Shown here: positions 1 to 64,000 of the stretch, piece by piece
How the letters are laid out: each line of letters opens with the position of its first letter
Numbering within the stretch: position 1 is the stretch's first letter
Source of the DNA: Paraspadella gotoi
Taxonomy: Eukaryota > Animalia > Chaetognatha
Length of the DNA: 64,000 nucleotides
Reading direction: 5' to 3'
NCBI GenBank assembly: GCA_051294375.1
Contig: CM119265.1
Span: 9,496,339-9,560,338, forward strand
Notes under the pieces: model-generated
The model's input: the letters and a program-made list of their open reading frames with translations, nothing else
Told to the model about the DNA's origin: nothing
Databases searched by the model: none
Made by a program: the position numbers and the translations under genes

Positions 1-57
1 AAGAAAGAAAGAAAGAGAGAAAAAAAATAAACAAAGAAATTGAGAAAATAAAAAAAT

Positions 58-58
<1 letters not shown>

Positions 59-137
<79 letters not shown>

Positions 138-138
138 A
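59..138. repeat. (AAAG)n microsatellite
   Basis: Perfect tetranucleotide tandem run. Confidence 0.97.
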
Positions 139-162
139 ATAATTTTGAAGTGATCCTCTTAG

Positions 163-3100
163 TGGCAACGCCCCCTGCGTGACTGGCTACGCGGCCAAGA
201 AAGAAGGTCTTGGAATCGGCGGACCCAATCAGATCCTGGTCACTGGATCTGGCAAAGAGGATCAGGCCAAATTGCTCGATGTCCAGGCAGCCAACGGTGG
301 CGCCGTCATTTCTCAGGTGGGAGTTGAAAAAAATTACAAAAATAGTATACTTAAAAATAATATTTTTGTATTTATTTTAATACTAAAAATTCTCTAAATC
401 TATTGAAGGTGCAACAGTATACGGATAACTTTGTGTTGCAGTAATTTGGCCCATTTTCGCGCTGCTTAGATGCGTCTCGTTAAGCGAACATTGTTTGTTC
501 GTATTTTCATGAGTCGCGAACGCTTTAACTGTCAATCTACTAACCAAGAATTTGGTTTTTAATGTATTAAGTTCTCAATATTTATTTAACACTTTTAGTA
601 TTATTTTGGCGGCGATAACGACGAATTATTGAAATGGAATTTGAATATGAATATTTGTTCATAAACATTCGTACCCAAAATCGTTATTATCGCCCCAAAC
701 ATTTATTCAATTCACACTTAGTGATCTTTAATTTATTTCCCTTTTGTTTTTTTTCCACGACTTTTTTTTTGAAAACAAACAAACAAACATTTTATCTTTC
801 GTTCCTTCGCCATTTTTTTCGTCTTAGACGAGAAACGTGGAGAACGTAAACGTTTACAACGAGACGAACGTTAATATAAGTAACATAAAGAAAACCAACG
901 TAAACATTGAGGAACAGGAATTGATTCAGGTACAACTTTAGTTATTTCTCGCGCTCCTCATATAAATATTAAAAATCGGATTTTCTTTTTTTCACTTTAG
1001 TTTGATAGAATNNNNNNNNNNNNNNNNNNNNNNNNNNNNNNNNNNNNNNNNNNNNNNNNNNNNNNNNNNNNNNNNNNNNNNNNNNNNNNNNNNNNNNNNN
1101 NNNNNNNNNNNNNNNNNNNNNNNNNNNNNNNNNNNNNNNNNNNNNNNNNNNNNNNNNNNNNNNNNNNNNNNNNNNNNNNNNNNNNNNNNNNNNNNNNNNN
1201 NNNNNNNNNNNNNNNNNNNNNNNNNNNNNNNNNNNNNNNNNNNNNNNNNNNNNNNNNNNNNNNNNNNNNNNNNNNNNNNNNNNNNNNNNNNNNNNNNNNN
1301 NNNNNNNNNNNNNNNNNNNNNNNNNNNNNNNNNNNNNNNNNNNNNNNNNNNNNNNNNNNNNNNNNNNNNNNNNNNNNNNNNNNNNNNNNNNNNNNNNNNN
1401 NNNNNNNNNNNNNNNNNNNNNNNNNNNNNNNNNNNNNNNNNNNNNNNNNNNNNNNNNNNNNNNNNNNNNNNNNNNNNNNNNNNNNNNNNNNNNNNNNNNN
1501 NNNNNNNNNNNNNNNNNNNNNNNNNNNNNNNNNNNNNNNNNNNNNNNNNNNNNNNNNNNNNNNNNNNNNNNNNNNNNNNNNNNNNNNNNNNNNNNNNNNN
1601 NNNNNNNNNNNNNNNNNNNNNNNNNNNNNNNNNNNNNNNNNNNNNNNNNNNNNNNNNNNNNNNNNNNNNNNNNNNNNNNNNNNNNNNNNNNNNNNNNNNN
1701 NNNNNNNNNNNNNNNCCTAAATTCACTATCTCATGATAATCTTAACAGTTGGGACTCTCTATATTCTTAACTAATGCTTTAACTTAAAGCTTAAGTGAGA
1801 GAAAGAAGAATAAGAAAATGAAAAGAATTTTCGTCTTTGGGAGTTTTCGTCTCAAATTCTTGCTTCTCTCTTTGCAATGAGTTGGGATTAATTCACTGCA
1901 AGAATTCGCTTGTTATTTTTTTTTTTATTGTCTTCTTGATTATAATTTATCTTCTTTCTTTCTTTTCTTTCTTTTCTTTCTTTTCTTTCTTTTCTTTCTT
2001 TTCTTTCTTTTCTTTCTATGTTTCTTACTTTCTTTCTTTTTTTTTCTTTTTCTTTCTTTTTCTTCCTTTTTCTTCCTTTCCTTTTCTTTCTTTCTTTTTC
2101 TTTCTTTCTTTCCTATTTTTCATGTTTTCTTTCTTCGTATTTCTCTCTTTCTCTCGCACGGATTGTCAAAGTACATCTCCTAATAATTATCAGTTCTCCC
2201 GCAATATTTTTCACTGAAATCGATTTCCTTCTCCCGTTTTCACTAAAGATCAGTTCACATTCGATGAGTCAATCGAATCACACGACGTCGTCGACTGTTT
2301 CGTCGACTTCTCATTCAGCTTCGACGAAACAGAGTTTCTTCAGTGAATCGTCGTCGTCGTCGTCGTCGTCGTCGACCGTGACGAAGGCCGTGAAGAAAGA
2401 GAAGCATCTCATGGAGAGCATCATGGACGAAATGATTCAGGTCCATTTTGCAATGCCACGTCCGTCACGTGCGGTCGCACTGACGCGTCACCGGTCACGC
2501 ACGACGTCGTCACATGTGTTTCTGTGGTCACTCCTCACAGGACGGCGGCCATTTTTGGATAATGGCCTCGTCGGGACTAATTGATCCAAGTGCCAAGCAT
2601 TTATTTCGGCAAACGTCGAAGGGAAAATGACACATTACAAAATTGTTTACACATATTGATTATTGACTGTATATTGAAAGAAAATGACCCTTTGTCCCTT
2701 TCAAATGGTCATTTTGGAGGGAAAAATTTGCCTTTTTCGTCTGGTTTAGCCATTAAGTCTGTTCTGTGTCCTACCTAGGTCATTCTAAATGTGAAAGATT
2801 TCATCCGAAGTACACTGTAGTATATAGTTCATGAACTTTGCGGGTAGTTTTCCTTCATAACATTTCTTTGCCTTGCTTTCTTTAAATATACTGCGGAAAA
2901 GCACGTTGCGTTGAAAATTTGTTAATACAAGTATTGATAAATAATGTTAAAAATATTAGCAGGCAGGAAAATCTCCTTAAAAACGGAATCGACCAACCAA
3001 CTGCTTGCAAGACGAATTTTGAATTGTTGATCTGGGAAGAAGAAGAGCTGGCAAAGTCAAGGTTCAATTGAATGGCATTAAATATTAAATGAAAGTAATT

Positions 3101-6100
3101 GCTTCAGACAGCGGCAAGTGTCTCATTTCATTAATCCCCGTCCCTTACTTTTTCGAACCCAAATGTTATACGAAGCTGAAATGTTAAGGAAACAGTCGTC
3201 TAGATCGATGGAACCAAAAAGGTCACCAACTCCAACTCTAGTCCTCCTCTGTCCTCAAAATCTCAGGTTCTAAATACTCCGGGTCACTTTAGCTTTTAAC
3301 TGGGTCCTTTACTTAATGCATAGTAGACTAACGGGTCATCAAATATGTCATTTGGTCATTTGGTCACTTCATTGATGCAGTAATATATCTTTCTAACACG
3401 ATGGGGATTGTTACAAAGAGTCTGATTTGGGGCAGACGAAGTAACTGTAATTCAGAGCTGTCTTTTCATCAGTCTGTTGGCGCGAAACGTTTTGACATGC
3501 ATAATATCTATTTCTAAATATGGGAAAACTGCTTTCACTTCGTAGATTCGAGAGTTGTTGCATGCTACTGTAGGTGGAATTAGTTTAGGGGAATCAATCA
3601 CGAGGTAAGTTTTGAAGTTGGGACGAATTCTCATTGGGATGTTTCACCTTGACGCGTTCACAGCCTGTTCCTGGAAGGATTTCACAAAAACCAAACTAAC
3701 TTGGATTTAATTCAACAATAAAACTTTTGATTTTAATCAATAAACAATTGTACCAAACCTACAGATTTCCTCCACGAATATCCAAGAGTCATCGAGTTTG
3801 CTACAATCGGACTTTAACATGGCCGTTCACGAAGAGGCCCAAGTTAAGGTTATAAACAGTATATTTCAGAACATAATTGTTTCATTTATCCTCTTTTATT
3901 TCATTTTTCATTCATTTTCTTCACATCAGTCGTCGAAATCGCGAAAGAAAGTTTCCTCCAAATCTTCGGCTATCACACAAAATTCTTCGGCCATCACACA
4001 GAATTCATCATCCATCAGCCAGAATTCTTTGGCCATATCGCAGAATTCCACAGCCGTGTCTCAGAATATTTCGGCCATAACTCAAAATTCTTTGGCCATT
4101 AGTCAAAATACTTTGGACATGACTCAAAATTCCTCGGCCGTTAATCAAAATACTTCAGACATAAGCCATAATTCTTCGAGCGTCTCTAAAAAATCCTCCG
4201 CAATCACTCAGTCAAATTCCGTGGCCTCAACCAATAAAATTATGGCCTCAACTCAAAATAGCTTGGCCTCAACCGAGAATTCCCTGGCCTCAACTCAAAA
4301 TTCTCTGGCCAAATCTGAGTCGGTGGCGCTGAGGTCGAAGAGAAATTCTTCCAAATCTCAGTCGAATTCTGTGGCCGCGAATCACGTGACGAACGGATAC
4401 CCGAGGAACGCCATCTATCATCACCAACAAGTACACAATTGCTCGTTGTCATTGGTATCAAAAATAGATTGGTCGCACCGCAGTAGCGTAGGGAGGGTCA
4501 TACCTATTACATAGTCACTGTGCTAGTACACTGGCAAGATATGAATATACTCCGGCACCTCGGGCGTTGCCTTTCGTCTCTTAGCAACGGATAATGACTT
4601 TTGTAAAGTCATTTTCGTTGGACATTTGTTTGAGGACCTGCATGACGGGAAAAACGGGTAAAAAAAAAATTACGGTTACCAAGAAAAGGTTTGTATTTTT
4701 GAGCCTCAGTTCGGGATTCATTTCTCGGTCGAGACATGTAGCAGAATAATTTAAATTGAAATCTTAATCTAAATTAAAATCCTAATCTAAATTAAGGTTT
4801 CGCCCCTTAATCTTAGGTCTCGTACTTCGCGTTTAGGTTTAGTTCCGCAAAAGCGCGTGAAAAACAGAGTAGATTTTAGAAAACGGCTTTTCAATTCTCA
4901 CGCTTTCGATCTGCATCGCTTGGCGGCAATTTTTCTCTTCTCTCTCCCTTCCTTCTTCTCTCTCTTCTCTCATCTCTCTCTCTCTTCTCTCTCTTCTTCT
5001 CTCTCTCTCTCTCTCTCTCCTCCAGCAACCCGCTTAAAGTTCGTGTTAATAGTAACCGTCATTGTCCATTTGTTTCGTATATTCTTCGTTTCCCCAAACT
5101 CTCGTTCCGCGGCGCTGCAGTCATCGGCGCAGCAGAACGCCGCCGGATTTGCCGGCGTCGGTATGGCCGGCGCCGGTATGGCCGGCGCGGGTTTGGCCGG
5201 CGTCAATCAAAATCTTTTATTGGGCGGCGGCGATATTGGTTCTCAGGTAAAACGCAGTAGAAAACCGAAGATGGCGCCACTTTTTTAAAACCAATCGCTT
5301 TTCTGGTGTTCTTGTTTATGTTTAATTATTTTTTTGTTCTGATTATTTCGCTTTATCTGATTGTATATGATCGAGTCAATGCCACTACGGGAAATCAATA
5401 AAAGTCTAACGCTATTTGTTTTCGCTCGATTTTTCGTGAAACTAAAAAACGGGAATAGAATAGAGACTTTCGATGATGTTTCCCCACTGCCCCCGCCACC
5501 AACACCAAACTTCATTTCCCCCCGTCACCGACCCCTTCCTCCCAATTCGTATTCCTTAGGTGGTTTGTTCCGGGCGAACCCCCCTGCTTACCCCGACCCC
5601 TTCCCCCGACTTTTTGGCGTCGGGAAGAGGGGGTTACGGCGATGGCGCGAGTAGCGTCACCAAGGTCTTTTTTAATTAAGCTTTTTTTTTTAATTTTGAT
5701 CACTGATTTTCAAGCTAATTTTCTCTCTTTAGTTTTTAGTAGAAAACAATTAGAAACTTTTTTTCCCATTATTCGGAATGTGTGCAGAGAAAAAGATTTC
5801 ATTTTCTTTGGTCCTTGAAATTCCCTTTATTCCCTAAATTTCCAAGATTCCAGATTCTTTGAAAAAATTTCGACATTTTTTTTCTTAAAGAAAATAATTG
5901 ACACCCCTCCCTTTCTCTTTCAGCAACCAAAATTTTCATTGGACAATTCTTTTAGCGTAGTAACAAGAGTTCATTAATTTTATATAAATCAATGTCGCAA
6001 AAAATTTTTCGAGATTAAAAAAACATTTCTTTACAGTTAAATGAACACTGAAAGAATTTCGAAAAATTTTTTAAACTTGAAAAAAGAAGCAATTTCCGAA

Positions 6101-7340
6101 TTGACTTCTCCTTTCTATTCGCTCAAACCCGAAAACCCGGTAAAGTCACACAGAAGCGGGACTTTTCCATATATTTTATCGGATAAACTGTCTCTCCCTG
6201 TATTCGGATTGACATGCCAAAACCCGAAAACCCTCTGCCTCGATTTAGACCATAGAATCCCAATTTTCAACCGATTTTATTTGAATTTTTTTATTTTGTT
6301 TCAAATTTTCTTTTTCGTTTCGACTAAACTTGTTACGTTTCTCCCTTCCAATTCCCACCCCAACAAAACAAAAAAACAACATGAAACAAACGAAACAACA
6401 AAAACAAAGTCGATAGAGACTCAGACTGACGACTTTGTGGGACTCGGCGCCGGTCACTCCGCGGGTCTCGGAATGGGCGCCGGACACGGTGCCGGGTACG
6501 GCGCCGGTTTGACGGCGTCGTCGCACTTATTAGGAAGCGGCGCCGGGTCGACTTATTCCGACTCGGCTCATTTTTCGACGATGACTCATCATCATCCCGC
6601 CCACTCCTCGCAGCTCACGGTCATCGTCCCCGGCGAGAATGTCAAGCAGGTCTCTTTTTTTTACCGAAAGTGGGCGTGGTCGTCCCTTCCCCCCGCTGGT
6701 GACGGCAAACGTCGGGGGCTGACGTCAAAAATGAAAAAAAATGGCAAAGTTTGAGGAAGAAATGAGTCGGGTTGTGATCGTGGGAGTTTGTGAGAGTGAG
6801 AGCGGACGATTAGCTCAGAATTCTCTTTTTTTTGGTCTAAAGTTTTGGTGTGTTAAAGATTTTTTTTTTTTACCTCGTTTTTAATTATGGTGAAAGAAAA
6901 AATGCAAAAAAGCGATCAATATCCTAAATAGGTTTCAAGATTAGTCCATGCTTAAACGCGCGTATAAAATCTTTTTTAGCCCTAAAAACTCAAAAGACGC
7001 ATGATGCTAAAATTTCAAAACAGTTTATAGATGAGCTCATCCAATTTAACGATCGCTTTTTTCATTTGGTTTGAACTGATTCCCCTTTTTATTTTTTTAA
7101 ACGTTTCCCCTTTGTTCGTTTTGTCTCTTTTTCCCTTTTTCTCCCACTTCACCTTTCCTGTGTGTAACGATCATTCCATATCCGAATCACATTCTGCCTA
7201 AAATTGACCAAAAACCGTCACCAAATTCCTTTAAATTCTTCGTTACACAGACTCGTGATTTCCAATGTCAATTCAATACCGACGTCGTTGTCGAAAGAAT
7301 CTTTACCGACGTCGAAAAAAGGTTTTTGATGGAATCATAA
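163..7340 (+). CDS. Partial multi-exon gene encoding a low-complexity Ser/Thr/Gly/Asn-rich protein; exons 163-316, 828-929, 2249-2440, 3765-3848, 3930-4430, 5121-5246, 6425-6649, possible terminal exon 7251-7340
   Basis: Each segment is bounded by AG/GT and is open in frame; from 828 onward the lengths are multiples of 3 (102, 192, 84, 501, 126, 225 nt). No recognisable domain. The 5' end is outside the window, and it may be the 5' part of the WD40 gene at 15003-21051. Confidence 0.7.
1012..1715. other. Assembly gap (N run)
   Basis: Run of N. Confidence 1.
1951..2115. repeat. Polypyrimidine (TTTTCTTTC)n / (TTTC)n simple repeat
   Basis: Tandem 9-mer and 4-mer units in an intron. Confidence 0.9.
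3960..4315 (+). repeat. Coding 21-nt (7-aa) tandem repeat, consensus S-A-I-[TS]-Q-N-S
   Basis: Translation SSAITQNSSAITQNSSSISQNSLAISQNSTAVSQNISAITQNSLAISQNTLDMTQNSSAVNQNTSDISHN...; protein periodicity is kept while codons diverge. Confidence 0.85.
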
Positions 7341-8500
7341 TTTTTAAATTGAATATTTATTCGTTAATTTTCAAAAAGAGCGGTTTACAAATCGTTTTCA
7401 AATTAATTACCGATTCTTTCCAAAACCTCTTCTGGCCGCTATCCACATCATCCACACCGATCCACAACGATCAACGCTACTCACGAAAGCGACTTCCGGT
7501 CTCTGACGTCGCGCTTCGGCGCCACCCACTATTCCACGACGATCTTGGCGCCGCCGCATTCTGGTCACGTGACTCCGTCTGCGTCGCGGTCGGCGTCGCC
7601 GGCGACGCTTTCCGGCGTCGCTGCCACCCTTTTTAACTTCGCAGACGACCCACTCGCTCTCTGTTTCGTCTCTGTCTCAGTCGTAATCGATGACGTCGCT
7701 CTCCGTCCTCGTCTCACCACCGTCGTCGACTGCAGCTCACCACCTTCAGCATGATGAGGATGCGAGATCCTTCGCGGTCTCCCAGGGCGCGATAGTCTTC
7801 TTGTCGCTCGTGATGAAAACCTGAGAGAAGAGAGAGAGAGGAGTCGCCTTTTCATTACTTCGTTGCGTCATCTTTAAAATATATATACAATTATACATGA
7901 ATTAAACGAATGATGGCGTTTTCCATCCTATACGGGTTTTTTTCTTTTGTTAACGAGCTTGTGATTAGCAAAATTTACTTCAGTAATACTAATATCCTAT
8001 TATCAGCTTTTGATGTTCGAAGCGAAACCCTCTTTCACGCACAACCTGGAAAATGTCGACCATGGTGTTGAAGGTGCAGACGAGAGATCCGAGGACAACG
8101 CCAAAGGCGGATGGTCTTGTCTTTGCTTCCGGTCACGATGAATTCGTTGTCGGGAGAGATGGCGCTGCACCACACCTCGTCGTCATGGCCCTGTCATGAG
8201 AAGAGGAAAGGTTAAAAGTCCTTCATTAGATGAACACACCCATGGTCATGATGACAAAACCAAACTTACCTTGAGACTGGTGAGTAGACGTTCACTGTCC
8301 ATGTTCCAACTTTGACGGTGGCGTCGCCACTACCGCTGACAAGGTAGCGCCCATTTTCTGAGAGCATCAGACAAGTCACCGCGCGCTGGAGAATTAAGGA
8401 ATTGGGCTTTGACTAATATGTAGTTTTAATTGTGAAATTGCTTGGAAAATGTAATCCTGATTACAGAATTCGTTTTTATTACGATACCGGTATAACATAA

Positions 8501-8572
8501 GGGGATGTAGCTCAGTGGTAGAGCGCTCGCTTCGCATGTGAGAAGTCCAGGGTTCAATCCCCTGCATCTCCA
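8501..8572 (+). tRNA. tRNA-Ala(CGC), duplicate of 20144-20215
   Basis: GGGGATG...CATCTCCA full cloverleaf, G3:U70, anticodon arm CTCGC-TT-CGC-AT-GTGAG. Confidence 0.9.
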
Positions 8573-8802
8573 GTCTTCTTTATTTTAGTACTGTTATTAT
8601 CAAAGTTGACTTATTTCTTCTTAACTTAAAAAATGAACAGTTACTTTTACATTTTTACTGCGAACGAAGCTTGTTCTATGCGAGAGTTACGGAACATAAG
8701 TGATAAATAAGTACTGATTAATAGGTATTTTTTAGTTAAAGCTTCACTGAAACATATTTGTGGATCCGCGTAAATATTAAATAAATGTTGTTAAATTTTG
8801 TT

Positions 8803-9713
8803 GGAACGCATGTAGCTCAATGTAGAGCTCTTCCTTCGCGTTCAAGAAGTTTTGGTTCAATCCCCTTTATTTCCAGAGTCCCATTTTTTAGGTATGAGTA
8901 TATATATATAAAAGTAATTAAAAAGAATATTAAGTAATTGATGGTCAAAGTATTTTTCTTTATAACGACGCATCCATGAAATATGATATGATACGAATGA
9001 TACGATATGATATGATACCGTATAACATAAGGGATGTAGCTCAGTGGTAGAGCGCTCGCTTCGCATGTGAGAAGTCCAGGTTCAATCCCCTATCTCCAGT
9101 ATTCTTTATTTTAATATGTTATTATAAGAGTTACATTATTTTATTTTTAATTAAATACTTCTTAAAGATATTTTTAGTTGAAAACTTTAATGAAAGTGAT
9201 GTTGCTCAGTGGTAGAGCGTCGCTTCGCATACGAGAAGTCCAGGGTTCAATCCCCAGTATCTCCAATTCTCCACATTATCGGTTATAATTTTTTTAACAA
9301 AAACAATGAGGAAGTTTCCGTCAAACTATACCTAATATTTCGCATTGATTTATAATCATTAAATTATATAGAATAGTAAAATAAATGAGATGAATGGGGA
9401 TGTAGCTCAGTGAAGAGCGCTCGCTTTGCATGTGAGAGGTCCCGGGTTCGAACCCCTGCATCTCCACTTCTCCGTATTAAATCGTGGTAGTTAGCCCGTA
9501 AGCTTTTGTTTCATTAATAATATTATTAACATAATATGTTAAGTAATCGAAGAAACAAATTTTCAGGGTTTATATAGATATAATTATATGTACATAACAC
9601 CTGAAAGATTTTATGACCACGCGTCGACACATCCTTGCTGTCATAGGGGATATAGCTCAGTGGTAGACGCTCGCTTCCATGCGAGAAGTCCAGGTTCGAA
9701 TCCTGTATTTCCA
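8803..9713 (+). tRNA. Five further tRNA-Ala copies or pseudocopies of the left arm (~8805-8874, ~9031-9098, ~9196-9265, 9396-9466, ~9646-9713)
   Basis: One-to-one counterparts of the right-arm copies, most with 1-bp deletions. Confidence 0.75.
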
Positions 9714-11335
9714 CCAGTCTCCATGCTCTGAATTCTTTTATTTGGATTCTGACCTGATGCGCGACGAAGGAATCGTTGTTCGGCCTCGAAGCCGTGAAGC
9801 CGCTGAGTTGACGAAGGGACCGACCCGATCGATAATTCCAAAGCTTCAACTCTCCGCTCTTGGTGCCAGTCACCGCCTCTGCAAAATGATGCAATGTTTA
9901 GGTATAATTATTTTCATGCAGGCATCACCTCGGCAAAAGTGATAAAAATCGCTGCCTCTGCGATCAAATGGCAAACGAAAATGAATTATGAACCAACGAC
10001 TCACCCGTGTTGTTAAGCAACACGGTGCAGTCAACAGTGAGCGTCCATGTAGACCATTTTAGGCTCCGTGGTTCTGTTGATGTCCTTCTCCAGGAAAAAG
10101 GTATGTAGGTGGCTTCCCCGTCTTCGTATTGGTGTATCCCACGATGGCGCAATCCTGCTGGTAATGGTTGTGGTAATTGATCAAAATGAAACTGTCTTAT
10201 TATAAAGATTCTCCAGATCCTCATTTTAGAACTACCCTTTTCCATCACAATAACCTTTAACCAACCCTCGAACATGATTGGCCCATAGAAATCCAAATCC
10301 GAACCTGATTGGGTGAGAGAGCCAAAAAGTCGACCTTGTCGCAGAAGAGGTTCGCCGATCGACACTTCACTTCTCTCCACGCCTTCATTTGGATCAGATC
10401 CCAGACTACAACGCTGAAAAAAGGAAGCGTGATTTTATCAGAAATCAGTTATTGTTATTGCATATTGACTACATGAGTAAATTGAGTAAAGTCGGTGAGC
10501 TCAATTAAAATTGGTTATTAATTAGAGATTAGTATTCAAATTAGGAGTAGATTGGCTTTGTACAAACCATACTTCAGTATCGCGCTATTTCATAATTTAT
10601 TCAAATATTAATCAATTGATCGATTGAATGGTAAATTTACAGATAGATTCTCCAAATTTCCCCACTATTTCGCCAACCTGATCTCGTTGCCATAGCGATC
10701 GCAACGCGCGAATATCGCCGAGTTTCTGTCTTTAGTCAGGATGCATTTGGAGCAAAGTTCCACCTAAGAGGCGAAAATACAAACACAATGACACGATCGT
10801 GACGAGAATATGCTCGATGAGGGCCGCGTTACCTGGGACATGGTGAGGGATCGCCGGTTCGGAAGTTCCACACTTCGAGCGCCTGGAAGAGTTGACGGTC
10901 GGCTTCGGGAGCGGAGCCTAATTACAGAAGAAGGAGGTTGTTTAATTAATCGACGTAAAAATTTCCCATGTTTTGTTTCAAAGAAAGTTTATATTATCTA
11001 AACTTTTCTTTTTTTTCGTCCTCACCTCGTGCTGCCCCCGGACTCGTAGGCATCGGATATCGACGAGGCCGACCAACAATCGCCTCCGGATGCGAGATGC
11101 AGATTGGAACATCCTTCCGTATCAGATTGCATGCTGTGTACGATTTCGCCCGTCTGAGAAAAATTTCGAAATTAATTATTATACATATTAATCGACAATT
11201 AGTGACGGTTGAAAAACGGAAAACATCCAGTTTTGTCCCAGTAATGTTAAGCGTTCGAATCCTTTGAACGAGTTAGATGTAGAAACAAACTAACTGAAAG
11301 ATTATAAGTTAAAGAAAGGCACATATTCATCGTCA

Positions 11336-11576
11336 GGGGATGTAGCTCAGTGTAGAGCGCTTCCTTTACCTGCTGGCCGATTTAACCTAATGAGTAGGTA
11401 GTTGTCTTCTATCCTAGCATGGCCACTAAGGCACCTATCACTCGCTTATATGCAAAGTTAGCATGTTTAACCACTATCCACAAAGCTCCAAGATTAAATA
11501 AGTACTGTCGAAAAAGTGATATTAACCCAGCAGCTAGTAAAGGATGAGGTCCGGGGGTCGATTCGCCGCATCTCCA
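11336..11576 (+). ncRNA. Second copy of the tRNA-Ala-shelled RNA with ~170-nt insert
   Basis: Reverse complement of 17100-17342 apart from two 1-nt deletions and two substitutions; followed by an oligo-T run. Confidence 0.7.
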
Positions 11577-14500
11577 AGTATATGTTTTTTTTTTCTCACT
11601 ATTTTTTTAAATTCAACCATTGTTTATTACTTTGTCCAGCGCAAAAAACTTCTTAACAACATGCAATATGATTTATCTCACTATTTCCTGACCTCTATGT
11701 CCCAGACTTGTGGCGGCCAGTGTCTCGATCCGGCGATGACGTATTTGTCATCCGGCTGATGATCACGCTGACGATCTGAGAATTCTCCGCGATCTCCGTT
11801 CCTTCGTTGTAGATGGAGTAGCGACCGCTGGACCGGAAGTTGTAGGACTCCTCTCGTTGGAGACCGCCAACGCCGTGTTGGCTGCGGATGGTAATAAGAA
11901 TGTAAGCTGCTTAATTTCTCTAAATTCTCGAACGCTATTGTCAAATACTCACCCTCTTCGTTGTACTGATAATTGTAGGACTCTTGTTGATAACTCTCCA
12001 TGTTCTCTTCCCTGTAATCCACCGCCGATTGCGAAGTCTGAGAGCAGCGCAGGAAATAAAACAATAAAACAAAAGATTAGATTTTAAAAAAAAACAGCTT
12101 GCGTTCTGATCTCGCGCCTTCGAGCGTGATCGGGAAAAGTTTTTTGATTCGCTAAAAGACAAAGGCTCCTCTCATCACGGAAAAACGAAAAAGTCTTTTG
12201 TGTTATTTTTGTTTTCGTGACGTCAGAGCCGTGGAAAGATCTCGAGAGCGGGTAGGGGAAAATGTTTTAGAATTTTTAATTTAAGGGAGAGACGTTGAGA
12301 AATTAAAACGAACGAATTACGACGCGGGGAACGAATTTTAAGGGGATTGAGTCCAAGGCATGAAACTATCAGCGAAGCAAACAGATTTGAGAGCAACTAC
12401 GCTCGAAAAATGAGGGAGTTGAAAATCTCCCGAACTTTAATTCGCTACGAAAGCAACGATTAAAGGAGCCACTATATTGGCTACAACAAATACTATTACG
12501 CTAGAGCTATTACTACTTTTAACACAAAAGCGGATTCGTTAGGCCAATCGAAGGGCGAATCACAAAAAAAAAGAGCGGGTAGTTTCAATGATCTAAAAAT
12601 GAAGGTTTTTTCTTTTTGTCGAAACATGAGATCTGTTGATGAATATTTACTAATATTTAAATTTTTGTCTATAGTTTCCAATTTTAGTCGCATCTTTGCG
12701 CGAAGATCGGCGAAAACAATTTTTATTCACAAGTTTTCGATCTTCCAATCACCCGAAGCAATCATTTCCGATTCTGAAGTTGCGCTTAAATATTAAGACT
12801 AATGATTGAGGGAAATTTTCGTTTTGGTTTTTTAATTCCTGATTATGATTCTCTTTTGATCCGTGTATGTGTTGTACTATTCAATAATACTGCGATTTGC
12901 GCCGATACCTCGGACATCAATACAGCGATGCCGTGAGATGGCGCTTTTCGCCTCTACCTTCTGACGCTTGTGTCCTTTTCTCACGTGAGAGTAGAGAGGA
13001 GGAGACACCTTCTCCTCTTCCCTTCCTCCTCCCGCAATCGGCTTTTCGAATCCTTCGGCGACGCCGCCGCCAATTTTCGGCGTCAAAAACGACGCCGATT
13101 CGTAGTCGCCGGCGCCGAAGTCGTCGTAGTCGTCGCCGTCGAAACCGGCGTCGATTCGTTCTCGTCTCGTCACGTTTGTCGTCGTCGTCGTCATTCTCGT
13201 CGTCGCATCCTCGTCTTCGTCGCGGCGCTGGTCGACCACTCCTCCTGCCGCTTCTGCTGCAGCAGTCTCGATTCCTGTTGCAGCGTCTCGTGCTGCTGAG
13301 ATTCCGTCGGACTTCCTTCGCCGGAGACAAACGTCTCGCTCTCGCTGGCGTCGATGCGCGTCTGGCCGCCAGAAATTAGACCGTGGCGAAGGAAGATTCG
13401 GTCGTGCCGCCAGTGCGTCCGGCGGCAGAAGAAAAGCGTTGTCGTCGACGAGGTGATTGTAGCGATCCAACACTTCGTCGCAGGGAGACGTCGACGGAGG
13501 CGGAGAGAGGCGCGCCTCGGCGGCGTCGGAGTAAGCGTCGGCAGCGCGTCAGCGGCAGCGTCGCCGGACCCGAGAGATGAGCCAAGCGGGGGCGGTGAGG
13601 TGAGGGAGAGCGAGGTAAGGTTTGCGGAGGCGATGACGTCACCTTCACCATTGGATACGACGTCTAGTGAGTGGAATTTGAGATCGAGGAAGAAATGGAA
13701 ATCCGTTAAGACTAAAAAATAGTTAAGATTTAATAGTTAATAGAAATCGATCGAAAGGGGAAAGAGATATTTATATGTTTTCAAATTCGGATTAATTTTT
13801 TGATTCGAGCAATTGGATTTAAAATTATTTTCGTTTTAATTATTTAAACTTTAAAGCAGTGCTTTTATCATGAGATTGTTAGAGATTTTGGTTTTAGAGA
13901 ATGTAATCAGTGCGAAAATTATGTTTGTGGTTTTTTTTTTCGCGAATGCATAACATTTTTAATTGACGAAAGCGGACACTTGCAATACGACATCGACAAG
14001 AAACGATTTCGAAAAGATGACAAAGCGGAACGGACAAGGCGATGGTTGACAAAGCGGTTGATGACATCGACGAAGTCGACGACACAGAACGAGTTATAAA
14101 TTAAACTTACATTAGAACGAGACAAAAAAAACGAGACTAAAGCGTTTCGCGATTAAATTCGCGTTTCATTCCGAACTCGTTAATTACGAACGGAGGAATT
14201 AAATAAATAAATAACAATAAAATTATAAAATTAATTTAGTCTTTCCAGTTTCCTCCTTTCGCGTCTACGATCTCGCGAGAGAAAATAAATTGAATTTTGT
14301 GGATGGAATTTGAATCGACTACCGCGTCGAAGTCGTCGTTAACGGCCCCGCGATGACGCGGCTGCTGCAACTGCCGCAGCTTTCCTGCTGCTGCCGATGC
14401 TGCAGATTCTCCTCGAACTTTTCCTTGTCGAAGGAGAAGTGAGAAGCCAAGCGGAAGGGGATTCGGATCGGAAGTCATCGACGGCCGTGCGGAGGAGGGT

Positions 14501-14726
14501 CGTCCTGGCCGCCAACGACGCCGCCACCGACATCGTCGTCGAGGGCGAATCGGGGGTGTTGGGCGAGAGTAGTCGTCTTTTCAAAGATATGGGTGGTTTG
14601 TTGTTTTTTTTGTGAAGGTGGGCTGAACGATTTAAGGTATAGATATTGTTAGATTAAATGTTAAACTTAATTTAACAACGCACCCAGTCTGGCCTAGAGT
14701 GGACAGATTAGTCGGCGGCGCGAATG

Positions 14727-14751
14727 NNNNNNNNNNNNNNNNNNNNNNNNN
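14727..14751. other. Assembly gap (25 N) at the inner edge of the inverted duplication
   Basis: Run of N. Confidence 1.
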
Positions 14752-15002
14752 ATTTTCGCACTGATTACATTCTCTAAAACCAAAATCTCTATCAATCTCA
14801 TGATAAAAGCACAGCTTTAAAGTTTAAATAATTAAAACAAATAATTTTAAATCCAATTGCTCCGAATCAAAAAATTAATCCGAATTTGAAAACATATAAA
14901 TATCTCTTCTTTCGATCGATTTCTATTAACTATTAAGTCTTAACTATTTTTTAATCTTAACGGATTTCCATTTCTTCCTCGATCTCAAATTCCACTCACT
15001 AG

Positions 15003-18000
15003 ACGTCGTATCCAATGGTGAAGGTGACGTCATCGCCTCCGCAAACCTTACCTCGCTCTCCCTCACCTCACCGCCCCCGCTTGGCTCATCTCTCCGGGTC
15101 CGGCGACGCTGCCGCTGACGCCGCTGCCGACGCTTACTCCGACGCCGCCGAGGCGCGCCTCTCCTCCGCCTCCGTCGACGTCTCCCTCGACGAAGTGTTG
15201 GATCGCTACAATCACCTCGTCGACGACAACGCTTTTCTTCTGCCGCCGGACGCACTCGGCGGCACGACCGAATCTTCCTTCGGCCACGGTCTAATTTCTG
15301 GCGGCCAGACGCGCATCGACGCCAGCGAGAGCGAGACGTTTGTCTCCGGCGAAGGAAGTCCGACGGAATCTCAGCAGCACGAGACGCTGCAACAGGAATC
15401 GAGACTGCTGCAGCAGAAGCGGCAGGAGGAGTGGTCGACCAGCGCCGCGACGAAGACGAGGATGACGACGACGAGAATGACGACGACGACGACAAACGTG
15501 ACGAGACGAGAACGAATCGACGCCGGTTTCGACGGCGACGACTACGACGACTTCGGCGCCGGCGACTACGAATCGGCGTCGTTTTTGACGCCGAAAATTG
15601 GCGGCGGCGTCGCCGAAGGATTCGAAAACGGCCGATTGCGGGAGGAGGAAGAGGAAGAGGAGAAGGTGTCTCCTCCTCTCTACTCTCACGTGAGAAAAGG
15701 ACACAAGCGTCAGAAGGTAGAGGCGAAAAGCGCCATCTCACGGCATCGCTGTATTGATGTCCGAGGTATCGGCGCAAATCGCAGTATTATTGAATAGTAC
15801 AACACATACACGGAATCAAAAGAGAATCATAATCAGGAATTAAAAAAACAAAACGAAAATTTCCCCTCAATCATTAGTCTTAATATTTAAGCGCAACTTC
15901 AGAATCGGAAATGATTGCTTCGGGTGATTGAAGATCGAAACTTGTGAATAAAAATTGTTTTCTCTGCGCAAAGATGGCGACTAAAATTGGAAACTATAGA
16001 CAAAATTTAAATATTAGTAAATATTCATCAACAGATCTCAGACAAAAAGAAAAATCCTTCATTTTTAGATCATTGAAACCTACCCGCTCTTTTTTTGTGA
16101 TTCGCCCTTCGATTGGCGCTAACGAATCCCGCTTTTGGTGTTAAAAGTAGTAATAGCTCTAGCGTAATAGTATTTGTTGTAGCCAATATAGTGGCTCCTT
16201 TAATCGTTGCTTTCGTAGCGAATTAAAGTTCGGGAGATTTTCAACTCCCTCCATTTTTCGAGCGTAGTTGCTCTCAAATCTGTTTGCTTCGCTGATAGTT
16301 TCATGCCTTGGACGTCAATCCCCTTAAAATTCGTTCCCCGCGTCGTAATTCGTTCGTTTTAATTTCTCAACGTCTCTCCCCTTAAATTAAAAATTCTAAA
16401 ACGTTTTCCCCCTACCCGCTCTCGAGATCTTTCCACGGCTCTGACGTCACGAAAACAAAAATAAACAAAAGACTATTTTCGTTTTTCCGTGACGAGAGGA
16501 GCCTTTTGTCTTTTAGCGAATCAAAAAAACTTTTCCCGATCAACGCTCGATGGCGCGAGATCAGAACGCAAGCTGTTTTTTTTTTTTTTAATCTAATCTT
16601 TTGTTTTATTGTTTTATTTCCTGCGCTGCTCTCAGACTTCGCAATCGGCGGTGGATTACAGGGAAGAGAACATGGAGAGTTATCAACAAGAGTCCTACAA
16701 TTATCAGTACAACGAAGAGGGTGAGTATTTGACAATAGCGTTCGAGAATTTAGAGAAATTAAGCAGCTTACATTCTTATTACCATCCCGCAGCCAACACG
16801 GCGTTGGCGGTCTCCAACGAAGAGGAGTCCTACAACTTCCGGTCCAGCGGTCGCTACTCCATCTACAACGAAGGAACGGAGATCGCGGAGAATTCTCAGA
16901 TCGTCAGCGTGATCATCACACCGGATGACAAATACGTCATCGCCGGATCGAGACACTGGCCGCCTCAAGTCTGGGACATAGAGGTCAGGAAATAGTGAGA
17001 TAAATCATATTGCATGTTGTTAAGAAGTTTTTTGCGCTGGACAAAGTAATAAACAATGGTTGAATTTAAAAAAATAGTGAGAAAAAAAAAACATATACTT
17101 GGAGATGCGGCGAATCGAACCCCGGACCTCATCCTTTACTAGCTGCTGGGTTAATATCACTTTTTCGACAGTACTTATTTAATCTTGGTGCTTTGTGGAT
17201 AGTGGTTAAACATGCTAACTTTGCATATAAGCGAGTGATAGGTGCCTTAGTGGCCATGCTAGGATAGAAGACAACTACCTACTCATTAGGTTAAATCGGC
17301 CAGCAGGGTAAAGGAAGCGCTCTACCACTGAGCTACATCCCCTGACGATGAATATGTGCCTTTCTTTAACTTATAATTCTTTCAGTTAGTTTGTTTCTAC
17401 ATCTAAACTCGTTCAAAGGATTCGAACGCTTAACATTACTGGGACAAAACTGGATGTTTTCCGTTTTTCAACCGTCACTAATTGTCGATTAATATGTATA
17501 ATAATTAATTTCGAAATTTTTCTCAGACGGGCGAAATCGTACACAGCATGCAATCTGATACGGAAGGATGTTCCAATCTGCATCTCGCATCCGGAGGACG
17601 ATTGTTGGTCGGCCTCGTCGATATCCTCGATGCCTACGAGTCCGGGGGCAGCACCGAAGGTGAGGACGCAAAAAAAAGAAAGTATATTAAACTTTCTTTG
17701 AAACAAAAAATGGGAAATTTTTACGTCGATTATTAAACAACCTCCTTCTTCCGGTAATTAGGCTCCGCCCCCGAAGCCGACCGTCAACTCTTCCAGCGGC
17801 TCGAAGTGTGGAACTTCCGAACCGGCGATCCCCTCACCATGTCCCAGGTAACGCGGCCCCTCATCGAGCATATTCTCCTCACGATCGTGATCATTGTAGT
17901 TTGTATTTTCGCCTCTTAGGTGGAACTTTGCTCCAAATGCATCCTGACTAAAGACAGAAACTCGGCGATATTCGCGCGTTGCGATCGCTATGGCAACGAG

Positions 18001-21000
18001 ATCAGGTTGGCGAAATAGTGGGGAAAATTTGGAGAATCTATCTGTAAATTTACCATTCAATCGATCAATTGATTAATATTTGAATAAATTATGAAATAGC
18101 GCGATACTGAAGTATGGTTTGTACAAAGCCAATCTACTACCTAATTTGAATACTAATCTCTAATTAATAACCAATTTTAATTGAGCTCAATTTACTCATT
18201 TACGTAGTCAATATGCAATAACAATAACTGATTTCTGATAAAATCACGCTTCCTTTTTTCAGCGTTGTAGTCTGGGATCTGATCCAAATGAAGGCGTGGA
18301 GAGAAGTGAAGTGTCGATCGGCGAACCTCTTCTGCGACAAGGTCGACTTTTTGGCTCTCTCACCCAATCAGGTTCGGATTTGGATTTCTATGGGCCAATC
18401 ATGTTCGAGGGTTGGTTAAAGGTTATTGTGATGGAAAAGGGTAGTTCTAAAATGAGGATCTGGAGAATCTTTATAATAAGACAGATTTCATTTTGATCAA
18501 TTACCACAACCATTACCAGCAGGATTGCGCCATCGTGGGATACACCAATACGAAGAACGGGGAAGCCACCTACATCACCTTTTTCCTGGAGAAGGACATC
18601 AACAGAACCACGGAGCCTAAAATGGTCTACATGGACGCTCACGTTGACTGCACCGTGTTGCTTAACAACACGGGTGAGTCGTTGGTTCATAATTCATTTT
18701 CGTTTGCCATTTGATCGCAGAGGCAGCGATTTTTATCACTTTGCCGAGGTGATGCCTGGCATGAAAATAATTATACCTAAACATTGCCATCATTTTGCAG
18801 AGGCGGTGACTGGCACCAAGAGCGGAGAGTTGAAGCTTTGGAATTATAGATCGGGTCGGTCCCTTCGTCAACTCAGCGGCTTCACGGCTTCGAGGCCGAA
18901 CAACGATTCCTTCGTCGCGCATCAGGTCAGAATCCAAAATAAAAGAATTCAGAGCATGGAGACTGGTGGAAATACAGGGATTCGAACCCTGGACTTCTCG
19001 CATGCGAAGCGAGCGCTCTACCACTGAGCTATATCCCCTTATGACCGCAAGGATGTGTCGACGCGTGGTCATAAAATCTTTCAGGGTGTTATGTACACAT
19101 AAATTATATCTATATAATACCCTGAAATATTTTGTTTCTTCGATTACTTAACATATTATGTTATAATAATTGTAAATGAAACAAAAGATTTACGGTCTAT
19201 CCGCCACGATTTAATACGGAGAAGTGGAGATGCAGGGGTTCGAACCCGGGACCTCTCACATGCAAAGCGAGCGCTCTTCCACTGAGCTACATCCCCATTC
19301 ATCTCCATTTATTTTACTATTCTATATAATTTAATGATTATAAATCAATGCGAAATGTTAGGTATAGTTTGACGAGAAACTTCCTCATTGTTTTTGTTAA
19401 AAAAATTATAACCGATAATGTGGAGAATTGGAGATACTGGGGATTGAACCCTGGACTTCTCGTATGCGAAGCGACCGCTCTACCACTGAGCAACATCACA
19501 CATCACATCATTAAAGTTTTCAACTAAAAATATCTTTTAAGAAGTATTTAATTAAAAATAAAATATGTAAACTCTTATAATAACAATATTAAAATAAAGT
19601 AGACTGGAGATGCAGGGGATTGAACCCTGGACTTCTCACATGCGAAGCGAGCGCTCTACCACTGAGCTACATCCCCTTATGTTATACGGTATCATATCAT
19701 ATCGTATCATATCGTATCATATCATATTTCATGGATGCGTCGTTATAAAAGAAAAATACTTTGACCATCAATTACTTAATATTCTTTTTAATTACTTTTA
19801 TATATATATATACTCATACCTAAAAAAATGGGACTCTGGAAATAAAGGGGATTGAACCCAAAACTTCTTGCACGCGAAGGAAGAGCTCTACCATTGAGCT
19901 ACATGCGTTCCAACAAAATTTAACAACATTTATTTAATATTTACGCGGATCCACAAATATGTTTCAGTGAAGCTTTTAACTAAAAAATACCTATTAATCA
20001 GTACTTATTTATCACTTATGTTCCGTAACTCTCGCATAGAACAAGCTTCGTTCGGCAGTAAAAATGTAAAAGTAACTGTTCATTTTTTAAGTTAAGAGAA
20101 AATAAGTCAACTTTGATAATAACAGTACTAAAATAAAGAAGACTGGAGATGCAGGGGATTGAACCCTGGACTTCTCACATGCGAAGCGAGCGCTCTACCA
20201 CTGAGCTACATCCCCTTATGTTATACGGTATCGTAATAAAAAACGAATTCTGTAATCAGGATTCACATTTTCCAAAGCAATTTCACAATTAAAACTACAT
20301 ATTAGTCAAAGCCCAAATTCCCTTAATTCTCCAGCGCGCGGTGACTTGTCTGATGCTCTCAGAAAATGGGCGCTACCTTGTCAGCGGTAGTGGCGACGCC
20401 ACCGTCAAAGTTTGGAACATGGACAGTGAACGTCTACTCACCAGTCTCAAGGTAAGTTTTGGTTGTCATCATGACCATGGGTGTGTTCATCTAATGAAGG
20501 ACCTTTTAACCTTTCCTCTTCTTCATGACAGGGCCATGACGACGAGGTGTGGTGCAGCGCCATCTCTCCCGACAACGAATTCATCGTGACCGGAAGCAAA
20601 GACAAGACCATCCGCCTTTGGCGTTTGTCCTCGGGATCTCTCGTCTGCACCTTCAACACCATGGTCGACATTTTCCAGGTTTGTGGCGTGAAAGAGGGTT
20701 TCGCTTCGAACATCAAAAGCTGATAATAGGATATTAGTATTACTGAAGTAAATTTTGCTAATCCCCACAAGCTCGTTAACAAAAGAAAAAAACCCGTATA
20801 GGATGGAAAACGGCCATCATTCGTTTAATTCATGTATAATTGTATATATATTTTAAAGATGACGCAACGAAGTAATGAAAAGGCGACTCCTCTCTCTCTT
20901 CTCTCAGGTTTTCATCACGAGCGACAAGAAGACTATCGTCGCCCTGGGAGACCGCGAAGGATCTCGCATCCTCATCATGCTGAAGGTGGTGATGCAGTCG

Positions 21001-21051
21001 ACGACGGTGGTGAGGACGAGGACGGAGAGCGACGTCATCGATTACGACTGA
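15003..21051 (+). CDS. WD40-repeat protein, 5' partial, with low-complexity N-terminal region; exons 15003-15716, 16636-16720, 16793-16983, 17527-17659, 17762-17847, 17920-18005, 18263-18371, 18523-18673, 18801-18925, 20335-20451, 20532-20678, 20908-21051
   Basis: GT-AG exons splice in frame. Clear WD repeats: AHQRAVTCLMLSENGRYLVSGSGDATVKVWN, GHDDEVWCSAISPDNEFIVTGSKDKTIRLWR, AVTGTKSGELKLWN, ITPDDKYVIAGSRHWPPQVWD. Stop after ...DVIDYD. Confidence 0.88.
17082..17091 (-). terminator. Pol III oligo-T terminator of the tRNA-like RNA
   Basis: T10 on the minus strand just after the discriminator base. Confidence 0.7.
17100..17342 (-). ncRNA. 243-nt tRNA-Ala-like Pol III gene in which the anticodon loop is replaced by an extended helix and a ~170-nt insert
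   Basis: 5' end GGGGATG TA GCTC AGTGGTA GAGC (A box, D arm); 3' end AGGTC CGGGG TTCGATT CGCCG CATCTCC A (B box, T arm with one G.G mismatch, acceptor). Closing helices TCCTTTAC/GTAAAGGA and CTGCTGG/CCAGCAG; T10 run 8 nt downstream; no internal TTTT. Confidence 0.75.
18967..19038 (-). tRNA. tRNA-Ala(CGC)
   Basis: GGGGATATAGCTCAGTGGTAGAGCGCTCGCTTCGCATGCGAGAAGTCCAGGGTTCGAATCCCTGTATTTCCA; intact cloverleaf. Confidence 0.9.
19225..19296 (-). tRNA. tRNA-Ala(TGC)
   Basis: Cloverleaf with anticodon loop TT-TGC-AT; one T-stem mismatch. Confidence 0.85.
19429..19500 (-). pseudogene. tRNA-Ala(CGC) pseudogene
   Basis: Acceptor 5' strand TGTGATG mispairs; anticodon-stem and T-stem mismatches. Confidence 0.8.
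19605..19676 (-). tRNA. tRNA-Ala(CGC)
   Basis: Intact cloverleaf, identical to 20144-20215. Confidence 0.92.
19837..19908 (-). pseudogene. Degenerate tRNA-Ala(CGC) pseudogene
   Basis: A/B-box remnants and CGC loop retained; acceptor stem destroyed. Confidence 0.75.
20144..20215 (-). tRNA. tRNA-Ala(CGC)
   Basis: Intact cloverleaf, G3:U70. Confidence 0.92.
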
Positions 21052-22152
21052 GACAGAGACGAAACAGAGAGCGAGTGGGTCGTCTGCGAAGTTAAAAAGG
21101 GGTGGCAGCGACGCCGAAAAATTCGGCCGTTGCAACAACACGGCTCTGGTCGGCAGCATAATATATATCAATTATACTCAGTACAATTATTACTATTTTT
21201 TTTTCGTGCTTAGTTTTTAAGTTACATACGCGAAAATATAACTGGATAATTCGGATATTGGACAGGCATCGCGGTATGAAATATTCAGCTACGATATTTT
21301 TATTTTTATTTCAGCTTTGCATGCTTTATATTTTTTTTTTCCTCTCGTGTGCGATCACTTTGTTCGTGCGTTCCATTCAATGTGCATTTTTATCTTGTAT
21401 GAAATAAAAGGATTATTTTGAAACAACTTATCGTAATCGTGCAGAATGGCGGGTTTGCTCTTTCACAAAGCTGGAACTGCGAGAAAATCTGATGTTGAAT
21501 CTTAACGAGGTTGTCAGCGAAACATCTGGTAGCTGGTACATGAAAAGATTTTCAGTAAAGACTAAACTAATCTACGCGTTTTTAGAAAAGTCGTAACTGC
21601 GTACAATAATTTTATATTTGAAATAAAAAGATCGCATTGAAATCAATATTAAGATGGATCAATAATAATCTGACAAAACTCGATTTTTTTTCGTTTTTTC
21701 GCAAGCGATAGAAGTATACTACGTCTATATTGCTACGACTCAAAAAATGTCGTATTATACTCCATTTAAAAAATTGGCCCTGGGACATAACGGGTGAAAG
21801 TATAATCAGTAAAGACTGGAGAGTGGGAGAGTGGGAGAATGGGAAAGTGGGAAGGCAGGACGGAGAGAGAGATAAGTGACAAAAATCTCAACCGAAGATG
21901 AAAATGTTTGATTCCGAAGAGTTCATTTTAAATAAATTGGATTGGATAAGGTGCGTTTCATAAAAGTGCGCTCGAGCGGGACAAGGCAACATGGTGACTG
22001 AGGTTTCATGTAAATAAAGTTAATAACTTTTGTTTGAGATAAAATCTCACTGTGGCCAAGTAGTTTTCCTTCGAGAGAATAAAAGAAAAAGGGAAGGGGG
22101 AAGGGGGAAGGAAAGGCACGGGAAAGTGTTCGACGCGGAGGCTACGCGCTTG

Positions 22153-25100
22153 TTAAGTCGGCGCCCCGACTTCGTCTTCGATGCCGCGTGAATTGGATCG
22201 GACATTCTCCAGATTGTTCCGGGCCTCTTTCAACACTTTGTAATGACTGACAAGAAGTGAAAAAATCGATTTTAATAATTAATAAAACGTTAATTCGAGC
22301 AAAAAGATGGCTCACTTGGAGAGCTTCTTGACGACGTGCGTCTCGAATCCCTCCTTCATCCGATTGGTGGCTTCGAGTCGCGAGATGGCTTCGCGCAGCA
22401 ATCGATCTTGATTTTTCAGTTTGTTCTTCAGAAGCAACACATCGTCGGGATCGTCCACGTTCTGAGAAGATGATTTCAAAGTTTAGACGAATCGCATCCG
22501 AAATAAAATAATCTCAACGTCGGAATCTACCTCGAGCATCTCGAAGACGCCCCCTCCTTCCGCCGGCAACGTCGAAGTCCAAAACTCGTTGACGAGGCGT
22601 TGGACTTCGGTCAGGAGCGTCGACAGGTTGGAGAAGCCGTTTTCGATCCGACGAAGAAGACCGAATTCGGGATGCTGGAGAAGAACGTGGGGAAGGTAGT
22701 TTCTTACATAAGGAAATAACATGCAATGTGTAAAACAAAAGAGCTTTTAAATGAAACAAACTAAAACGGTTAACTGAGCCAAGAAAAAGAAGTTTCGCTA
22801 ATTGCGTTATCAATATTCCACAAAAACTAGAAAAAAGCGCGTTTTTTTTTTCAAAGCATGCCGAAAGAAGAGTAGCCTAATGCAAGCCGTCTATCCGAAG
22901 CTACAAAATAAATTCAAAATAAATTCAAAATAAAACGTGACGTCGATACTAATTTTATAACATCAATCACCAATTCATATCTCGTACCCGCACGTGAATC
23001 TCTGTCCACTGTAGATTCGCGAAATATAAAATTGACAAGAAAAAGGGTGAATGAAATGATTGTACTTCTGTGACAGGGTGGTTACAAAATGGAGCATTTT
23101 CTTCTTCCGATTAACATTAATTACAAATTATTAATTATATATTAAATACTACGTATATAGGTAATAGGTATGAAATATAAAATCCGAAAAAGAAACTTTT
23201 ATCGCACCAGTGATGCTCCGACAGGAATGCAGATGCTGATTTCACTTTCCCCCTGCTCCTCCTCCTCACCTTGCTGGGCGACGCCCGCTCCAACTCCTCG
23301 CGTCGCCGCTTAACCGCCACCTCCAACGCCTCCACGACGGCGTGCGCCTCCGCCACTTCCTTCTTCATCAACTCGAAGTCGTCAACACGACCGACGGCGA
23401 AGAGGAAGCGGAGGGCGGAGCGGGGGACGGGGACTGGGGATAAGGGGGGAAGACGATTGAATAGATTACAACAAAAATACAAATTTAAAAATACAAAATA
23501 CAAAAATACAACAAAAAACCTCATTCGCCATCAAAAAAATCTCACCTTTTTTCTCGTCGTCTCTCGCCACGTAAGACGAATCGTTTTTGGATGACGACGA
23601 CGATGAAATATTTAATTTTTTCGTCGGCGTTAACGGAAACCCGTTGACGTTGAGAATCTCATTCAAGCCTACAGATAATTAACGATTAAATGATAATTTC
23701 CAAACCGATTTGTGTCGGTAATTTAAAGGTCACTTACCCGATTCCTCGGTCCCCGTGGTGGCCCCTACCCCGTTGCTATCTGCGTTACTAGTCGATCCTC
23801 CATTAATTCCGCTGATGGACCAGAGACCCGAATCGCTGCCTCTCCGCGCATGCGCAGCTCTTCCTCCTCCCGCTCTTCCCCCTCGGTGCGACGAATGTGA
23901 CCTGACGCGCGCGTCCTTAATCGTTGGTGGTCGAGCGAATGCGGCGCCAACGGAGGCGCAATCGTGATGCACGTGAACCTCTTGATCCTTAGATGCTTTC
24001 GTCGACGTCGAAGGCACAACTTGAAAATCTTCCAAGCGTCGACGGAGCCTGAGTTAATACATATTATAAAAAGACATAGTTCATAAAAAGAACTAACACT
24101 AACACGCTTTACCTTTGATTCTCCTCCACGGCTTCCTTCAACCGATCCCGCAGCGCGTCCATCTCTTTCAAGTATTCCCCCAAGTCGAGCTCGGCACGTC
24201 TCTCCCTCCGATCCTTCTTCAGTCTCGTCAACACCCCCAACTCGTTCCTCACGGCGTTGACGAGGTCCTTGGTCTCCTTCAACGCGATCCGCGTAGTCGT
24301 CAACTCTTCCTCTTTGGCTTTAAGCTCGAGACGCTTAGCCGAGGCATCCCGGCGCAATTCTTCGTTGCTGGCCTCGACGGCGGCCAACCTCTCCGTTGCC
24401 TCCTTCTGTTTGGCCTTCAACTTTCGGTTGGCCTCGTCCTTGGTGGATATTTGGTCCACGGATCTTCGTAACAGGTCGTCCGCTTCTCGTAGGCGGCTCG
24501 CGAGATCCTGGCGTTCAGCAACGGCGGCGGCGAGATCGTCTCGGAGTCGCGACATCTCCTCGACGACGGCCGCTGGAATCTCGGCTTCGACGACTGGGGA
24601 CGTTCGATGGTCAGAGTTCTGAGTCAGAAAGATGTCAGTTCTGAGGTTTGGCGAAGTCGGCGAATCAGAGGGTCGATTCTTCAGACGCTCTTCGATGTTG
24701 TCGCCAAGGTCCCGATGAGTCTGCATTTGATTCTCCAGTTGTTTCCTATACGATGTTAAAAATAAATATGCTCAATTCAATCAGTTAAGTACAATAATAA
24801 TAAGTACAACTCTAATAATAAAACTCGTAGACCCACCTGAGCCGCCTCATTTCCTCCAAATGCCCTTGCAAGACGCTCGCGGGATCCTGACCCTCCAACT
24901 CCTCCTTAGAATCGTCGAAGGTGGCGACGATCGAGTTGAGCACCTCCAACTCTTCCTTCAGAGTCCGGTTGAGCAGCTCCGAGTCCCTCAACCGCGCCTG
25001 GAACGGCGCCAGCGACTCTATCTCCTCCTTGAGGGCGCGATTGAGAATCTCTTGGTCGCGGAGCTTTTCGCGGAGGGCGTCGACGCGAGGATCGAGTTTC

Positions 25101-28100
25101 GCCTGACGAACGGTGTCGTCATCGTTGGAGCTCCCGTTGGTCGAGGCCTCGCCGAAATCGTCCAGACCATCGGGGTAAGGGCGCTTATTAGAGTTGTCAG
25201 GAAAAAGGCATTTTCGGGTGGAGGGAGGGAGTTGAGAAGGCTGAGCGGCGACGGCCTCTTTGACTAGCGGCGCCGTTTGGGGAGATCGACCGAGTTGGCG
25301 CAAAAGCTCCAACGCCAGGTCGAGTTCGGTCTGCGTGGACTTGGCAGAGTTGGACGGCGGAGACGACGTCGCGGCGAAGGGGGCGGTGAAAGCGGGGAGG
25401 GGGGGAACTGTGACTTCGGAGGAACCGGAGGATGCGTCGGGAGTGGGGAAGATTGTCGTCTGGGGAGAGCGGGCGTTGGGGGGAGGGTCGGACTGGGTGG
25501 ACGCGCATTTGGTAGGCGGATGTTGGCGAGAAAGCGAATGGCCAAAGATTCCGGGACCGGATATGGAGAAGGAATCATCGACGGAGGGAAAACCGACGCC
25601 GACGGCCGGAAGGACGTCCGAGTAGGAAAGGATTTCTGCGAATGGGTTGGGTTTCGCGTTTTTATATTTCGCAATTATTAATTAATTTTTGATCTATTTA
25701 GTCATCCCTTTCCAATGTCACTCACCGGCGGGCGTCTCCTCTTCCTCCTCTCTGCTTCCCGATGGATTTCCGTGTGCCCTCCATCCGTTTTTCATCTGAT
25801 GCTGCAGCTGCTGCTGCGCCTCCTGCGCCCATTCTCCCTCTGAAGCGCTGGACGGCGTACGGTGCCGCTGCACTTTGCGATGCGGGCGGGGCGGGTGCGG
25901 CGCGTTGCGTCCGCCGCGGGGCGTCCCGTTGAGGCGGGCCTCGTCCTCGTCTTCGGTTGTGGAATAGATGGTGTTGCCGGCTGAATTGGAAGAGCGCGAG
26001 TTAATTAAGTTAGTTGAAAGAAAACAAGCCGAAAAATTTCCCGTTTTACCAGTTTGCGCTTCCTGCAACCGAAACTGCGCCTTCTTCAGTTTCTGGTGCA
26101 ACTGACTGATGAGGATGTCCTTTCCTTTGACTTCTTCCACCAGGCGCTCCAGCTCGTCCCTTGCTTGAGACGCCGCCGCCTGATTCTCCGAAAGGATCCC
26201 GCGATACTTCGTATTCTGGAAGGGGATACAGAGAGAGAGAGTAGTAGTTTATTCTATACCAATTCCATTTCTCTTCCCCATTCTCGCTCGAGACACCATT
26301 TCTTCTTCCTCTTCCGCCTCTTTTCCTCTCTTCCCCTTCCTCAACAGCGAGTGACGACAGAAGGAGAGAGAGAGAGAGAGATTTTTGTTCTGTCTTGGGT
26401 TCTACTTCAGGTGGAGAGCTCCCTCTCAGAGAATATACTTTTTTTGCCTATTTTTTGGACTTTTCCTTTGACTTTACTCATAGAGAGATAGAGATACTGG
26501 ACCGACCCAGCAGTTAGGAATAGATTAAAAATGACTAAGGATAGAATAAAAATATTTAACTAATTAAAATAAAAGGTAGTGTGAAAAATATTAGATAAGG
26601 AAAGTGAGAAAAGCGAAAAAACCCTTCGGAATTCTGTTTCCACGGCAACGGGGAAAAAAAGAGTCGACACAAAAAGACGAAAGTGAAATCGATTTTGCAG
26701 CAAACATTGGAAATCGATTTTTCGAGAGAATAACTTTAAAAGCTAAGTTTGTAGCCAGAAGAACGAAGGAGAGGCCAACTTTTTTGGGTTCGATAGCGAG
26801 ATACCTGCGCGTTCTTTTCGTTGAGCAGATTCCTCAAGGCACCGACTTCGGCATGAAGCTCCGCCGCTTCCGCTTCGAGCGACGTCATCTGCTGCTCCCA
26901 CGCGGAATGTAGGCTGAAGAGAGAAAGAACATACAATCCGATTTCACCCGATTTAAAAATTACAGGCCTGAAACTAGTTAAAAGTAATAAAAATTTTATC
27001 GATTCAAGCTGGGTGGCTTCTGTTTAATAAAACCTAAGTCGTCAATAGCGACTGGGAGATAAGAAATCTTGAATTTGAAATCGCGCAGGCCGAGAAATTT
27101 TATGATAGAGAAAAAAAAAGAAAGAAAGAAAGACAAGAAAATTTTTATCGCTTTTCTACCTGGTGGCAGATTGGAGTTCGGCGGCCAATCTCTCGACCTC
27201 CTCGCGAAGATCGGCGTTGGCCTCCTCCAAAGCATAGATCTCGGAATCCGTCTTCACTCTTTGGTCTTCGTCCTCTTCGTCAACTTTGGCCGATTCGGCG
27301 TCATGCTTTTTGAAAGAAAATACACCTTAGATAATTAAGGACCAAAACAGCAATCGCCCTCTTCTATTCTAACCCCAAGAACGCGCGCGAGATTCGCTGA
27401 CGTCTTCCGCAGGTACGCGGCCTGGCGCCGCAGCGCCGCCATTTTGTTGGGCGCAATCACGTGATCCTCGGTCGGCGTCTGAGTGTCGACGGACGCGTCG
27501 AACTGCGTCGAGAGGTCGTCGGCCGAATCCTTCAGACACTGGAGGGAGAAAAAAAAATAAAATGGAATTAGAAAGAGAGCGATTGATCAGAATGAGAGCT
27601 AGAAAGCAAAGCAGTCTCGCCTGACAGAGGTTGTGCGCGTCAGCGATCTTCTTCTTCAAGCCCAAAATCTCTATTTCCCTTTCGCGCAGATCTTCGCCCG
27701 TCGCCGAACGCGCCGACGCTGGGACGTCTCGAGACGCCCTCGTCTCCGGGTCGGCGCCGGGGACGTCGCTGGCGCCGTCGATGGGGAGGGTGGCTTCGAG
27801 AAGCTGACGTTGGAGAGACTGGTTTTCGGAATGAGTTTCCGCGAGCTGGAGAAGAAATTGAGGGAAAAGGTGTTAATTAATATAAATGTCATTAACTCGA
27901 AAAAACTTTCGAGAACCGTTTCTTGCCTGACACTTGACGTTGTCCAGCTCTCGCTGCAGAGCGTCAAAGGCGTTGCGGTTCAAAGTCGCCGTGTCGTCAA
28001 GAGATTTGGAGGCGTCGTCAGTTGAGGGCAAACGTTGGCGAAGATCGCCAATCGTCGCCGAGTGGCTATTGAAAAAAAAAGGTGTTGAGGTTATTTTCAA

Positions 28101-31100
28101 ATTTAAACATAGTAAAATGTTAACTTAATATTAAATAATACCGATGGAGCTGATCGACGAGCGTCTCCACGCTGCTCTTCAAGAAGCCGACGTCCTGACT
28201 TTCTCTCGCCTCAAAGGCGAGTTTCTCGACATCGTTCGACGGTAGCAGAGACGGCGCCGACCAGGTCATTCGACGAGGCTCGGAATCCCGCCTCTGATTG
28301 GCCGCCGTGAACGACTTTGAGCGCTGATTAGCCGGTAGATCTTCCTCGTTGACCAACGAGACGTCGGAAAGACGCCTCTCTGGGGTGAAGCCGTCGAGGG
28401 AGTCGTTGAGGGGCTGATCGAAGGAGGATTCGTTGAGGAGCCGATCCAGCATTGATTCGCTGGAGCTGCGGTGTGGGGAGGATGAGATGGCTCCGGATTC
28501 TTCGAGGAGGGAACTGGAGGAATCAATTATTTTAAAAATTATACGATACATAATTCAAATGATTTATGAACTTTTCTGCTAAATTACGGAAAAAAAGATG
28601 AGCCTTACCGGTAGTGCTTTGCCTTCTTGGCCACGTGCCGCACGGTAGCCTCGGTCGATGCGAGTTTCTTCCGCAGCCGCTCGTTCAACTCCTTCATCGA
28701 CTCCAAATGCTGAGCCTGCTCGAGCTTGTCTTGACTGGAGGGGCGGAGGCCGGTGGCGAGGGTCTCGGAACTCTTGGAGCGGATGGGGATGAGGGATTTG
28801 CCGGAAGGGGGTTTGGACACGGGGGAAGAGGCGAGGGAGGATCGGGATCCGGATTTGGAAGGAGATTTAGAGGGAGACGAGGATTGCGCAGTCGACTTGG
28901 ATTTCTCCTTCGCCTCCTCCAGATCCGACTTGAGGCGTTCGATCTCCGCGGCCAACTCCACGATCAGTTGAGGATCGAACTTGGATTCGCCGTCTATATC
29001 AAAATGAAATAAATTATATTTATTAAAAATAATAATAATAATAATATAATGATATTAAAAGGAAACGCCGACACTCACCCTCTCCCTGATTCAGCTGGAT
29101 CTGCCTCTTGAGCAGCTCTATCAAGCGATCCGCGGCCTTCAACTTTTTCTTGAGCTTCTTCACTTTCGCCTTGGTCTCTTCGGGATCGAGGGCGGCGGAG
29201 GCGGTGGCGGCCGAAGGGGCGGCGGAGGAGAGGGAAATGTCAGCGACGGAATCGAGGCGGGTCGAGGCGTCGTCAGAGGACGAGAGGCGGGGTGAGGATT
29301 GTTGGTGCTGGGGTAAGGGACGAATGGAAACGAAATAAAATGTCGTCCCCTGTTCTAATTTACGATTGTCTTCACACCAACCTGTAAAATGAGCTGCTCT
29401 CTCAACGACTGATTCTCCTCTTCTCTCTGTTGAAGCTCCTTTTCCTTAAGCCTCAATTCTCTGTGCAGCCGAGCGGGGTCATCGTAAGCGTTGGGGTTGA
29501 CGACAGCCTGACCCATTGCATCCTTCGGGCCGGCGGTCGAGACTGTGGACGCCGTCGAAGCTTCTTCGGAGATTTGACTACGAGAACCTGTAGGAGATTT
29601 CCCTCCTAGGAAGGGGAAGCACATTGCTAAGGCTACCGAAAGAGAAGGAGAGAAAATTTAGTTTTCCTGTTCTAACGACGACTAACTGACGTCTATACTA
29701 AAGATACTAAAAGGCAAAACGCTCTCTGGCATAAAATTATTTATTCTACCACAAAATGGATTCAATTTCAACGATAACAATCAACGTTACGCGATTTGAT
29801 CGAGAGTTTCTTCTGGAACACTAACTTGATTTCGATCTCATGCAATTGAGGGAAACACCTTGCGTCGAATAAAAATTATTGTAGGTCCGCATTAAGTCTT
29901 CTCTTTATCATAGGTTAACTTACCTTTGCCAGGCCGTTTAAATTTAGAGGGCGTAGTCTTTTTAGGCGACGCCTTTTCTTTGGCGGCGTCGACGGCGCCT
30001 TCGAGGTTATGGCGCAACTGTGCCACCTGAAAAAGCATTTCAAGATTTGACTGTCTAAAAAATTAAATCAAATCCGTAGACCGTGATCACCATACCAAAA
30101 ACCAAATCGTGATAAATATACTCCAATCTACCCTACTCCACCACCATCACACCTTCTCCAACTCTTCCTGCAGCCTTCGCAGGGCCTCGACGGCGTCATC
30201 GCGCATCACGCATCCCCCGATGGTGGATGCCATCTCGAGGTAAGCGTCGCGTTCGCGCTCCGCCGCGTCGCGTAGCAACGCGTAGCCTCCTTTCTCTTTT
30301 GAGTTCATATTCTGAAAATTCGGTCGATGCATAAGACTAAGTGTAAATTGAGGCAACCGCGTAGGGCGAACGCAACCTTTATGAGATAAATGACGATTAC
30401 TGAGGTCAATTTATAACTAATTACGCTGTTTATTCTTCTTAAAAATGAAGGATAGGAGCCAGGGCTGACGGCTTCGATGGAAGACCAGTCATCCTCGGAA
30501 GTTTCCACGGCCGAATCGGCGACCTTAAAAACCCGGGGCATCGAAAAGGACGAGTATAAGAGTCGAGATCTTTGAAATTTGACATGACAATGAGCAAGAA
30601 ACAATTCACCACAAAATTGTATGACTTCAATGATGTGCCGTTGGTCGAAGAGGAAGACAGCGTGGGAGACGGAGCGAAAATTCGTTTCCACGCAGAGTGC
30701 GGTTCTGGCTCCGCTCTTTCACGAGGGGATCCGGGGCAGAACCACTCTTCGTGAAGAAAAGCTGCGGCGCCAGAAAAGAAAGAGCTAAACGTTGGACAAA
30801 AGAAATGGAAGCGCGGGCGGCCTTTTTTCACCTTGAATATTTTCTGATGGATCGCCGAAAGCGACGCGACAAATCCGGCAGAGTGAACCGGTAAGCCGAA
30901 GCGAAACAGGGTTTTCCGAAAAAGACTCCGAGAGCTCCCTTACGAATAATTTAAGCATCATTATAAACAAATTTACGGAAAAACGATTTTTCAAACTCCA
31001 AATAGTTTTTCCTTGACCACCTCGGCGAACGCAGGTAAGGCGAGGGCAGCAGAGTCGATTCGGATCCGAACTCGATTCGATCTTCAACCTCCAATCCTCT

Positions 31101-31664
31101 CAGATCCGTCGGCTCTTTTCGTTTGTCGCCGTCGCTGGAGAAAGAAGCGTCGCCGGAAGTTGGGGCAGAGGAGACGCAGAGGAGCAAAGATGGCGGATCT
31201 TCGCGAGATAAGCGATCGTCGTCATCGATCGAGGACAAAAACCAATTGGTTGACGGAGTGAAATCGGGTAAGTTCGCGGATTCAGCGGGATTCTCGGCGT
31301 CGAGGCCGATGAAAGAATGAGACGGCGTGGCGTTTGCCGTCCAGTATCCCGTGTCCGAGCTCCATCGTAGTGGAGAAGACGCGATTACATCGGAACGAGT
31401 CGAGTCACGTAGATTGACATCCGGAGACAGGTTTATATTAGAATTATTGGGATCGAAATTAACCTCGACATCGCGCGTCTCCATTTCTCGTCAGTTAATT
31501 TCGGGAATCGATGATTCCGATTTTTATGTCAATAATCTCTATGCGTCATACACGCGCGAGCGAATCGAGGACTGAAGCCAAAAAGAACGCGAAATTCGTC
31601 GTCACGGCGACCGAGTCAACAAATGACGATTTGGTGATTTTGCCACTTCCTCTTCCTCCGTCGC

Positions 31665-31715
<51 letters not shown>

Positions 31716-34700
31716 CGTATTTATCGATTCAGAGAGAGAGAGTCACGAAGGATAAGCGCGCTTTAAAAAATAGTTGAAAGATTTTTTTAAAGATCGAAAA
31801 TCGTCGCGGAGAGTTAATCTGCCCTCTGTTAAAAAAATTAGAAAAAAATGAGAAAAGGGGTTTGATGCAAAGTTCGAGTTCGTGACTTTTTCTTTCTTCA
31901 ATCAAAAACATTTTTAATTTATCAGTTATTTTTTTTATTTCAAATTTAAAGCCTCCCTCCTAAAGTCCAAAGTACGTAGTAATATTTTAAATTTTTTCTC
32001 AATACCCTGGTAATACTAAAAGTACTAAAATAAAAAATCGAATTATTTTGCGTGACAATTTTTTTTTATGGAACCATTTTCTCGCCATATGAATGATTTA
32101 TTCGCGGGAAAAGAAACGGTCCCATTGGGGAATTGGTATTTAAGATAAACCGAAATAGTGGGAACAATAGTTTTATCACTCGAGGCAAACAACGTTAGGG
32201 TAAAGAAAAGTTTGGTTTCGTGACTCGCGTGACTGAGATGGAATTTTTAGTAGGAAGAAAGTGGACAATATCGATCGGGCGGAGGGAGGTGAAAGGAAAT
32301 TTATGAAGCTCGTAATAATCGCTATCAGAGGCAATCACGATTTCACAGATTTTTTTAAACTAAGTTTGGTCTGACTTGTACTACATTAGTAATCGTCATT
32401 ATCTCAACTCCACTCAAAGGTCTCATTTAACGTCAAATCATCCATAACCTCACCTTTTCCATGCCTCCGTTTCCGACCGACGCTCTCCTGATCACGTGAC
32501 CAATTTCAATCTGTAACTTCTGAGGGTCCGAAAAAGCGCTAAGACCCGCGGACTCCAGCGCCTTCTTGAGAGCGTTCAGCTCGTCCTTGAAAAGAGATGT
32601 TCCGTTTAAGTTTAGGCGTAGCCTATTTCAATACCATGAGAAACTAAAAATAACTCACTCTGATCGCTCGCGCGTCATCGACGCTGAGCGAGGCCTCCTT
32701 CTCCTTGAGGCTTTGACGAATCCTGTTGATCTCGTTCTCCAAATCCTCCACTTTCGAATTGGCCAAAGTCAAATCCTTCTTTTGCTTCTCCGACGCGGAA
32801 CGAACCGACTTCAGCTCGGCCTCTTTCTCCTAAGGAGGCAATTAAGGTAACATACTGCAACAAAGCAAAAAACAAAAGACAACCGTCACTCACCGCCATC
32901 TGCTTCTTCAACTTGCGATTCTCCTTCTCCGCCTTCTCCTTCCCGATTCTAATCTCCTTCATCTTCTCTTCGACATCCGGATCCCGAATGCCGGGTCCCG
33001 TAGCGCAGAGCAGCACGTCTTTGCCGCGGCCGGATTCGATGAGGCTCTGGGTAATGGGAAAATTAAATGCAAATCAGAAATCAATAGCGAAGCACTAAAT
33101 ATTAGTACGAAATTCCAAATCAACGCTTACCTGAATGACGTCGTCCTTCTCCTTGAGGGCCTGACGCAACTGGGCGATGGTGTCGGTGAGCTGCTCCCCA
33201 TTCCATTGGCTTCGCGTTTCCGCCTTTTCCAATTCGAACTGCTTTCGGTTCAAGTCGGACGTCAGCTCCTGGATTCGACGGGTCAGCTCCGCTCTTTCTT
33301 TCTCCTCTTTTCCGAATTGGGCCTGTATCGGTTCAAATTGATTTAATTGAATAATAAAAGGAACAAACAAACAATGTTAAACATACCTTTAGATCGTCGT
33401 CTTTTTCCGAAAGCGCTTGGACGAGCTTTTGCGCAGTTTCGTCGCTCGATTTGGCCGCCTCGGCGCGCTCCTTCAAAAGGTCCTAAACAAAAAGAAGAGG
33501 AAATCGGATGAAATTATAAGTCCATAATCCAGTCATCTCCAATCTCCATGGGATATAAGCCAATAATAATATCGACGGAAACCGTGAGAACATCACCTCG
33601 GGACCGCACTCCCCGCAAAAACATCGAGTCAAATTCCAAGAGCCTTTCCGATGAGCTTCAACAAAATCGAATTTGTGTCGATGGCTAAAAACGACGGGAT
33701 TTGGATGCGGACGCCACATGGTCGCCATCCCGAGGGAAAATTAGTGGAAATCAGACCACGCGGATTTTCTTGTCTCTTTTCTCAAGAAATTCAAACCACA
33801 TTTTATTAAAAATTTCCAAGTAGAAAACGAAGGCGACGAAAAATATTTTGAAATGACCGAAAAAATCTGACACTTTGGATCTTTCATGCGAATTTCGATC
33901 CGAGGCTGGAACTAAAGTTGTTATGTTAGGTAGCGGCGACGGGCGAAAAAAATATTTTTTCTCGGCCAACGGAGCTCGAGAAAATAGGAAACGTGAATTC
34001 TCAAGACTAAGTCGAAATCATTTGCTTTGGTCGACAAACGCACGATTTTAGAAAACGATAAGTTTTTTCCTGCGGGGTCTTTTTTGAAAAACGAGAAAAA
34101 GAAATGAGAGGGCAAAGAGAATATTCGGTTTTCTCCCTTTTGATGTGGACGGATGTGGAGGCCGGACGCTTCAGTCTCATAAGCACACGACACATTTTAC
34201 GTAGCATTTTTTATGGCTTCGGGATCATGATTGTCATGCATACTCGGCCGAAGTCCGAATCATAATCCGACTCCGGTTGGGTCAGGTCGTTTGAAGGTCA
34301 AAATCAAACTTGGATTTATTTAGAAACAAAGAAGGATCTTCATAAGTATCACTGGTAATCTAAATCAGGAGCTTGGGAAGAAGTGCAAACGAAGGCAAAA
34401 CATTTTTCAGCCGTTGCACTGCCGAAATCTGATGAGAGAAAAAAAAGTCGTCCTTGGCACAATATCTGGACAATACTACTCCGCAAAGGTTGGATTGTCT
34501 GACCTCTGGGGAGGATTGGGTCTGACCCTCGTCGTCTTTTGGTCTTGCCATGGGAGGGTAATAACTCTTTTCGTGTCCTCGTAGTAAATCAAAGTAACTA
34601 TTTTTTTCTTTTGAGATACATCAGGGATGGAAGGGACCAAGAATAACGGGGTAAAATCCTATGTAAAATATCAATTGTTTGCGGGTTCATTCTCAAACAA

Positions 34701-37700
34701 GATCATTCCGCCCGTAAACTAGTTTCAGAAACGAGTCTTCTCTGTAACCCCCGTTAGCAGAGACCTATCCAAGTGTGGAGCTTGCAAAATCAAAACTGAC
34801 ACCAGATGGGGAAACCAGGGTTCTTGAGAAGACCGATACACGAGAGACAGATATAATTAAAGTTTTAAAACTCTCCGCCACCACTTTCTTAACTCGAGCT
34901 TCCGCACGCAACCATCGGAGGAAGAGTCAAAAAAAGCGAATATCCGGAAAAGGAAAGACGAGTAACCAAAGAAGCACGAAAATCAAATCGTTAAGACAAG
35001 GAAAACAGTTTTACTTTCTTGAAAATTGCAGTCAAAGCCAACTGTTAACGCTTTAACGATGTACACTTTGAAATAAGTTAAACTGCGGAGATTCTTTATT
35101 TAGAGCAAACTGCGGAAAAACTAAAATGAAAGAAACCCGAAATTAGCAAATCTTTCCACAACATATGTAAACCTTTACGATGAATTTGGATTGTCATGGA
35201 CGCCTTGGGTAGGACATTTACATTAAGGTAGGTCGGGTTAAAAGTCCTAATTTTCTACGGGCCAGAGAAAAAACTCGCTTCCGTCACCCGTTTAGCCGAT
35301 TGGACTCGAAACTGGCGATGATGTTACGCGCCAAAGTACTTATTCTCGGCCCCCCTGCTTCGGGCAAAACCGTGCTCGCCAACTTTCTGTCTGACGCCAC
35401 CGAGTCGATCGCCGCCAACTATCGCCCCACCAAGTGAGGAAGAAGAGGGAGGGGGAAGCATTTCGTTTAAGATATCACTGGTGCCACGCCTCAATTTATC
35501 TCTCCCGACAGAGGCGTCCGAATTCTGGAGTTTGAGAATGAGAAAATGAGGATCAAGGGTCGCAAGATCAACGCGGAAGTCGAGCTTTGGGACTGCGGCA
35601 GTGACTCCAGGGCAGAGATGTGTTGGCCGATGTTCGCGCAGAACATCAACGGCATCATCTTCGTGTTCAACAGCGGCGTGGAGTCCCACCCGAAATACCT
35701 GGAACGTGCCCACACACATTTTATCAGAAAGATGGCACTTTTGAGGGCAAGTTTTTGAGAGTTTATATGAATCCCGTTGTTTAAAATATATAAACTGAAA
35801 TTGCTTACAAACCAGGATTCCCAGTGCATAATTTTTTCGAACCGAAAATCGGAGGCGGGCCAAGGAAGCGAGGCATCGACGAGCTTGAACGTCAATCACC
35901 TACAACCGCCGCCGATAGCGACGGGAAGATTTGAAAGGAACGATATAGGTGGGAGAAACAAAAACATGGTGGTTATTGATGAAGGAAGTAGCAAAGTCAA
36001 AACCCATTTCCTATTTAGAACCGCTGCGATATCAACGAGATGTACCGGTTTCCATGAGGGAGATAACGTGCGTGGCAACCGACGTTACTCACGCTCCGGA
36101 GGAGCTGAGAGCCGCTTTTGAAAACTATCTTCACAGGTGATCATAGAATCAATATAGTTCATTGAACAAATTTAGAAATATTAAAATTTTCCCATTTTTA
36201 CTATTCCAGAATACTCGGCACGATGGCGGAACAAGCCGATAAGATGGAACAAAGCATTTTGTCGACGGATACCGACTACATTCGATGAATATTAAATAAA
36301 CTAAAACTATTTAAAGGCTGTTTTTATACAAAATACTCGACATCCTTTCTTAAAGAATATTCCCCTGAATACTTGTAAATAGTAGGTGTATAAAAACCTT
36401 TCTAGCAAACATTAATATCTTTAGTACTATAGTTTTAATACATAAAATACAATAAACATTCGATTACCTGAATAAACCTGTCTTTTTCGACAAGCGCTTC
36501 GCGTAATTTCGCCACTGCCTCGTCGCTATCGTTGGCCTAAAAATATGAAAAGTGAATTTTAAAATGTGACACAAAGACACATTCAAATTCAATAGCAAGA
36601 GCATACCAAAGGCACGAGTCGATTGGTCGCCTCGAGGGCGCGGTTGAGGCCGTCGACGGTGGTCTCCAACTCCTTCACTGTCGCCGCGTGAGTTTCGTCC
36701 TTTTCCTAAGGATGAAGATAACTTAGATGTAATTAAGCTGCAGCGCGGGAGGCTACAATCCACGACAGAAAAGAGAAACGCAAAGACTCCACAGATTAAG
36801 AACGTGAGACTGAAAATTGGTATGGGATAGTAGAAAAAATCTAAATAATCAACTAAGAAACTTTAAAAGTAACGGTCCCCTTGGACAAAAGGAAAGGAAT
36901 AGAAAGAGTTGAGTGGCTATGCTAAGGTTATATTCGACGCACCAAGAAAAGCCTGAAGTGATAAACTGATATAAGACGCGTCTGGAATAACATTTCGTGA
37001 AAAGTAAGAAAATCGCTAGCATTTTTTTTAAAAAATATCAGAGCGAAACATCAAAAAGAAATTTTCGCGAATATAAATTACTTCCTCTCCCAATTTTCTT
37101 TCTAGAAGCTGAAACCAACCATCAATTTATTTTGATTGCGGGGAGTTGGAAGTTGAAAAAATTCGTTGCCATGGCAACTCTCTCGTGCGTCGGGGTCGTT
37201 AGGTCGGGCCAACGAATCCGAAAGGGACGGAGTTTCGGGGAGGGGAAAAGCGTCGGCGCGTTGCAGGTCGTCCAAAAGAACCAGGTTCACGGGCAGAGAG
37301 GGAATGGCCGAAGAAAAAACCGGGGGAGGGGGATGAGGCGAGGGACGGGCGAGGGAGAAGCCGGAGAAGCGCTCGGGGACTGGGGAGAATGAGGAACCGA
37401 ATTCGACGAAGCGATTGGGGAAACTGGAGAGACTCAGAGCCGGAAGACGACAAGGGATCCTCGAAAAGAAAAAAGGTAAGATTGGCGGAGGGGGCGGGGC
37501 GAGAGAAGACGGAAGACGAGGGAGAGTAAAGGATGGGCAGTTCAGAAGGTGAGATTGAAAGGGGAGTGACTGAGAATGGAGAGGACGAAGAAAGAACCAC
37601 CATGCGGTCCTGTTGGTAGTTGGAGTTAACGTCAGCGGATATCATGTTAATCGCGGATTCAGATCGAGAAGTCTGGTCAGAGTAAGTCTACCATGAGTGG

Positions 37701-40700
37701 AAGGGGATGAAAAATAAAGAGCAAACGATTTTAAAAATTTGTGAAGACAACCACGCGTTGTCTTCAATGACGTCTTTGTCATGACACGTTTGATAAAATC
37801 GACTCGCCTTCAAAATCCTCTCCTTTTCCTTCAACTCGGTCGTCAACTTCAACGCGGCGCCTTCCTTCTCCTCGATGTCTCTCTCCAGCGCATCCATTGT
37901 TTCTTCCGTTGCCATGAGGAGGGCGTTGGCCTTTTCGCCCTCTCGTTCGCGTTCACGAAGTTGGCGGCGTATTGCGCGGGTCTCTTCCTCTTTCTCTTCT
38001 AGGGACGCAAACTTCTCAGCCAGAGCATCCTGATCCCGTTTTAAAATCGTAATAATTTAAAGAATGACACAAGCGCACAAAAGCTAGCAAAAGAATATAA
38101 AACATTTTTTTTGTCCATTGGTTTCACCTCCACAGCTTTGTCCCGATCCTTCAAGCGTTCCTTCAATTTGTTTATCGTCTCCATCTGCTTCGAGGGTGTC
38201 CCACCACCTCCACCCGCCCCCTCCGCCAGCGCCGAAGCCTCCGCAAAATCCGCGAGGCTGTCGTCTCGATCCTTGAGGCTCCGCGACAATTTGTTGATGA
38301 GTCGATCTTTGTTGGTCGACTCTCGTTGCGCTTCTTCGAGGAGCGTCTGGTATCATGACACGGGAAGGAAAGACGGTTATTAAGAACTTAAGGGAGATTG
38401 AAATTTCTAATTGACTAACAAAAGCGATTCTATGGCTAATTGTGAACTAAATATATAATATATTCCGCTTAATACTTAATACGAATTTCCGCAATTTGCG
38501 AGAGGAAAAAAAAAATTTTCTCCGTTTTACCAAGGAAATTCTGAGGAAGAATTAATGGTCGTTTCACCTGGAAATGCTGTTGTGTCGCGTCGGCTCTGTC
38601 ATTGGCCTTTTGTTTTTCGTTTCGAAGTTCTTCCCTCATATCCTTTATTAATTTAGTATCGGATGGCGTCGCGTGATTTTTTTTTATTAGCGTTGGGTTA
38701 CAGTGAGACGTCGAGGGGGTGGCGCCAATGGTGCGTCGGTGGGGGATTAGTATTTTGGGTTCGAAACAAAAGAGCAAAACGAGTGATTTACAATACCAAA
38801 TTACGAGTGATAGAACAACCAAATAAAAATCTGCTGTCGTGACAGATTCGGTGGATTTCTAATACCGAATGAAGATTAACGCCACTTTTAAGTTAATGGA
38901 AATTTAAAATTTCGCAGTTATCGTTGTTATCCTTTACGAAAACGGGTAGAAAGCAAGCAAATTTTGTCACCGCAATAGCGTTTAAAATATCTAACCAATG
39001 GCTATCAACACTTGTGTCTGACCTGCACTTGAAGGTCCGTTTCTCGCAGTCGCTCTTCCAAACTGTCCAATTGTTCGTTCAAATTTACCAATTCCTTTTC
39101 TTTTCTTTCATTGGACTTATGCAGTCGCTAAAACGATAAACCGAAAACTATAATAATTATAAATACCAATAAAAATAAATGCTAATAAATTAACTGAAAA
39201 TAACATGCCTCTATCTCAAGCTTCTTGTCCCTGAGAAAGTCCTCCAACTCCTGCGTCCTAATCTGTCTGTCCGACTTGTCCCTCGCCTCCGCGTCCTTGT
39301 CCCTTTGCATCCGGCTCTGCATCGACGCCATCTGCTCAGCAAGGAGCCGCTTTTCTTCCGCTGCCTCTTCGATCGTGGTTTGGAGATCCTTGATCTGGCG
39401 GAAATGAAGTGAAAAAAGTGAACTGACCTCCATTTCACTTTCGTTAATTCAACACCTTACCTCCCTCTCCCGCTCGTGCACGAGTTTTGACAATCCCTGG
39501 ATGGCCTTGTGCCCCTTAGCGGCTGCCTCCTTGTCCGAGGCGACCTGGGTTTCCATCTTATCGTTGGCGGCGGTCAACTCCTCGCGCTCTTTGTCCCTCT
39601 GGCGGAGCTTCTCGTCGGCGGCTTCGAGGGCGGCGCGACGATCGGCCAACTCCGCCTTTAGCTCGGCCACGCGGTTCTCGAGGCTCCGCTCGGCCAGCTC
39701 GTGATCCTCGGCGAGCGCCTCCAGTTCTCTAAGCGTGCGCTCGGGCCGTTTGCCCGCCGCGGCGCCGCATTGGCAAAAGTCCAAGCGCTCGCGGGCGACG
39801 CCACCGAGACGCAACTCTTCCGCGACGCGGGCGACGTCGCGCTCAAGGCGTTCCGAATTTGAGGAGGGGGTGGTGCAGGGGACGAGGAGCTCGAGGAGCG
39901 ATGCCTTCCGCTCGAGAAGTTGTAGTTCGGCCTCGTCGAGGAATGCGCCGGAAGGATGGGGCTCGGTGATGTGGGCGCCCGAGTCTTTGTCCGAGTCGGG
40001 GGAAGGGGATAACTGAAAGGGAAAAATGTTATAAGAATTTTAAAAGTGTACTTAAAAACCGAATGAACGTATTTAAATACAACAATCATGATCAATCTAT
40101 TATCACCTCGAGTGTTCGCCTCTTTCCCGCCTCCATGACTTTCGGCGATGTCAACGCAGAGTCGGCGTCGTCGTCCTCGCGCCATCGATCCGCAGCCGAC
40201 GCCGACTCTTCCTCCTCTCGCAACGCCAGTTTCTCGCGCGCCTCCGCCAACGCCAAAGTGGCGCGCTCGGCGTCCTCCGCCATTGCCGCCAACTGCGCCT
40301 CGAGCCGGCTCACCCGCTCATCGGCGTCGAGGGCGAGGCGCGTCTCTAACTCACGGACGCGTTCGTCAGCCTCGCAGGCGCCGGCCGCGCGTGCCTTGGC
40401 GATGTCGGTTTGATGCTGAACGCGGAGGGAGTCCACTGTGGAACTATGTGTTTAAAGAAAGACGACAAAGTTAAAACGTTTAACTTTAATGAAAATTTAA
40501 TAAGCGACAATCTTGGGGTATCTTACGCAGCTTGAGTGAGCAAATCCGCTTTTTCGAGCAAATCCGCCTTTAAAGTCTCCACATCCACCTTCAGCTCGAT
40601 GTTCTGGTTAAGTGAGAACAAAATTAAATATCATTATTTAGTTAAAGAAAAAAACATATCTTTGCGACTATTGCCCCACAACCCAACCGTTTTGATGAGA

Positions 40701-42018
40701 TCTTCCCCGCTGACATCCCATTTCCGCTCCACGCGCTGTTCCAAGTAGTAAATCCGGAGTTTGAGGTTGAAGTTCTCCTTCTTGAAGTCGGCCAACTGCT
40801 GCTCGAAGTCCTTCATTGTGTGCGAGCGGATGGGGGACATTCGCCCCGTCGAGGACTTCGGCATCACTGCAAGTTCACCGGGTAATTGAAAATTACTAAA
40901 GAGAATACGACCGAATGTCACTTTTTAATTAATACGAACCCGGAATGGATCCGTCGTGAAGCTCCAATAGATTTCCGTTGCCCAACGTAATCTCGGCATC
41001 GAGAAGAGAATCGCCGTCCGAGGCCCTGCGTCGGACGGAGAAAAAGCTATTAAATTCGCGAGCAATAAAAAAGTCGATGTTCACACCAGTGGCTAATAAA
41101 TTAACTTAAGGGGGACAGATAAATGTTTTGAGTAGCCCATCGCAACTAATTTTTGTTTGCCAAAAAAATTATCGTAATGTTAATTCATCGTAACATGGAT
41201 GCACTATATAAATATTTCCAATATATTACTTATAAATATTGTGAAGACAAGGCACGCGGAGGGCGCGCGAACGGGGGCTGAAAGGACTAGAAAAGATTGA
41301 CATCCTCGGTAATAAATCGGCGACAGAGTTTTCAACGAGGCAGTTTTCATTCGAAGTTCTTAATTAATTGCGACTCGACGATTGTTTATTATTTAATTCA
41401 TAGTCTTCCTCTTCATCGGCCGTCGAAACGGATTGACCAAAATCGAAAGCGACGGAAAAAAATATTTGCGTTTATGAAAGATCGATGGTTTCTTTCGTTC
41501 ATCGAATCGAGTCAACGATATTTATGCTAAAGAGGCAATAATTGGCTTAGTTTTTTCTTTTACTTTTCAGACTCGAAAAGGTGAGGTAAGGAAAGGTCTC
41601 CCGGGGCAACGGCACAAGATCTACATCAACAAGGAAAAATTCCTTTCGCCAAAACTTGTTTTTCTTTTCACACTGTATAAGCGGAAAAAAAAAACAGAGA
41701 TAATGAAAACAAATCATCTCGCATTAGTCGCTTTGGTCATTTCAAGTCGATTTGATTAACTATCAATTGACGAGATGCCAAAAAAACGAAAAAACGAAAA
41801 ACTCGAGCGCGGGAAAAACGGGAATCGAGAAATGGACGCAATGCACCAAGAGTCCAAGACTGTGAAGAAACGCCCACCGTTCTCGCGGAAATTGCGCAAG
41901 CCGGATGCGTAACTGGGTCATGCGATTTTCAGTCCTTTAAGTCGCACCACCCGAAGTGAAAGACCGCTCGGCACGAAAATCAAATCGAAGATGGGGAGAG
42001 GCAGGCAAAAACCACGAT

Positions 42019-42062
<44 letters not shown>

Positions 42063-42670
42063 AGTAAAAGTAATTACGGTGACAGACTGCGCCGCTCGAA
42101 GGCGCAGTGAACGAGAGCTCGAGGGGAAATACGAGTAGAAAGAATTAGCCGTGAAGAGAAGCGCAGATGGGACGGAGTCGTCGGGAGGAGAACAACGAGA
42201 AAAACTTTCCGTAAGGGGGGGAGTGGGGGGGTGGGGAGTGAGGGAACAGGCTGAGATCACAATGACCACTTTCTCACGAGGAACGAGCATTAAAAGATTA
42301 ACAATTGGAGGAAATACCTCCTTTCGTTAATTTTTTTTATCTCTTGTTCTCGAACTAATTAGAAAAACGAATAAGAAAAAATTAATTCGTCGTGACCCCA
42401 AAAACTAATTAACGGGGTTTCTTCAAAACAAAAAGTATTTTTTTCTCAACTAATGGCAACTGCTACGAGAAAAGTGGGAGTTTTTTCGGCGCAAAATTCC
42501 AAGAAACGTACCCGTATGGGTTTGAAGTCATGCAATGCCGATGAAAAAAATTCAGCGAAATCAAGAAGTCCCATGGGAAATACGGGTACCATGGAAAACG
42601 ACGAATGAAAAAAACAAACAAGGACGAGTCAGAACTCGGGAGTAAAATAGGGAGGTGACAAGAGCGAAAA

Positions 42671-42705
<35 letters not shown>

Positions 42706-43329
42706 ATACTACATAATTCTTATTCGCAAGATATAAAAACTGATACAAGTTTTAGCTCAAAAACGAAAAAACGGGCAAGAATGTTAATTTTAACCACTAT
42801 CGAGTTTTTCAAAATGCTCATTGCCCACTCCCCTTGATACACAATGTCAATATCGAGTATTATTCTCCACGGCTTCCTAATTTTACCCCTCTTAAACCCC
42901 AACGTATTAAACGTCAGAAAAATTGTAATCGTTTTTGACGTCGTGTACATGTCAGCAATGTTCACGATGTTTTTACGAAATTTAATATCGTACGTGACGC
43001 TGGACAAGCCCAAACACATCTTTCGGAAAACGGAATTAAAGCCCCTCAACCCCGCATAATTGGGAGAAAAAAATAGCACGACAGAAAATTTTCAATTGCA
43101 CAATTGATTTAACGAACTTCTGTAATTAAATGTTTTCGGTGAATAATTTTGTTTACATTTTGCCGAAACTCAATAGCAATGACATTCGATATCAAAGACA
43201 AATTGACGACTATTTACCACCCTCATTGAATATTTTTATCTCAACTTTCAGCTCTTGAATTTTCAGGATAGCTATTAACATTACTCACATGCCAGGGTGG
43301 GCTGGATCCTCTCCGACGAAAGAGTCCAT
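22153..43329 (-). CDS. cnn: Centrosomin / CDK5RAP2 / myomegalin (PDE4DIP) family coiled-coil protein, >30 exons
   Basis: First coding exon MDSFVGEDP (43329-43289); CM1 motif TMKDFEQQLADFKKENFNLKLRIYYLEQR (~40820-40730) followed by NIELKVDVETLK; long coiled coils; AVGRVDDFELMKKEV block; C-terminal CM2-like VVKKLSNHYKVLKEARNNLE; stop at 22153-22155. Confidence 0.9.
31668..31711. repeat. (CT)n microsatellite
   Basis: Perfect dinucleotide run. Confidence 0.95.
35318..36288 (+). CDS. IFT22: Intraflagellar transport protein 22 (RABL5), nested antisense in a centrosomin intron; exons ~35318-35433, 35512-35746, 35816-35948, 36019-36136, 36210-36288
   Basis: MLRAKVLILGPPASGKTVLANFLSDATE...YRPTKGVRILEFE...AEVELWDCG...CWP...GIIFVFN...PEELRAAF...EQSIL matches the IFT22/RABL5 pattern. 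Confidence 0.93.
42018..42060. repeat. (GA)n microsatellite
   Basis: Dinucleotide run. Confidence 0.95.
42667..42708. repeat. (AAAT)n microsatellite
   Basis: Tetranucleotide run. Confidence 0.95.
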
Positions 43330-43705
43330 TTTCAATTTCTTTTTGATTCGTTATCTCATATTTATATTAGCAGCTCGGTAAACAAGCGTTTTTGTCAAGT
43401 GCATCGAAGGCAAGATTGATGAATGAAAGGGTTGATTGAGTTTCTGCAACGGTTTTTGAAAGACAGGTTTCGAATCGACGCCGCGAGAGATACGACGACC
43501 ATCTTCAAACAAAAGGTTCCGCCTTCTCCAAAGCCATACCGTTGAGCAGAGATGTTAGGTTCGTAGCCTGTAGAAAAAGAACCAAACTAAATTAACAAGT
43601 ACTTTTTAATACAATTTAAATAAAATGTTATTTTTTTAAAAAAGAAAAAAATAATTATACCACTTAATTTACACAGAAGGGGAATAACTATTATTTTGCC
43701 AATTT

Positions 43706-43741
<36 letters not shown>

Positions 43742-46697
43742 AAATTGTACTATTAACAATTCTTTAATAATTTTTAATCTCTCTTATTAAAAATGAATAA
43801 AAATAACTGTCAAAACTTAAAGGGACCAAGTGACCAGGGGGGTTAAAAAGCTTAAAGCATAACGTTTCATCCTTTAAATTAAGCTGGTTCTGATCATATG
43901 AATCTTTCTTCTATAATTATTTGGGAAAGTAGTTAAAAATATGATGATCAGCTCGCCTAATTTTTTTTAAAAAATCGATAAGAAAATTTTTTTTAAAATA
44001 AGATTTAATTTTAAAAAGTTTTTCAGTTTTATTACAAAAATTAAAAAAAAAAACAACTAAGAATGAATAATAATTTAAAGTATTAACAAAATTTTATTTA
44101 AACTTCTTAAAATAATTTTATTAATTAAATAAAACCTTTTGAAATAATATAAATAAAAAAGGTTCTATACTTTTATTAAATTATTATAATTAAGAATCAA
44201 TATAGTTTATTAATATTTTTAAGGGATAAATATGAATATTAATTAATAATTATTATAGTTTTATTTATATAAAAATAAAATTTAAGTTTAATATTTCTGC
44301 TTTTAATTGCATAAAAATAAAAAAATATTAATCTTATAAAACCTTTGTTTAAAGAAGCTTAAACTTAAAATTTTAACTTGGTAAAATAAAAAATAAAAAT
44401 TTTAAATTGATAAAATATTTTTTATTATAAAAATAAAATATTTAAATAAGGTAAATTAAAATTATATTCATAATTATTAAATTTTTGTTTCAGCTACTTT
44501 CCCTAACTATCATCCTTCAAAGTTCTTTGATAATTGACTCTTAAGCTTATGATATCATTTTTATCACTGGCTTCCCTTAAATCTATACTTTTCCATAAAA
44601 AAATTATCAAAATTCTTTACTTTTTCACTGATATTAAAAAACGTTTATGTCATTTTTCGCAGCTTTAACATTAAAAAAAGTTTGACGAACCCGAATCTAT
44701 TACTTAACAATATTATATCTCACTTTCATTTTAAGCCAAAATGTGTATGATTTTCTATTCCAAAATTTAGCAAGTTTAAAACTGAAAAAATTGGCATTAT
44801 ATTTTTAGAATTAGTTTCAGTTTTCTCAGTTGTACTATCACTTATCACCCGAAATTTACTAACTAGCTGCTTGCCCACTTAATTCAACTAAATGTTTTAA
44901 AAAGTTAAGCAAATAGTTTACAATGGTATAAAATTGACTTATATTTTTTTATCTTATTAGTACTCACACAGTCATGCTCCAAAATCCTTTCAGTTCTGTA
45001 CAAATTACGCTTACAAAACAAAACAAAACCACTTACTTAATATTTAGTTTCGCGTTGTCTTTACAGAAAAACTGGCAAAAAAAGTGGTCCACTACAAAAC
45101 AGGAAGGCGGATTCACCAGAACCGAATCAACTTTGACGCTTGACTCTGTTTTCTAGCCGAAGATCCGGTACACATCCGAGGAACAATTTGTGGTTCTACA
45201 GTTAATCTACTAATCTTGCTCTTTTGCTTTTTTTTGATTCGTACTTTAATTTAATTTAGTGCATATTCGACATATTCAAACATCACTCAGACTTTCAAAA
45301 ACAAAAGCATTTTTGAAAGGGTCCCAGTGACAAGGAGAACCTCAAAATAAAAATGCGTTTACAGATCATGTTTTTAAAGAAAACAAGACGGGACATAAAG
45401 ATCAGTATATAACGTCGAAGTCACGCGAGAAATAAATCATTAGCATTTCCATTTTTATACTCCTTTAAGTTTTTTTTTTTTTTTTTTTTTTTGGCGACTG
45501 GTACTAAGTGGAGGATTCTTATTATCAAAAAGTCGCTATGATAAATAAAAAGAACCCCCTCCTCGACTTTACATAAAATTCAACCTCTCATCGCTCTCTC
45601 TCTCTCTTCGAATCGCAGAGAGGGGGGCAAGAGAGAAATGCGGTTGAATTCAAAACTTGTACTCTAGAAAAGCAAGAGCCAACATGTTCTAATTTCGGCA
45701 GCAGCGAAAAAAATAGTCTCGTTATGTTAAAATTGGGAGTAACGCAGCGAATGAAAAAAGGAAAATTAACACGTATATTATTATTAGGTAAAACAAGCCA
45801 TTCGTCTCTGAATTTAGGTGACTAAATATATAAGTTTGTTGTTGACGACGGAAGAGACTTTATTAAAACTCTGTAGGGTCAGAGAAAGAGCGAGTCGCAT
45901 TGTTGCGCGCTTTTTTTGAGAGAACTCATCAGCAGAAGACATTAAAATATATATCGAAGTTAGAGGGAAAGGTCAGGGAAGGACACATTAGCTATCATCA
46001 ATATCTGTCTTCGGTAAAATACAAACGTTTTTGCAAAGGGAACTTCCATTACGGGGAACACATCGTAAAGGGGGTAACCTTATTTTCTCTTGTCCCAAAG
46101 GTACCGGGGGATATTTAGAACTAAGGGATCCGAACACGATGGAGCAAAATCGATTACCGTTTTGGAGAAAACCAGTAACACCAGAATCTGGGAGAGGTTC
46201 TGCCAGCTGCAGATCGCGTATCATGTAAGTTAGTCGGGGAAGATTCGGAGGAAATTCCCTATTTTAGTAGCATTTAAGCCAACGTCACGAGGGGCGAAGG
46301 TGACGAAGTCTATACAGAATTAATGATCACGAGATAAAAGGGAAAAAAGGGGCAGGTGGGAAGGTTGATTTTTTTCGTTGAAATGTTTCTGTCAGAGCCA
46401 AACTCGGATGCGTGAATAAAAACGCTAGGCGTCTGGTGGAAACTTTTTGCATTGAGAATTTAAAAAAAAAATCATTTTGAGTCGCGGGAGGGGAAAAGGA
46501 AAAAGACGACGAGAGCTTGGAATGGATTGAGAAGATGTTACGAAGCTCCGCAAGAAAAGCAGAAACTCCGGCGTCGAGGTCGGAGATAAAAGGATTAAAG
46601 AATGAATTTGCAGGATAAAGAAACGGAGAGCAGAGAGAAAAGGGAGAGAGCTTTGACGACTCCCATTTTCCATCGCAAACTATAAGTTTTTTGAAAT

Positions 46698-49600
46698 TTA
46701 ACTCCGATCGGGATCGATGAAGTTGGAAGCTGAAACCGTCGTCGCTTCCTCCGTCTCGCCCGTTTCCAGCTTGGTTCCCGCCGTTTCCAAAGCGGAAATG
46801 AGCGTCTCTTGCAGGGTTTCCTGCTTTTCGACCGCTTCGCCCGCGACCCCGGATTCTCTCGCGTTCTGAAGCGGCGTCGATTCTGATGACGGATTTGCCA
46901 TCGAGATCTCGATGGCGGCCTCTTTCGGCTTTTCTTCCGCGCAGGAATCGACCGAGGGCGAGGCCGTCAACGGGGACGCCAACGCAATCGGTTCCGCCAT
47001 CAGGGGCGGAGGATGCGCGGGCGGCGCAGTTATCTGCGTCGTTGAAGATACAGCGACGCTCGGAATCTCGACGGCCATGAGTGGACGCGCCTCTAGCGGT
47101 CGAGGAGCTTCAAGAGGGCGCGGGGATTCGTCGCCGATTGGCGCCGGTGAGTTGGACGTTCCCGAGGAGATTTGAGTCGCGGCGACGCTCTTAAACGGCG
47201 GCGTCGCGGGATCCAAAAAGCGCTGCAAGAAGATAGCAATGGACGATGATCAATATATCTTATAATAATTTTAAACAAACTAACAAGCAAACAAAAACAT
47301 CGGTCAAACCTTTTGTTTGTTAGGGATTGTGTTTCTGCTGTTAGTCCTTGATGGAGGCATTAGCGAAGGGGGATAGTAGCTGCTCGTATTCGGATGAGTT
47401 GGGCCCTGACGAAAAAAAACAAAAAACAAAACAACGAATTAGCTTTCACAATATTTTTCCGACTAAGGTCGGACTCTCTTTCCCAAAAAGCGAATCAAAC
47501 TTACGTGAAACGAGTTGTGATTTCCAGAGGGCGGCATCAACGGCGGAGGCTGGGACATCGATGAGACCGAAATGTTGGGCGGCGGTTGTTGGAGGTGAGT
47601 CAATCCACCTGCGACGGTCGGAGGAGGCCGCTGAATTGGAGTCGGAAATCTGGAGTTGTTCGCGGTAGACGAAGAAGACGGAGTCTGCATCGTGTTCATC
47701 ATTATCGAGGATCTGACAACACCTGCAAAGAATTTAAAGATTAAAGATTTAGTCATATGTATAATTTGTGACCCCTTGTATATTAATATGCGCAACTTTT
47801 TTGTACTGCTTTTCTTAAATGAGATGTAAATGAGATTAAAAGAAGAACAATCGAAATTATATTTATGTGTTAACAAGCAACGATTTATTTGAAAAAGAAG
47901 ATTATGCACAAGTTTCGGCTCTAATTGCGAGAAATAAATTGTATTTTTCATGTTTTAAAAAAAATCAGACAAATATATGCTTTGGAACGAGCTCGTCAGG
48001 CCAAACATGCCAAGTATGAAGGCAAACTACCGGCCGTTGTTGGTTTCAGCCCTTTGGTTGTTACCACCTTTGTGGATCTGGACTCGCTCGCCAAACTCCA
48101 GGCAGCGATGCAGATCTAGACCGGGGCAAAACGTCAATGCACTTCTTTGAGAGATTGGGGACTTGCTTGCTTCCCGAAGACCCGTAAATGAGTTGCCGCC
48201 TGAAATTACTTGACTTTGTCCCCTTATCTCTTTTTTCAAAATTCCTTTTTTGTTCGCTTTTATTTTTAACATCATATTAATTTTTTACAACCATTCCGCA
48301 ATTATTTGTTTGCTTTGTTTTCTTTCAGGAAAAAAAAAATCGTTGTTAGCAAACAAATACTCTACGACTCCCTCAAAATTTATTTAAAAAATTTTAAAAA
48401 ACCTATTTCGTTATTTCTTTCTTTCCGAATAAATTCGAAGGAGAAAATAAGTTTTTGCTTTATAATTATAACTCGATTTGATGACAGCGCCAAATCCGTC
48501 TCACCCGGTATGTGCTGATTGAGGACTTGAGCAGCCCCGAACTTTTGAGGTTGCGAGGTTGGCGAGGCACCGTATCCACTACCGCCCATCTGACTTCCGC
48601 CCGGCGCGCCAAACGGATTCATTTGCTTCGTTTGGTAGACGGCCGCGGCGACCATTGCGTGCTGTTGGTGAATCTGCGTTTGAATGGCGAATGCGGCGGC
48701 GGCGCGCTGACCCGCCGCCACGTCGACCGGAGTCTTGTTGGCGGAAGCCAGGTTGGCCGTCGAAGAGACCAGCGTTGGGTTGTAGGCGCTCGGCTGCGTT
48801 GTCAACGACATGGACAGCGGGCCGCCCATGCCACCGGCTCCCGGTTTGCCGCCGGCCGCAGCTCCGCTCGGAATGCCGAGCGCGGCGGCGGCGGCGATCA
48901 TGGAAGCCATGAACGTGTTATTGGGGGCCCCTTGTGGCGATTGGGATGATTGACCGAAGCCATTCGAGGAAGAATCGAGTAAAGTTCCACCACTGCTGGA
49001 CCCAAGCGGCGGCGTCGGACCGACATTGTTGGCAGCGCTACCGCCATTTAGTGACATGTTGAAATTGGTCATTTGATTGGTCAACGAACCTACGCCGCCG
49101 AGGGAGGTAATCTGGTTGGCCAGGGATCCGGCTGCGCCCAGTGGAGGCGGCGGAATTGAAGAAAACTGCTGAGCGGCAACGGCTGCCTGTTCTGGTGTCA
49201 TATGGTTCGGCGGTTGGATCGGCGGCGGGATGGAGCGCGCGAAAAACCCACCCGATTGGAGCGAGGGAGGAGGAATTTGAGACGGAAACATCGGCGGGTT
49301 GTTCCCGTTTGAGTTGGCCATGTTTGGCGGGGGAAGCTGGGTGGAAGAGGGGCCCGAAGGCAGGAACGAGTTGGAACCCAGCAACTGAGAATTGTTGGCC
49401 GGCGGCGGCGGAGGCGCTTGGTTAAAAGCTCCAAGATGCGGCGCGTTGGGATCGAAAGGCATGTAGACCGAGGGTGGTTTGTTCGACGGCGGCTCCATCT
49501 TCTGCGATTGGATGAATGGATTGGCGTTGGAGTTAAGAGAGTTAGAAGATCCCGGGGGAGTGACTGGCGGCTGTCCAAAGGGCAAAGAAGGACCGCCGAA

Positions 49601-52600
49601 CATAGACAAACCGTGACTGGACCATGTCTGAGACCCTTGAGAATCCAGCGAGCTTTGGTTCTGATTCATGACCGGAGCATATGGCAAGCGTTGCTGCTGG
49701 TTGGCATGATGGATTCCAAAGCCGGTCTGAGAAGACTGGAAGGAAAGTTGCATTCTTGGCCCAGCGAAGCCGATGGGGTTGAAGCTTGATTGAGTGGGCG
49801 GAGCTTCGGCAACGGACGGCTGCGAATAGGTGGAAGACTGTTGCATGGAAAAGGACATGGGCGCCGAGGGCGGCGGCGGCGGCGGCGGCGGTGGTCCCGC
49901 CGCCATGCTCGTCAACGACGATCCGCCGATCGAGTTGTAAGATTCGATCGATTGAGTCGAGGTCGTTTCGGCGGCGGATGCGACGTCGGGGATCTCCACC
50001 GTCTGAATCTCGCGAAGCTCGGTCTCCGTATCTTTCGGCACGAAAGGCTTTGGAGAGGCGCTGAGCGAGGTGTTCTCAGGCACCGGCGGCATGCTGGGCA
50101 TGTTTTCCCACACTTTTTTGACGGCGGCGATCTTAAGATTAAGGTCGGCCGTGCACGGAGAGATCGGCGAGAGAACATTATTGGGCGTCACGCCGCCAGC
50201 GACGGCAGCCGCGTGGGTGTTGAGCGGCAAGGTCGACGGCTGCGGCATCGGAGCAGAAGAATTCGACGGTTGTTGCTGCTGCTGCTGCTGCTGCTGCGAA
50301 TCCAAATCGATCTCCTCCGCCTTTCGCGTCTCCGCGATCTTAGCCAATTCCGCGTCGAACGTAAAGTCAAGCTTCATCTCGGAACTTTGGTCGCTGGCGA
50401 TTTTGGAGATGACGTTGCTGAAGCTCTGCAGCATCGGCTCCGATTTGGGGTCATCTTCTTCCGCGGCCGGCGCCGTCTCCAGCGAGGCTTCCTTCGTTGC
50501 TCCATTGGTCGACGCAACCGCCGCAGGAATCCCGTTCGTCTCTTCCGGCGAAGAACGCAGCGACGACATGGCGGAAGTGGGCGGGTCGCTGCTCACGTCG
50601 ACACCGCTGTCGTGTTGATCAACCTTGGTGGGAATGTCTATCGGTTTCGTCATAGTGTTGTTGTTGTTGTTGCTCACATTGTTGTTGACCGTCTTGCCCT
50701 TGTTTTCCGTCGGCGCGGGCGGAACCCAAACTCCGACCACTGGCGGAGTATCTTCAATTTTGACGGGGCCGTTTTTGATGTCGTCCTGAATCCCCCGCGC
50801 CATAGAATTGTCCCACGTTTCCATCCTGGTCGGAATGGCGAAGGGCGTCGGCGATGGGATTTGCGGCGTCGGTGCCGCGGAAGGAGGCGCCGTCGGTAAA
50901 TCGGTCTTCTTGGTCGCCGCTTCTTTCTCCTTCTGTTTAACGAGTCGCGGCGGGAGTTTGGAAAGGCGCGCCGAGCTTTTCTTCTTTCCATTGTCTTTAA
51001 CGCCGACGGCACCGGCGCTGCCTCCTCGGTTTTTTTCGTTTTTTTCGTCCACCTTGGAGAGAATCGCTGCTAACTCTTGGTCGGTTATCAGCTGCTTGAC
51101 AGTCTCCTCCTTCAGCTTCTTTTTCTCGCCCCGAGCCGCCTTTCGAGAGACCACTTTAGAAAAACCATCGTTGCCGTTGGCGTCGAAAATGAAGGACGGG
51201 TCCTCGACCGTCACTTCCGGTTGGTCGTCCACGACGACGACGCTGGCGATGTTGTTAAGGTCGATGTGGGCCAGGGGGTCGTGGTTCTGCTTAGAGTTGC
51301 TCGCCTCGGCTTCCTCGCCCGAGGACGAAGAGGAGGAAGAGTCGTCCTTGGCGTTGGTCGTCCGCTTCGCCGTCAATTCGGAGATGGCGTTCTCGATGCC
51401 TTGGGGATCGTCGAGGATGACTTGGCTCAATTGGTAAACGGTGCTTACGATGGGCGGCCCGATGTGGTTCTCGCTATTGAGAGCCACGGGCCCATCCCCG
51501 TTTTTTGGAACCGCGGAACCTTTTGGAGGATTATTGGCGCTGTTGGGCGCCGGGTTGGATGGATTGCCGCCGCCGCCACCATTCTTGCCCATGGCGCCGG
51601 CGCCACTGGCGGCCCCTTTTCCGCCGCCGTTGTTTTGGTTCTGCGACTGCTGGCCCTGCTGCTGCTGATAGGGGGCCGACTTGGAATTCGGCCGCCCGTT
51701 GATGGCCGCGGCCTTGTTGAGGGCGTTGTGGCCCCCCTCGTAAGCTCCGCCTGGTCCGCCCCGCCTCTGCCCGCCGTAATCGCGAACGTGATCACCAGGG
51801 CGTTGAGAAGCGAAGCTCTTCTTGCCACCTCGGACATAGGAACCGTCCTTGGGCGTGTTTTCCTTGCTCGATCCGCTCGGCAGGTTGCGCTTGAGATCGC
51901 TCTTCTCGCTGCTCTCCGAGGCCGTCTCCCATTCTTCCAACTCTTCGCCGCCGAGACCGGATGAGGGGCGATCGCCGCCGCCGGCCCTCATTCTACCTCC
52001 TCTTCCTCTTCCTCGAGCCCGACCGCCGCGGCCTTCCCTCTCTCTGACCCCCGTCTGTCCGCCAGAAGAACCGCTACCGACGGCTCCTAGGCCAACTCCA
52101 CCACCACCACCCCCAGCTCCACCTCCCCTCGCCTTTTTCTTCTCTTTTTCCTTAATCTCCTGTTCCTCCATCACCTGCGCATAAACCGCTTCGAAATGCG
52201 CCGACGTCGCCTGCTCCGCTGCCATTATCTCCGACGCTTGAGCGCTGCTGCCGCCTGCACCGCCGCCGCGGGAAGACGCCATGGTAGCCGTGCTGCGCGG
52301 GTAGCGGGCGTAGCTGCGGCCGCGGGATGCCGATGCAGATCCGCCGCCGCGGCCACGTCGAGAGGGCTCCCCGCGCGGCACGTACTGATCGTAGTACGTC
52401 TGCTGTTCATATCCTTGATAGTCCCATTTTTGCTGTTGTTGTTGTGGTCGTGAATCCGGGTTCTTTTTGCGTCCTCGCGAATCTTTCTGGTCGTTAATCG
52501 TTGCTTGCCCCTTTTCATCTTTGGCGTCGAGTCCGAGAACGGGTTTCACGTCGTCAGCGGAAAAAGTCTCGATCTCTTTTCGCGGGTTAAACACATTGGA

Positions 52601-55600
52601 ATCGGCGTTTCCGTCGAGGTCAACGTAATCCGGGTCCTCGTCTTTCATATCGTTGGACCACATGTTAGACTTTTGCCGCTTGGCGCCTCTGCCGCCGCCG
52701 CCAACAATTTTTCCGCCTCTTCCGCCTCGTCCGGCGCGAGCGCTGATGACCTCGCGCCCGCCACGTCCTCCTCGGCGCCCACTTGAAGCGCGTTCGCCGC
52801 CGGCTCCGCGGCCAGCACTGCCGGCGTAGTATTCTCCGCCGTAATAATTTTCGGGTATATCTCGCTTCTTAGAGGAAGCTTTGGTGCCGTCGGCTTGGCG
52901 GTCATAACCGCCGACTGCGCCCCCGCCGCGGCGACTCAGGTCTCCAACGGCTGCCATCTTTTTGACACCGCCCTTTGCGCCGAGAGCGCCGCTTGTACCG
53001 CCGAGCTTATCGTCCAGCTCTTTCGTCTTATCCGGCGGTAACTCGGGAATCTGAGACATGAGGGGCGGAATGTGGGACGTCGATGGCGCCACCGAAGTTG
53101 ACGATGACGACGACGCGGATTTCTTGTCGCCGGAAGCGTCCTTGTCATCGCCGAAACGGCCGATCTTGGTTGGAAAACCGTCGGCAGTCGGTTTGTCGGC
53201 GCCGCTACCGCCAGTAGCGTCTACGTTTGTACCGCCCATTCCGCGCTTTAGAGGAGTCGGCTGATTGTAGTAGGCGTGGTCCTCTTGAATTCGCTGCGAG
53301 GATATCGGTGGCGGCGCGTTGAACTGTTGCCGATTTCCGACGCCTCCTTTGCGATTATCGCGAGGCATAACGGGAGGCGGAGGCTGGTTTTGACTTTTGT
53401 TCGACGAGTTCCTTTAGATAAAATTTATTTTTTTAAAACTTTTTTAATCTTATTTATAAAAAAAAAATTACAAGTAGACCCATTTTAGATTAAATCATTC
53501 ATCAAAATTTTTTTACAATTCATAACACGTCTTTTAATTTTTTTTTTTAGCTTAAAAGAAAGTTGATGATAAATAGGTATTAGGTACAAAATTAAAAAAA
53601 AAACTTGAAAAAATCATCATCATTTGATGAATTTTAGTTCTTGTATGAGATGTATTCTTAAAATATTATTGAATAAGTTCATCATTCTCATTTGCATATA
53701 TTAATAAATTATCATTAGAGTAATAATAATATATAATTCATAACTTTAGCCCCGCGCATTTATTTTCGCTAATAAAACGTAGGAATTTGAAAAAAAAAGA
53801 AATAACTTTTATCTATCTTTTACATGGTGACAATTTTACAAGCGCCGGTAAAAAAACTCTGTCATTTGCAAACCAGTGGTTATTTCATTGATTTTAAAAA
53901 TTAGTTGAGTAGAACATATTTTTATTTTCCAACTCACTATTTTTAAATTCAATTTTTTTTTTAACTTTTAGCACTTTTTTAAACAAAGTATTTATTAAAA
54001 TATTAACAATATTAATATCCTCAGGAAGCCCTTAAAAATATGAAGAGAATGATATACTTACAAAAGCTAACATAAAAAGTGAGCTGCCCAGCCTTGGTTC
54101 AATTAAGAGTGTCAAAAGTGAATTATTTAAATTTTAAATTTTTTTTTTAAATATATGACCTGTTTAAATTATTATAATATAAAATATTATTATTTATATA
54201 AGTATCATGAAAGAGCCTGAGAAAAAAAGATTTAAGATAGCCAATCACAATTTGATAAATATCATAAATTTACTCTCCAAATATTGATTTTTGAAAATAT
54301 GTATCGTTTTAGAGTATCCTAATTAAATTAAAGCTGGGCCGGTTAAATTTTATACTACAGTATTTGTAGGTACGTAATTTGCTTTAGATTTGAAAGGGCT
54401 TTCAGAAGATAATAAAATTTTTAATTCCTTTAGGGAATATTAATTCTATATCGGTCCGCCCCCATCGCCACGAAATGCCCTTTTGTTCGCGCTAGTCGAT
54501 AGGATCGCGCGTTATCAGAGTAAGAAAAAACGAACAAAATAAAATCGAAAGATGCAAAAAAGAAAAACCAGGGAATGCCGTCACTGTGCCGGCCTTGAAC
54601 AATGGAAGCCCGGCAAATCCCAAGCCGGCTCCCTCCCTCTCCGGGTATACGGAAGCCTCAAACGTCCCTAGAAGAACCCGGAGGGGCGCTCACGCGACGT
54701 CCCTGCAGTGGAAACGGAAGAAAGTCTGCGCGCCAGACCCAATCTCCGCGCCGGAAGAAGACGCCAAGATCCATTCCGCGGGCAAGGCGTCGAGACCACC
54801 ATAGCGGCGTCGACCCCGGGGCCGCAGAAACGTCCGCCTCCAGAAAAGTTCCTTGAGATGGAGGCGAACGCTGCGTCGAAGCTGGCGAAGAGGCGGCGCG
54901 GGAGCGCGAAAGGAAAATCGTGCGGGCGGCGCCAATTCCGAACGCAGAGAGAGCCAATTGCGCAGCGCCTGAACCGGGCAACGATCTGAGAGCGGCAGTT
55001 GAATCGAGACGGAACGCCGGACCCCTGTGTCCGCCCTGTCCGTATTCGAGAGCGTCGATGGAACAGACGAACGTGAACTGCCGCTAAGGAAAGATAGCCG
55101 CGTCGCAACGAAGAGAGACGATCTCTGGAGGCGACGAGCTGACGCTAAGCGACGAGAAGGAGCGAGCGTCGTAGAAGATCCCTCGGCGCTATCGGAAGTG
55201 GCGCCGAGTCGATGTATATGCGTAAAACCGAGGCCGCATTCCACGTGGGGAAATCGACGTGAGGGAGGGCGTCTCTCGAAAACTCCTTGAGAAGGCGCCA
55301 GACCAAAAGAAGCTCTCCAACCGGCGCTCCCGCCAGGGGGGGAGAGAAGCTGAGACGCCGATCTGTGCTGTACGAGAGGCCCTTCTCGCACGGAAGACCG
55401 AGATAACGTAGAACATCTCTAGAGAGGCTTGAGATCCTCGAACTCTCTATCCTGAAGGAAGTCGCAGAGGTAGCACCAAGCTCTGGCGAGGAGCTCTCTG
55501 GTAGAGCTCTCCAGCTGTCGACGATGACGGAGAAGTGGAGTCGTCGATGTCGGAGAGATTGTGGCACCGCCTAAAATCCTCCAGACGACGAGCCTGAAGC

Positions 55601-58600
55601 GATCCGCCTGCGGAGGCGGAAGTCCGGACACGCGATGTCGACGACGAGGTTCTCGCGCCGGAAGGCGCCTCGCGTCCAGATCCGAAAGAGAAGTAGGCTC
55701 GGGAACCACTTCTGAGCCGCCAAAACGGGGTGATCAGGAGAAGGGAGCCCTCGCCTTCTCCAGCCTGCGGATCACCAAATCAACAGAGGAGGGGGAGGCA
55801 GGAGATAGGCCAGGTTCGAAGCCCAGCGTTGCGCCAAGGCGTCTATCCCCTCCGCCTCCGGCGTCGCCTCCAGGCGAAAAAAACGTGGAACTTGAGCCGA
55901 CCGGGGAGTCGCGAAAAGATCGAAGCTGGGGAGACCGAGATGTCGACCATCTGATGGGAACTCTCGAAGGAGTTCCCAGTCCGTCACCTTGCGGCCCCTC
56001 GACGCCACGGCCGTGATGAGAATCTCCTCCGAAGAGAGAGGAACTCCTGCTGTAGCCCCGACGAAGGCAGGTGAGAGAACCGAGGCTGACCGTCTTCAAG
56101 GGATGGACGCGCCGTGGAAGGAAGCTCCGAATCGTTGGAGGAAGATCTTCAGAACTGTGAACTCCTACATTGATAGGAAAGGGGCAACCGCAGTCGACAG
56201 GTTCCCTCGACCTGGCCATCCTGCGACGAAGCATCCGTCATCTCCTTCCAGCGTGCAGTCCTCCGGGAGGAGGTCGTCAGATCGGAGCGAAGCACTGGTC
56301 TGGAGAAAGGACTGCGATTCCAACCGCAGCTCTCATCGCCGCGAGTGGAGAGAACAACGCGGTCGAGATCCTTCTCCGACTTGTAGACGCGAAAGACGTC
56401 TCGTGGAATCCTCGAAGACCGGCAACGTAGGCAGCGAACTGCCATGGACGCCGCCGTCGAATGGCCCAGAAGCTGAAGGCACTGACGAGCACGTGGTGCG
56501 GTCGTTGGCAAGGATTCTCCGCGAGAGAGCGAAGAGCCGTAATTTTCGTCTCGCGGGGCGCGATGGAGTGGGAGAGGCTGTCCAAACCAAGCGAGAAAAT
56601 CGAACTGAGAGGGAGACAGGCTCGACTTCTGAAGGTGATGATGAACCCCGCCTCCTGAGTAGCCACACCGCCTTCCGAGTGGCTCGGTCGACAATCGTCC
56701 GCCGAGGAAACAGGATCAAAGATGTCGTCTAAATAAAAAAGGACATCGGAATCCCTGTGGGCGGAGCCACTGGACTAAAGGACCCCGTCGTCTGGTGAAA
56801 AAGCCAAGGGCCCGTCGGGAGGCCGAATGGAAGGACTCTGTCTGTAGATGCGGCTTCCAAGGAAGCGGCAAAAAATCCGATGATCCTCGTGGATCGGGAG
56901 AAGGAGAAAAGCATCTTCGAAGGTCTACCGAGGACAACCAAGCAACGCCTCGTACGAAACATCCTTCGTAAGTCCGGGGCTTCCTTCCGGTTCCGGAAAT
57001 AAAATCGCGCGAAAAGGGAAAGAGAGCTGAGTCTTTTTTTTTTTTTTTTTTTTTTACAGTTCAAAATCAGCACGCGCCAGCCTCCACTATTCTCGTCCAA
57101 CGAGGAAAACATAGGAAGAAAACACCGACGGAGAAACCGGACTACCTCGATGGCGTGCTCAGCGCTTCTGCATATGCGCATACAGCGCGACCGCAATTGC
57201 GCCGATTCCGCGTCGACCATGAGGCGTCAACGGTCCCCCAATAAGACGTGTCGTCGGCGAGGTGAAGATGGAAGCGTGCTGAACTGCTTCGCCCCCCATC
57301 GGAGAACGGAATCCCGAAGAAGATCATACGGAGAATGGGCGAACGTCTCGGCTCAACGAATGTCGTACCAAAAGGGTTGAAGGAGACGAAGCCGACTTCC
57401 GACAGGGGGCTACCGGAAGAAGCGCCGGCGTGGGAAAGGTCGTGGTCGAGACTCGAGTCCGATGGGCGGATCCAGGCCTAAACCTGGGCGGTCGGACGAG
57501 GCGCGACCGCGAGGGAGGGATCCAGTTTCGGAGTCATTCGCCGGGTGATATGCGAGTCCAGCCCTGTTCCCGTCTCCCGTATTCTTGCGGGGAACAGACT
57601 TCTTGGTCCTTGGCGCTTGAAGGAAGCACTTCGAGCGGAAACGAGGGCGCTTGTGCTGTGCAACGGGGGTTTTGGCCGATGCGATCGTTTCGTAAAGCGT
57701 CGAAGTTGAGCGCGCTCCACCGTGCGGCTCCTGAACCCAAAAGGAAGATGCGTGGGCGCGTGCGAGAAAGCGTGGCGCGGAGATCCCTCGCGGCGCCACA
57801 GCGGGTAGCTTGGCGGCGGGATCGCGCCGACTGAAAGACGTTGAGGGACGCCGCTTGAAAAGGAGCCGCGTCCGTGAAGCGGAGGCGGCAGGGCGTCAAA
57901 CGCTAGCGCTTGACCTCATTTCTGGACGAGCGGACGGAGAGCTCCTTGATTCCGCGCAGACTCATCGACAACTGTAAGGATGGCATGCGCGGAGCGCCGT
58001 TCTCCTGCATCGCACGTGAAAAGGAGCGGAGAGTAGCCGCGTTATTCCCCTTTGGAAAACGCCGACTCGAATTGAGCGGAGAGGCAGCGGTCCGGCGTCG
58101 AGCGGTGAACTCGCGAGGAAGAAGCGACGTCGATCCAGTGGCGTATACTGCCGATCGCTGGGCGTCCCAGCGAGTTCCAGTAGGCCGTGAGAAGAGCCCT
58201 TCCCCAACGCAGCGAAGAGAACGCCACAAGTAATGAACCTGAAGCCGGCGCTGAACGCTGTCGTGGGCAGGAAGCCGTCGAAACCGCCGACGTCGTCATC
58301 CGAAGACGAAACTTCTCCCTCCTGCCGCCGAATCGGAGGAGTCCTTGGCGTCCGGAATCCGGCAGCTGTGTGGGATCGATGACGCTTGGGTAGAGGCGAG
58401 ACCGTGTGACGTCCGAGGCGGCGCGCCCGATCTGAGAGGGGGCCGCCTACTGGACGTCGGAACAGCATGGAAGGAAATGAGACTCGTCAAACGAGGCAGA
58501 AGCGTAGTGGAGAGAAAAAACGCGGACCCGATATGGAATCGTCACATGTAAAAAAAACGTAAGCGGTAAAACAAATTAAGCGCGAGAATTAAAACGGAAA

Positions 58601-61600
58601 AACTCCCGAACCCCCCCCCCCTCCCTTCTCACCCAACCCCCTTTCCTAAGCCACGCCAAAGCCACGAAAAAAACATGGTAGGAGACAAAAGGGGGCGACG
58701 GTGGGATCGGTGGCGAGGGCGGACCGATATAGAATTAATTTCCCTAGAAGGAAATTAAAAATTCTCATATCGGTCCGCCTCGGCCACGAAATGAGCCCAA
58801 TGCCAAGAGCGCGGAGGAAATGCGGTTTTTCAACAAAAATATTTCGATCGAATCAGACGAATAAAAATTCTAAAAATTTCAAAATCGAATAATCGAAAAA
58901 AGAAGAAAAAATAAAGGAGAAACAAAGAGGGAGGCGAGCGTTGAAAAACGAGCTAAAGACCCCCACTACGCCATCTGGCGGGAAAAACTCACCGCCCCCA
59001 AAGCGTCGAAACGCCCGCTCGAGACTCGCTTGGCGAAATTCGTCGAAATCCTTCCTAAAGCTGTTCAGTGACGAAACCATCGTCGTAAAGGACAGACTCC
59101 AGATCTCTGGTCACCGTCATCCGGCAGTGGGGAATGACCAGACCGGCCGCCACTTGGTCCGAGAGCAGCGAGAGAGGGCGCCTGGACAAACGCCAGCACC
59201 TGCTCGGTCGCGGGCAAACGGAAATTGTCGTTTTGGTACGGGCCGAGTCCCACAAAACCGACGGAATCGGGCTCGAAACCAGGTAAAAGGGGGAGGAAAG
59301 CGGTGGTCGGTGGGGCCAGGTGCGGCGGGGGCGAGACGCGCATCGGTCTCTCTGACCTGCTTCAAGCCCCCGAGGGATCTCCAGTCCCTTTCTACGGTTT
59401 AGAGACAGTGTCCGAAACGTTTTCGGCTGTCGGACTTCTTGTCCGAGGAACGTTCTGTCTCGTACTGAATGACTTCTAATGAGCGGTTGAATCGATGGGG
59501 GGTACGGTTTAAGATATACGAAAAATCGTGAAAAGTCAACGAAAACGCGAAAATCAGAAAGGATACAACCGAACTAGATGAGCGCGAAAAAACGAATTGG
59601 GCTTCCGTATACCCGATGAGGGAGGGAGCCGGCTTGGATTTGCCGGGCTCCATTGGTCAAGGCCGGTCACGTCGACTGGCATTCCCTGGTTTTCTTTTTT
59701 TGGCATCTTTCGATGTTATTTTGTTCAGTTTTTCTTACTGCTGATAAACGCCGACGAAAACATACTATCGACTAGCGCGAAACAAAAGGGCATTTCGATG
59801 CGAGGCGGACCGATATGAGAATTAATATTATTTTTTTTTCAATTTTCTTTAGAAAACTTAAGAGGAAATTAAGAGAAAATAATTGAATCTAAAAAAAGTG
59901 AGTTGAAAAATGAAACTCGATTTTACAAGCCAATTTTCTCCACACATTGTCAAGACATATCTTAACTGATCAATATAAAATTTTAACACATGTATAACTT
60001 TAATATGTTCTACTCAATCAATTTTTAAAATCAATGAAATAACCACTGGTTTGCAAATGACAGCGTTTTTTTACCGGCTCTTGTAAAATTGTCCCCATGT
60101 ATGCTCTATCAGATTTTCATAGCAATAAAATTGATAATAGCTTCGTGCATTCAACATAACATTGAAGATAAGTAATAAAACCATTAAAATTTTTAGTCGG
60201 ATCTGCTTATCAGCAGATCCCGACTCTATAATTCGCTTTGTCGGTCCGTTGGTCCGCCCCCTCAATATTGTCGGGCACTAACTTATATCATGTCAGAACA
60301 TCGAATTATGATAAATTATGCAAAAAAAAATGATGTCCGTCCGTCCGTCCCGCAAAAAACACCAATTACTCGTGATTGGATGGATGGATTTGAATGAAAT
60401 TTTGTGTGTGGGTAGGGAAGTGTGTGATTGAGCTGGATATAAAGTTTCGATGGAATCGTCCGAGTGGAAATGAGTTTAAATGGAAAAAACAAAAAACCTG
60501 TTTTTTTTCCCTTTTATATTAAATGTATATGCAGGATGTATTAATAAATCAAATAATTAATCGGTTAATTAATCAATTAGTCAATTAATTAATCACTAAT
60601 TAATTAATCAGTCAATCAATCCGTCCATCCGTCCCACCTTATCAAAAAGCCCCAATAACTCGTTATTGGCTGGTTGGATCGGAATGAAATTTTGTGTATG
60701 GGTAGGAACATGTGTGATGAAGCTGGATATAAAGTTTCGACGGAATCGTGTGAGTGGATACGAGTTTAAATTGAAAAAACATAAGTCACATTTACTAAAA
60801 TTTTTTTACTTATTTTAACCAATAAATACTCTAATTAATCATAATTGGATGGATAGATTGAGTTCAAATTTTGTGTGTGGGTAGGAAAATGTGTGACGAA
60901 GCTTGATATAGTTTCAGTACGAGTGGAAATGAGTTTAAATGAAAAAAATATGAGTCACATTTACTTGACTCTTTTTACTTATTTTAACCCATAATAGATT
61001 GAGATGAAATTTTGTGAGCGGGAAGGAAAGTGTGTGAAGAAGCTAGATATAAAGTTTTGACGGAATTGTGCCAGTGGAAATGAGTTTAAATGGAAAAAAT
61101 ATAAGTCACATTTACTTTATTTTAAGGACATTGATGATGATAAGCTCTATATAAATTTAGAATTAATTATTAAATATTAAAATTAATTAATTAATCAATC
61201 GATTAATTAATTTTCGTAGGCAGATCCGACATTGTTTGCTCAAACTTGTTAAGGTGTTAACAGACACACAGACACACATTTTTAAAGTCGCGACTCCATC
61301 TCACTCCTGATAACAGAAAAAAAAAGGTCTTGACTCAAACTCACCTTCCACCCCTTTGATTCCTTTGACCCAAGGAAGCGTCACACTTCTCCTCCCCGTT
61401 CCTCTCCATCTCCTCGCTCCACGTCATCTCGACTCCAGCGTCGAGTCCGCCCAGCTCCGAACCGGACTTGGCCGAATGCGCCGACTCCCGGCCGGATCGT
61501 TCTCCCGGCGCCGCAGAGCCGTCGGGTCGAAGCAGCTTCTCGTGAGAGGTCGATCTGGGTGAAAGTATTGGAAAGTGAAAGTAATGGGAGTTTAATACAA

Positions 61601-63951
61601 TTTTCGAAATCAGAAAAATAAAAGATAGAATAGGCAGAAAACTAAGTAATTTACCTTCACCTAACACAAAATTTTCGATATTCAAAGTTTATTAAAATAA
61701 TTTTTGTGTATAGGCTTTTTTTCGTTGTTGTTAGGATTTAGGAAAAAACAGTTTTTGAATTATTACAACGAATTTTTGTCATTAAATTCGTTGTAATAAT
61801 TCAAAAACTGTTTTTTCCTAAAATATTTTTTTAAAAATGCGAGGAGCCTACCTGTTCATGTGTTGCTTGTCCATGAGACCCACGATGACGTTGGGTCCTC
61901 CCCGCCACTGGCCGATCTCTGGCGGCTCTTGATGCTCCAGTTTCAACTCTTGTCCATGATGATGCTGGTGATCCATTCCATATTCCCTGAACGCATCTCC
62001 CTGCGGCTGCATCTGCTGCTGCCCGTACGCCATTACCGATTCCAAAGGTTCGGGACTGATTGGCTGATAGAGCGAAGACGACGACCGGATGTTGCCCATG
62101 TTGCTGTAGCCGACGCCGGGGTACGTGGCATATCCAGGGTCACCTTGCGGAGCGTGAGAAAGGGGGAGGTTGGGAGAGACGGGCTGCGCGTTGGGGTAAG
62201 CGGGCATGGGATTGCTGACGTCGTGAGCAGATCCCGAATGCTTTTGGAAGCGAGGGGGTACATTTTTCGTGTAGTGGGAAGTAGAGGACGCGGCGCCGCT
62301 GGCGCCAGCGCCACCGACGCCTTTGGCCGCCATAGGCGCGTTAGACTGACCCCGCGGAGAAAGCGCTGCGGAGGAAGCGATGGGCATCCCGATAAGCGGC
62401 ACGGGTTCGAGTTGGGGCGCGGAGGCGAGAACGCCGCGACCCTCGCGCCCCAAATCGCCCATCGCCAGCGCCGCTTCGGGTGGAACCAAGGGGACGATCG
62501 GGCGCGTCGCGCTCACGCTTTCTTCCGCCTAATGGGAAGAAGATAAGGGAATTAATTTATCTTAAAGTAACATTTAAAAAAAGTAACATTAGCGTCGTAA
62601 AGTACAACAGTTCAAGATATCACGTCTTTGTAAATCTATCTATTCAGGTCCAAACCTGTATATCGGACCCAGGAGTTCCAGACTTCGTAAACTTCATTAG
62701 GTCCGAATCTCCGTCTCCACGATCGCTCGGATCGTCCTCTGAGTCCTGAGCGACAAAGAAATAAAAAAAAGTTCTTATTGACAAATAAAAACTTATCAAG
62801 GCCACACAAAATCTTCACCGAAGCCACAGACCTTGTCCTTCTTCTGCAGCTTTTCGTCGAGTTGGCGGAGCTTCTTGGCGGCGGCGGCCTTCTGCTCTTC
62901 CTCGCGTCTTTTCTCTTCCGCCATTCGCCGCTCGCGCGCTCGTTCGATGGCGATGGTCATCTCGGTGCTCTGCTGCTGGCGTTTCTTGCGCCACATCTCC
63001 TCTTCCTCTTCCTCTCCGGGGATCAACGGAGGGCGAGGATGTGCAGGCCCCTGTAAAATTTCAATTAAAATACTCTCAAATGTTATTGAATTAATTAATA
63101 AAACGAAGAAACTTTCTCTTTTTATTTTTTCTCACTTGATTCGGATTGGGTGGAGAAACGGAATAATTCGGAGCGGGGCCCCGCGGTTGACCGGGAGGGT
63201 AATTCGGTGCCACCCCAGGTTGAGGGGCGCACATGCGAGGATGGTATCCCATGTGACCTTGCGGTCCCGGGCCGCCCGGACCGTAACCGGGCATTATCGG
63301 TGGGCGAGGGTGTTGCCAATTCTGAACAAGCAAATAAAATATTATGATCGATAAAAATATCTATGAGATTCTGATAAATTAAGCCGACGAGCTTACCCTT
63401 GTGTCGTAATTAGGACCAGGGTAAGGACCTCTTTGATCGTATCCCGCAGCGGCAGCAGCGGCAGCGTGGTGCGGCATGTTTGGCATTCCCGGGTGGGAAG
63501 GCGGAGGAGGGCGTTGTCCTCGAGCACCCTCGCTCCAACCTTCACTCATGGGAGTGCCTGGGGGTAATTCACGGCTGCCGTGAGGGGAAGGGTAAGGCTG
63601 CTGCTGCTGTTGTTGCGATGGAATGGTGTCTCCGCCGAGGCTGCTTCCGCTGCCTACGCTTGAGCCACGAAGGCCTGAAATAATTTAAATCAAAAATTAA
63701 AAATGACGTTGATTGTGTAAATATCAATTAATAATGCAATTTGCATCAAAAACCTACCAGCGCTGCCGGCCCTGTTTCCCCTGCCGTCCGTGCTTCCGCG
63801 CTCCTTATCCGAAGAGGCGCCGCGGTCTTCCAGACTGGCGCCCCGGCGCGCTTTCCGTCCAGCCTCGAAACCTTGGAATCGAGGCGGAACGGAATCGTAA
63901 TCGCCCTCGCTCGCACCGGACGCGTGACGGCCGCCTTCAATGGAGGAAGAA
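46698..63951 (-). CDS. PRRC2: PRRC2 (BAT2-like) proline-rich coiled-coil protein, 5' partial; includes a 4.9-kb exon (53411-48505)
   Basis: Family motifs WRKKRQQQSTEMTIAIERARERRMAEEKRREEEQKAAAAKKLRQLDEKL, VPPRFQK, YVPRGEPSRRGRGG, EEWETASESS, DLNNIASVVVVDDQPEV, DGFSKVVSRK, KLPPRL, DSGVDVSSD, DLNLKIAAVKKVWEN; GT-AG exons in frame. Confidence 0.93.
54416..59823 (-). mobile_element. DIRS-type tyrosine-recombinase retrotransposon (ITRs, ICR, RT, RNase H, MT, YR), heavily frameshifted
   Basis: ~220-bp ITRs (54442-54658 / 59601-59823); RT motifs SGGWRV, VLPFGLPTGPWLF, YLDDI (~56719-56733); RNase H TDAS; MT-like DLFAT...RFF...DALAQRW...YLLPP; YR C-terminus CPVQALRNWL...GST...GDW...TFFRFH; ICR at ~58715-58785. 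Confidence 0.92.
58715..58785. other. Internal complementary region (ICR) of the DIRS element
   Basis: GGGCGGACCGATATAGAATTAATTTCCCTAGAAGGAAATTAAAAATTCTCATATCGGTCCGCCTCG equals the reverse complement of 54416-54460 joined to the reverse complement of 59801-59823, i.e. the circular-junction sequence. Confidence 0.9.
60191..61250 (+). mobile_element. Helentron-associated / DINE-1-like non-autonomous rolling-circle element
   Basis: 5' subTIR GTCGGATCTGC with adjacent inverted copy, (GTCC)n microsatellite, four internal ~110-150-bp repeats, 3' subTIR GCAGATCCGAC (61220-61230), GTTTG-CT-CAAAC stem-loop and TT end. Confidence 0.8.
61737..61822. repeat. Perfect 39-bp inverted repeat with 8-nt loop in a PRRC2 intron
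   Basis: TTTAGGAAAAAACAGTTTTTGAATTATTACAACGAATTT-ttgtcatt-AAATTCGTTGTAATAATTCAAAAACTGTTTTTTCCTAAA. Confidence 0.95.
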
Positions 63952-64000
63952 TAATTGCGTAGTTTGGTAAATCTTTCCATTTTTAATTAGGATTACGTTA

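Follow-up and report, generated by a model that had tools for sequence, protein, structure and literature searches.

In engineered tRNA scaffolds, a cargo RNA replaces the anticodon loop, and the tRNA frame provides for transcription, processing and stability. An archaeal pre-tRNA-Trp carries a C/D guide in its intron, and in Drosophila, circles are made from the long tRNA-Tyr intron. The tmRNA family (RF00023) combines an Ala acceptor with the G3:U70 pair, a T arm and a long helix at the place of the anticodon arm, and phage versions of 238–259 nt exist. Canonical eukaryotic tRNA introns lie between positions 37 and 38. They are characterised, in the available part of PMC10275265, by an A-I pair in which base 32 is joined to the antepenultimate purine of the intron and by a bulged 3' splice site; according to the same text, these introns extend to 133 nt.

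The second group of related systems comprises the short telomerase RNAs (TRs) of insects. In the accessible sections of PMC9841428, insect TRs are described with a closing stem, a template and a pseudoknot in this order, the pseudoknot loops of insect TRs contain an invariant U, and the hymenopteran RNAs are likely to be Pol III transcripts. Moreover, a moth TR of 135 nt that has neither CR4/5 nor H/ACA was found to be sufficient (PMC11892584, in excerpt). Many animal groups still lack an identified TR. In 2020, attempts to find one in arthropods, nematodes and flatworms were unsuccessful (PMC8480181, in its accessible part), and a 2025 review still describes the ecdysozoan TR gap as open (PMC12133305). 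The word tRNA is absent from the available portions of the TR papers on Hymenoptera (PMC9841428) and Lepidoptera (PMC11892584). Neither a tRNA-framed TR nor a natural animal tRNA scaffold was found in the open-access PMC/bioRxiv literature that was searched.

In this study, we characterised a 243-nt unit in a stretch of 64,000 nucleotides of DNA, which is referred to below as the window. Engineered tRNA scaffolds are artificial and bacterial, whereas the unit is a natural animal nuclear gene. The archaeal pre-tRNA-Trp, the Drosophila tRNA-Tyr circles and the unit are alike in having a functional RNA, in the unit a candidate one, in the anticodon arm; however, the archaeal and Drosophila cargoes are freed by splicing and leave a working tRNA, whereas the unit is without splice signals. 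With tmRNA it shares the acceptor, the T arm and the place of the long helix, but it has a full D stem and is a nuclear animal gene. As in the intron-containing tRNA genes described in the available part of PMC10275265, the insert lies next to position 37 and is complementary to anticodon-loop bases; unlike them, it has no A-I pair or bulge, it is 171 nt rather than at most 133 nt long, and the anticodon of the unit does not match its acceptor. Insect TRs and the unit are both short, with a TTAGG-type template, a helix just 5' of it, a hairpin or pseudoknot 3' of it (template and pseudoknot being candidates in the unit) and no H/ACA domain (accessible parts of PMC9841428 and PMC11892584). In the same texts, insect TRs have upstream snRNA-type promoters, covariation in their pseudoknots and, for the moth TR, reconstitution; in contrast, the unit has an internal promoter and tRNA ends.

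The tRNA-Ala frame and its insert

The unit lies on the minus strand, a point that the initial annotation had left out, with nt 1 at 17342 and nt 243 at 17100. Its parts and the related loci in the window are as follows.

17370..17375, minus strand: TATA-like TATAAG at -33, putative promoter element
17307..17342, minus strand: 5' half of the tRNA-Ala frame (nt 1–36), with the acceptor strand, the D arm and A box, and the 5' anticodon strand
17136..17306, minus strand: 171-nt insert (nt 37–207) replacing the anticodon loop
17300..17306, minus strand: 5' strand of the 7-bp closing helix (nt 37–43), pairing probability 0.96–0.99; candidate P1 and template boundary
17143..17149, minus strand: 3' strand of the 7-bp closing helix (nt 194–200), predicted fold
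17100..17135, minus strand: 3' half of the frame (nt 208–243), with the variable loop, the T arm and B box, the acceptor strand and A73
17082..17091, minus strand: T10 run at +9, putative termination signal for Pol III
18967..20215, minus strand: tRNA-Ala cluster in which four genes are intact, three with CGC and one with TGC, and two copies are decayed, antisense within a WD40 gene
19837..19908, minus strand: decayed tRNA-Ala copy with 15 of 21 stem pairs
11336..11576, plus strand: second copy of the unit, identical at 239 of 243 positions, inside a 6.4-kb inverted duplicate

The two halves of the frame amount to 72 nt and flank an insert at 17136–17306 that is 60% A+T. The initial annotation had described a unit of 72 + 171 nt with a D arm and an Ala acceptor marked by G3:U70 and A73, and all of this was recovered, with 7/7 pairs in the acceptor stem, G3:U70 among them, 4/4 in the D stem, and A73 present. 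The TATAAG element that it placed about 30 nt upstream starts at -33, and its downstream T10 run was likewise found. Its account of the frame arms holds for 19 of the 21 stem pairs and left two breaks unnamed, U28:U42 and, in the T arm, G52:G62. Runs of ARAGORN and Rfam had also been proposed. When long introns were permitted, ARAGORN called one gene at the unit, with a 171-nt insert; ARAGORN at its defaults and Rfam both missed it, though they found 8 and 10 tRNA-like genes in the window, respectively. The Rfam search of the insert gave no match at E values up to 10. The unit is a real tRNA-Ala frame with a folded insert, and the claim of a new class rests on this one locus.

The two helices that had been reported on the anticodon stem, of 8 and 7 bp, were both recovered in the predicted fold with a pairing probability of about 0.99, but three of the eight pairs in the first are the ordinary anticodon stem, which leaves 5 + 7 new pairs. 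These 12 Watson-Crick pairs stack on the anticodon stem around a 1x3 loop, and none of 200,000 shuffles reached this number. Inside the closing helices, the predicted fold leaves 15 nt in a row unpaired and then forms two hairpins, with 15 and 6 pairs, and a third that is weak. The unit as a whole folds no better than shuffled sequences (z -1.04), as is also the case for nt 112–193; nt 28–211 (z -2.92, 3/300) and the long hairpin at 58–111 (z -2.36, 10/500) fold better than shuffles. The insert has no TTTT, as had been stated, and its longest T run is 3; this is weak evidence, because TTTT is also absent from 3563 of 5000 insert shuffles and from 203 of 1606 composition-matched windows, so that the observation is not significant. 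Neither the internal direct repeats of the insert (879/2000 shuffles) nor the threefold occurrence of any 6-mer (1463/20,000 shuffles) stood out, and no match above 13 nt was found between the insert and the rest of the window, which holds no other insert copy outside the duplicate arm.

One intron of the WD40 gene contains the unit in antisense orientation, 1.6 kb from the tRNA-Ala cluster on the same strand. Nt 1–27 of the unit are the same as in two intact tRNA-Ala genes of this cluster. All 11 bases in which it is unlike all four intact neighbours fall within positions 29–64, and the remaining 36 positions contain none of them (Fisher p 0.0004, with borders set post hoc). Compared with these genes, the pairs 29:41, 30:40 and 50:64 are altered on both sides. 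Of these, 29:41 and 30:40 lie in the anticodon stem, which had been noted to differ from the neighbouring genes and yet to stay largely paired; however, bases 29, 30 and 41 are common to the unit and the decayed tRNA-Ala copy at 19837–19908, which may mean that two of the three compensated pairs were inherited and that the compensation is older than the insert. The same shared bases lend support to the suggested origin from the local tRNA-Ala cluster, and the anticodon stem was probably derived from another tRNA-Ala variant, judging from these sequences. The two decayed neighbours retain only 16/21 and 15/21 pairs, and their acceptor stems are both broken; set against them, the intact acceptor, D arm and promoter of the unit are moderate evidence for selection on the frame, while gene conversion from the neighbours could be another cause of the clean 5' end.

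The second copy of the unit, which the initial annotation had missed, differs by two 1-base deletions and two substitutions, one of which is in the B box. It belongs to a region, 7609–13919, that is an inverted copy of 14752–21120 with 96.7% identity and 162 gap columns, 110 of which fall in the left arm and the other 52 in the right, and a 25-base N gap lies near the arms at 14727–14751. Contigs from two runs contain letters that are absent from the right arm at 15929–16001, so the assembly is error-prone around here. The left arm, together with the second unit copy, is probably an assembly duplicate, and this copy is not independent evidence.

Candidate identities of the cargo

The initial annotation gave the cargo no identity. 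Two observations are new here, namely a candidate template for TTAGG repeats and two copies of a tRNA-Ala(AGC) anticodon-loop motif. The features of the insert that bear on them are listed below.

17286..17293, minus strand: UAACCUAA (nt 50–57), candidate template for TTAGG repeats, predicted to be unpaired
17233..17284, minus strand: long hairpin (nt 59–110), candidate P2, with 15 pairs in three segments and a 19-nt apical region
17249..17260, minus strand: 5' strand of candidate P3 (nt 83–94)
17209..17220, minus strand: 3' strand of candidate P3 (nt 123–134), which competes with a local hairpin at nt 115–133
17255..17262, minus strand: tRNA-Ala anticodon-loop motif with the anticodon AGC (nt 81–88), at the tip of the long hairpin
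17211..17218, minus strand: second Ala(AGC) anticodon-loop motif (nt 125–132)
17158..17204, minus strand: weak third hairpin (nt 139–185), pairing probability about 0.7

UAACCUAA is the complement of 1.6 TTAGG repeats over 8 nt. The best template match of the insert is 8 nt for TTAGG, 6 nt for TTAGGG and 5 nt for TTAGGC; a TR template requires at least one repeat and one base, in agreement with the telomere sequence of its host, and the TTAGGG match falls short of this minimum. In the predicted fold, the candidate template is single-stranded, with an unpaired probability of 0.79–0.97, the 7-bp helix that may serve as its boundary lies 6 nt upstream, and the template ends 1 nt before the long hairpin. 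The template was noticed first and tested afterwards. An 8-nt TTAGG template arose anywhere in the insert in 163 of 5000 shuffles; when the repeats of four animal types were all allowed, the count was 323 of 5000, and a TTAGG template no more than 12 nt from the closing helix arose in 116 of 50,000. Only two such 8-mers occur in the non-duplicated window, UAACCUAA being one of them.

The models point only weakly to a pseudoknot. Candidate P3, nt 83–94 with nt 123–134, has 9 of 12 pairs and abuts the 3' strand of the long hairpin, with three central mismatches; 834 of 20,000 shuffles did equally well, for a pair of strands that was chosen after looking. The best gapped P3 duplex, at -6.7 kcal/mol, was matched by 1391 of 5000 shuffles and is not significant. 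Moreover, nearest-neighbour energies disfavour P3, since the opening costs 9.7 kcal/mol against the -6.0 kcal/mol gained by the duplex, and the pseudoknot loop has no U run. The pseudoknot may be a by-product of the Ala(AGC) motifs, because its core pairing comes from the two motif copies with their palindromic CAUG.

The order of closing stem, candidate template and possible pseudoknot is the layout of an insect TR core, and membership of the TR family is that of a candidate. Points against it are that the template stops just 1 nt short of the hairpin and that the closing helix encloses about 60 additional nt. With Rfam, the insert matched no described TR model and neither CR4/5 nor H/ACA, and there are no telomeric arrays in the window. 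We tentatively read the insert as a telomerase RNA core that would template TTAGG within an unspliced tRNA-framed RNA; this is doubtful in itself, and it is the single most likely cargo, with the two alternatives that follow close to it.

Next in probability, and possible to a slightly lesser degree, is that the unspliced RNA is a tRNA mimic, which may be alanylated via G3:U70, would be too long for the ribosome and would display an Ala(AGC) loop at the tip of a hairpin, so that alanyl-tRNA synthetase or anticodon-editing enzymes would meet it as a decoy or a sensor. The perfect acceptor and D arm suit such a molecule, as does the RNA contig from run X9 that is described below, and no assumption about telomeres is needed. 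Two Ala(AGC) loop motifs were present in only 5 of 20,000 shuffles of the insert, against a background of 8 in 112,250 positions, and the first of them is predicted to close as the loop of the long hairpin. However, the motif was noticed post hoc, the match covers only 8–9 nt without the anticodon stems, and some bases of the second copy are paired in the predicted structure. A mimic would also leave the placement of the template unexplained.

A functionless relic, that is, a gene of the tRNA-Ala(AGC) type broken by a fold-back or templated insertion, or else a decayed hairpin transposon, ranks just behind and is somewhat unlikely. One event would have made the inverted arms, and the intact A and B boxes would give leaky transcription. 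The arms are a near-perfect inverted repeat of 16 nt that could be made in this way, and the remnants of Ala loops in the insert suggest templated pieces. Once the bases common to the decayed neighbour are set aside, the two clear stem changes are breaks (28:42 and 52:62); two dead tRNA-Ala copies lie nearby, and the fold of the whole unit has a z of only -1.04. Against this reading, the acceptor, the D arm and the two promoter boxes show no damage, whereas both dead neighbours have broken acceptors. No target-site duplication occurs at the borders of the 171-nt insert, which has no match of more than 13 nt elsewhere in the window, and the separate 15-pair hairpin folds better than shuffles.

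Transcript evidence and splicing signals

Run X9 is an RNA run, as its 4519-nt contig of the host gene skips a 72-nt GT..AG intron. Letters 29–220 of a 220-nt X9 contig match 17300 to 17109 over 192 bases with one difference and no gap, at a depth of 3.9, in contigs that carry no strand, ends or level. The insert sequence is thereby confirmed by an independent run. The contig keeps the insert colinear with the 3' half of the tRNA for 27 letters past the 3' junction, which is below the bridging bar of 31 set by the tool, and the compared stretch ended at 17300. If the first 28 letters are colinear as well, the contig corresponds to nt 15–234 and lies wholly inside the unit. This is a hint of an unspliced transcript, for which DNA or intron carry-over is another possible source. 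In the bins 16675–16805 and 16937–17067, X9 depth equals exon-only cover (51.9 and 41.4), so there is no X9 contig on those 156 intron bases. The DNA runs X1 and X5 and run X10 have zero depth at 17199–17300; a filter removes some records, the unit's own contig possibly among them, and no other copy of this stretch was placed. The region 13400–14280 is nearly uncovered by run contigs. These uncovered parts count neither for nor against a transcript or the unit. The organism of run X10 matches an exon of the host gene at about 82%.

The splice signals give a clearer case than the X9 contig. As had been noted, a C occupies position 37, and U32 is paired directly with A38. The antepenultimate base of the insert is U (nt 205), so the A-I pair with U32 does not form, and in place of a 3' bulge, U32-A38 and the next four pairs are predicted at a probability of 0.99. 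The register of the insert fits a position at 36/37 or 37/38, its length of 171 nt is above the limit of about 133 nt, and the spliced product would place a UAC (Val) anticodon on an acceptor with the G3:U70 and A73 of Ala. The view that this is not a canonical intron-bearing tRNA is therefore sustained for the A-I pair, the bulge, the length and the anticodon alike.

That the insert is nevertheless a long tRNA intron, which splicing would release as a circular RNA while the 72-nt tRNA left behind joins an Ala acceptor to a UAC anticodon, is improbable. The length of the insert preserves the exact tRNA register, its removal in silico leads to a default ARAGORN call of tRNA-Val(TAC), and long tRNA introns, to 133 nt in the available part of PMC10275265, do exist. 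Against it stand, besides the U at the antepenultimate position, the C at 37, the U32-A38 pair and a length beyond the cited range, the two stem mismatches, the joining of the insert to 27 nt of the 3' half in the X9 contig and a product that would presumably put Ala at Val codons.

A tRNA-derived SINE head was rejected, since both tRNA halves flank the insert, as the initial annotation had argued. A MITE in a tRNA is made less likely by the lack of a border duplication; reading the borders as TA..TA would leave a 9-nt loop. The suggested tmRNA-like layout is retained as far as the Ala identity of G3:U70 and A73 is concerned, but tmRNA itself was rejected, as the D stem has 4/4 pairs, ARAGORN calls no tmRNA and the Rfam model scores only 9.2 bits against a cut-off of 47. 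Three further resemblances, between the AGCAUG region and U6, between nt 27–35 and a U12 branch site, and between a junction and nematode spliced leaders, were dropped, as Rfam did not support them.

The insert is likely to be left in the transcript, and the unit is likely to be transcribed by RNA polymerase III. We consider an unspliced tRNA-framed RNA, irrespective of its cargo, to be reasonably probable. For the telomerase RNA reading, we propose the following course. The A and B boxes would recruit TFIIIC and Pol III, transcription would stop at T10, RNase P and RNase Z would trim the ends, and CCA addition would follow as in tRNA maturation. With U32 paired to A38 and the 3' bulge missing, the splicing endonuclease would leave the RNA uncut. 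The frame would shield the RNA ends, standing in for a cap or an H/ACA domain, and TERT would bind the core, in which the 7-bp helix 6 nt upstream would bound the unpaired UAACCUAA and nt 83–94 would pair with nt 123–134, closing the pseudoknot on the long hairpin. It is conceivable, though rather less than probable and a little less so than the core reading itself, that an animal lineage transferred its TR core to the anticodon arm of a gene for tRNA-Ala, which would give the core a type 2 Pol III promoter and finishing by the tRNA machinery.

Host placement, homologue searches and significance

The placement of the host matters to the telomerase RNA reading because TTAGG is the arthropod telomere repeat (PMC8977481, in excerpt). 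The host is an invertebrate. Along most of the searched region, the PRRC2 protein encoded in the window is 25–30% identical to those of molluscs, ticks and a brachiopod, and its nearest relative, at 61%, is a protein from a marine eukaryote catalogue; the nearest relatives of IFT22 are at 75–78%, with the window row misframed in the first exon. In a PRRC2 tree of 23 rows, in which the Elysia row is mis-cut and which is without an outgroup test, the window is sister to the sampled arthropods (90/91, unstarred) and falls outside the sampled arthropod crown (80/95) on a long branch of 1.93. These sequences lend weak support to a placement next to arthropods. In ESTs of chaetognaths, which are one candidate group for the host, TTAGGG is dominant and TTAGG occurs in about 30% (PMC2678813, accessible part). 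We put the chance that the host telomeres are TTAGG at slightly less than even.

The strict frame pattern gave 0 matches in metagenome contigs and 0 in prokaryote genomes. A relaxed frame pattern found 10 prokaryote loci, which were checked by BLAST only and gave no homologue. The template and T-arm pattern gave at least 113 metagenome loci, and no frame with an insert was seen among the matches listed; 59 of the 123 matches listed lie in ARAGORN tRNAs, and 64 of the 123 were judged by eye to be SINE heads, fragments or chance. Among the matches listed, two had an acceptor-like strand upstream, without a frame, and the best BLAST E value was 0.061. The 80 contigs listed are all longer than 1.1 kb, and short RNA contigs seem to be absent from the collection. 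Pattern scans of viral sequences (36, 19 and 109 loci) were used to gauge chance. As to absence, these searches of metagenome contigs, prokaryote genomes and viruses say little, and as they found no homologue, there is no covariation to draw on.

If the telomerase RNA reading is true, the unit would represent a new route of TR biogenesis, with an internal promoter, RNase P and RNase Z processing and a CCA end. It would also explain why searches based on promoters or H/ACA domains have missed the TR and why tRNA finders discard it, and the tRNA-scaffolded TR would become a search pattern for the missing TRs in groups adjacent to arthropods. Even without telomerase, an unspliced cargo in an animal nuclear tRNA frame would be a natural form of a design that has so far been engineered.

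Host gene and inverted duplicate

Both the unit (the 243-nt tRNA-Ala frame with its insert) and the tRNA-Ala cluster were found to lie within a WD40-repeat gene, on its opposite strand.

15003-21050 (+): WD40-repeat gene; expression and splicing in run X9, an RNA sequencing run
7609-13919 (+) and 14752-21120: arms of a 6.4-kb inverted duplicate; 96.7% identity, 162 gap columns

At 15929-16001, several bases are missing from the assembly in comparison with two sequencing runs. The inverted duplicate, which is adjoined by an N gap, is probably an assembly duplicate; owing to it the tRNA cluster is present twice, and the broken tRNA calls at 9030-9716 are also its product.

Other genes and repeats

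Other features of the window are as follows.

35320-36280 (+): IFT22
23000-41000 (-): centrosomin-type gene; Cnn_1N domain at 40637-40924
46000-64000 (-): PRRC2; 5-kb open exon
54436-59829: GC-rich block of 5.4 kb, flanked by inverted repeats of ~230 nt that are 85% identical
3963-4310: 21-bp tandem array within an open frame
60336-61145: AT-rich repeat of 75-140 nt, four dispersed copies

The products of IFT22, the centrosomin-type gene and PRRC2 are all distant from named proteins. By eye, the GC-rich block was taken for a decayed DIRS-like retroelement; a Pfam search of its reading frames returned no match.

Short viral tmRNA genes

Among 36 loci from one viral scan, 11 (L003, L006, L012, L013, L015, L016, L019, L029, L030, L034 and L036) had tmRNA genes of just 238-259 nt, ten of them with a tag of the form ANDNVA..AA. 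The usual bacterial tmRNA is much longer.

Repeat motif and decayed tRNA-Ala copies

The motif UUAACC occurs three times in the unit, at nt 49-54, 134-139 and 189-194 (window 17289-17294, 17204-17209 and 17149-17154), each copy sitting in the multiloop or at one of its junctions; some 6-mer was present three times in 1463 of 20,000 shuffles. Two tRNA-Ala copies are decayed:

19837-19908 (-): 15 of 21 stem pairs
19429-19500 (-): 16 of 21 stem pairs

Three anticodon-stem bases are common to the unit and the former copy.

Follow-up and report, generated by a model that had tools for sequence, protein, structure and literature searches.

A split tRNA-Ala gene with a helix-closed insert in place of its anticodon loop: a candidate natural tRNA scaffold

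Genomic Context and Copy Number

The window analyzed here, that is, the whole 64-kb stretch of DNA, contains a WD40-repeat gene and, antisense to it inside one of its introns, a tRNA-Ala gene that is split by a long insert (Table 1). This tRNA gene with its insert is referred to below as the element. The splice joint of the host intron lies at the same place in the RNA of a relative (run X10). A later, 1.4-kb intron of the same gene carries, also in antisense orientation, four called genes for tRNA-Ala along with two decayed ones (18967-20215).

Table 1. Features of the split tRNA-Ala gene and its surroundings (window positions)
Feature	Position	Strand	Remarks
tRNA-Ala gene with cargo (element)	17342-17100	-	171 extra nt where the anticodon loop belongs
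tRNA-Ala 5′-half	17313-17342	-	acceptor strand and D arm
A box	17335-17325	-	in the D arm
5′-strand of anticodon stem	17317-17313	-	CTTCC
Closing helix, 5′-strand	17300-17312	-	TTTAC (anticodon-stem extension), unpaired C 17307, CTGCTGG 17306-17300
Candidate TTAGG template	17286-17293	-	TAACCTAA; 5 templating and 3 aligning nt; putative function
Predicted long hairpin	17233-17284	-	15 bp, one bulge and one mismatch; MFE and centroid
Predicted 6-bp hairpin	17210-17228	-	loop AAAGUUA; MFE and centroid
Alternative pairing P3	17155-17240	-	TATCACT 17240-17234 / AGTGATA 17161-17155; excludes the long hairpin
Closing helix, 3′-strand	17135-17149	-	CCAGCAG 17149-17143, 3-nt bulge CTA 17142-17140, GTAAA
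tRNA-Ala 3′-half	17100-17134	-	GGATG, variable loop, T arm, acceptor strand with U70, discriminator A
B box	17121-17112	-	in the T arm
T10 run, predicted Pol III terminator	17082-17091	-	starts 8 nt past the tRNA 3′-end
Host intron of WD40-repeat gene	16984-17526	+	GT-AG, 543 nt; Pfam WD40; spliced joint in RNA run X9
Second copy of element	11336-11576	+	within the 6.3-kb inverted duplicate
6.3-kb inverted duplicate	7609-13919 vs. 14752-21120		adjoins an N gap

The inverted duplicate that holds the second copy sits within the WD40 gene, an upstream exon of which (~6581-6649) matches the start of sequence P0184 of a relative. The two arms differ by 73 substitutions and by gaps, mostly of 1 nt, of which 90 fall in the left copy (7609-13919) and 19 in the other; the left copy, rich in one-base deletions, is probably an assembly artefact. 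In DNA run X6, a single unbroken contig (17083-17666) shows zero differences from the window, covers the cargo at flank-like depth and has 31-mers common to no other copy. It therefore makes a real second variant, or a young element present in many copies, less likely, with the caveat that contigs can drop rare variants. The single-copy state that the earlier note on this DNA had wanted checked is contradicted by the assembly as it stands, probably through an artefact, and favoured by the X6 contig. Beyond the inverted duplicate, the longest exact match to the insert in the 64 kb is 13 nt.

Two other features of the window were recorded. A 6.3-kb stretch (53821-60101) whose inverted ends are nested (53821-53920/60002-60101 and 54436-54657/59600-59829) is possibly a decayed DNA transposon. 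An IFT22 gene (~35300-36200, plus strand) lies opposite a centrosomin-motif gene, between exon-like frames of that gene, and is probably nested in one of its introns.

Anatomy of the Split tRNA

The acceptor stem of the element forms 7 of 7 pairs with a predicted pair probability of about 1, including G3-U70, which is the identity mark for alanine. The first 27 nt are the same as those of the intact tRNA-Ala genes at 20215 and 19676, the D arm is identical to that of the working neighbours, and both A box and B box are intact. Compared with the neighbouring tRNA-Ala, three stem pairs are changed on both sides with pairing kept (29-41, 30-40, and 50-64), and two are broken (U28-U42 and G52-G62, the latter being one T-stem mismatch). 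The two-sided changes may mean that the source was another type of tRNA-Ala, from outside the window. T4 is absent within the element, as it is from only 77 of 637 composition-matched 171-nt windows.

Judged as a decoding tRNA-Ala, the element has the 7-bp acceptor stem with G3-U70 and both the D and T arms; a 7-nt anticodon loop with an alanine anticodon is absent, and 178 nt lie between the anticodon-stem strands instead. The RNA could not decode. ARAGORN makes no call on the split gene, and Rfam misses it at the gathering score. This tRNA-scaffold architecture is real and unusual.

Closing Helix and Predicted Fold of the Insert

The ends of the insert pair over 5 bp, a 1 × 3 loop (C opposite CUA), and 7 bp, so that 12 Watson-Crick pairs extend the anticodon stem coaxially. 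A 12-pair closing helix was reached in 1 of 200,000 shuffles of the insert, and its 7-bp part has a predicted pair probability of 0.96-0.99. A terminal inverted repeat would yield the same helix without selection. The insert together with the closing helix folds with a z of -2.98, and the core without the helix (z = -0.58) and the whole 251 nt (z = -0.85) fold no better than their shuffles.

The dominant predicted fold of the cargo is the 15-bp hairpin, which taken alone has a z of -1.86 (8 of 200 shuffles are equally good); the remainder is predicted to form the 6-bp hairpin and a loose 3′-stem. Rfam searches of the cargo at E up to 10 returned no match. Two short motifs occur three times each on the minus strand, UUAACC at 17294-17289, 17209-17204, and 17154-17149, and CUAUC at 17267-17263, 17241-17237, and 17202-17198; these triplicates could be repeated protein-binding sites. 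An ATG-started frame of 42 codons (17257-17129, minus strand) runs from the middle of the cargo to the 3′-anticodon strand of the tRNA and is probably due to chance.

Transcripts and Homologues

Nine of the 11 listed sequencing runs contain this DNA; all nine are of one organism, from three studies, and none of them is on record as RNA; run X9 was judged to be RNA because it contains GT-AG joints. Over 16500-18900, X9 has only two records. One, at depth 115, is the spliced host mRNA; the other, at depth 3.9, is a contig of 220 nt (17109-17328) that is unspliced, lies wholly within the element and spans both borders between tRNA and insert. No intron base in this region is covered outside that contig, and by hand count 24 of the 362 possible positions for a random 220-nt piece of those introns fall within the element. 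The contig is a weak hint of transcription of the element, being one contig from one study with neither strand nor ends, from a kind of library that catches unspliced precursors anyway. In this single low-depth contig set, neither a spliced tRNA joint nor a circular-intron joint is seen. RNA contigs of relatives B and C (runs X10 and X11) match the exons at ~80-95%; at 80% likeness none matches the element, but their coverage is of exons only and thus is no evidence of absence.

Searches of metagenomes, viral contigs, phages and plasmids, and the RNA of relatives found no homologue of the element in other species that could bear out the cargo by covariation or conservation, a point against the scaffold reading discussed below. 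In metagenomes, the pattern was a split tRNA-Ala with 161-221 nt between its halves. The sole match (L001) was rejected as a homologue for being a tandem tRNA-Ala array: its positions 1-1512 hold animal-type tRNA-Ala genes and decayed copies in tandem with a period of ~147 nt. A scan of viral contigs with a template-anchored pattern gave 0 matches, and a distant blastn search with the insert against phages and plasmids also gave none.

Proposed Telomerase RNA Motifs in the Cargo

The earlier note had read the insert as a telomerase RNA (TR) core with a closing helix, a short linker, a template for TTAGG, and a possible pseudoknot. All the motifs it named were found where it had placed them: the strands of the 7-bp helix, the 6-nt linker (17299-17294), the template 8-mer, which holds 1.6 complements of TTAGG and can be extended on neither side, the motifs GCATG (17259-17255), TAAG (17249-17246), and CTTA-TATGC (17231-17223), and both strands of P3, the second of which follows an A5 run. 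Its wider frame, a structured cargo inside a tRNA with a Pol III promoter, is supported.

The 8-mer is predicted to be unpaired (0.79-0.96) and stands 6 nt past the 7-bp helix. The earlier note had warned that it might arise by chance. Among 5000 dinucleotide shuffles of the 147-nt core, it appeared anywhere in 2.1% and within the first 30 nt in 0.22%, only modestly beyond chance. A template for any of four animal telomere motifs appeared in 3.9% of shuffles, and over the whole window the TTAGG 8-mer occurs at chance level. For TTAGGG and TTAGGC, the best template matches in the cargo are 5 nt each.

The P2/P3 pseudoknot fared worse. In a nested-ensemble folding model, in which pseudoknots themselves have no place, the probabilities of P2 and P3 are about 0 because the favoured 15-bp hairpin uses the same bases, and forcing P3 costs 5.6 and P2 11 kcal/mol. 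Of 3000 shuffles, 178 contain seven Watson-Crick pairs that end near the 3′-end of the core, as P3 does. The P3 strand can be enclosed by a crossing stem of 12 bp (-9.4 kcal/mol), which is better than the stem proposed earlier; such a crossing-stem pseudoknot was matched by 9 of 3000 shuffles, with thresholds tuned to the observed values. However, an untuned search selects a different pseudoknot, whose weaker stem is equalled in 233 of 400 shuffles and so shows no excess; its total energy is equalled in 13 of 400, a rank that is due to the long hairpin. The doubt that the earlier note had raised about a U-rich triplex strand is upheld, as the sequence 5′ of the P3 strand, CACTAAGGCACC, is not U-rich.

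Rfam searches for TR families at E up to 10 gave no match, which is a weak test given how fast such RNAs diverge. There is no telomeric array in the 64-kb window.

The Telomere Premise

The template would be useful only with TTAGG telomeres, a motif tied to arthropods in the part of the literature consulted (PMC10767889), and nematodes are described there as mostly TTAGGC bearers, basal Xiphinema included (PMC10760449; bioRxiv 10.64898/2025.12.19.695367). Affinities of the genome were judged mainly from IFT22, for which named matches reach 42-44%. In a tree of 19 rows, consisting of three relatives and 16 named sequences and built without the split IFT22 gene of the window itself, the relatives lie on a long branch outside six rhabditid nematodes. 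An arthropod placement is the least favoured (log-likelihood 6.97 lower, p-AU 0.12) against a nematode or a lophotrochozoan one (p-AU 0.35 each), and no placement is rejected. A quick 120-row tree had shown a loose grouping of the relatives with rhabditid nematodes (support 84), with which the 19-row tree disagreed. That the DNA is from an animal is shown by PRRC2, IFT22, the centrosomin-motif protein, and the WD40 gene; the best matches for PRRC2 are molluscs, ticks, and a centipede at 24-31%, and the top Atlas cluster is mostly nematode. As judged by the IFT22 tree, the premise of TTAGG telomeres is not favoured.

Discussion

What is established at this locus is the anatomy of the split tRNA-Ala, a closing helix that is not random, a low copy number, and the presence in RNA of one unspliced contig that stays within the element. 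For the interpretation, we give about even chances to a natural tRNA-scaffolded Pol III RNA, in which a tRNA-Ala carries a structured cargo as its helix-closed insert of ~170 nt. Pol III would start from the A and B boxes of the tRNA itself, cross the insert and end at the T10 run; RNase P and RNase Z would trim the tRNA-like ends, to which CCA would then be added. The canonical metazoan splice signal, a C-G proximal pair with a 3-nt bulge, is missing at 37/38, and this paired site would escape the tRNA splicing endonuclease, so that the insert would be retained. The product would be an RNA of ~243 nt, a tRNA body bearing a structured domain on its extended anticodon stem, in which the tRNA part would provide the promoter, the signal for processing, and a scaffold that protects the cargo. 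Instead of decoding codons, the cargo would bind a protein partner, of which TERT is the best that we can name, and alanylation through G3-U70 may be possible.

Against this stand two other accounts of the insert, each of which we regard as unlikely though of some weight. By one of them, the insert might be a tRNA-type intron of ~160-171 nt, cut out by the splicing endonuclease now or formerly, perhaps as a circle, from a tRNA that is crippled or displaced. This account keeps its place because the helix does show the metazoan splice elements, displaced by 5 bp: a C-G proximal pair (17306-17143) with the 3-nt 3′-side bulge CTA lies five pairs further out than normal, and the C-U-G-C-U-G of the closing helix resembles loop positions 32-37. 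The endonuclease measures from the tRNA body. At the true 37/38 position, where PMC6614914 places the metazoan signal, U-U would stand in for the proximal pair and pairing removes the bulge, and splicing at the canonical site would leave an alanine body with UAC as its anticodon and with C37. In addition, the six aligned neighbouring tRNA-Ala genes and pseudogenes have no intron and, a weak point, the sole RNA contig is unspliced with no joint seen. As in intron-containing metazoan tRNAs and tricRNAs (PMC6614914), extra sequence sits at the anticodon loop behind a closing helix that shows a C-G pair and a bulge of 3 nt. Unlike in these, the insert lies in an alanine tRNA, its signature is 5 bp too far out, its canonical site is paired, and no sensible tRNA-Ala would result from splicing.

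By the other account, equally doubtful in our estimate, a non-autonomous mobile element that ends in terminal inverted repeats landed in the anticodon loop long ago and left a functionless pseudogene that is transcribed. Inverted repeats at the insert ends would by themselves produce the helix, the core is no more structured than chance, two stem pairs of the tRNA are broken, and decayed tRNA-Ala copies lie nearby. Yet of the marks of a MITE only the inverted ends are present; neither a clean target-site duplication nor many copies are found (64-kb window and run X6), the duplicate being the only further copy in the 64 kb and the X6 contig being unbroken. Removal of the insert leaves no alanine anticodon loop, and the acceptor stem, the D arm, the A box and the B box are all intact, with pair-keeping changes in the stems. 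A derivation of the insert from two fused tandem tRNAs whose inner halves had decayed was rejected, as the cargo matches tRNA halves and spacers over no more than 13 nt and the helix would go unexplained. Far less probable than the intron and mobile-element accounts is the fusion of a tRNA with a Ro60-binding RNA akin to Y RNAs, after the manner of bacterial Y RNAs with a tRNA-like module. The vertebrate Ro site, as given in PMC4726728, combines a 7-bp helix, a bulged C and, opposite, a bulge of 3 nt, all of which the closing helix shows; GGCCGA at its end also resembles the GGUCCGA and GNCGAA of PMC4201824. However, GGCCGA lacks the U of the motif, and motif and bulges are on opposite sides of the helix. 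The cargo has neither a correctly ordered GUG-CAC upper stem nor UUAUC (CUAUC occurs three times instead), at 164 nt it is far longer than 100 ± 20 nt, and Rfam gives no match at E up to 10.

Among known RNAs, two kinds compare with the scaffold reading. In engineered tRNA scaffolds, a cargo replaces the anticodon loop and is shown on an extended anticodon stem. Bacterial tmRNA has a tRNA-like module with an alanine-type acceptor, from which a long helix leads to a second module. The element resembles the engineered scaffolds (listed in PMC13755472) in both respects and differs in being natural and in residing in an animal nuclear genome. With tmRNA and the YrlA Y RNAs (PMC4201824), it shares a long helix that links a tRNA-like part with another functional one and, with tmRNA, the alanine-type acceptor, but unlike these bacterial RNAs it has a complete tRNA D arm, and its Ro motif is imperfect. 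The layout of several pseudoknots as in tmRNA was not found in the cargo. The Rfam tmRNA match is weak and confined to the T arm and acceptor (E 0.18); tmRNA has an internal tag reading frame, and in the element one open frame of 49 codons crosses the closing helix; the cargo itself has no Rfam match. A title-level literature search that covered few subscription journals found neither a natural animal tRNA scaffold nor a tRNA-embedded TR.

A TR is a special case of the scaffold reading and the best named role for the cargo, though an improbable one. In detail, the closing helix would be P1 and the template boundary, UAACCUAA would template TTAGG, and the pseudoknot would form when bound by protein; this, too, we hold to be unlikely. 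The template with its position, the crossing stem, and the low copy number of the cargo fit such a role, and insect TRs are small RNAs with neither CR4/5 nor H/ACA, which Pol III can make and in which extra hairpins can lie between template and pseudoknot. In the consulted parts of the reports on Hymenoptera (PMC9841428), Lepidoptera (PMC11892584), and Coleoptera (PMC13023368), they likewise have a helix, a short linker, and a TTAGG-type template, with hairpins past the template and Pol III transcription in Hymenoptera; in sfTR, P1.1 lies 4 nt from the template (PMC11892584). In contrast, those same parts describe insect TRs with upstream promoters all of the type-3/snRNA kind, no tRNA body, and a conserved pseudoknot, in which Hymenoptera keep invariant U residues; extra hairpins after the template are allowed in Hymenoptera (PMC9841428). 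The element has the tRNA as its promoter and a doubtful pseudoknot, and the U-rich strand 5′ of P3, kept in Hymenoptera TRs, is absent. Because the U-rich strand is lacking and the match to the telomere putative, the cargo should not be classed as a TR. The literature covered also includes PMC12133305, PMC12921731, PMC8480181, PMC12084805, and PMC13233069.

A displaced long intron would test how rigid the ruler of tRNA splicing is. There is a slight chance that the animal makes its telomerase RNA inside a tRNA-Ala, with a type-2 promoter, maturation by RNase P and RNase Z, and the extended anticodon stem as P1; if so, this would be a new route of TR biogenesis, and a split tRNA with a template would provide a search pattern for animal lineages that lack an identified TR. 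If the natural scaffold is real, it would be an animal non-coding RNA class that tRNA finders and Rfam overlook and, since both miss such a form, other missing RNAs could hide there.
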